Notes: a model not told the origin generated them from the sequence alone. A DNA stretch of 64,000 bases from Chlorokybus atmophyticus (GCA_009103225.1 RHPI01000777.1:151560-215559), one strand, 5' to 3'. Shown: positions 1 through 64,000, numbered from the stretch's first letter. A program made the numbers and translations.

Positions 1-60
1 TGTGCAAAAGTGGGGCATGATTGCGCCTTTTGAACACGGGTACTCCTTTCTTGCTTACAG

Positions 61-2623
61 AAAGGCCGCCTGCAAGATGATTCGGACCCTGGTTCAGCTC
101 ATGCGCACGCTGGAGGAGATTCCTGCAGATGTAAGCAGCAAGCCATGAGCTGGCATGCCGCATGTCTTATCATGGCATTGGTATCATGATGGACAGCGAC
201 AACTGTCATACTTGCCTGCGCACTTGAACGTCTATTCGCACTAAGTTACAGGCTGTCTTGTTAACATTGTAACTACGGGGGTGGTTGCAGCGTTACCTGG
301 TCATGCGCATGTTCTACTACGATGATGTCACGGTAAGACCTGCCATGTGAACACCACTGCAATGCGTTTCTGTCCTCTTGACACCAAGGCTTTTCTGCGC
401 TCGTGCAGCCTGCAGACTATGAGCCACCTTTCTTCAAGGCCGCTTCAGATGAAGACCGCAACGCCAAGTTTGCGAAACCACCACTTTCCATGAAGGTCGG
501 GAAGGTTGACAGTGGCCACTTCGCCATCGCGCTCAAGGTGCGAGTCATAGGAGTATCAGCATAGCCTGCAGGAACGGTCTCCACGCCTCCTTGGGTGGAC
601 GCACACGCATGCACCAGGCCTTTGTAACATACTACGAGGACATGTCGGGTGTAAGCAATGCCACCATACGCATTGTTGCTGATTAGTCCTTTTGCCAGGT
701 GCAAAGCGTTCTGGACCCATGTGAGGATGAACCGAACACGGCGGTCGACCCAATGGACATTGCGGGTGTGACAGACCAGAGTAATGACAACGCTTCCTCC
801 GACTCCGACGCCACAACTCAAGGTGGCAGCACGTCTCCCCAGGCGGTGACCGCTGCCGCCACATCACAAGGACAAGCTACCTCTGAGGCTGCTGCTGACA
901 TCAACGCTGAGGTACTCTCTGTTGCAAAGACTCCATGACAATATTGACTGTTTCTGTGTACCACAACGTCATTCTGTGTGCCACAATGTCGATAGAATCC
1001 TCGTGATGGTAGGCCCACGAACCCGAGAAGGATGATGTCATAACTCCAAACGTGTCCGTGCGCCGAGCCCTGTTCACAGAGAAACACTCTGAGGCCCTTG
1101 TGAAGTATGCTGCCAACCCAGAAGATCACCAGTATCTGCTTGTGAGTTGCTACACTTTTGCAAGGTTATGTGGTTGCAGATGAAGACAACGCAACATCAC
1201 ATCGCATGTATTGTCTGCAGGCTTTGCAATATACAATCAACTGCGAGAGCATCACCAGGGCAGAGCTTCAAAGCAAGCTGGGTCCGGGAGCTGATGTGCG
1301 TGCCATCCTGAAGCGCATGGAGACGGACGGTTTCGTGAGTGACGGGCGCACCGGTGGCAGAAAAGGTTGGTTGTCACTGTTGAGAGCCTCTCGATGCACT
1401 GCATGGACTCAGATGTGACAAATTATCACGTGTTGCTCGCAGGTCGAGCAGTCATCCGTGACGAGCACACACAGCAGAGGTTGCATCAGGTGAGCAGCTC
1501 GAGTAGTTGTACTGGCTTTCTGTTGTGTGTCAAGCTGTAGGAGAGCTGGTCTTAAGGTTCGTGCCTGCAGCAAGCTGTCACATTCCTTGCGCAGCTTGCA
1601 AGCAGCCTACGCCCACCATCTGTCATGCCAACAGTGCCTGGTGGCATCAAAGCATGACGAGATGTGTACGCTGACCATGCAGGTGGTGGAGTCGTTGGCG
1701 CGTTGCTCCATCAAGCAGACAGTAGCAACACGGGAGGACCAGCAGATGGCGTCCAATGCCGGAGGCGGAAAGCAGCCTATCTCCCCAGTGGTCACACATA
1801 CAACTGAAGGTGCGCACCCAAAGCATGCAACACACTCCAAGTACTTGAATGACACAGTGCCGTGGCAGCTGTGCACTTCAACACTGCAGTTACACTTGAG
1901 TATATACAAGTTTTGCTAGTGCGACGAGTAAGTCTCATTGCGCAGAACCGACTCTTCCAATGGCTGAAGAGGAAATCCGCAAACCTGTGGGCTCCACGGA
2001 TGCGGCCATGCAGTCTGCCGGTGGTTCTCTCGTCACGCGCAGCGCCCTTGGGCCAGCAGAACAAGATGGCAGCACGAAAAGACTATCAAAGAAGGCTGTG
2101 TCGAACCAGTCCGTTGCACAGCGCTCTGAGCCAGTCTCCAACAAAGGCGGGGTAAGCAGCAGGCGCAATGGCAACTACATCAAACAAACTGCATGACCGA
2201 GCGCAAAGTATAGACCAGGAGTCAACACCTGGGTTTGGTGCAGGGGAAGCCACCTAGAGCGCCTGCGAAGAGTGCAAAGTCGGATGGCACTTGGGCTGCA
2301 AAGCGTCCTTCCAGCCAGGTGTTTGACAGCCAGGACAGCCTGGTGAATCACCTCACGGGGCCGCGTAAGCTCAGCATTGTAAGCAAATCCCGCACAGACT
2401 CTTCACTGCTGTCATCTATTTCCAAGACGTTGACACATCAAGTTGACAGTTGCACTTGGCATGGCTGGCATGTCACGCATTTGTCTGCATGTACACCGAT
2501 AAACTTTTGCCATCACTTAGGCAGTGGCAGATAGTACCGTGTTGGCTGACATTTGTGTGCTCCATCCAGGTTATAGATCCCATCCACCAAACGAAGCGCA
2601 GCCGCAATTGCGGGCTTGATTAA
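61..2623 (+). CDS. ASY1: Meiotic HORMA-domain axis protein (ASY1/HOP1-like), multi-exon, 5' end outside window
   Basis: GT-AG exons 61-130 (KAACKMIRTLVQLMRTLEEIPAD), 291-332 (RYLVMRMFYYDDVT), 409-537 (PADYEPPFF...AIALK) and ~699 onward (VQSVLDPCEDE) match the plant ASY1 HORMA C-terminus. The last exons join to RKLSI|VIDPIHQTKRSR, a closure-motif-like end, with TAA at 2621-2623. Middle exons were only partly resolved. Confidence 0.9.
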
Positions 2624-3260
2624 GGTGGCCAAGCTCTGATCTGCCTTGCCTGGCGTGTTGTGCAATACAATGGTCGCATGCACGGGCAATCTGTGGAAGC
2701 AGTGCAGCTTGGTCTGCAGTGCTGCATTCTTTTTCATGCGCCATATAGAGGCTTAGGTAGCACACTTTCGCAAGCGTAAAGCATCCCAGGTGGCACTGCT
2801 GTACACTTGGGGGCTAGAATCTGCACCCCAGTCTGCAGCTTTTGCTGCTAACTGGGATGTCACAGTATGAAGGTTGTGATGTTCAATGGCGTTGGCAGTG
2901 CAACATACAAGTACATAAAGCACTACTGCTGGTCACAAGCCCTGCCAGTACCAGTCTTCGCAAGTGCTTATGCATGGGCGATTCACCCAGTCCTGCAATT
3001 GTTCTGTGATGCGCCTACTCAGCTGTCATGTGAAACTCGACAAGATGGCGCTTAAAGCAATGCTGAAACACGCTGATGCACAACGAGCATCACAGCTGTC
3101 ACAAGTACGAATGCTCAGCACACCAGGCAGAATGCACTATGTGGGCATAATCATGAGCACGAGCCATGCTGAGGAAGCCAGCGCAAGCACAGAGAGACAG
3201 GAGACAGCAGCAGCGAAGAGCAAACGAATTACACAGTTATGAGGCAGGAGTTTTCTACAA

Positions 3261-4806
<1,546 letters not shown>

Positions 4807-4929
4807 CGCGGATCCTGCTGCTCACCGTTCCCGCTCCTTCCCCACGCCGCGCTCACCTCGCTGCGGCGGTCGCCCACCCCACGGCGGCGGCGGCGGTGGC
4901 GGCCAAAGAGAACAACAACGCCGCCGCAC

Positions 4930-4945
4930 AAACCCTAAACCCTAA
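4930..4945 (-). promoter_or_regulatory. Tandem telo-box (AAACCCT-AAACCCT-AA) upstream of RPL7A, probably in a 5'UTR intron
   Basis: The sequence aaaccctaaaccctaa lies ~125 nt upstream of the RPL7A ATG, between a minus-strand GTGAGT donor (4956) and CAG acceptor (4815). Telo-boxes are established motifs near plant ribosomal-protein genes. Confidence 0.6.
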
Positions 4946-5346
4946 CGCTGACTCACCGAAGCCGTCCGATCCAAGCTCCAAAACCCACGGACACGAACAA
5001 GTGTTTTTACTACCGGAAGCTTAGTGCTTGCTAACTTCCCCACAACCATGCAAGTAACAAAGCTTCCAATCATGCTCCCCATCAATTAGACTTTGGCGCC
5101 AGGTTGAGGCGGCGGCGGCGGTGTCGTCTTAGGGTGGGGTCTACGGGCGGAGGCGGAGCTGTGATGCTGAGTTAGAGAGGGAGGATTGGCTTTGTGCGAT
5201 GCAGTGAGCGGTGTTGCCATGTGAGTTGTTGGCATGGCGTGTGCAAGGTGTGCAAGGGTTGCATGCTCTCTGCGGCCTTGCTGTCGCCTGCTAGGCTAGG
5301 ATTTGCGGGGTGTGGACAGCTGGAGTGGTAAAGACGTTGTGCAGCT

Positions 5347-7803
5347 ATGGTAGAACCGCAGGTCGCCTCGTCCCGGCCTACTGTGCGCGTGGATGCCGCG
5401 TTGTCCTCGGCCCCCATCGCCGCCGCAGACGCCGACGACGAGCACGCCTCCCTGGTCTCCACCGACCACGAAGGCCGGGACCGTCCGCCGCGAGGAGCCA
5501 ACAGAGAAGTGAAAGAGGTATGCCACTCAACATATGTGAAGTTGCTATTTTGGCCCCGTGTACCACACACCAGGCCAAGCTACTTGGCGAGCTGTCGTTG
5601 AGGCATTTGGACATGCCAAATGCCATTTGCCACTGAACTTCTCAACTTCAATGCCACATTTCCTTGTTACGCCCTGCCCAGCTATGCAATTGGAGTTTGC
5701 AGGTGCTCTGGCAGCAGTGTACGTTACTGACTGCAATCAGTCAGCGTAACCTGTCGCACAGCAATATGCTCTCCTATGTTGCCAGCATGGCACAGCAATC
5801 AATTTGGTAGTGTAATCAAAGATGTTTGAGATCAAAGCACAATTTACGCATGGAGAGTATTATACTTTGTTCACCAAGGACTCTGTCAGGAGTAGGGTAG
5901 ACGAGTGATTGCTAGAGGGTTTAGTAGAGGACAAACCGGACGCTAGCTCAAACTACCTTAGTTCACAGTTGTCGCTTGGGGCAGGGGGCAGTCATGCGTG
6001 AAGCGCAGAGCACAAAGTTGAGGCTTGGGGGGGACGTGGCGGGCTGCGTGCCGGGTGCCGCACGCCCTCAGAACAGCCACGACTACTTTGCGATCGGGCG
6101 CAGCCGCTCGTACCCCCAGCGCGCACAACCGGGGCCGCTGTCCCCTGGCAAGAGCCGGTCGACTGAGACCAGCCCTTTCTTGCGCTCTCCAGTTGCACAC
6201 TCGAGGCCTAAAAGGGTACATTTCGTTTTACAATGTCTATAGAGCAGTGCAAGAAAGCGGCCTCATCTGTGTCTTTATGCACTTTTCACAATGTCTATAT
6301 GAGAACAGTGCAAGTCAGTGAACACATCTGTGTCTTCGCTACAGTTCACTCTAGGAGGGGCAGGGTGTGTAGCAGCAGCGACTGTGTACAGGATATGCTG
6401 ACAGTAGTTGGAGACATGCATGACCTCACTCACAGCATGCCAAACAGCAACATGCAAGCACATTACAACACAGTGTGTTGCACATCACTTGTATGTTCTT
6501 TTTATCTTATTGGATGCATGAAACCTTGGTTGTTGTAGATGTGTACACAGTTAACGCAGCTGCTGCTATTATGATAGCCGATACAACAGTTCTTCATCAG
6601 CGTGCCAGTCAAGCTGTTAACACCAAGCTTGTCTATCTTTCAGGCACTGTTATCAATGCTGTCCAGCTGGGCGTCGCGCAAGTTCATGAGTGGCTGGTAC
6701 GTGTGGCACAATGCACAAATGTCTAAGTAACATGCATGTGAAAGCCTTCTGCAATGCCTTGTCTTTCCACTCACATCGGCTTGCTTGCGCAGTGCCATCT
6801 TGTTTCCACTGGCCGTCACATGCTATGTTTCATGGTGGTTTTTGACATATTTTGACAGTTTCTTCTCCCCCCTGTTCGAAGCAGTGTTTGGCTTTCACAT
6901 CTTTGGTATGTCACTTGCAAATCACCTGCAAATCAAAGTGGCTCTTGCAGTGCTTTGTAGCTTCTGTGGCCTGTCTTGTGTCGTTGTACGAGGCGCAGAC
7001 ACCCCTTTTTTTGCCAATCCTGCAGGTCTGGGCTTCCTCTCCTCCATGGCTTTCATCTTTTTCTCTGGTGTGTTCGTCTCATCATGGATCGGTGCGTGGG
7101 TACTGTCTCTGGGAGAGTGGATTATTCAACGAGTACCGCTGGTGAAGTGAGCTTGTCGTCATGAGTTGTTGCATGTTTTGGACATTGCCAGCACAAGTTC
7201 GACACTTTTGCGTGACTGTCATGGTTGTTGTTTTTGTGCGCTAGGCATGTGTACTCGGCGTCCAAGCAGATTAGCACAGCCATCTCTCCAGGTATGCATT
7301 ACTATCTGCCCTTGCACTAGCACAGGCTGACCATGTTGGTGTGTTGTATCACAGATCAAAATTCGCGAGCTTTCAAGGAGTGCGTGATCATAAAACATCC
7401 GCGAAAAGGAGAGTTTGCTTTTGGATTCATCACATCTGAGGTTTGCTTACAGGTAAGCTAGGCGTTTGGGCCTTGTGTTGTTTATGGTGTCTGGATATTG
7501 ATGGCAGAAAGTTGTGCACAGCTGGAAGAAGGGGATCTTGAGCTCTTTTCTGTGTATGTCCCAACCAACCATCTGTATGTGGGAGACGTTGTGCTGATTG
7601 CACCCAAAGACGTCATCCGGCCCAGGCTGTCCGTGCGCGAAGGCATTGGTAAGCTCTTGCATTCATGTCTTGATCCGGTAATGTTGTGCTCTTATGTGGA
7701 TGCCTATCAACCTTGGTATCCTGTCGCAGAGATTGTGGTGTCTGGCGGTATGTCCATGCCGTCACTGATAGGTCACATGCCAACCACACCCCGAGGGCCT
7801 TGA
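5347..7803 (+). CDS. COV1/LCV-like DUF502 membrane protein
   Basis: Exons 5347-5517, 6644-6696, 6793-6905, 7026-7146, 7245-7291, 7355-7452, 7522-7648 and 7730-7803 join in phase. They give WASRKFMSGCAILFPLAVT, HVYSASKQISTAISPDQN, HPRKGEFAFGFIT, VYVPTNHLYVGD and LSVREGIEIVVSGGMSMP, typical of plant COV1. Exon 1 assignment is less certain. Confidence 0.9.
6229..6345. repeat. Imperfect ~59-bp tandem duplication in COV1-like intron 1
   Basis: The motif acaatgtctat...cagtgcaag...catctgtgtctt occurs twice in tandem. Confidence 0.6.
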
Positions 7804-9779
7804 TGGTTAACTGCTGCTGCGGTTAGATGCACGCAGCGTGCACACAGAGGCTCTACTGGTAGGTTGCTCACCGCATGCATGGCACAGCTGTTCTGCCTGT
7901 GCCATGCTGCAAGCGCTGCGGAATACTGTAGAGCTGGCTTGGCATGCTCAGTGCCACTTGGTCTATCAAGTGCCACTTCCAGTTGTAGATAGACAGGTAG
8001 GGTGTTACTTGATAGCTTTATTTCTTGTTTTATCATATGGCGTTCGCACACCAAATGCTCGCACAGGGTATCCAGTCACTTACTGTGAACAGGAGCAATG
8101 CATCAGCTCACAGGCATCTGCATGCATGCCCTGCCCATCCATTGCCATTAAGCTAGCAGTCCAGATTATCCGCTAGGCCCTCAATCCATATGCTGTGCTT
8201 CCCGCTTTCCTTGTGCCTTTGATAGCATGTTCTTGGATGCCATGCTCAACAGTGCGCACACATGGCTTAATGCTTCAAATGCAGTAGAATTAGTCACACA
8301 ATCCGGCGCGGCTGAGTGCACCAGGAGGCTAGGCCAGTGGCAGCAGCGGAAGCAGCAGTACAATATACATACAGCTTATGAGATCGACGCATACAACACT
8401 GCATTGCATTCTGTGTACAGGATATGCTGCCAGTAGTTGCAGACATGTATGAGGGTGAGTGCCTGCTGCGTGATGCTGCTATGCTTGCATGTGGTGCATG
8501 ACATGATGCATGAGCCAAGACACTGCGCATTGTTTGTACACAGGGGACCGACTGCACGGAGAATGGATGAAAGAGTGTGAGCCCAGTGAGCCATTCGCAT
8601 GTGCACTCACAGCGTTGCATTCTCTGTTCACCCCTGGAGTTTTGTTTGTCAATGCATTACTGTGCATGTGTGCGCGCGCTGCGACAACCGGGGCATTGGC
8701 TGTGCGGGACGATGCAAGCTCCCACTCCACTGAGCAGACGGTTGGCTATTACCCGTGTCATGCGTTCATGCATTTATTCGCTTACTCAGTCAGTCAGTGA
8801 GTCAGTGTTTGTTTGGTTGAGGTAGTTGGTTCGTCTGTCTTCTTGCTAGCCAAGGAACTGATTGCTTGCATGTAATACACTTGTTGGTGTTGTTGTTCAT
8901 TCACTCGAGCTTTCATGCGATTGGCGATTATGAAGTACAAGCAACTGCAGGTTGTGGTTGCGGGCGGGATGGCATTGGCGACAACAGCTGCTGGTTGTCG
9001 AGCAAGCTCTGCCTGTGGTGTTGCTGTGTAGTAGGAGGCGTAGCTGCACAGCGCAGCCTGCTGCTGCTGGAAACGTGGGCATCAGAAGCGTTTTCTAGGG
9101 CTTAGCTCGCTTAGGCGATTCTTTCTCCCAAAACCCTCAGTACCACCTTGTGGTCATGCTATGGCTGGCTACAGAATGTCGCATACATTATGTATGCCTT
9201 CCGTGTCAGTCAATTCCGTGTCAGATGCAGAGACTTGTTTACCCTCACTGAACACGTCAGTCAGAACATATATAGCCGCACAAGTTCTTGTGCGGCAGCA
9301 ATGGACACGCCTTGTATGCAATGCATGCCGTTATCACAGTCGCTGCACCATTGCAACTCATGTGACGAAGCTTCCGGACTCTCAGCAAGTTTGCTTTTGC
9401 ACATGCATTCTTGAATCTCCTGGTTGGATCTCCATGACACACATGCCTGAGTTGGGAGGCAGCTTGTCAGTCAAACTTGTTTAGAGAGCTAACATGGCAG
9501 ATAGGCTTGGCATTACAGTCGCAAACAACTGCCCTTGACCCTTTTGTCCAATGCGCAGATGGCGTGCAATGGTGACTGTACGCCTGACTGGACTACACTG
9601 CCGTGTGTGTGGACTGCTTGCATCAGATTCTTCACAAATTGGTGCGAAAGAGGCTGCAAGGGCGGCTGCAGTATGCCGGTACGCAAATGATTGGTCCTAA
9701 AAAACCAATGCTGACAAAGTGTGCGTGCGTGCGTGCGTGCTGTAGCCGTGGTCAACTGATGACTGTTTGACAATTTGTA

Positions 9780-10943
9780 GCAATTGGAAGACTGCTGCGC
9801 ACGATGGCGGTTTTTGGAGGATGTTGTATCATCTGAGGTTTCCAGCGAGCAGCGGCATGGCACGCTTGCTTTGCAACAGCAGTGCTGATGGACTCAGCTG
9901 GCGCAAGCGCTACAGTTCATACACAAATGCGTGGCGGATTGGCCCTCATCTAGGCGCGTGGCACAGCGCCAACACCAATTGCAACCACGCTGTCTCCTGT
10001 CACACGCATTACCGCTGCAACCTGCCAGGCTGGTTGATGTTATTGCGCCACAAGTGGTGCTTTGCGGCACAGTCGCTGCCACTATCTACTCTCATAAAGG
10101 GGAGGTCTTGGGTTTGTATACGTATCTGCTGCATGTTTGGGACTTGAACACTGATCAGTGCAAGAGCTTTCGCTTTCACGAGGCTCAGGAGAGTTACTAC
10201 CATTACCGCTGCAATGGTGTGGGACAATGGCCTCCTTACCGTGTACGTGTTTGCAACCGGGCACTCCTGGCATTGGGATGTCTCTCGCCGCACCATCGTC
10301 ATGCGCGGCATTGTGCCCATTTGTTGTGGCAATGAGGACCGGAAGGCTTTTCATCCTGTCTACATGGACAGCAGGCGTGCGGTTGTTGTGGGTAACGACC
10401 GTCCGTACACCGTGAGGGTTCAATCAGTACCTGACTATTCAACCTTGCACGTTCATTCTATGGATGAAGGATTCGAGGTGGACAACGGGGCGGTGACAAC
10501 GGCGGATGGCGGGTCAGAGACGAAGTTGCTGCTTCACGCAATGAAGTGGGGTACTTGAGTATGAGCAGTTTGAGCTATGGTCGGTAACCACCCGCAACGG
10601 TGACATTACGACATTGCCAGGTGACCTTTATGCCGTGACCATCAGAGCCATGTTGTTGAGAGAGCAAAACTTTGCCCTGTTTTGGAGCGCTCTCGACATG
10701 CCTTCGTGTGTCGTGATGATGCACATGTACATAATGGTTTGCTATGGCAAGACCGGGAGCAGCAAGACGCAGTTTGATGCACCAGAGGCGTGGAGCTTCG
10801 TTGCTGTGGCTTCCAGCTGCGACTGGTTGATGGGTCAAGTAACGGATTCACGTGATGACGGCGCTTGGATGCTGCTGAATACAATCTCCTTCGAAGAACG
10901 TTGGCGATGCAGGAGTAACGGTGCTTACGAGTTGCGTGACTGA
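9780..10943 (+). pseudogene. F-box-like protein, fragmented across frames
   Basis: ICSNWKTAAHDGGFWRMLYHLRFP resembles the end of an F-box motif. It is followed by beta-rich segments (LLHVWDLNTDQC, VWDNGLLTVYVF) in different frames and a stop at 10556-10558 before a further segment. Introns versus frameshifts were not resolved. Confidence 0.4.
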
Positions 10944-11395
10944 AGCCTTGTTCCTTCTGGCTCGGAGTTCATGCGACATGGTTGTTGACGGTGATGACTT
11001 TCATAGCCCACATGTTGGCTTCACGCTGCACGGTCGGCATGTAGTTTTTGCCGATGCTCAGACTATCACTATATTATAGGGTTTGACCCTGTGAGTTAAG
11101 CGCAGGGCATACATCTAAGGTATTATGCAGGTAGAGTTTATATTGTTGTGAGTACCTGAAGGCAATCGTGGGCCTTGAATATATCATTGTGTCTCATTCG
11201 TGTATTGCAAGCTGACGGTGCATACGTGCTCACATGCATATACAGAAGCACTGTGCATGCACTTACGAGCAGAAGTGCACCAAGTACAGCAATATGCACT
11301 GAGCAATCACACCATGAGCTAGATTGCAGCATTGTGCCTTCATCGTGCTTTTACTAGCACACGATAAAGCGCAGCAACCAACATGCAATCACAGC

Positions 11396-11512
11396 ACTCA
11401 AACTACAGCCACTTCACCTACCATAGTTCTTATCATAGCTACGCCTATACAGTCGTGCGCTCATGGGCTGGCCTAGGGCTGTTGGTTGGGGCATCCGAGC
11501 GAGCACACACAC

Positions 11513-11599
<87 letters not shown>

Positions 11600-11637
11600 N
11601 NNNNNNNNNNNNNNNNNNNNNNNNNNNNNNNNNNNNN

Positions 11638-11731
<94 letters not shown>

Positions 11732-14700
11732 GCTCTTTGCGTCTCCCATCTGCGAGCTACAGATGTAGAGTATGCATGGTGTCAACCACACAAGGACCGC
11801 GCATGTGAAACTACTGACTGTGTCAGGTTGCTGTACCAGAGTGCCATGACGTTGCATGATCGTGGTCAGGTTCAGCACTCGTACCTCGTACTTACCTGCA
11901 GCAATGGGAGTTCCTTTGCGACCTGTACTACTACACCTAGTAGGAAATGAAGTGCCTGCTGCTCCCTGGCGTCTCCTTCAGCATGGATAACCGACTGGTC
12001 GTCTTCCTCAGCTGCAGCAAGCAGGAAGAATACTCTGTACCAGCACACATAAGAAGCTTCAGGAGCGTATGCAGCAGCAGAGCTTGCTGTGTGGCGGTGG
12101 CGGTGGCGGTGACAGGAGGGTGCGAGCTGGGGGGCGCAGGAAGTGAACTGTTACAGAGTATATACTAGGCTAGTAGCCATTGCATTGGGCAGAATGGTGA
12201 TGGTGACAGGAAAGTGGGGGGAGTGGAATGCAATAGCGCATATACCCCCTGCTTTGAATGGTCATGTCAACGCAATAGCAGTGCTTACTATGTGGCGGTG
12301 CATACGGTAGCTGGCTGCCAAGAGCTGACCAGCTGGCTGGCTGTGGCTGGGCTCCAAGAAGAGCTGCGCCATCCGCAACTGCTGACGTCCAGGTCCAAGC
12401 TGCGGCAAGCATGCGTTGTTGGTGTGTCATGTAGCATGACTCATGCTGATGTTTGTTTTTTTTTAGGGGGGCGGGGGAAGGGGGGCACCTTGCTGACTGA
12501 CTACCATCCTATACGCAGTCAGTGCATCTATATTGTGGATTGTATGGGGGTGTGACTTGCTGACTGCAGCGCTGCAGTCTCCTTCTGTGCCTTGCAGCAC
12601 ATGCTAGCAGGCAGTGGAGAACGGGATGTCAGCATGATGCATAGTAGGTCCTCCCTTACTGGTGTGAAAGTTGAAAGCAAGCCAATCAGGCACTGTGTGG
12701 CAATTCTGTAAGTAAAGATAATTATGCTTATCATAAGCAAAGCACGGTGACGCGTTGGATTTGACAACTCGGCTGCAGAACGAACAGTAATCAATACTGT
12801 CACATGCGTTGCACGCTGTCGCAGCTGTTGATACAAGTGTACCAATGTTGAATGGGTAGCTCAACAGAGTTCATGTATCGTACATGCCTTCAGGGAACCG
12901 TGCTAGTCTCCAAGAGCAGATATGCAACAGAGCCAACACCTTGCATCGTACATATAGTATCCGTCAGTTACACACACGGAGACCAACTACAAACACGGAG
13001 ACATGGCATAGCTTCTCGCTATCGGTACACACAAAAAACAGCGGAAGCTCAGCTAGGCTAGCAGCTCAGGCAGTGTGCAAGTCATGGTCAAGACAGAAAT
13101 GATAAGAGTCCAAAATTGCACGAAGCCCCCCCCCCCCCTCTCCCNNNNNNNNNNNNNNNNNNNNNNNNNNNNNNNNNNNNNNNNNNNNNNNNNNNNNNNN
13201 NNNNNNNNNNNNNNNNNNNNNNNNNNNNNNNNNNNNNNNNNNNNNNNNNNNNNNNNNNNNNNNNNNNNNNNNNNNNNNNCCACCACCACCACCACCCACC
13301 CACCACCACACACAACAGCACGTCGCTTAACCTGCACACACAACGTGGTTGCGGGCCCTTCCAAGGACGTCTTCTGACAACGCGGTCCATGAAAAGGTCA
13401 ACCACAATTGCCTGTACAAATGTCTGCAGAGGGAATGCCAGCACGCTAGTAGTTTCTACATGCTTCTAGTGACTGGAAGCATGTACTTACTTCCTGGTAT
13501 CAGGGGACCCCAATGGCTTGCAGTGGTGAGGGATGCCATGCCGCTGGACAACTGTTGGAATGTAACTTGCAAGCCGGAGGATGTGTCAGAGTCGCTCACG
13601 CTCACCTCCTTTCGACAACATGTCCCAGTACGCATTGCATGTATGTGTCTTCCAGAAGGGTTTCCAACATGGACCGGTTCAGCTCCGCCATTGGGTATGC
13701 TGCTTGGAATCTGCAGAGTTGGGGAATAATCAAAAACACTATTGGCAGCGGTGCGGGTGGCAACAAAATACCCGAAGCGGTGCGCAGCGCACTGCTTTAA
13801 GCTTGTGTCGTGCGAGTGTGCGCTGCATGCAAAGTAATGCATGTGCATTGGGCCCCATTGCAGAAGCATACCACTAGCAAAGCGAGAAAGCGAAAGAGCT
13901 GTACCGTTCAAAACTTTTGACGAAATAGGTGACGTTGAAGCGCCCTGTTTGGTGTCAAACGGGCGACAAGCGTGTGTTGCTGGTACATGTGATTGCACCA
14001 TATACTCAGAAGCAATAGTAGTAGTATCAGAGCGCAGGCTGCTGGCATAATGATATCCGAAGGTTCGGCAAACCAACAAGACGTGTTTGCCCTGTGTTTC
14101 AAGGCGCTGAACACTCTTGCACCGTACAGGTGCCGCCTGTTGCTGTCGTTGACGCCATTGTTGCTGCTTGCTTTCAGCGGCAACTTGGCGATGATGCTGA
14201 GTGGGGCGCCTGCTTCTGCTGCTGCTGGCCAGCTGTACATATCATAGCTCACGCGTTGTTCCTGCAGAGAGTTGCTCAAGTTTCTGTAGCCATTGAACGC
14301 GTGTGCATGCCTGCGCTGTGCGCGTGCCTGTGTGTATGTTTTCAAGTAGTTCTGTCAATATGGCGTGGGGGCGAAAGAGGGGAGGGGGAGGAGGACGCAC
14401 ACATGCGCGCGTCACGTGGCGTGAGAAGCGCGCACATAGGGTGTGCAACATCGATATCATTGGTATACGCGTGTGCAGTCATGTGCAGACAACACCCAGA
14501 ATAAAATAAGCACGAATGTGCCTCTGGCTAACGGTACACTAAGTGTAGCTGGTGTTTGTTGCAGCAATCTGCAACATTCATTGTGCAAATCCACATTGCG
14601 TGGCACTGACGTTTACACCGAAAGGAGGGCAGTAAGCCGCTTTGTACATGTTGAACATGTACAAGGGAGCGCATAATGCATGCTGAGCAGCTGGGCACAC

Positions 14701-27420: not shown

Positions 27421-28420
27421 ATGCCGATTTGTCCAAACGGACATCACAATCCGGTAAGTCAGCAGGCTCATCTGTGCAAGCACGCGTTCACACTTGTGCT
27501 TGTGTGTGTGCTGCGCAACCACCCACGGTCATTCAGTTTCAGGCCAGTCTCTGCGTCATTGCTAGGGTGTATAGAGAGAGAGGGGGAGAGTGGAGATGAG
27601 AGGGAGAGGGGAACTTTTTTCTCTTGATTTGCACTTTGTGTTCTGTTGTAGTGATTCTTGCTTACGGGTATGCGATACCCCTTTGCGCTGCCACTGGACA
27701 GGATGGAGCACAGTTCTGCAGTGAGTGTGGAACGCCCGTGACCGCCCCGCAGCAAGCAGGAGGAGAAAGAGGTAGGAGGCTTCCATGCAATACATTCATG
27801 CAAACTGGCCTTGTAGGCATTGTCAGTGGCACTGTGTCTTGCTGCTGGCAGGGTATGGACAGCCTCCGCAGGGGTATCCGCCACCGCCTGAGGGCTACCC
27901 GCCTCCCGGCGGACCCGTGCCTGGATACCCGCCCCCGCCTCCAGGCTACCCTGCTTACGGGCCGCAGGGCTACCCTCCGCCCCAGGTATGGCACTTGCGT
28001 ATGACAGAGTGTAAGACTGTTTCTGCATGTTGTGTTTTAGCCAGGTGCTGAGTGTTGTTGCCTGAAAGCAGTGTGTTGTTCCAATGATTGCCGGCGCTAT
28101 GCTTTGTGTGTGAGGTGTCTTACTGTCCAGTTGAAGTTTAATGCTGAATTTGCTCTCTAGATGATGCAAGGGCCTCCCATTGTGGTTATGCAAGATACGT
28201 GCCAACACGATTTCGTCACCAACCCTACTTGCCTGTCAGTGGTAAGTTGCTTTCATGATGATTGTGCACAGCGGTTGCTCGTATGCGGCGCTGATGACAT
28301 GCTTGTGCTGCCTTACAGCTGGGATGCATCTTGCTGTTTCCTTTCGGCCTCATCTTCCTGTGCTTGCCCCCACCATGCACCGAAACGCGTTGCAACAAAT
28401 GCGGCCGACAGCTTGTCTAA
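27421..28420 (+). CDS. Zinc-ribbon + proline-rich + BRI3/LITAF-like membrane-associated protein
   Basis: Exons 27421-27453, 27702-27771, 27852-27985, 28161-28241 and 28319-28420 join in phase. Protein: MPICPNGHHNPDGAQFCSECG (zinc ribbon), GYPPPP repeats, then CQHDFVTNPTCLSVLGCILLFPFGLIFLC...RCNKCGRQLV* (C-x-H...hydrophobic...CxxC, BRI3-like). Confidence 0.8.
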
Positions 28421-28628
28421 TTTTGTGCGCTCAAGGGCAATTATGTGATGAATAAAGTTTTCTGGTTTGCTTTAGGACTACTTCTTCCCGTGAACTACTA
28501 TTGATTGTGGGTTGTGCATGTTCGATGATTGGTTCGTTTACTCCCTGTGTAGTGTTGCTAGTACTCAACTGTCGTTTACTGTGGAAATTGATATCTTTTG
28601 CCACTTATATCTTCAACATTAGTGCCGA

Positions 28629-28814
28629 TTGCAACCGACCGTGCCGGTTTTCACGCAATCCGCCGTGATCATTGACTGAACACGGCCATTGCGTCGAAGT
28701 GCCCGTACGCGCCATTCGGGCGCGGACGGCACCGTGCATGCCGACTTTCGCGCTAATCACCGCGATTGATAATCAGCAATCGCGGTGGTCAGGACACGGC
28801 ACGGTCGGTTGCAA
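28629..28814. mobile_element. 186-bp MITE-like element with 18-bp perfect terminal inverted repeats
   Basis: ttgcaaccgaccgtgccg (28629-28646) is the exact reverse complement of cggcacggtcggttgcaa (28797-28814). There is an internal 11-bp stem caccgcgattg/caatcgcggtg (~28758-28787). No clear TSD. Confidence 0.55.
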
Positions 28815-30566
28815 ACAGCGATAACAAACGAAAGTTTCGATCCTGATGCAGTTCAAACGTAATTAAAAAAACATCAAATATGTGTACTGGGTATGCAGCG
28901 CACGCATGCTAGCAGATCATTGCATGCGCACTCTGTTCCATCATGTTGTGTAGCTACTATTGGTTCATCTGCCTGACCTATATCGCAGATTACCTCGGAC
29001 ATTGGAGAATTGAGTGGTGCTACACAGCTACTTTAACTCCTTATTAAGCTCCTCCTCTTAATCCGGCTCTCGAGGGAAGTAGTAGTCTCCATGCCATGTC
29101 TTGTCAAGCTAGGCGCCTTTTCACATGTTCAACTACGTTGTGAGTGGGAATAACGAGAAGCTGTCAGATGCTTAGCGTGTGAAATCTGCAAGGCTTAAAT
29201 ACGCACATGGTAAATATGTGTGATCGACATGACTGAAGCTTCCTAGTCCCTTCAGTCTATGCCTCCACCATACTTAAGGAGACTTTAAAGCTCCCTACAG
29301 GCGCATCCAAGAAGGTCAACAATATTGTATACCAACCACAATATCGTACCAAGTCACCGGCCAGCCTATTAGAGGTCACCACTTAACAACTTAACATTAA
29401 ATGTTAAGCCCATACATGCCTTTTGCTTTTTACGCTTGCTTTATACAGTGGATTGAGTGAGACAAAGTCTTTGCACACTCTTTACTATGATCCTCGCAGT
29501 GCACTTTTTGTGCCGAGTAGAAAGCATATTACGATTAGCCCGGTCGGTTGCTTGCGGCGACGAAGGCAAACCCAAAGGCTTGCTGATACAATCTCAACCT
29601 CTATTTAGCATGTCGCACAATCCCGGGGGACACCTTTGGTGCAATGGTACTCGATATTTTGTGTTAGCAAGTTTAATTCACCGTTTGCGGGTTATGCTGC
29701 ATCATTTTGCGCTGCTTGCATGCTACGTACAATAAGCATGCATAAGGACATATGCCTCGTTCACACCTATGACTAATGTTAATAGCATAAGCTGCATCAT
29801 TGCAATTGTACTGTTATCATGACACAGTAGTTTTGATTTGTGACTTTGGCAATGAAACATGTCAATGCTTGTGTGTAAGCATACCGTATGCTTAAGGTGA
29901 CCTTAAGCTCGTTAAATGATATGATTGACGTTTGAAACGTCAGCCATTTGCAAAAAGTGTCCCCCCGGCTCGTGCTACAGCGTGTGAGCATTATCTTTAC
30001 AAACCACTTGGTGCCAAAGTAATGCACTTGCCACAGCGCCGTTGCTTATACTAGTAAGCCTAGTTTATCCAAAGCAGACAAATTTACCTGAAACCCGGCG
30101 TTGACATAGAGTTGCTGCACGTTATCCATCATATTTGTGGAGACCCGGTAGGCACGGCCCGCGTGCTGTCTGCACCGCAGTGTGGACAGCTAAGGCGTCG
30201 CTGTCAGTTTAACGGCGCAAGTTTAATGCTCACCAATCGGCGAACACTTCTACCCGCTAGCAATGGCGACGCATGGCACACAAGGTGAGATAGAGCACGT
30301 CATGCACCTGTGAATGCGCCACATCATGACAGTGCGAAGGGCGAGGTAGCGGCGCCTATAGGGGTTCATACGCCTCTGCCCTACCGCGCGCGCCGGCAAT
30401 GGTGGTCAGGGAGCGCGTAGTAGCAGCATGCTGGGTTGAGAAAGGGTGGCTCATGGCCCTCAATTGCGGAGGCGGACGCACCAATTGCATATACCTACGT
30501 AAGTGCATAACACATATGCGCGGGCTAAATGTGTAATATGCTATATGTGTGCTAGATATAGCTTGT

Positions 30567-30768
30567 GTGTGTGTGCTGGACATGAGTGGTTTACAAAGCA
30601 GTGTGAACCGGCAAGGATACCATGATGCATGCATGTATAGTAAAAGGAGGATTACGTTGTGGGTTGTGGGTGTGCACATGCTTGATATGAGTGGTTTATG
30701 AAGCAGTGTGCACCGACAAGGATGCCATCATGCATGCGTGTATGGTAAAAAAAGGATAATGTTGTGGG
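30567..30768. repeat. ~105-bp imperfect tandem duplication
   Basis: The motif atgagtggttta..aagcagtgtg.acc..caaggat.ccat.atgcatgc.tgtat.gtaaaa...ggat...gttgtggg is present twice. Confidence 0.75.
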
Positions 30769-31613
30769 ACGACAAAAATTCTTCGCACTTGCTTTGCAAG
30801 TGAAAGGCCCATGGTGCCATGAGCTTGCTTAGTGATTAATCATGATTCTCCAATGTCTGAGTATGCTAGCTTGTAGTTTGTAAAGCACTAAGGTGCGAGA
30901 AGTTGTGCAAGCAAACCGCACACACGCGCACACACAAGCAATGGTACCACACAAGATGTTAAAGGGGGGCGGGGGGTGTGGGGGNNNNNNNNNNNNNNNN
31001 NNNNNNNNNNNNNNNNNNNNNNNNNNNNNNNNNNNNNNNNNNNNNNNNNNNNNNNNNNGGGGGGGGCGCAGACCAGCGCTAGGACTGATACAACGAAGGC
31101 AACTAGTGCTATAACTCAAACACACAAGGCAGCAGCAGGCAGGCAGGCAGGCAGGGGGCGGGGCAAGGGAGCACAGTGGTAACCATCTGCGGCGCAGATG
31201 CAGAGTCAGGCCATGCATGTAATGTGCGTCGCAAAAGTTGCAGTGATATTCCTGGACGTGGACCTGCGTGTGGACTGAAGTATGTTTACGTACACGTGTT
31301 GTGAGGTTTTTGCTGTGTCTGGGCTATCTAGTACGCTAACCTTATTCACACAATCACACTCACCAGGTGACCTTCCAATTCTGGAAACATGATTGGCTTT
31401 AGGCAACACAGCATTAACGTTGCGGATCTGTACTATTGGACATAGCCAACCAAACCACCTGACAGGCACAACAAGTTGCCCTTACCTACATGATGAGCAA
31501 TGGGCAGGTCATCTATCCAAACACCAATGTTTCACCTACACATATGCAGCAACCACCGCCCTGTTATAAACGAAAACAAAGTGGCGTTATATGCGCTACT
31601 TCCGCCTACCTCG

Positions 31614-34600
31614 CTAATGATTCAACTCATTTGCAACTTCACAAAACAGATGCTCTTTAAAAATGGTCAGCAACATCTCCCTTGCTTCCACTTCAGGGCA
31701 GCTGTTGCGCGCACGCCATGCCACGATCCCATCAGGTCTAACGAGAATGGCACCACCGTCCGACACTTCCCGCAGCTGTGGCCACCTACCATTGACATCT
31801 CTGTAGACCTCCACAGCGTCTGCCGGGCTGGGCTCGGAAGCAGAACTTGCGTCTGATGCAATGGCGATGGAGCGCAACGGCATGCCTAGTTCAATCAATG
31901 AGCGCACTGCATGAATCCAAGGCAGACAACTGGCGCCAGCTGAAACAATGAGCAGATGCTCCATCCGGTTCGTTTGGTGAAGATCCAGCGTAGACAAGGT
32001 CTGGCCCTGTTACAAAACCAGGGAATAGGAGTCAACAATGTGATCATTGTACATGATAGGGTCGATAAGCATTAGCAAACAACGACTCAAATTAAATGCT
32101 GTTTCAACATACCTGCGAAGAAACAAGCTCCAGATGTGGCAACCGACTCCCAGGTCTTGTTGTGGGAACATACTCGAAGGGATTAGTGCTGCTTTGTTGC
32201 TCGGAACTGTTGTCATCATACAAAGCACCTGCCGTATACCTGCAGCACACAAAGCATTGTACGCATTTTCAGGATCACATGAGAGAGTTCTACCCATCAC
32301 AGAGCACGCGGGTGTGACAGGCAGCACAAAATGTGACAGCGCATACCGGAAACCAAGGTCTTCGCGAGGAAACAGCATCCGCAAGGTGCGGCCGCGCTCA
32401 AGCGCAGCTTGGACCGCTGCCGCCCCTCCGCCAAACAAGCTACTTGCGGTCAAGAGCGTGGGCTGCAGCAGTCCCGTGCGCCCAGCCGACATGGCACTGT
32501 CTAGCAACCAGCTGCGAGTAGACTGTGGCAAGTAGGCTGCAGGAGATCCACTCATCACATTTGTCAACGTGCTGCACAGAACACGCGGTGTGAGACACTT
32601 GCATGCTGTCAGATTGCAATGGACGTGCATCAAGTAATCATGTTACTGTCGACGCACACCACAGGCCATACCTAACGGTATTGAGGTTCAGGCCAAGAGC
32701 ATTGGGGACTGTGAGACCATCTCGGAAGTTGCGCACACTCAACCGGCTGGTGCCTTCTGCAATTGGTCGGCGCTCCTGTTCATAAGTCCGCATCAGGTCT
32801 TCAGTAGCCTGCCCGCTATGCACTGCTGCCAACTTCCAAGCAAGATTGTGCACGTCCTGCCACGCATAGCAATTCATCAGCCAGTGGCGCTGCCGCAACT
32901 GCAAGCAAACTAACTCATGCGCACAGCGCATGCAGTCAACCGCAAGACCTCTTTTGGCAGAGCGGAGCGAGCAAAGACCATTGCTGCATGCACTACTGAC
33001 CTGTATTCCTGTGTGCATGCCAAAAGCACCAGCAGGTGGGAACCGATGAGCTGAGTCACCAGCGAGAAACACACGGCCCACGGAGAGCTTATCCGCGACC
33101 TCTGCGCTCATGACCCACGGCCGCACAACCTTGATCTGAGAAGAGAACATACTTATGCTTGACTGGCACACAGCAAGCTGGAGCTTGAAGGTACAGTATA
33201 TGACGAAAACCCACCTCCATATCCAAGTCCGGTACACCTGCAGCAGCTTTTATCAGCTGCATGCACTTGCCATTGCTGAAATCCTGCGCAGTCTGGTGCG
33301 GGGGATAGTAGGGCAGCTGTGCAACAAACTCTCCCTCTGTGATGTTGTGTGCAACCACCACGCAAATAACCTGTAACCAGGACTCCACATCAGCACCAAC
33401 ACCAGAACTGTATTGTTTACATGGTTGGCTGAAAACTCTATGCAGGACTACGACTGGGATTTGAAGTCAGGTGCAGCGCAGTGTTTGCATAAAATCACCT
33501 TTTGGTTGAAGACGAAGTACAGCATTCCAGGCCGCTCTCGTATACGCACGCCAAGGTCTCTGCTGGTGAAGTGCACAGACAAAAAGTGCTGCAATGCTGC
33601 CTGACCAGTCATGCCCACCCCGAGCGCAGCCCGTATGCTTGAATTGGCACCGTCTGTAGCTATGAGATGCCTGCAAGACACGCGCTGCCGCTTGCCTGCC
33701 ACAGCAAGTGCTAAGTTGTAACTTGTTGCGCAAGTGTGACGTGATGCACTAAACCACAATTGCGGGTACAAAGCATGAGGGTTAAATGCAAACCTCCCAT
33801 TCTTAGAGAGCACCCCTCTTCAAGTACCTTGTATTTGCAAACCTAGCGGTTCAAGGTCAACTGCAACGGTTGAAGGCGACTGCGAATGGTATACGCATTG
33901 ATGGCCAAGCAGGATGCCTGAGAGAGGACGAGCTTCGTCCTCCATCAACCTCTGCGGCGGGGTGAACGTGTTGTACAATTGCCGCGCGCGCTCCATAAGC
34001 AGCGGCACAAGCTTGTTCTGCGAGAAGTGCGTAGGCTTGACTGGACTCACGTCGTCTGGAGGCTTGTCTGGCGCGCCTGATGATGAAATACTAGCATGAC
34101 GCCTGAACACCAAGGCCTGCCATCCAGCAAAGACATGCACATGCAAACTTGACAACAACAGTGAAGACGTTGAGATGATGATGTTGGGCCCAGCCGTTGG
34201 ATAGTGAAACCTACCGTCTCTCCAATGGTCGACGGAGCCAAACACCTGGCCCGTCATCGCTGTGCAGTACACAAAGCGGCGCCACTCATCCAAAGGTGGA
34301 CTAAGCTGCCTTATCTCATCCGCCAATCCATCCAGACTGCGAAACACCTGTGCAATCGCAATGCACGCGTTCCCAAATAGTGTCTGTGTTGGCATTCCAC
34401 CAATAATACTAAGAAAATGGGGCAGACCTCAAACGCATGCAACCACAACGCATACACGTTTCTGAATAGTGTCTGTATTGGTAGGCATTCCGTTGGGCAC
34501 TACTGACTGAATGGGGCATAATACAAATGTATACAACTACTAACAGTCCAGTCCATGAAGGCAGCGATCACAAGCAGCTGAATGATGCTTACTTCCATAG

Positions 34601-35009
34601 ACCGGTAGTGTATGAAATGTGCTTGTGGATGCAATGAAGGCCGGATTGACTTCTCCACGAGCAGTGAGCGAACCCCTGGCAAACAGGAACAGAGCAGTGT
34701 TACTGTCCACTGTCACAGCAGCCCTGTAGGACGCCCTTACAGCAACACAGTCAGCATCAACGAACGTTGTCACGTACCATACTTGCTGAGAAGGATCGAC
34801 AGCGTCAGCCCCACTGGCCCAGCACCGACAATTACCACTGGAACGTCCACATGGTCGCCGCCATCGGCGAGGGCCATGGAGGAGGCCGAGGACATGGACG
34901 ACGATGTAGAAGCCGTAGCATATGAGGCAAAGCTGTGGCTTTGACGAAAAGCTACTGCGCCAGCGAGTTGCAGAGCTCTTCTAGAAGCTGCTGCTGCTGC
35001 CAGCTGCAT
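31614..35009 (-). CDS. FAD-dependent aromatic-ring monooxygenase (FAD_binding_3 family) with thioredoxin-like C-terminal domain, multi-exon
   Basis: Motifs: VVIVGAGPVGL (GxGxxG), VEK...HPQAHFIHYRSME, HFSQNKLVPLL, LIATDGANSSIR (DG motif), RVFLAGDSAHRFPPAGAFGMHTGIQ|DVHNLAWKL (GD motif), YEQERRPIA and LVRPDGIVAWR. The Ala/Ser/Arg-rich N-terminus from the ATG at 35009 resembles an organelle transit peptide. Confidence 0.9.
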
Positions 35010-37141
35010 GGCATGACATGCACAGCTGCTCGGCCGCCTGCCCACTTGTGCGCTTACTCGCTTGCTTAGACGCTGGACAGCAGCTTAACACAGGCACAGC
35101 ATGCACAACTAGCTCTTACTCAAGGCTGAAAGCTTAAGCACCACTGTCGATGAGCAGCACCGGAAGTAGCAGCAGAACACAAACCCTGAGTGCATGCCAC
35201 CGTGAGCCGCCGAGCTCGCAGACAACAAACACAGTCTCACTTTGACTGCACTACTCTGACTGAGACTCTCATACACGCACACAGTCACACACACCTACTC
35301 AAGTTGTGCAAGTCAACTACGTGCATGAATGCGTAGAGCCGCAGGCTGCCACCGATAGCCACGATGCGCGTTCCTGTGCACTGGTACCCTTCCAGTCCGT
35401 GGTAGGCCTAGGTTGGGAGTGTGTTTTGCGGCTGGTATGGGCCGGATTTCCCTTTTACCCACGTGGCGCGAGATCGATTGAGCCTCGTCTGCCCCAATCA
35501 AGCAGGAAGATTCCTTTCCGGACTCTCTATTGGAAGAGGGGACCCCGCGGCCCGCGGGCTCTGGTTGGCGGCGCGATTGAGGTGGATTGAGCGCCACTGG
35601 CAGGAAGATTGCCGCGGGATTGGCTAACTAGGCCGAGCTGCACAACAAAAAATCATTCAATCATTGCCTGGAAGCAAAAATCATAACCGTGAGAATCAGG
35701 GCGTCTGAATACCAGGCCCACAGCATACCAGGTGATACGCCCTACCTGCCCTTTAATCAATCAAATTGAGCGCTGTGAGAGGTGCTTTAGTAGGGCGGCC
35801 CTACTAGGGCCTATGGAACACGCGATACTGTACATGTTGGAAATTCTCGATACGTCCTCATTGTATGACTGTGTGGAAGCGCCTGGACAGTATGGCGTCA
35901 GGGATATTATGAGGCTTGATTTGCGGCTAGTGACGAGTAGTGGCCCGCAGTGGGCCACCCACTAATGATTGACACCTGAATATCCACTGGCAATCGATGA
36001 CCTGATTTGGCTCGGTGATAAGTAGTGGTTGATCGACGGCAAAGCCGTCAGTCCGTCAACTCCAAACGACTGATTGAGTAATCTACAGTCAACATGTGGC
36101 TGTGGGCGTGTTTTGAGTACGAGATTATTACACGCTGGCCGCATTGGCAGTGCGGACGTCACTGCCAGGCTTACCACAAGGTGAGATGTGGAGCGCAGCA
36201 GCCAGGCAGCGCATACATATCCAGCCTGTATAATGCAGGTAGGAACTCAGTGCAGCACAATTGGCTCATAACTTGCGAGTTGGAGTTGCCATGCTCAATG
36301 TAGTAGTCAATGTGAATGCATTATACATAAAATGCACGCATAAAAGTGTATGCATAATCAACTCAATGGGTAAGCTTACTCATATCATGTGTTTGAGCCG
36401 CGAGAGTGCGATTGCTTTGTGGAATGAACGTCCATGCTCACTTTATCTCCACAAGCCATTGCCGCAAATTTCAAGACACGAATCGGGGGGGCCATCAACC
36501 TTCTCCTCGCCATTGCAAGCACGTAACTTGTTACTCATGATATGTCCGTAAGTGGCTGAAATCTTATAATAATGAATAAATGATTACATAATGCTTATAC
36601 AATATGGTATATCTGTCCGACGAAAGGCTCACGAATCATAAACACGTGCATATACATAATTTTATGCATGTGTCCATATATAAGATCAATGTGTATTTTT
36701 CATAGCATGTCTGATGATACATAGATTATAGTATATGATTATATATAAGTGCATTATTGACTGCTTGATGCAGGTTTATGTAAGCAAGATGTCATTGTTA
36801 AGACAATATCGCTTTCTGTAGTTATTGGTTTTGTTAGCAAATATTAAAATCAACCGATAAACGCACTTATACTCAAAAAAAGCATTGCTCGGTGACGATA
36901 TTACACTAAGTTAACAAACGCAAGCAGGCCTAGCTTGTGGCCCACAATTGTTGAGGGCCACAACATAGCTACGTTGTAGCTGGTCTACTTGTGCATCCAA
37001 AACAACCAGTAAATTAAAAGCTTAACAATATTCTTATTACGACATCAATGTGTAATAGCTGCAGTGTGTAGATAAGGCGTGCCAGATTTATTTATGCCTT
37101 AAAATTCTAACTTTAAACGTGTAGGCGCCATTTTTAGGAAC

Positions 37142-38300
37142 TTAGTGCCATATATAGTGTTGCTTCAGAGCGCGGAAGCAGCCGACATCCAGCACCTGCA
37201 AGGTGTGCTGAATTCAGGGTGCTCACAAGTGACTTTGCAGCATTTACTTGGCATTAATGCATTGCACTAATCTGCAGCCAATGTGTCATGTGCGCAGGGA
37301 AAGTCAGCAAGTTCACATCAGTGTTCACTACTCGCTATAACAACTCCAAGTTCATGCGAGAACGGCCGTCCAGTGACAGGGGGACAGATCTGTCCACGCT
37401 GGGTCCACCACGTATGTGCGCTAGAAACTTTAAACCAGTCCACAAACAATTTAATGGTTATGTACGCATTCTCTTGCATGCGCATGAAGCTCTGACAAGA
37501 GCAGCATTTATGTATTTTTTTGTGACCATGAAGCGGGAACCTTTCCGGAAATACATGGGTGGCATCGAATTGCTAGCTGCGCTAAAGCAGCCCTTGACAC
37601 TCGTGTGCTCTTGGCTCCCCTCTTGTTTTATAGTAGGCAATTTTGTACCCCTTCTTGCAGATTACCTTGACAATTGCTGCGTCACATGCATGCATCAGCT
37701 TGAGTTTTCATGCAACCAAAGCTATGAGCATGACTTACGCATGCCATCTGGCTCGAAGTTGGTCTCATCCGCAATGAAGATGCGAGAGAGGTCATTAATA
37801 TTCATCTTCTTTAGAGACCAGATATACAATTTAAAGAAACCTTCCATATTCTCCCAGTACACGCTTGCCACATTCTTCCTGTCAAGACCCTCAGCTACGC
37901 GCGATGCCAGCTGATGCCGACTCACCTGCAAGCGCAACCACTTGTAGCGGGGAGTGCCAGCTGCCTTAAACCTCCTCGAGGTCATTCGGGTCACCCACGA
38001 CCAAGCAACACAATGCAACCGAGTACAACTCTCGCTTAAGTTAAGCAAAACGTACACACAGCTTGAAGTATATGCAACACACGACCAACAACTCTGTGCG
38101 CACTTATTGAAACAGGGTAGGGCGGGTGACCTGAAACTTGTTGTCGGCCAGCTGATTGATCTAGGCCACAAGCTCCTTCTCCCCCTCCATCGTTAGCACA
38201 TTAGGGCCCAATGGTGGGCAGACGCAGCTTGTCCGAGAAGCGAGCATAGTTATACAAAGTGGACTTGGCAACTGCATGCCTGCCTTCACATCATTAACAG
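37142..38300 (-). mobile_element. Decayed pogo/Fot1-like (Tc1/mariner superfamily) DDE transposase
   Basis: In order on the minus strand: AKSTLYNY...EKELVA*INQLAD (HTH/CENP-B-like), KWLRLQVSRHQLASRVAEGLDR...RIFIADETNF (first D at ~37767), HTSVKGCFSAASNSMPPMY, LSLDGRS...LLTFPAHMTHWLQ and VLDVGCFRALKQHY. Multiple stops and frameshifts; TIRs not found. Confidence 0.75.
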
Positions 38301-39829
38301 CAACCCGTAACATCAAGAAGTTCAGCATCACCACAATTGATGTCTTGCATGCCTCTGCACCGTGTGGTGCTCAAGCAACTCTTAAGAGCAATCTTGCTGC
38401 ACCAGCGTTGATTAGGGCGAGGGGCAGAAGTTGTGCTGCATGCTCTTCTGTTGTCACATGTAGGGGTAGACTCATAATATCATCAACAGTCAGCCAGGCA
38501 TAACAGACACTAGCACAAATATTTAGTACTACTTAATATAATATAATATAATATAATACTTGGTATATATTAATAATACTTGGTAGTATTATTATTATGC
38601 AGTACTACTCGAACACATCAGCACATAACTCCGACTGTGTACTTGTCATGCGGAGTGACGCTCACCTCATCTTTGTGTGTGCCTCTTTACGTGCCTACTT
38701 GCTGACTTGCATGCCCATCCGATGTGCCCCTTGTGTGCACCACGTATAACCCCCAGCCTAAATGCCACAGTCTATAGTTGCATGATACGAAATACGATTA
38801 TGAATACGACATGACATAAATATGAGGTATTTTATAGTAATTTTACATATTCAGATTAAATACAAATCAGATGCGAATTGTGATACGACAATGCATTGCA
38901 CTATATGCTATCAATAATAATGACAACCTGCAACGTATGCAACCAATTCAAACCTAAATACCTTACCACAACCGCCGCGTGCAGCGCAACTTCAATTATG
39001 TGTGTACACACACGATATGTAAGTGCAATTAATTGCATCATGTAAGCACTGAACTTTTCATTGTGATAGTACTATCATAGTATTTCCAACTATTGAATAT
39101 ATACGATGAAATACCAATATTGTCAAGGCGGATTGGATAGTATGATGCAACTAGGACACAGTCTACAACCCCTTGCAACCCACCGTAATCTTATTATCAC
39201 ACCGCCGCCAGTATACAACCACAGCACACCCACCCAACACCCAAGAACCCTTATCTGCAAACTCTTAATAACAGTTGCAAAAACCCGACTCGCACTTTCA
39301 CATTCCCCACCACACCTTCTAAATGGCTGACCTATCAGCAAAACCCTTTAAAGAGGGTTAAGTCGACAACAAAAGCGACCCACAGAGCTATCAACCATCT
39401 TTATTGGCCAAGCACAGCTTAATCCGTAAGAGTTCAAAGTGAACTAAACCGTGCTGCAACATTCAAGATTAAATACTTCACTGATTGCATTGGCGCCAAT
39501 ACGCGTCCAATAGGGTCGAAACTTGGTGAGTGTACTTGGTTGGCTCTTGTGCGCCTATTGTGCCTATGCGCTAAAACAACAAGCACTCGAATCTATCGCC
39601 AAATGCAAAAATCATAGCGCTATGGGTGTGAGCTGTCCGAAATCAGGCAGTTGTTCGAAGTGGCAAACGGATACCTTGATACCCTAATACCCTTAAGTTA
39701 GGGTCCCTAAGTACAGTGTGACACGGCCATTACAAGTAGTTGCAGTGACACGTTAGGTACTGCAAGGTAGGTGGCCGTTTCTTGAGGGTAATCACAGGTA
39801 TTACCAATCACTTGCTGTCAATGTTAATT

Positions 39830-40060
39830 GACGCGATTGACATGTAATGATCAGTCACTTACCACCAAAGCCAGGTAACTAATAGGTAATTGACGTGATT
39901 GAACATTTCAGCAAGGTAATTGAGTAGTGGTGACAGATGAGACTAACAGACACACATCAGTCACTTGTCATTAAACCAGCGTGATTAACAATAACTGAGA
40001 ATCGCAGGCTGCCATCACATCAAGGTGTTTCAGTAGTGACAGATGAAACTGACAGGTGCA
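39830..40060. repeat. Degenerate ~106-bp tandem repeat
   Basis: tcagtcactt occurs at 39851 and 39957, and gtgacagatga at 39930 and 40036, both 106 bp apart. Confidence 0.5.
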
Positions 40061-41757
40061 TTGCCTTCGGATTGAAGTAACGGTACCTAACAGGTCACTG
40101 CGCATGCTGTAAGTATAAAGTAGTTAGCAATTAGGTGACTGATTAATAGCTGTAAGGCCGTGGTAACATCCTGCGGCGATACTCCAAGTGGCGTGTGTGT
40201 CAGGATAATTGTCAACACGTGACATCGGGAAAAACAATGATGAAGGCACAAACGGAAGTGAGACTGTGGTAGCCTGCGGCAATATTCCAAGTAGCATGTG
40301 TATTGTTTGGATACTTGTTAACATGTTACATCGGGGAAAATCAAGGGTCATTGAGGCAAGATATTCTCGCAACACCATTGTGAGAATTATTTGTTTTTGC
40401 TGGCATCCGAAGTTCCGTGCGGATGCCCCCGATCACGCCACTTAGCCACGATATCCGCTGCAGTGGTATTGGTAACAGATCCAATTCATCAACCTATTAG
40501 TTAAGTAGACGTTTGCAAAAATAATTTATCACGCATTTTAGGGCGGCGGTTATGTGGTGGGGGTGACGGTGCTGAACGCTGCGAGCGGTGCAGCGGCCCA
40601 CCGCACCGCTGCAAGGACAACTTCTCACACATCTTACCATGTTTTTGGCGGTTGCATGGTGGCGGCATTAAACACAGGCGGCGGTGCAGCGGCCCACTGC
40701 ACACCGCCTCAATTGGTAACTCACTCGGAGTTAAACTGGTCGTCGCTGCTGTAGGATGGGGTGGGTATCATGCATTGAGCCATAAGGAGATATTTTTCGT
40801 TGATATCCTGCAAGGTTGCCCTAACCTTACTGTCAGTGTGAGTTCTTGCCAATGGGTGCCACCTTGACAAAAATGTAGCATTTGCAGCAAATTATGTATA
40901 TGCTCGCATCGCTCTGCATTTATATACATGCTTATAAAGTGACTCTTAATTTACGTGCATTCTCCTATTGAACGTAAATCTTAAAGATATGTTATAAGAA
41001 CCAAAGCACTAACAGGGACATCATGCGACGCTGAATGATCGGAGAAGTCGGCCTCAAGTTCGTTATTTATATAATAAGTGAGAAGGACTAAGTGAAAGTT
41101 TTGCATAATGATGATGTGTAACACTTGACATGCGTGCTCCGAGCACGTGCCGTAAGTGCTACACCATGAATATACCATCGTGAAGTGAGTACTGACTTTA
41201 TGATAGAGTCAGTACCCACAGCATGAACCAGTTCTTGTGCACTAGCTGTGCAAGGACACGTGTGCACCGTAGCTACACATAGCAATCTAGGGTACGCCAC
41301 ATGCACAGGTGCCAGAGCCTCGGTGACATGATAACGCAATATGGATGGGGCTGTGCGCCTGAGTATTGCCGGCAGCATAGCTGGCGCAGCAGGCGGAGCA
41401 GGTGGGCTGCTTCACGTTTTGCTTTTTTCCATCCTCAACTCATTACCACACATCATTAACAACCTTCATGCAATACGAGTGAGATCTAGCTGGTCGCATG
41501 GTTGGCTAGTTTGCTTGTTTTCTTGTCTATTGTTGCACTATTCGGGCCTAGACGTCCATGCTAGTTTGCATGGGTCAAGCCGCTCCCCTGGTCGGCTGGC
41601 CTACTGTGCGGGACTGATTTTGCTCGTGACATCGTAAAGTTTTTCAGAGCTGGAGCCAAAGCTGAAGCTGTAGTAGCAATGATTGTAGTAGCTATACTAT
41701 AGCAGCAGCAATATTTGTGTACTGCTACGGTTGTGTGTGCATACACTTGTATTACAG

Positions 41758-41904
41758 CATCTAAGCTTGCACGATGATAGCAAATGTTTATCACGACCAC
41801 ATGTTGCTCATCTCGTCGCTTGCTCAACTAGATCAAATCTTGGCAGCGAGTCTTAGCCGTGGATGATGTCCTCATCAAGGCTATGCTAACAGCATAGGCA
41901 GTTT
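41758..41904. repeat. Split direct repeat B2 of the YR retrotransposon
   Basis: Matches 42357-42495 (cacgatgatagcaaat...ctagatcaaat...gtcctcatcaaggct.tgctaacagcataggca). Confidence 0.8.
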
Positions 41905-42050
41905 GTCATGCACATCGAACGGCTGAGAGTGTGCGCTAGGCCACGTGAGCCTTTGCTGACACGTGAACGGCGCTGCGTAGGCCCTCCGACACCCGCTGCA
42001 GCAGTAACTAGCAGCGGCGGCGGCGGCGCAGGGTGGGTGGGTTGTGGCGT

Positions 42051-42356
42051 GCACTTGAGCAAGCACAATGGCGCCTCTAGCGCCAATGAGAACAACAATT
42101 GCGGCGGCAACTGCCGCAGCAGTGAAGGCCTTGCCATGCGTGGCAAGGCTGCCAGCTGCTCTGCCTCTGAGCCGCTTATGAGTCCGGTGCAGCTGGCATC
42201 GGCGGCGCCATGCCTGGCGGTGCAGGGCATGGTGACGACAGCGCACAGCAGGTGCGCACAGCGCGCTCTCCCCTGTGCGTCCTCTGACGTGGCATTGGAG
42301 AGTCGTTGTAGATAGACTCGCCAGCCAATCAGCTGGTGAGTGCTAATGCATGAACA
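42051..42356. repeat. Split direct repeat A2 of the YR retrotransposon
   Basis: About 305 bp matching 49153-49461 (gcacttgagcaagcacaatggcgcc ... actcgccagccaatcagctgg.gagtgctaatgc.tgaaca). Confidence 0.85.
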
Positions 42357-42495
42357 TCTGCGCTTGCAGCACGATGATAGCAAATCTTTATCACGAACAT
42401 ATGTCGCTTGCTCGACTAGATCAAATTTTGGCATTAAGTTTCAGCCATGGATGAGTGTCCTCATCAAGGCTGTGCTAACAGCATAGGCAAGTTTA
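42357..42495. repeat. Split direct repeat B1 of the YR retrotransposon
   Basis: Directly abuts A2 and matches 41758-41904. Confidence 0.8.
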
Positions 42496-42578
42496 CATAG
42501 TGTACTCACTGCCAAGTTTGCACCACACGCAAACTGTCAACAGCACAAGCTGTAGAAGCTTACGGGCACACACTGCGA

Positions 42579-43788
42579 GTGCCAGCACTCGAGCATGAAG
42601 AACGAGTGCACGCAGGCTCTCAACATGGGCGAGAGCAGTTACTGGCGGCTGTTGCAGTTGCACAAACAGTTAGTGCACACGCTACTGGTGTTAAGCACCA
42701 GCATGCAAGCAGCGTGGCATGGCGTAAATTCTCTGGCTTCGTGCAAGGGCACGGGGAAAGCGTATACACAGTAGGCCCGCATTTCAGCAGGGCCTACCTG
42801 CATGGGCACTGGTTGCCTAAGCACGTTACTCGTGCTCGCTGCAACACTAGTGCCGGAGGGCCTTGCATTGCAGCCGGCTTGCTGCGTAGCGTGGTAAACC
42901 ACTTGTCCAACAAGTACGCCACTTTAAGTCGTGGCAACATGTGGGATCCTGTGCGAGCAGCAGGCAACCCGTACAGATCTCCTGAGGTACAAGAGCATCT
43001 GAAAGGCTACCAGCGCATGCTGGTGGTTGATGGCTTGCGTTCTCCACAAGCTGAGCCTTTAACCGAGCAACAAGTGCAACAGCTGCTCACTCATCTCAGC
43101 CAGCGGGCTGCCAAGCTGAGCGGCGTGCTACAAGTGCTCATCATGCGAGACAAGCTATTGTACTTGTACTTGTGGAGTACGTGGCAGCGTGGTAGGCAGG
43201 GTTGTAAGGTGCGCGTAGACAGCGTCAACCACAACGATACCGATAGTGGGGTGTATGTGCAACCTGTGACGTTGAAGAATTGGAAGGACCAAGCAGCACC
43301 CCGCATTCCTGTGCGAGATGGTGCGGGGTTGCAGTTTGTCAAAGAACTACAAGAGTTCCTCTCGCGAGCTTACGAGAGTGGGCTATTACTGGGAACTGGG
43401 TACATCTTTTGAAGCTTGCATCAGAATAGGCGCGTGTGGTTGGAACAACCACTCAGCTATGCTGCTGCCAACAGGTTGTTCAAACAGCACTTGCGAGATA
43501 GTGGCGTGCAAGTTGATGTAGCCCTGCACAGCTTCCGTTAGGGGGGGGGGGGGGGGGGGNNNNNNNNNNNNNNNNNNNNNNNNNNNNNNNNNNNNNNNNN
43601 NNNNNNNNNNNNNNNNNNNNNNNNNNNNNNNNNNNNNNNNNNNNNNNNNNNNNNNNNNNNNNNNNGGGGGGGGGGGGGGGGGGGGGGGCAGTTCGGCGAA
43701 GCCTCAGGTGACTGCAGGCAAGATGCAAAGGCAAGGAGCATGGCGCACCACACACATGGTGGCGCACTACACACATGTACGCCGCTAA
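42579..43788 (+). pseudogene. Tyrosine recombinase of the YR retrotransposon (opposite strand to RT)
   Basis: GNPYRSPEVQEHLKGY, AEPLT and RDKLLYLYLWSTWQRG (catalytic R) come first. After a TGA at 43410-43412 the frame continues LFKQHLRDSG...LHSFR (HxxR). After the gap comes MQRQGAWRTTHMVAHY (W and catalytic Y), with TAA at 43786-43788. Confidence 0.85.
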
Positions 43789-43899
43789 GAACTCAATTAG
43801 TAACACAACATGTGCGAAATGTGCTGGGCTACGACCATGGCTAGGCACTCTTGGCACTCTCACAAGCAGCATAGTGCTGGGGGGGAAGACCACCGTGTC

Positions 43900-44208
43900 C
43901 TACATTGGCAACTGCATGAGTTGGGCCCAACAATGTTTGTGAACCCACTCCGGCACTAGCAGGATGCACTCACGCGTGTGGTGCGCCACTAACCGGACAG
44001 GCAGGGCGACTAGACTGAGGGGCGGGAATACCCAAGCCAAGCCAGCTGCGGCCACGTTCCAATCTGCGGTGAGTGCATTACCTACTGCGCCTGAACAGGT
44101 TGCCGCAGCAAAAGACACCTGTGCCTTGGTGTTGCCGGCGGAGGCGAAGCAGTCCAGCACGGGCTGATCCCATCTACTGCAACACAGGCGTGTCGGAACT
44201 GGCGCCAA
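43900..44208 (-). pseudogene. Dam-like methyltransferase (MT) domain of the YR retrotransposon
   Basis: VLDCFASAGN...NALTADW...AWVFPPLSLV...CILLVPEW...CWAQL matches the DxFA..N / FPP / vPxW pattern of the MT domain that follows RNase H in DIRS elements. Confidence 0.75.
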
Positions 44209-44314
44209 GCTCCAGTCGCCAGTGTCTGGCGCTTGCCAGCAGATCGGCTACCTGCAGATAAGCCCGCGGCTGCTAGTAGCAGTGCAGTTGCCAGTCCTGG
44301 CGCCATAGCACGTC

Positions 44315-44656
44315 CTAAAGCTGGAACAGCTCCAAGCGCAGGTACGGGTTTCGTGCAGTCAGCCTGCGCAGGTTGCTCAGCGCTGGCTGGCAATCACCCT
44401 GCATGGTGATAGTTACGTGACGCAGGGTTGGCTGGGTGCGTGCAAGCTCGCACAGCACACGGATGTAAGCCAGCGCTTCCGTGACAGGTGGCGCCAGCTG
44501 CAGCTCATGTGCTGCGAAGTTTCCCTGCACATGTCCCCAGGGGGGAACCGCCCCCCACCCATGAGTGCCTGAGGCGTCAGCTTGCAGCAGCACCGATGAG
44601 GGCGGTTTCCACCACGTACAGCCATGAGCTGCGTATGCACGCAGCCGCGCCAGCAA
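44315..44656 (-). pseudogene. RNase H domain (DIRS-type)
   Basis: LQADASGTHGWGA...TEALAYIRVL...TMQGDCQPALSNL shows the D/E/D pattern of DIRS1-type RNase H. Confidence 0.8.
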
Positions 44657-45920
44657 TCAGGGGAGGAGTTGCGTGGTGTCGGCTGGCGAGGCGAAGAGGG
44701 CATCCCACGTGAGCGCCTTTACGAGCGGCTCAAGCAGCGTTCTAGCAAACAGCAGCACATGGGGCATAGCTAGTTTCAGAGATACTAGCTTGCCTGCCAC
44801 GTGCACCAACTGTCTGGCCGTGACGCAAGGCTGCCGCTGGAGGGTGCAAATGTCGTCCTCCAGCTGCTGCAACTTGTGCAGTGAAATTGCAAAAGCACTT
44901 GTGTGTGAGTCCACTAGCAGGCCCAGCAATTTAAGTTGCTGGGCTGGTTTGGGGTTGCAGTTTGGCCACCCCGAACAACCACCCCAGCACTGCGAATAGG
45001 CGCATTACTAGCTTCACCCTCCAACGCAAGTGCCGCTTGTGCTGGTGGGATAGGTGCATGTCATCAATGTAGGACAGGGTGCCGAGGCCTCGCATTCGCA
45101 ATGGCCTGTGCATGACTTGCTGCGTAAATGTGAATGCATAGCATGCGAAGGTAAAAAGGTAGCACATTCCACTGGAAGATTTGACCTTGGTATGACACAC
45201 ACAGGTAGTTGCGGTGCTGTGGCCGGATAGGCACATGATGATAGCCCGATTTCGTATTAAAGTTGCTTGCCACCACCCTTTGTGAGCGTAGTGTAAGATG
45301 TCCGACAACTTCTCGTAATGGAATGGAATGCGTTCTAGGAAGATGTTGACATATCGTAAGTCAATAACCAACCTGAGCTTAGGTCGAGTCACAGTCACAA
45401 CTCCCATGCCCGACACCACTTGACTGGCTGCATGCCTGAGCACTGGCGTCATAGATTCTGTGAGGACCAGGTTGCGCGAATTTGTCTTGCACGAAGGAGG
45501 CATGCTCAGCAATGGACGTCCGGTTGGTGAGCAGCACCGGGCTGGGAGTGCGTTTGTACAATGCAGCCTGGCTGCTGGTTGCTCCAGCCTTCCGCGCGCA
45601 GCATGACATGTACTTGCTTCAGTTTCTTGCTTGCAGCTTGCCCTGTGCCAATGAACTGCAGCGGCAGGCCCTGGCGCAGCCAAGTCAGAACTTTGTAAGC
45701 TGCGGGGTGGTCAGTATGCTTGACCCAACACTCCCACGCATCAGCATGCAGGGCCGGCAGCGCTGCTGTAAAGGCAGTGGCATCGTGCATGATGCTTTGC
45801 AGCTGCGCCAGCCACTCCGCAGCCGAACAGTCCGGCTCGACAGGCGCAGCTGCCAGGCTGTCTAGGTCGGCAATGACTTGCTCAACTACTCGGCGCTGGC
45901 GCTGCACAGCCCACGGCGGC
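44657..45920 (-). pseudogene. Reverse transcriptase of the YR retrotransposon, frameshifted
   Basis: Motifs in several frames: AWECW...VLTWLRQGLPLQF, KLRLVIDLRYVN, KSGYHHVPIRP, FQWNVLPF, LSYIDD (~45065), LLGLLVDS and QLVHVAGKLVSL. Confidence 0.85.
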
Positions 45921-46599
45921 GAAGAGCGCGGAGTGGGCCAGTCATCTGGTCCTGACTGGCGCTCGTTGCGCAGCAATGCCTGCTCCGCGAGCAGCTGCAG
46001 ATCCTGCTCCTCCTCATGCTCTGGGTGGGCAGCACTGAAAGACGTGTCCTCGTCACACCAGCTGCCGGTGAGGCCGTCAGCAGTGTCGATGGGCTGCACG
46101 GCAGGCTGGCAAGCTTGCGCAGGCTGCGAGGCAGCAGGCAGCGCCATTGCAGATGGCGCTGAAGCTGGCGGTCGCCACAACAGCTGCTGCTGCTGCGCAC
46201 ATGCACCATGCCAGCAGCTGCGCGACTTGTTAGGCGAGCAACGCTGCGCTGGCAAGGATGGTGACGCGGCTATGGTGCAAATTGCGCTCAGGTGCCAAGG
46301 CGGGGAGGGGGCCTGAGATGTGGGTGCAGGCCAGCGACACCTGCGGCGCGGAGTCTCAGGCGAGAGGCAGTAGCATGCAGGCCAGCGCATGCAGCTGTGT
46401 ATGCAGGCGCAGGCGCTACCACGCATTCAATGTAGCAGCGCAAACAGGGTGCAATGCACAGAGCAGCATTGCGCTGAGGCAGAGGAGATGGGGCGAAAAA
46501 TACATGTATAAACGAGGGGAATACCAGGTTCATGCACGCACATGTGCAGCTGCATAAGCTGGCACTAGCTAGCTGCAACTGCAGACACTGCTTAACTAC

Positions 46600-49114
46600 T
46601 CACACGTTGTCGTCTAGAGGCTTTGCAGGGTTGTTTCGCCATGGGCGTTTCTCGTGCAGCCGACCACCAACTACGTTGTGCTGGTGGTGATCATGGCGTC
46701 GTTCTTTGTCTGACTGGTTGGGGGCATTGGCGTCGCGCTGCCCAGCTTCTTTGCCACCAACAATCTTAAGCGGGTGGCAAGCCAGCAAGGCCAGCATAAG
46801 CATGAAGCAAACAAGGTGGCGGCTGCTGGCCAGCACGCACAGCACGTGAGAGTGCGAACATGTCAGCACAAACACAAGGGCACGGCGACCTGGCCACCAT
46901 GCACAGAGCCGCCCTTAAGCACAACACAACACACAAGGGCACGGCGAGCTGGCCACTATGCTCAGAGCCGCCCTTAAGCAACACGAGTACCTGACCACGT
47001 GTTGGAATTGGCTCCAATGCTGAGCTGCCGTACGTCTCACTTCAATGTACAATCCCAAGACCTCGTCTATCAGGCGAGCCTCGTTGAAAGCTGCGGATAG
47101 CTTGGTTTTGGCCGCCTCCAGCAAGCGGGCATAGTCTTCACTGAAGGTGGCGCATTATCTTCTCCGAATTCTCGAAATAGGCTAGCCTCCAGCAGCACAT
47201 GTACGTAAGCTGCCATTGGAGGATACCTTGAGTCTGTCACAAGCTCCGAACGGCGCCACAAGCTGAGAAGGCCCCGCATGGAGGTGTCGTTGGTGATACG
47301 GTTGACGATATTCTGGCGCACGCGCACATAGTGGGAAGTGCGCGTGAACTGTATGACGTGCATACCATCTGGTGCGAGGATCATGCATGCCGTGGTGTAG
47401 GCAAAGACATCTTCTTCTTCTGGTGGGGGAGGTGGTGGTGGCGTGTGCGTTGGTGCATCTATGGGGAGCACATACACTGCAGACACCTATGCTCTGTGTT
47501 GCGAGGGCAGGATTGTGACATTGAGGGTTCCTCGGGCAGGATCCTCCACGCTATCAATGCGTGCCAATAAGCACTCTCCGCTCCGTCCTGGCACGTAAAC
47601 ACCTTTATGGATGAGAGCGCGGAGGTCGGGGGGTCGAGTAGCGTCACCGCTACTCGAAGTCTGATTCGTCTTCACTGGGATAGAGGGCAAGGTAGCTAAC
47701 CATGGCATCAGAGAGGGCTTGAAATGCCCCAGCTGCAGAGGCAAACTCCGGCTTGCAACGACGGCGAGCTGCGCTTCTGGCGGCACACAGGGTGGCCATG
47801 CGGGAGCCATGAGAGCCGGAGGCGCTGCTGCGCCTTTGGGGGGAGGCGGAGGAAGCGGGCACGGAGAAGGCGGCGCCCCCGGAGGGGCTGGGCGAGGTCC
47901 GCACGACATGACATCCAGTGGTGGGGGAGAGCGGTGGGAGGATTTGGGCCGGCTCCTCGCCGGCGCGCGCCTCCTGGCCGGGCTCCTGCTTCTGCTCCGG
48001 CTGCATCACTTGCTGCGCGCCCGCTCCCAGGCCGGCGTCCACAACGACGTCGGCGAGCTGCTGCGGTGGGACCTGGCCGGGCGGCGCAGGTGGCGGCGAG
48101 GGCTGCGGCGCGGGCTGCGCCGCGTGCTGTTGCTGTGCCACCTCGGCGGCGAGCGGCTCCTGTGCCGGCGCGGGCTGGGCGGGCGGCGCTGGTGGCGGGG
48201 GAGATGCCGGGCCATCTCATCATCCATGTGGCGCTGGAAAGGTAGTGCACAGGGTGGTGCGGTCCCTGCCAAACACAATGCGCAAGCTGCGCACTCGCGG
48301 CACAACAGCTTGATCACGCAGCAAGCGCGGCAGTGATACGGTGATTAGGTCGCGCCAGACACCGCCAGCCCCACGCACCTGCAGCGGAACATGTGCCGCG
48401 GCACATAGCTGAGTCATGCAGCCCAAAACACGGCGAGGGGGGGAAACGCTGCAAGTAAGACAACAAAGGAAGGGGCGACAGCAGCAATGAGAAGGCAGCT
48501 GCAGCTGCGGCAGCTGTGTGAGCAGCGGCAAGCAGCCACAGCAGCAATGGGGAGCGGCAGCTGCTCAGCAAGCAGCTGAGCGCAATGATGAGAGGTTGGC
48601 GACAGCTGCGTAGCAAGCAGCTGCGGCAACAATGATGGGGTGCAGCCGGCGCATAGCAAGCAGCTGCAGCTAGCATGAGTTGACACTTTTCGGCTGCAAG
48701 GCCATGACACGCAGCAGGGACATCGGCGCAGGGAGCTGCACAACAAGTGTGCCACAGCTGAGCCCAAATTCACCTGCGCAAGCAGCGATGCGGCTGCGGG
48801 AGGCTGACGTCGCTGATGCCGACCTCGACCACCAGGCGCAGCTCTTGGCTGCCGTACAGGGGGATGATGCCGAGGACCACCCGGTCGTGCATGGGGCGGT
48901 CGTCGGCGTAGCGGACGTCAACTTGCTTGGCGATGTCGATTGCCAACAGCTCGTCAACAACGATGCCCAGGGCCACCTGCTGGTGCCAAGCACTCAGCTG
49001 ATAGAGCGGAAGCTGCCGCCCACCAGCTGGTGCTCGACCCCCGTCGTCCGGAGGCAGCAGAAAACGCTCCGTGCCAGGGGGCGGCGGCTCCAGCGGCGAC
49101 CAACACTTGAGCAT
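46600..49114 (-). pseudogene. ORF1/gag-like region of the YR retrotransposon, fragmented and apparently intron-containing
   Basis: An ATG at 49114 opens a GC3-rich exon to a CAG|GTGAAT donor at 48773. Downstream are a Pro/Gln-rich segment (47650-48141), LIHKGVYVPGRSGECLLARIDSVED, and a helical segment LLEAAKTKLSAAFNEARLIDEVLGLYIEVRR. No recognisable domain; exon phases are not fully consistent. Confidence 0.4.
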
Positions 49115-49152
49115 GGCAGGCGCAGCCCCGTGCTGCGCAGCAGCAACACGCG

Positions 49153-49461
49153 CACTTGAGCAAGCACAATGGCGCCTCCGGCGCCAACGAGAACAACAAC
49201 TGCAGCGGTAACTGCCGCAGCAGTGAAGGCCTTGCCATGCGTGGCAAGGCTGCCAGCTGCTCTGCCTCTGAGCACCGCTCATGAGGCCGGTGCAGCTGGC
49301 ATCGGCGGCGCCATGCCTGGCGGTGCAGGGCATGGTGACGTGACAGCGCACAGCAGGTGCGCACAGCGTGCTTTCCTTTGTGCGTCCTTTGACGTGGCAG
49401 GGGAGAGCCGTTGTAGATAGACTCGCCAGCCAATCAGCTGGCGAGTGCTAATGCGTGAACA
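49153..49461. repeat. Split direct repeat A1 (5' end of element) with terminal hairpin
   Basis: Copy of 42051-42356. Contains a perfect 10-bp stem actcgccagc/gctggcgagt (49421-49446). Confidence 0.85.
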
Positions 49462-49809
49462 CTAGTGGTAGTTTATCATGCAACTAACGATGGTGCGCAC
49501 TGACACTCGTCCCCCGTTTATCGTTTTACGACCTAATAGCGGCTAGTCAGCCGGCTACCGGCCATATCTCACGTTATGTGGAATATATGTACCCCATTAG
49601 ACCAGCGCAAAGCGGCACATGCGTCGCATCACGACCAGTCGGCGATCAATTGGCCGGTCATTGAGGGCATTGGGACGTTAAGAAGCGTTAGGGCGTTAGG
49701 GTCGCGTTAGTGGGCGTTAGCGATGCTGCTTGATGGATTTTGCAACTTTGTTCTTCTGCACTAGAAGTTTATTTTGTTTTTCGTGTTAGCCAATTGTGTC
49801 ATCAATTTC

Positions 49810-50670
49810 AGAACGAACAGTTTGTGTCCCTACGGGATGCATATGAATGATATGCTAGGCTGGATGTGATAAGTCCAAGGCGTTTACAGTGTCTGAGGCT
49901 GACGTGTGATCAATTTGGGGCATGAACAAGGCGTCAGCACACCTTAAGATGTCCGGAATGGGCATGTGGCCCGGTGGTCCTAATCATAATTCATGCATGA
50001 TAACATCTAGCCTTGAACTTGGATGTTCCAAGTTGGAGATCAGCAATGAGCGTATATAAACGGCCTCAACGATTGTTGAGGCAGCTCACCATATGCGCCG
50101 ACTCTTGTGTATGAGGTGCCTAATTTGGTTGTGCAAGGGGCTCTTTCTCATCCCTTGTAGGGTGTAGTGTCCACGTGCGTGCGTGCGTGCGTGCGTGCGT
50201 GCGTGTGTTGAACACTATACTCGAGCGTAGTAATGAGCTCCTTACGTGCTTGTGCACCGAGCAATTTCCTTCGACATTATATGGGAATGCTAACGTGCTC
50301 GTGGCCCAAATGTTAAGCTGCATAATCACCGAGTCAAGTGCAAGCAATGCTCACGGTTAATGCTTCCATAAAGGAGCAACACGAGTAGCAGCTATCCAAG
50401 TTGGCAATTCCAACACACACACATAAGATGATGCCACGACTAGAGTTCTTGCGGGTGCCAATAATGGGCAAGGGCACAAATCGTGGTGTTGATGTACGTG
50501 ACCAACTGAGCCCCATGCTTGAGCACAATTTTATAACCATGTTGCTAATTTACATGCATGAGGCTAAAGCAATGTCGCTCCAAACAGTCAAATTGTATGG
50601 CAGTGCGGCCCGCATGTGAAAGGCTTTGAAATCCTCATGTCGTGAGGCTTGTAGCAAGATTGCTGCAAGC
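49810..50670 (+). pseudogene. Possible highly decayed hAT-type transposase, interrupted by the Gypsy insertion (continues ~57752-58160)
   Basis: FQNEQFVSLRDAYE*YARLDVISPRRL...GMGMWPGG...LEISNERI*TASTIVEAA loosely follows the hAT N-terminal/DDE spacing. A reading frame (KIAASL|KVFETAML) runs across the reconstructed Gypsy target site. Weak similarity only. Confidence 0.3.
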
Positions 50671-50675
50671 CTTAA

Positions 50676-51189
50676 TGTAACAGCACCACCGTTGCCGGTA
50701 ATGCCCCTTCAATCCTCTACCCCAACACCCACACCGCCTATGACAAGCCTTTCAGCGGCGTGGCCGCCACTGAGCAGAGAACTTCAAAGTGAGGTCACAT
50801 CAGTTTGATGTCACCTTTTATATCAAGAGTATATCAAATTTATACCTCTCGACAATTAACTTACAATTATACATCAACCCTACAGATGGGGTAGTTAGGA
50901 AATCCAGCGTGAGCCAATCACAGCTCAGGTAACATACCTATCGAAAGATACCTATCGTACGGTACCTACCGAGATAGTGATCACATTTTATCAAATGCGA
51001 CATTAAATAGGCTTGAATAAGCGGTTCTACACCCATTGGGACTCATTCAAGCTATGATAAAGCATCATAGCCTTCAATGAGAGAAGAACCGTAGAAAAGA
51101 GGTATAGATAAGCATGTTTAGATACTTATTCATACAGAACGTGTTATTTAGGTAGCAATAATACCCCTATTATTATTGCTCTCATTACA
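50676..51189 (-). repeat. 3' LTR (514 bp)
   Basis: Begins tgtaacagcacc and ends cattaca; alignable along its length to 57219-57746. Confidence 0.95.
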
Positions 51190-51203
51190 TTCCCCCCCAC
51201 TTA
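51190..51203 (-). other. Polypurine tract
   Basis: The minus strand reads AAGTGGGGGGGAA immediately before the 3' LTR start. Confidence 0.85.
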
Positions 51204-51339
51204 AGTTTTCAACGTCCTCGTTGAACTCAAGTTGATCAGGCTTCGTTTCGAGTAATTGTAACCGGTGAAATAGCAGGAAATGACAGGGTGGTAATGAAAC
51301 TGCACTGCCAGTCTGTCATGAAATAAGCCCACAGTTTAC

Positions 51340-54300
51340 GGAACAGGACGTGAATCCCAATAAGCTCGAAGCAACTCGCGGCAGTTCGTAAGATGCCTGT
51401 CGGGATCTCAACCGTTATATTCTGGGCCATACCCTTTCCATTTCACCAAATAGCGAGTTGCGCGTCCTCGACTATTTAGCTCATGGTTCAATATAGCTTC
51501 CACCTTGTATACGAGCTCGCTGTCCACAACTAGCGGTGGTGGAGGCTGTGTTCTACCGTCTGAGCGGTAAGGTTTTAACAAGTTCACATGGAACACGTTG
51601 TGTATACGCACACTTGGGGGCAATTGCAGTCGATAAGCGTGCGTACCAACTCTATCAGTGATAGAGAAATGACCTAACCATTGGGGCAGCAACTTGCGAG
51701 CACCCGTACCTTTGATGGTTATGTTCTTTGCGTTAAGCAAAACTTTATCGCCGACATCGAAAGTGGCCATTTTTTAATGTGTATCAGCATAAGCTTTTTG
51801 CCTGTCCTGTGCTTCTGACAGACAAAGCTTGGCTCGAGCCAAGTTTTCTTGCATATCAGTGGCAAATTCCCTTGCCGCTCGTACAGTCAGGGCATTGCGA
51901 GGTACACGCAATGACGCTGGTGTGTTCGGGCGAATCCCATAATTCAAGGAAAATGGGGTTTCATTTGCACTTTCCTGCCACGCGTTGTTCACAACGAACT
52001 CTGCCATTGGCAAGTACCTGTCCTGGCAAAACACTTCTTCCAGTATTTAATTTGCTCGCTCAGTTTGTCCGTCCGTTTGCGGGTGGAGAGCAGTCGACAT
52101 TCTTTATTTTAACCCCAACAATTCACAGACTTCTCCCCAAAACTTGAAGACAAACCGAGGATCGCGATCTGTGACAAGCTCATGCGGTACACTGTGAACT
52201 CGAAAGACCGTGGACACAATTAATGTGCTAAGTCCCGTGCACTCACAATTGTGCAACACGGGGCAAAATGCACCATTTTTGTTAAACGGTCGACAAAAAC
52301 CACAATAGCAGTGTATTTGGCTGCTGTTTCAGGTAGGTCAGTAATTAAATCCATACTGACACTATCCCACTTTTATTCTGGGATTGCCAATGGTTTAAGC
52401 AATCCCGCTTGTTTTTGTCGTAGTGGCTTATTACGTTTACACACGTCACATGTGCGAACATATTAATCCATATCAGCTGACATTGACGGCCATCAGTATA
52501 ACTGTTGCGCAGCTTTGAGTGTTTTGTGTTTTCCCAAATGCCCAGCATACGGCGGGTCATGCACTGATTGTAAGCATTGCTTACGCAAGTCGCCCGAGTT
52601 GGGAATTGCCAACTGCTCCCCTTTATACCACAGATTGCCAACAGCAGTATGTTGTTGCAAGTTGGTTTGTCTGCTAAACCAATCATATGAGTTATGCCAA
52701 CTGCTCCCCTTTATACCACAGATTGCTAGCAGATTGCTAGCAGCAGTAACCTGTTGCAAGTTGTTTTGTCTGCTAAACCAATCATCTGAGTTATAACCTG
52801 TGGACACTTCCTTAAGGAAAGGATCTTCAGGCTGTTGGACATTGCGCGTACTTCGAGAGCGCGTAAGTGCCAAAAGAGCAGGGCTACGACTTAGTGGATC
52901 CGCCACATTAGTGCGACCCGGACGGTATTGCCAAGTGAAAGTGAAACGAGAAATGAATTCATTCCACCTAGCTTGCCACCTCGACAGGTTCTGTTGCGTA
53001 TGTAAGAATGTGAGCCGGTTGTGATCAGTAATCGCTGAAGTCTCCACACCTTCCAAGTAGCAACGCCATGTGCGCAGCGCGTGCACCACCCCGAGCAATT
53101 TCTCTGCTCAGTGGTTGTGTAATTACGTTTAGCAGGAATGAACTTTCTGCTTTCATATGCACATGGTCTCTCAAACTGTAGAAGGACTGCCCCACACCCA
53201 ATGGTGGAAGCATTACTGATCACCAAAAAAGGCTTGGTGTGGTCGGGGAAGGCTAACACAGGGGCTTGTGTTAATGCATCTTTAACGCATGTAAAAGCAA
53301 CCTCGTGTGCCTCCGTCCACACAAATTTAACATCCTTTTCAGTAAAGATGTTAAAGGATTTGCCATGCTAGAATATGCTCGCATGAACTTGCGGGAATAA
53401 TTGGCTAGCCCCAAGAAAGCACGTAATTGATGTACATCCTTGGGTGGTGGCCAATCCCTCACCGCACGCACCTTTTTGGGATTTGGTTTCAATCCTTCTT
53501 TGCCAATCACATGCCCTAAAAAGGGTAGTTCATCCTTTGCAAAGTTGCATTTGGACAGGTTGGCATAGAATTTGTGTTCGCGTAACTTAGCTAGAACCAA
53601 TTCCACATGCTTGTGGTGTTCCTCCCGGGTTTTGCTGAACACAAGAATGTCGTCAAGATATACCAGTACAAACTTGTACAATCCATTAGCAAATACCGCG
53701 TTCATTGCTGCCTAAAATGTAGATGGTGCATTGTTAACTCAAATGGTAACACTTTATACTCAAAGTGTTCTATTGGGATGCGAAATGCAGTTTTTTGCAT
53801 ATATGATGGGTGGAATTTAATTTGATGATAACCATTGGTCAAATCCAGTGTGCTGAACACTGTTGCACCTGACAGCTTATCAAACAAAACAAATCATCAT
53901 TCCAAGGCAAGGGGTATCTATTTTTCACAGTCACTATGTTCAACGCACGGTAATCAATACACATGCGTAGATTGCCATTCTTTTTGGGCACAAACAATTG
54001 GTGCACAATAAGGGAATATGCTCTTTATTATTAAACCTTTGTCCAACAACTCTTTGAGCTGTTTTTCCATTTTCGCGTGTTCTAAGGGACTTAGCCTATG
54101 GATAGGCCGCCAAAGTGGCTTTGCCCCCTCTTCCAACGGAATGGTATGATGTATGTTTCTATCAGGAGGCAACTTCGGGAGTTCATTCTGAAATACATCT
54201 GCGTATTGTTCCGTAAATGATTGCACCACAGGGTCAGCTACGCCCTGTTCAACAAGTGTCTCTACCTGTTGTAAGTGCATCAATTATACTTCCTCACGTT

Positions 54301-55078
54301 TACGCATGCAACTTTTTAGTTGCATAGCAGAGAGGAGCGGAACATTGTCGCGAGCAACACGTGCGAGTACAGGTACGGTTAACGTCACCTTACGTTTACC
54401 CTTACGAAGGGTGCACGTATTTAGTCGAGAGTCCAATTGCAAACCTGCTTCGGTGTGCCACTGTTCACCCAAAACAACATCCACCCCGGGGATACCTATA
54501 TCCACCACGATGAAAGCTGGTCGAGTCTTATGGCTGTTAATAACAAAACGCCCCTTCACCTCCCCAATTGCATTGAGGGTGGAACCAGCAGCACGTACAT
54601 ACGACGTGACTGGTGTGAAAGGTATGTTATTACGTTTCACCCAAGCATGTTCAACAAAGTTATGGTTTGCACCAGTATCAAGTAATGCTATACATGGTGT
54701 GCCCATCAGTTGACTTTTATATCTCCACTTGAGTGGCATTGAGTGACTATCAAATGTAGCTAATGTCGGAGTGCTGTGATTGGTAGCACGCTTGATAAAG
54801 ATCACTTGTAACGGTGAAGTTCCTGTATCTTTGCGTGAGAGTTGCAGCGTTACTTCTCCCCCTTTCAACAATCGCGACCACGGGCCATGATATCGAGGGA
54901 TAAATACACATGCAGTGACAGCATGTTGTAATTGCAACTCGTGTAAGTGCTTAACAGCAGTTACCAATTCAAAGAATGGAACAGTGATTAAAACACAACC
55001 TTTTGCATTTGTCAACACAGGTGGTGTGCTCATATCAGTCCATACATCTATCACATTACAAAGAGGAAACTTTATCAA
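51340..55078 (-). pseudogene. Gypsy pol (protease, RT, RNase H, integrase, chromodomain), multiple frameshifts/stops
   Basis: Motifs: ALLDTGANHNFV (protease), [30 protein letters not shown] (RT), AYESRKF...NYTTTE and ITDH (RH), HDPPYAGHLG...C..C and WDSVSMDLITDLP (INT), KLLPQWLGHF, and YKVEAILNHE...YLVKWKGYGPEYN (chromodomain). There is an ~88-bp internal tandem duplication at ~52610-52795. Confidence 0.95.
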
Positions 55079-55136
55079 GAAGTACAGAGTTTTTTAAGTC
55101 GGTGTGCTCGACTAAGCTACCAACCATGGACAATTC

Positions 55137-56240
55137 CTATTTCTTGTCCTTCTGCTGCTTGGCCTTCTGTGCATTCTGCTTTGCATAGCAGTTGGCCTCC
55201 CCATGACCTGTCTTCTTGCAGAAGTTGCAAGTGATGGTGGATTTCGCCGCATTGTAGGGGCCAGCAGGCTGAGATGTTTTCGCCTTTTTTCACAAAAGGT
55301 TTGTTGTCAGTGGCCGGGCGCTTTGCAGCTGAAGCTTGGGCTGCCTCTTTTGCTGTGGTTTGCATGTTTGCGTGAGAGCGCTTCACACTGTCCACAGCAG
55401 CAACCATCTGCATCAGCATTGGTAAATCCGTCGAGGCCCACTCTTGCAAACTCGCGGGGTTGACGGCCACATGCTGCACGAGATCTGTGTCGAAGCCACG
55501 CCTGAACATATCCAGCTAATCAGCATCACTGATGGGTGGTTTGCCAGCATTGGTCTTGCTGACAAAAGACTGGAAGTCCTGGATACTGCTGAACCGGACG
55601 CCCATTCTGACGCAGATTGTGCAGCTGGTTGCGAGCAACCTGGGCAGGATCTGCGCCACCATAGCGCTGTTCCATTAAAGAGCACAACTGATTTATTTCC
55701 CGTCCAAGGTTCGTATCACGCTGCTTACGGCGGTACCACTCGCCAGAGCATCGTTTGGGATCAGCAACTCAGCTACACGTAACTTCCCCTCGTCAGAAAT
55801 GTGAAGGGAGTTGACATAGTGTCTTAGCTTTACGAGCCAGTCAAAAAGGGCCGCTTGCTTGTTGGGAACAAACTCGGCAGGATGAGCAAGCGCCTGAACA
55901 GGTGGACCACTGTAAGAGCATTAAAGGAGCTCGATCATGTTCAGAACACGTTTGCCTTTACCCATCGATCCCTCCCAATCTTGCCCCATAAAGGTGGTGA
56001 GCTTTGAGATCTTTTCCGCCACATGAAAGAGGAAGTTGACGAGCGCGACAATTGCCTCACGAGGCACCTTATCATAGGTTCCAAGAAAGTGGTCCATCAA
56101 CTCCTGTTTTGTCAAGCTAATTGAGATTTGGCTGCACGAATGATGGTGGTGATGGTGGCCCCTCTGGTTCCACTTAGGAATCCACATCCTTAGCAGCATG
56201 AGACTCAATAGGTGCATCATCCGGGTTGGAAATATCCTCC
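55137..56240 (-). pseudogene. Gypsy gag with CCHC zinc knuckle
   Basis: FDWLVKLRHYV-type capsid segment near 55840, and TCNFCKKTGHGEANCYAK (CX2CX4HX4C) near 55230-55180, ending KDKK*. Confidence 0.8.
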
Positions 56241-57205
56241 ATGGATGGAAACTCCTCCTCACGGGATAATTGCTCTTTTTGTGAGCTTTCCCCCTTTGAG
56301 GTGGGCATCGAGTTCTCTTCCATTTGTCTGCAAAACTGTCAAAATGGAATGGTGAGAACCTCACCAATGGACCAGGTGCAACGAGAGGATAAAAATGACC
56401 CCAAGTTGTAAAAGTCCAAGACAGAGTCCAAACCAGCCCCAAAACAGGAAGGATGAATCTGCAGTGTCACCAAACAGAACAAGTCTGAATGGGACCAGAA
56501 TGTCCTAACCCTGTGTTGTCCTCAACCAAGTCCCAATCTCCAGGCCGAAGCCAGAGGGGGAGGGTTTTAGACTAACAGAGTTTGGGAACAGAATGTCCTA
56601 AAACTTCCCCAAAACTGTCCTAACCAAGTCCCGATCTCCAGGCGGAAGCCAGAGGTGGAGGGTTTGAAAACAGCTTGGTTCGGAACTTGCGGACCCGGGT
56701 CAAGCGACCCGGAGGAGCTGGCAGGTCACATGTATGTCACAGGCATGCAACAGGGAAGCCACAAACATGCAACAAGCAAGCCGTACAGTGACCAACTGTG
56801 ACATGCACTGGCAAGCACAATGACAAGCAATCACCGCATGCAATGACAGGCAATCACTGCAAGCAATGATAGTGCACTAAGTGTGACAAGCAGTGATGGC
56901 AAACTAGCAAGCCGCACTCATGCATTGGCGAGTTACCGAATGATGTGCATGAAAGTACACACGTGCACCTGGCAAGCACCTGGCAAGTAGCTGGAAAGCA
57001 GGCAAGCAGGCAAGTCACCAACGCATGTGATGGTACCTCACACGTGGAGAGGCCGCCTCTTTGATGGGTGGCTTCAACGTTGAGGTAGCGCAGGGAAGCT
57101 AACTTGAAGCTTGGGCTGCGTGGACGAATGGGAGGCCGCCGCCACCGCCTTCTGATTCGCCGCGAGTAGGTCGCCGCCCCCTAAAAGTACCCACGTCACC
57201 CCCCA

Positions 57206-57217
57206 GCTCCGATACCA
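57206..57217 (-). other. Primer-binding site (initiator Met tRNA)
   Basis: The minus strand reads TGGTATCGGAGC, one base from the 5' LTR end; the canonical tRNAiMet PBS is TGGTATCAGAGC. Confidence 0.85.
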
Positions 57218-57218
57218 A

Positions 57219-57746
57219 TGTAACAGCACCACCGTCGCCGGTGATGCCCCTTCAATCCTCTACCCCAACACCCACACCACCTATGACAAGCCTTTCAGCG
57301 GCGTGGCCGCCACTGAGCAGAGAACTGAAAGTGAGGTCAAATCAGTTTGCTGTCACCTTTTATATCAAGAGTAAATCAAATATATACCTCTTGATAATTA
57401 ACTCACAACTAGACATCGACCCTACAGATAGGGTAGTTAGAAAATCTAGCGTGAGCCAATCACAGCTCAGATAAGGTACCTATCAATAAGGTACCTATCA
57501 AAAGATACTTATCGTAAGGTACCAAACAAGATAGTGATCACATTTTATCAAATGTGACATTAAATAGGCTTGAATAAGCGGTTCTACACCCATTGGGACT
57601 TATTTAAGCTATGATAAAGCATCATAGCCTTGAATCAGCGAGGAACCGTAGAAAAGAGGTATAAATAAGCATATTTAGATACTTATCCGTACAGAATGTG
57701 TTATTTAGGTAGCAATAATACCCCTATTATTATTGCTCCCGTTACA
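57219..57746 (-). repeat. 5' LTR (528 bp)
   Basis: Begins tgtaacagcacc and ends cgttaca, followed by the TSD cttaa. Confidence 0.95.
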
Positions 57747-58723
57747 CTTAAGGTGTTTGAGACCGCTATGTTGCAGACGCATGAGGGTCCCTCGGACTCA
57801 CTACGCGTGCTGTTGGCGGTGCTACCGGGCGAACATCATCATGCGCTATGAATCTAAGGGGTCCTTATAGCGCCTTCTACACCGCGTACGGTGAACCCGT
57901 TGTAGAAGGCGCGGCACCAACCACATCACGTGAAAGTCATGCTCCACCGTTCCATTAGAGACTTCAATGTTTAATCCGAGTCGGTATGTGCCAAATCTCG
58001 CCCCGACATGCCCTTATTAACGGTAGAGGAGATGGACAAGTACTGAGCGGCTTTGCCTAAGTTTGCGGTAAAACGGTTGACCTTTACAAGAAGGACTAGA
58101 GATTTCACGCATGTTAATTATGCCATGACCAACATGTGTGAGGACTCAGTGACGTGATAACGTCGCAAATTTTACACGGTGACTGACTAAGGACTGAGGG
58201 ACTGACTGGTGCCTGAGCCTGCCTGAGCCTGCCTGTTGCTGCCTGAAATATTACTTTTGGACTGTTGGGTTTGCCGTTGGCTTAAGTGGACTGACGCAGA
58301 CGGCCGCGGGCCGAAAGTGATTGTTAGTGGCACTAACCGGCCGAGAGTTGTCAACCAGTTACCCTTTGGTCGATGTGCACAGACAGCCGTTGACCGGTAG
58401 TTACGGACAGCTGACAGCAATAGCCGGCAGTCTCTTTGCCGTTACACTGCTGTTAATATGTGACCCTTGCCATTTGACAAAAGTTGGCAATTCTTGCCGT
58501 AAGCTAACACTAACATGCCATTCAGCTTGTACAAACCTTGGACTGATTGTTTGGTCTTGCATCTAAAAGCCCACAATATATACAATGTACGGGCAGTGGT
58601 GAGAGTATGTCCACTTACAACTGAGCAGCCGACTTGCGCATGAAACTATCCCATAACATTTAGTCTAGCTGTCGGACTCATGCGCAGCTTATCAACCCGT
58701 GGTGCCTGCCTCAGAACTCCTCC

Positions 58724-59763
58724 TCAAACCCCCTCCTCATGTTCCTCCTCCGACGAGTCTTCTGCTTCAACGCCGGAGTCATCTTCATCCGCTGCCTTGC
58801 TCGCTGACAGTACAGCGGCTACTTCGTCCTTCAGCTTGAATGTCAGCGCCTCGCCGTGCACGCGCATGCGCTTGATGGTCGCTTTGAGAGTGACCACCTG
58901 CATTTGGTAATGCTGTAAGAGTGGCGTGCTGCCAGAGGACTAGCCCATCAGCATACACACGCTTACCTCGTCTTCCGCTTTGTTGCACTCCGCCAGGCAG
59001 ACAGTCAGCCTGCCGCGCTGCTCTTGGTTCACTCTGACCAACATGGCAATCTGCAAGCATACTGCTTAATTACCGCTGGAAACATTAAACTAGGTCATAG
59101 ATTACCCGTTCGTTTGACTCCGCAGCTTCTCTTTTGCGACTTGTGAGCTCCCGCAAGTAGAAATAGGCTGTGCATTTGCGAGATTGGTCATGCTGTTCAT
59201 GTGCATGACACTGGAGGTTGTGCATGAGGGTGTGCATGTCGTATTGACAATGTATGTCAAGTGCAAGATACTTGAGGCTGTGCATGTGCAAGATAAAAGA
59301 ACCCTAGCATGTGGCATTGACAGTGCATCGTAACCCACCTTGGTTATGCCAGTCTTGTTTGGTCCCTTCAATCATGTCGCCGTGGTCGCAGCTGCTGGTG
59401 GGTCGGATTTTCTTAGAGGCAGTATTGTGGTGTGCCTTTGCCCACTCGGAGGGGGAGCCCTGTAAGATATCGCCCGAGTCACTGTTGTCATTGGATGTGC
59501 CCTTGGTAGTCTTGGTGGGGTTTGACACCGAGGACACCCCTCCGGCACCCTGCCCGCCCTGTGCGAACATGGAATTCATCCCGGACCTCGACCACAATGC
59601 CCACTACGCCCCTGGCAGCGCCGCCAACGATCTTCCAAACGCCACATACCCTCGGCATCACGCCCCTGTAAGGGCATAGCTTGGCGGAGCTATCAATGGT
59701 GTTTTCATGCGCAGGGGGACTGACATTGCCAGAGTTGTCAATGGTACGAACTGCCATTGCCAT
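58724..59763 (-). CDS. Hypothetical ~220-aa protein: disordered N-terminus, coiled-coil, acidic tail (five exons)
   Basis: Exon 59763-59650 plus four more with AG/GT sites join in phase: ...DWHNQ|AYFYLRELTSRKREAAESNER|IAMLVRVNQEQRGRLTVCLAECNKAEDE|HYQMQVVTLKATIKRMRVHGEALTFKLKDEVAAVL...DEDDSGVEAEDSSEEEHEEGV*. The start codon is tentative. Confidence 0.65.
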
Positions 59764-59938
59764 TGTACAAAGGTACCATTTCAATGGTACCTTTGTATAA
59801 TGCCTATACCTTGGGGCAAAGGCATCTTCGTACCATTGAAACGGTTCAATCAGAATATATATGTATATATATATATATCCAGACTCACCCTGGACGTTCA
59901 ATGGCTCGATCGTACCATTATAATGGTACGACGGAGCC
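59738..59938. repeat. Cluster of nested palindromes built on CGTACCATT/AATGGTACG between divergent genes
   Basis: A 13-bp inverted pair tcaatggtacgaa (59738-59750) / ttcgtaccattga (59827-59839) encloses a 15-bp perfect stem tacaaaggtaccatt-tc-aatggtacctttgta (59766-59797). A 22-bp perfect palindrome tcgtaccattataatggtacga lies at 59910-59931. Confidence 0.9.
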
Positions 59939-60094
59939 AGTGACTGGCGGCCAAGTTTCCCGCCTCTGGCATGCAGCGGTAGCGGTAGCGGTGGCGGTGG
60001 CGGTGGCGGCGGCGGCGGCGGCGGCGGGTGTGCGTGTTGCTGGATATGATGCAGGTTACATTGGCGACACCTGTGTCGACGTTAGTAGTGAGAT

Positions 60095-63000
60095 ATGGGA
60101 GTCCTTTGTCCGTATTGCCACATGCGCTTCGCCACACGCAGCTCGGTCTACATGCACATTATTAGCAGCAGGGTGTGCAAGCAGATCAAGCTGTATGTCG
60201 GCCAGCGTCCATTACAGTACGATGCGGGTCATGTTGAACCGGGGAGTTCGATCCAGGATGCTCACATGCTTGATGCTGAAGGATTCCTCCAGGAGACACA
60301 CGCACAGCAGCAACAGGAGGAGGAGGAAGTGAACGAGGGCTTTCGATGTGTGCGTGTGCCTGAGAAACCTGTGGCACGCCAACATGGAAGTGGAGGCGTC
60401 CCTTCGCACGCGTCGGAATCCAGGTGGTATGGCTCGGAGCATGCTCTTGCAGTGGCATTCGTGCAGTGCAACAACGGCCAAGGCCTGTCGGCCTCCGACA
60501 TGGGGCGGATCATCAAGTGCATCCGAAATGCACACTTCCTGACGGAAGAGCTCCAGTGGGAGACCGGTGTGCATGCGGCCAGCTACCTCCGGACCACGAT
60601 TGCTTTCTCTCAGTCTGAGGTGTGTTCACGGTGTGCGGTGCATGTGCTTCAACCATCAGAGCCATGTCACATATGCACATGCGAGTGTGCTGCCGTATCA
60701 GAACTACGTGACGGCTGACCTGCGCAAGCCTGGAGACCCTGAGGATCAGGACATCTGCGTCACATATATGCCGGCCAAGGTCTGTGAAATGCAGTACCTA
60801 ATGCAGTATCGATGCAGTATCTATTCTGAGGCCAGCATAGTAAGTAATGCTCTTGGTCGGAGCAGGTATGGCTCGCGCGGTTGTATGGCAATCCACATGC
60901 CGCCAATGGCTTCAATCTCCAGTACACTAGTGACGAGCACAGCTTTGGCCATCCTTCCACGGGCGATTGGTGGAAGGATGTGGAGGTGGATTTGAGGAGA
61001 GAGGTGGGGGAAGCGTCCTACTTGGCGCCTGCCATTCTGTACAGTGACAAGACCACGCTGGACAGCGCGGGCAAGCGCTCTGGCTACCCTCTGATGGCAT
61101 CGCTTGCCAACTACAGTTGGGACATGTATGCTAGCAACATGGGGGTTGTTATGATAGCGCTTCTGCCGGTGGTTCACTCAGTGGCCAGGCATCCCACCTG
61201 GGCGCAGGGCAAGGAATTGTTCTCCATTCGGAAACGTGAGATTTTTCATGACGCTTTGAATGTAGTGTTTGGGGATGTGAAGCGGGCGAGTTGGGAAGGT
61301 CTGCAGCTCATCGACCCGAATGGCATCGAGCGTCGTGTTTCCCGCGCTTGCCAACTACATCAGCGATTTGCAGGTAGTGGGCATGAATGGTTGTAACCGG
61401 ATGCAGCCTGCCAGCAAACAGTGCATGGAGGATGTTGTCAGTAGAACATCTGAGTTTGTCGTGTTGTAGGAGACTGCCACACTCGCACGCACTGTGTCGG
61501 GCAACCAAACACGACATCCTTGCGATGTTTGTCTCGTCACCAAATCAGATCTGTTGGAGATGGATGAGGACCGGGAATTGAGAACCGAGGCCTTCTACAC
61601 ACCAGCAATACGTCAGCTGCGGGCGGACCTGCATAGCGGTGTTAGGAATGCACGCCAGACAGCCAAGGCTTTCAAAGAGCAGCACTCCATGCATGTCGAG
61701 GAGGTAATGGTCAAATTACCGGCATTCGTGAGGATGAATGGCTTTCCGTGAAACCAGGCAATGTGGTTTGGCAACAGAATGCACTGTGGGGTTGGCGACA
61801 GTCGCGGGTGCCGGGAGCTGACTGCTACTCTCGTCTTGCCCCTGACGCAATGCATGTGCTGGGAGGCATCATTGACCACCTGCTTGCTGCTGTGTACGAC
61901 GCCGCGAAGGAACGAATGCGTCCATCCACGAGACAGATTCTGCAGGCCAGGCACGTCTTTGGTGTTGCTTTTGTGTTGAACACAAAAGCCAACAACACGT
62001 GCTCACGAGCAGATGTGCACAGGCTGAATGCATGCAAGGCGACTCTGCGGGTTTCGCACTTCAAGGCACCCACAAGCACAGTAGATTTCTTCCTGTCCGA
62101 CCACTCCTTTCAGGTGGTGGAGAAAGTGGCGGTGCTGCAGCTGCTGCCGGTCCTCGCAGACGGTTTGCTGCTCGACAGTGAGGGCAACGATTTCTTCACC
62201 ATTGCTGCCGCATCGCTTGCCCAGTGGAACAAGAAGTTGCTCAAGGCGCATGAACACACAAGAGAGACCCTGACCACAGCCGACAACGAGCTGGCTGCCT
62301 TCAAAGCTGCAGTGTTGCATCCGCTACTGTCGTCATATTCTGCACAGAAGTCAGGTTGGAAGATCGAGAAGATGCATCAGCTCACTCATTTTGGGCCGGC
62401 CATTGTTAGCAGTGGACACCCAGATTGGTTCAACGCCAACCGCATGGAGCAGACGCACGCCCAAAATATCAAACGGTGGGCGCGTGGTGGCAACAACCGG
62501 GACTACCAGGCACGTATCCTGAAGGCATGGAGCTGTGCGGAATATGTGAGAGAGGATGGCATGGTCGTGGATCCCGAGATGCGCTCGGTCATGGCGCAGG
62601 CGCGGCAGCAGTGCTGTAATGTCATGGAGAAGACGGACAAGTTGCTACGGATGGATGTGCTGACAAGGAGGGAGTCCAGCCCGTACTGGAGCGCATCTGC
62701 GCGTAGCCGCCAAGTCGCCTTGAAGACTCCATTTGCCGACAAGCTGCCTGCCACCCTGGACAGCTGGTTGAGGAGGGAACAACTGGAGTTGGCCGACGGG
62801 TGGCGTGCTGTTCGCGTGCTGAACGGAGGCGCAGCGGTGTACATGACATCTGGAGTCAGCATGGCGCGCGCAACTGGGATGTTCCATGGGCGGCCTTGGT
62901 TCTCTACACTTGAGTTGGAAGGTGATGAGGACGGTGTGAACGTGACGTGGTGGGCTCAGGCACTCCTTTTTCTGCGCGTGGTGGTGTGGGGTGGTAGCGG

Positions 63001-63235
63001 CGAGCGCGTGTGGAAGGAGGTCGTGTTTGTCCGCTGGTACGCGAAGCTGGATGTGACGAGCGACACAAAGTGCATGGCTCTGGAATGGGAAAAGCGTCGA
63101 GGCGGTCCACATCTCGATGTCGTGACTCTGGAGCAAGTAAAAGGCATTGTCCAGCTGCTCCCCATGTTTGATAAGGACAGCGCCCGTGTACAAGAGGGCA
63201 AGTATTGGGTGAACGTTCACTGCACTTCCACGTGA
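60095..63235 (+). mobile_element. Plavaka-type transposase gene (spliced, one apparent frameshift)
   Basis: N-terminal CPYC-x12-H-x6-C finger. Then STGDWW...AILYSDKT (D), GYPLMASLAN, EIFHDAL, FPALANYISDLQ|E (D), PCDVC, APDAMHVL, WKIEKMHQLTHF...MEQTHAQNIK...NNRDY (E), and a C-terminal RATGMFHGRPWF...FVRWY...VKGIVQLLPMF...YWVN region. Introns at 60620-60701, 60780-~60866, ~61375-61470 and ~61704-61778; frameshift near 61338. Confidence 0.85.
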
Positions 63236-63436
63236 CACATGTACTTGTCTCTCTACTCTGAGTTTGGAGCATATCAGTCAGTTAGGCATTGCTTATCGTA
63301 TGCTAAGACTTTTGCATGTGGACGTGTACAATACCGGGCAGCTGTCACTGCACAACTGTCACCACAATCGAATGATCCATGCAACATTTAACAATCAGTC
63401 CGCCGTGTGGGTAAGCAACAATATAGTGCACCACAC

Positions 63437-64000
63437 TCAAGCCTCATAGTTCCCTGACACAGGAGGGTAGTCACAGCGCATATCCATTGTTTCAATCATG
63501 AGACGCCCTATGCACTCCGCCATTGCGGGAGGAACTGCATTCGCTATGGAAACGGCCGAGGTCATCCATGGCACTCCCAGCGCTGTCTGCCACGCAGCAA
63601 TGCCGCCCCTGGTGCTTGGAAGGCCATAGACCGGGTACATCTGCTGTGGCGCGTTTGATGTCACGATTGTCTTCTTCGCGCTAGCGGACAGGTGCGGCGA
63701 TAGCAGTCCAACTGCCTTGCCCGCGTGCGAGCAGCGTGCTGGTGGGGTAGCTACCACTGGCTGTGTCTCAAACAGACGGTGTCGGAAAGTTGATAGGCCA
63801 AACATCGTGCCACAAAGGGACAGATTGGGTCTGAATGAGGAAGCTGCTCCTGGCACATTCTCAATCACAAACTTGACCTGGCTTGCAAGCAGCAGACGTC
63901 GGACGAGCGGTATCATATCCTGGTGTCTCCAGGATGTGCCATGTGCCGCCCGTTGAGGTGCCGGGATAGCACCTGAATAGGCCTGGCATGGTGGACTGGC
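63437..64000 (-). CDS. DNA (cytosine-5)-methyltransferase, phage/bacterial-type, intronless in visible part, 5' end outside window
   Basis: The frame is open from the window edge: ASPPCQAYS (motif IV, catalytic Cys), FVIENVPGA (motif VI), LCGTMFGL..FRHRLFE (motif VIII), W..ALGVPWMT...ANAVPPAMAECIG (motif X-like). Stop at 63437-63439. Confidence 0.9.
   Translation of the reverse strand, partial: ASPPCQAYSGAIPAPQRAAHGTSWRHQDMIPLVRRLLLASQVKFVIENVPGAASSFRPNLSLCGTMFGLSTFRHRLFETQPVVATPPARCSHAGKAVGLLSPHLSASAKKTIVTSNAPQQMYPVYGLPSTRGGIAAWQTALGVPWMTSAVSIANAVPPAMAECIGRLMIETMDMRCDYPPVSGNYEA

Follow-up and report, generated by a model that had tools for sequence, protein, structure and literature searches.

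We analysed a window of 64,000 nucleotides of Chlorokybus atmophyticus DNA. At its right-hand end lies the left portion of a Plavaka DNA transposon, which is present in multiple copies and belongs to a young family (Table 1). Three genes lie there in the order that an earlier sequence-only reading had given: a small gene on the minus strand, a Plavaka transposase on the plus strand and, convergent with the latter and about 200 bp past its stop codon, a C5-cytosine DNA methyltransferase (201 nt from the stop at 63235). That reading had the element begin at 58724 and missed a 2-nt frameshift near 61334, the start at 58161 and three 18-bp palindromes.

Table 1. Features of the Plavaka element within the window
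Feature	Coordinates	Strand	Remarks
Left terminus of the element	58161..58240 (end coordinate approximate)	+	Begins CGTCG
Small accessory gene	58724..59597	-	Four predicted exons: 59597-59339, 59167-59106, 59050-58967, 58912-58724
18-bp palindrome, three copies	59773..59929		GTACCATT-NN-AATGGTAC; copies at 59773, 59830 and 59912; pattern search
Plavaka transposase	60095..63235	+	Six predicted exons: 60095-60619, 60702-60779, 60866-61373, 61470-61703, 61778-61950, 62023-63235
Frameshift of 2 nt in the transposase copy seen here	61334..61337	+	Frame change; contig comparison
C-terminal 187 aa of a compact phage-type C5-cytosine DNA methyltransferase	63437..64000	-	Motifs IV to X

The Plavaka transposase domain (PF18759) matches at 60881-61393 with an E-value of 4.3e-18, above the curated cut-off. 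The six-exon model encodes about 909 aa, with an X at one break, and aligns to Plavaka proteins across most of its length, with E-values down to 7e-47. Four of its introns are GT-AG; the fifth and last is a 72-nt GC-AG intron, which corresponds to a 24-aa gap in all eight of the homologue rows printed. The protein has a C2H2-like finger at its N-terminus, followed by the motif order D..D..CxxC..H-x3-H..E, with YSDKT at residue 260 of the model, ISDLQE at 366, CDVC at 388, KMHQLTH at 622 and MEQTH at 647, all coinciding with conserved alignment columns. In the accessible text of PMC12730594 the CMCT clade is defined by a D-D-E triad that has C(2)C and H(3-4)H placed after its second D and before its E, the arrangement found here. 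Among 31 transposase homologues scanned, 21 matched PF18759, 20 of them above the cut-off, and the ten that were looked up came from Closterium (eight), Chara and Calypogeia, at about 21-27% identity. A full HMMER search with the transposase gave 59 relatives; a word-index search with its C-terminal frame gave none, and a PDB sequence search no significant match. In one Chara braunii gene model (P0122) a Plavaka transposase is combined with a histone H2A/H2B/H3/H4 domain, perhaps through a gene-model fusion.

Seven public runs were listed, none of RNA. Three of them, from two studies, hold at least half of the window's words. X1 and X3 may be the very material from which the window derives; X4 and X5 contain few of the words, gave short low-depth pieces and were set aside for questions of habitat and species. 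Two extra letters occur at the frameshift site in high-depth contigs from X1 and X2 and in one X5 contig, so the common form of the transposase is open and the window copy is either broken or mis-assembled.

The same contigs locate the left end of the element. Loose contig ends occur before 58161 in X1 (five contigs, agreement 0.51) and before 58160 and 58161 in X2 (four contigs each, agreement 0.58 and 0.51), and in these runs, which represent two studies, the flanks of the contigs that meet the window at this point are mutually different. Differing flanks joined at a single point are the signature of a terminus, which places the start of the element here and not at 58724. Read depth rises from 0-1.7 at 57814-58027 to 156-423 at 58242-58455, and is about 100 (X1) or 140-450 (X2) across most of 58670-64000, except for lower values at 59740-60167, where the palindromes and repeats lie. 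Contig depth is not a copy number, but set against the depth of 3-6 in divergent contigs the high values suggest that nearly identical copies number in the tens. Against the eight longest X1 pieces, 21 of 3486 bases differ in the window. The copies are dispersed and share a sharp common terminus, as do those of Plavaka and other CMCT elements.

The bases preceding the left end are A/T pairs, both in the window and in the consensus lines of the loose ends. The terminal CGTCG is two transitions away from the CATCA of PlavakaB, the reference termini being defined on fungal families. No second copy of the left terminus occurs within the 64-kb window, and Rfam gave no matches across 57748-64000. 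In all, the evidence covers 5.84 kb of the element within the window and about 0.8 kb beyond it. Further loose ends, facing inward, were seen at 58204, 58225 and 58235, with raised depth at 58242-58669; they may mark the limit of a terminal repeat or shorter non-autonomous relatives. We also weighed a CACTA-like word at 49460 as a possible left end, but preferred 58161.

Removal of three predicted GT-AG introns (171, 55 and 54 nt) leaves the small gene with an open frame and a predicted product of about 190 aa that has a helical-looking middle and an acidic tail; the start is uncertain, the first ATG being at 59579. The gene had earlier been described as coiled-coil and acidic. The tail bears out the second term, but the first is unsupported, as a crude heptad score was equalled by 219 of 1000 shuffles. 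Neither of the two exon-containing frames searched had a Pfam match. The palindromes sit between the divergent small gene and transposase. Their pattern matched at three clustered sites (0, 2 and 0 mismatches) and, with three mismatches, at 29794, against 0.24 matches expected, a lenient control since the pattern was derived from the same sites. They are candidate protein-binding sites, and the small gene product might, as a guess, be a binding or scaffolding partner.

The remainder of the window contains other mobile elements and host genes. A full-length chromodomain Ty3/Gypsy element at 50677-57747 (minus strand), with TGT..ACA ends, a CTTAA target duplication, two LTRs about 90-97% alike and a coding region in several broken frames, ends 413 nt from the Plavaka terminus. 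At about 42000-49461 there is, by eye, a DIRS-like element with direct repeats at 42048-42356 and 49149-49461, a tyrosine-recombinase-like frame at 42501-43412 (plus strand) and reverse transcriptase-like frames at 44931-46426 (minus strand); its frames had no Pfam support at E 0.05. The segment 49460-50676 directly follows the DIRS-like repeat, starts with CACTAGTGG and might represent an end of a further element, of CACTA type. Two spliced host genes on the minus strand, at 31614-34428 and 19970-20428, encode an FAD-dependent aromatic-ring monooxygenase and an armadillo-repeat protein. The intron-rich genes, the chromodomain Gypsy element and the nearest transposases suggest a green-algal host. 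With spliced genes and retroelements as neighbours, the locus as far as position 64000 lacks the cluster of intron-poor viral hallmark genes expected of a giant endogenous viral element.

The methyltransferase is a single open frame that begins at the catalytic SPPCQ, where it is cut by the end of the window. The fragment had no Pfam match and matched PHROG 363 (phrog_363, DNA methyltransferase) with an E-value of 1.9e-8; no second methyltransferase-profile match was found in the 64-kb window. The PCQ, ENV and RxR motifs pointed out in the sequence-only reading are borne out by alignment with 54 homologues, in which PPCQ (motif IV), ENV (VI), RxR (VIII) and the final WM...PP (X) all fall in register. 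The signature of the compact phage family (LCGxMFGL, RHRLFE, WM..PPA) is present, as is its short spacing between motifs VIII and X. In 95 homologues motif I (FxGxG) lies a median of 55 aa before the catalytic motif and is thus expected beyond position 64000; a SAM-binding N-terminus of about 55-60 aa is predicted there, for a full enzyme of about 240 aa. A structural model of the fragment (pLDDT 80) aligned with DNMT3B (Z 8.4, rmsd 4.9, 148 residues aligned) and with M.HhaI (Z 7.4, rmsd 3.8, 155 residues aligned), fold matches to DNMT1/3 being at 10-22% identity. In a Foldseek search of the PDB nothing reached E 0.001, and chains of DNMT1, MET1 and DNMT3 headed the weak rows.

Homologues of the enzyme are numerous in phages. 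Among 625 candidate proteins 328 matched, and the best 120 were at 30-42% identity and mostly 200-250 aa long. A phage collection held 323 family records, all under 60% identity, from phages mostly of Mycobacterium, Streptomyces, Paenibacillus, Arthrobacter and Gordonia, and viral contigs held at least 491 confirmed members among at least 603 pattern matches. We constructed a phylogenetic tree with 78 rows that included 50 of the 120 short homologues, 15 of 50 long ones, six linked to reverse transcriptase and six canonical enzymes. The window enzyme nested in the compact family and was split from the six canonical enzymes, only two of them labelled as eukaryotic, at 100/100. Its end branch is long (0.91), and it had no well-supported sister in a tree whose bootstrap was not fully settled. 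Its nearest homologues are compact prokaryote and phage-type proteins and not members of DNMT1, DNMT3, CMT or DNMT5. The phage-type assignment made earlier agrees with the PHROG match and the tree. Judged from these comparisons, the enzyme family is of phage ancestry.

The phage loci give some indication of what the family does. Neighbouring frames were taken from 50 of 80 viral loci and searched against PHROG; 36 of the 82 frames had any match, among them 19 replication or recombination genes and two HNH nucleases, and no TET or restriction enzyme was named among the 82. Phage C5-methyltransferases are reported together with TET in the part of PMC8256090 consulted. Seventeen of the 97 long homologues are fused to DNA polymerase A (P0221, P0222, P0227, P0230 and others), hinting at replication-coupled methylation in phages, and in Gordonia phage Yakult the family gene (gp45) follows polymerase I. 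From this gene context and these fusions, the family gives the impression of an orphan enzyme linked to the replication of phages. We found no paper testing its specificity.

Some relatives are linked to reverse transcriptase. In P0267, a protein of 1341 aa, the compact methyltransferase stands ahead of a reverse transcriptase (PF00078), with a tail that by eye resembles RNase H; others are P0268, P0269, P0271, P0272, P0302 and P0303, and six of the group form one clade (100/100). The fused group is likely a second capture, by a DIRS-like retroelement. A sister relationship between this group and the window enzyme was considered and is unestablished, with support of 88/87, two other rows inside and long branches on both sides.

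The proposal that the transposon encodes its own C5-methyltransferase has two parts. The Plavaka transposon itself stood. Neither a right terminus nor a target-site duplication was seen up to position 64000, and the case for the enzyme as its cargo is built on read depth and unbroken contigs. The interval 63100-64000 is spanned in one piece by an X3 contig of 2521 nt, which extends about 800 nt further on both sides. The eight loose ends in this comparison are each a single contig, and the high-depth ones listed represent a 2-nt indel at 63410. The public-run contigs contain no group of differing flanks and no high-depth junction between 63235 and 63437, depth is level across the spacer between the two genes and at repeat level from 58161 to 64000, and older copies at low depth, diverged by 6-16%, likewise extend over the end of the transposase, the spacer and the end of the methyltransferase. 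With many flanks at the left terminus, continuous repeat depth, no junction and a bridging contig, the methyltransferase very likely lies inside the element. The same depth, flanks and contig argue against a single-copy methyltransferase and against an adjacent giant-virus insert or contaminant, the outcomes that had been named as contrary to the proposal.

The enzyme appears to be constrained. At columns conserved in at least 90% of the 54 homologues, 34 of 37 residues are kept, as against 14 of 58 at variable columns. In decay simulated after the pattern of the old copies (10% substitutions, 0.5% indels) the frame stayed open in 1.3% of runs, on the assumption that mutation is as rapid in the mobile lineage as in dead copies. 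Among the methyltransferase variants listed for low-depth copies (40 of 119 rows), six are silent and ten non-silent, including a stop, and low-depth copies carry three single-base deletions in the gene; these decayed copies therefore show no selection. The window differs from the dominant allele by one silent and two non-silent changes, both of the latter outside conserved columns and near the C-terminus. We consider it likely that selection has maintained the methyltransferase in the mobile lineage. With the predicted SAM-binding N-terminus, it would probably make 5-methylcytosine. Some phage C5-methyltransferases with altered motifs VIII-X were inactive on expression, according to the text available from PMC8256090.

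Our preferred reading, which we hold with somewhat better than even confidence, is a multi-copy Plavaka transposon with a phage-derived C5-methyltransferase inside it that is likely active and likely marks the element's own DNA. The useful target may be the element itself, at its ends and palindrome cluster, a narrower suggestion in which we have rather less confidence. The transposase would move the element by cutting and pasting through the usual DDE mechanism, which is established for the clade, and the self-supplied methyl mark would gate its binding or expression; cutting might, for example, be allowed only on hemimethylated DNA just after replication. Jumping just after replication is how a cut-and-paste element gains copies, and both IS10 and maize Ac are active on hemimethylated ends after the fork has passed. 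Alternatively, the mark could mask new copies from host silencing. Methylated transposon ends can block transposase binding, as stated in the portion of PMC3627910 seen. A more speculative version, which we regard as rather doubtful as a whole, is that a phage replication-module enzyme was domesticated so that self-marking times or shields transposition, and that the same family has been captured recurrently, also in reverse transcriptase elements.

Three other explanations were weighed, and we rank broad action in trans first, passive carriage second and a separate neighbouring element last. It is unlikely that the methyltransferase is an active cargo acting broadly in trans on host DNA with a mark of low specificity, perhaps at non-CG sites, and helping the element indirectly because host silencing is diluted or confused. 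Proteins of about 220 aa leave little room for a target-recognition domain, the phage relatives adjoin or are fused to replication enzymes, and retrotransposon DNMTs methylate any CG de novo in the part of PMC5890265 available. The host DNA of the window, however, is not depleted in GC or in any dinucleotide beyond a mild loss of CG. The element has a CG observed/expected ratio of 0.76, compared with 0.70-0.78 in host DNA, its GC is not depleted and its dinucleotide profile is alike; this lack of a footprint of its own also counts against the preferred reading. The 19 C>T/G>A changes listed for low-depth copies fall in CG (four), CHG (seven) and CHH (eight) contexts; with no single motif among them, no target sequence can be inferred.

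It is less likely still that the enzyme is a recently captured passenger without a role, its motifs reflecting selection in a phage or giant-virus donor. The methyltransferase has no intron in 564 nt while the small gene has three and the transposase five, and its GC3 is 0.56, as against 0.59-0.69 in the transposase exons. The family has a giant-virus member, the C5-methylase of Pithovirus LCPAC201, which matches the structural model of the fragment (E 1.5e-8) and makes a giant-virus intermediate possible. The pairing was not found in a second species in a weak test on metagenome contigs, from which one related Plavaka locus of 2.4 kb, L082, was recovered (a scan with a four-row alignment, one locus from 104 pattern matches); inspection of this locus by eye showed no methyltransferase among the ORFs listed in the 1.4 kb after the stop, a point that also weighs against our preferred reading. 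Against a passenger, copies about 10% diverged share the layout, the dominant young form is open, and there is no close donor, since the viral and metagenome contigs contain no close relative and the best identity is about 40-42%. A different repeat beside the Plavaka element, either a nested or abutting mobile element or a viral remnant, is a very improbable source of the methyltransferase: the window is rich in mobile DNA, the same family is fused to reverse transcriptase in P0267 and no right end of the element was seen up to position 64000, but flanks do not differ at 63235-63437, depth is level there, one contig bridges the interval and viral contigs hold no transposase relatives.

Transposons are usually fought with cytosine methylation. 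A recently spreading DNA transposon that retains a 5-methylcytosine writer would therefore widen the arms race, so far one of erasers (TET/JBP) and DNMTs on retroelements, to include cut-and-paste elements equipped with an enzyme from phages. On the more speculative version above, the compact phage family would be an undescribed, recurrently captured source of transposon-borne 5-methylcytosine writers in eukaryotes. The enzyme would also offer a route for orphan DNMTs into eukaryotic genomes, a class treated in the accessible portion of PMC12344493. With a predicted length of about 240 aa it lends itself to simple assays, and it would test whether self-methylation helps a DNA transposon.

Comparison with known systems puts the novelty lower than the sequence-only reading implied, because DNA-modifying Plavaka cargo is already in print for red algae and fungi, as far as the accessible parts of those reports go. 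We found no paper describing a C5-methyltransferase on Plavaka or any other nuclear DNA transposon, in a search that had most subscription papers and Repbase entries outside it. Plavaka elements are reported in chlorophytes and streptophytes, and Plavaka giant repeats in Amoebidium, in the sources as available. The giant Plavaka elements of the red alga Bostrychia carry accessory genes PAG1-3 (bioRxiv 10.1101/2025.02.11.637652, in the text consulted) and, like the element described here, combine a transposase with accessory genes, one of them a putative DNA methylase. Inverted-repeat arrays inside them, beside PAG3, are proposed binding sites, which our palindromes recall. In Bostrychia, however, PAG2 is a fusion of SET with an N6-adenine methylase, and PAG3 is a ParB-2OG oxygenase, whereas here a stand-alone C5-cytosine enzyme of a phage family is present.

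The fungal TET/JBP Plavaka elements (PlavakaB) and other CMCT elements share the same transposase motifs and the principle of an element-borne 5-methylcytosine enzyme, as described in the available text of PMC12730594. Their cargo erases or oxidises 5-methylcytosine, while the cargo here would write it. The CGTCG terminus agrees with the CATCA of PlavakaB at three of five bases, but CMCT termini as given there are canonically CA.. or TGT (TGT..ACA in PlavakaA, CATCA..TGATG in PlavakaB), and ours is neither.

The DNMT retrotransposons of Symbiodinium and Klebsormidium (PMC5890265, as far as its text was available) are likewise nuclear transposons with their own C5-methyltransferase; self-methylation has been proposed for them, and some of the enzymes are active in yeast. 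They are retroelements, however, in which the DIRS and Gypsy enzymes are of host-type Dnmt3 and the LINE-borne ones form an orphan lineage, and the proposed camouflage of new cDNA is not directly transferable to DNA that has been excised. Mariner-1_OLpv, from a marine giant virus, is, like this element, a DNA transposon encoding a C5-methylase, but according to the accessible part of PMC3627910 it resides in a viral genome and combines a Mariner transposase with a canonical 344-aa enzyme and an EcoRII-like endonuclease. The enzyme itself resembles the compact orphan C5-methyltransferases that actinophages and other phages encode (PHROG 363), which have about 220 aa, the same motifs and 30-42% identity, but these adjoin or are fused to phage replication genes, whereas the enzyme here very likely lies in a spliced eukaryotic transposon. 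The pairing of Plavaka with a phage-type C5-methyltransferase appears new as far as our literature search reached; DNA-modifying Plavaka cargo, and C5-methyltransferases in other transposons, were already known.
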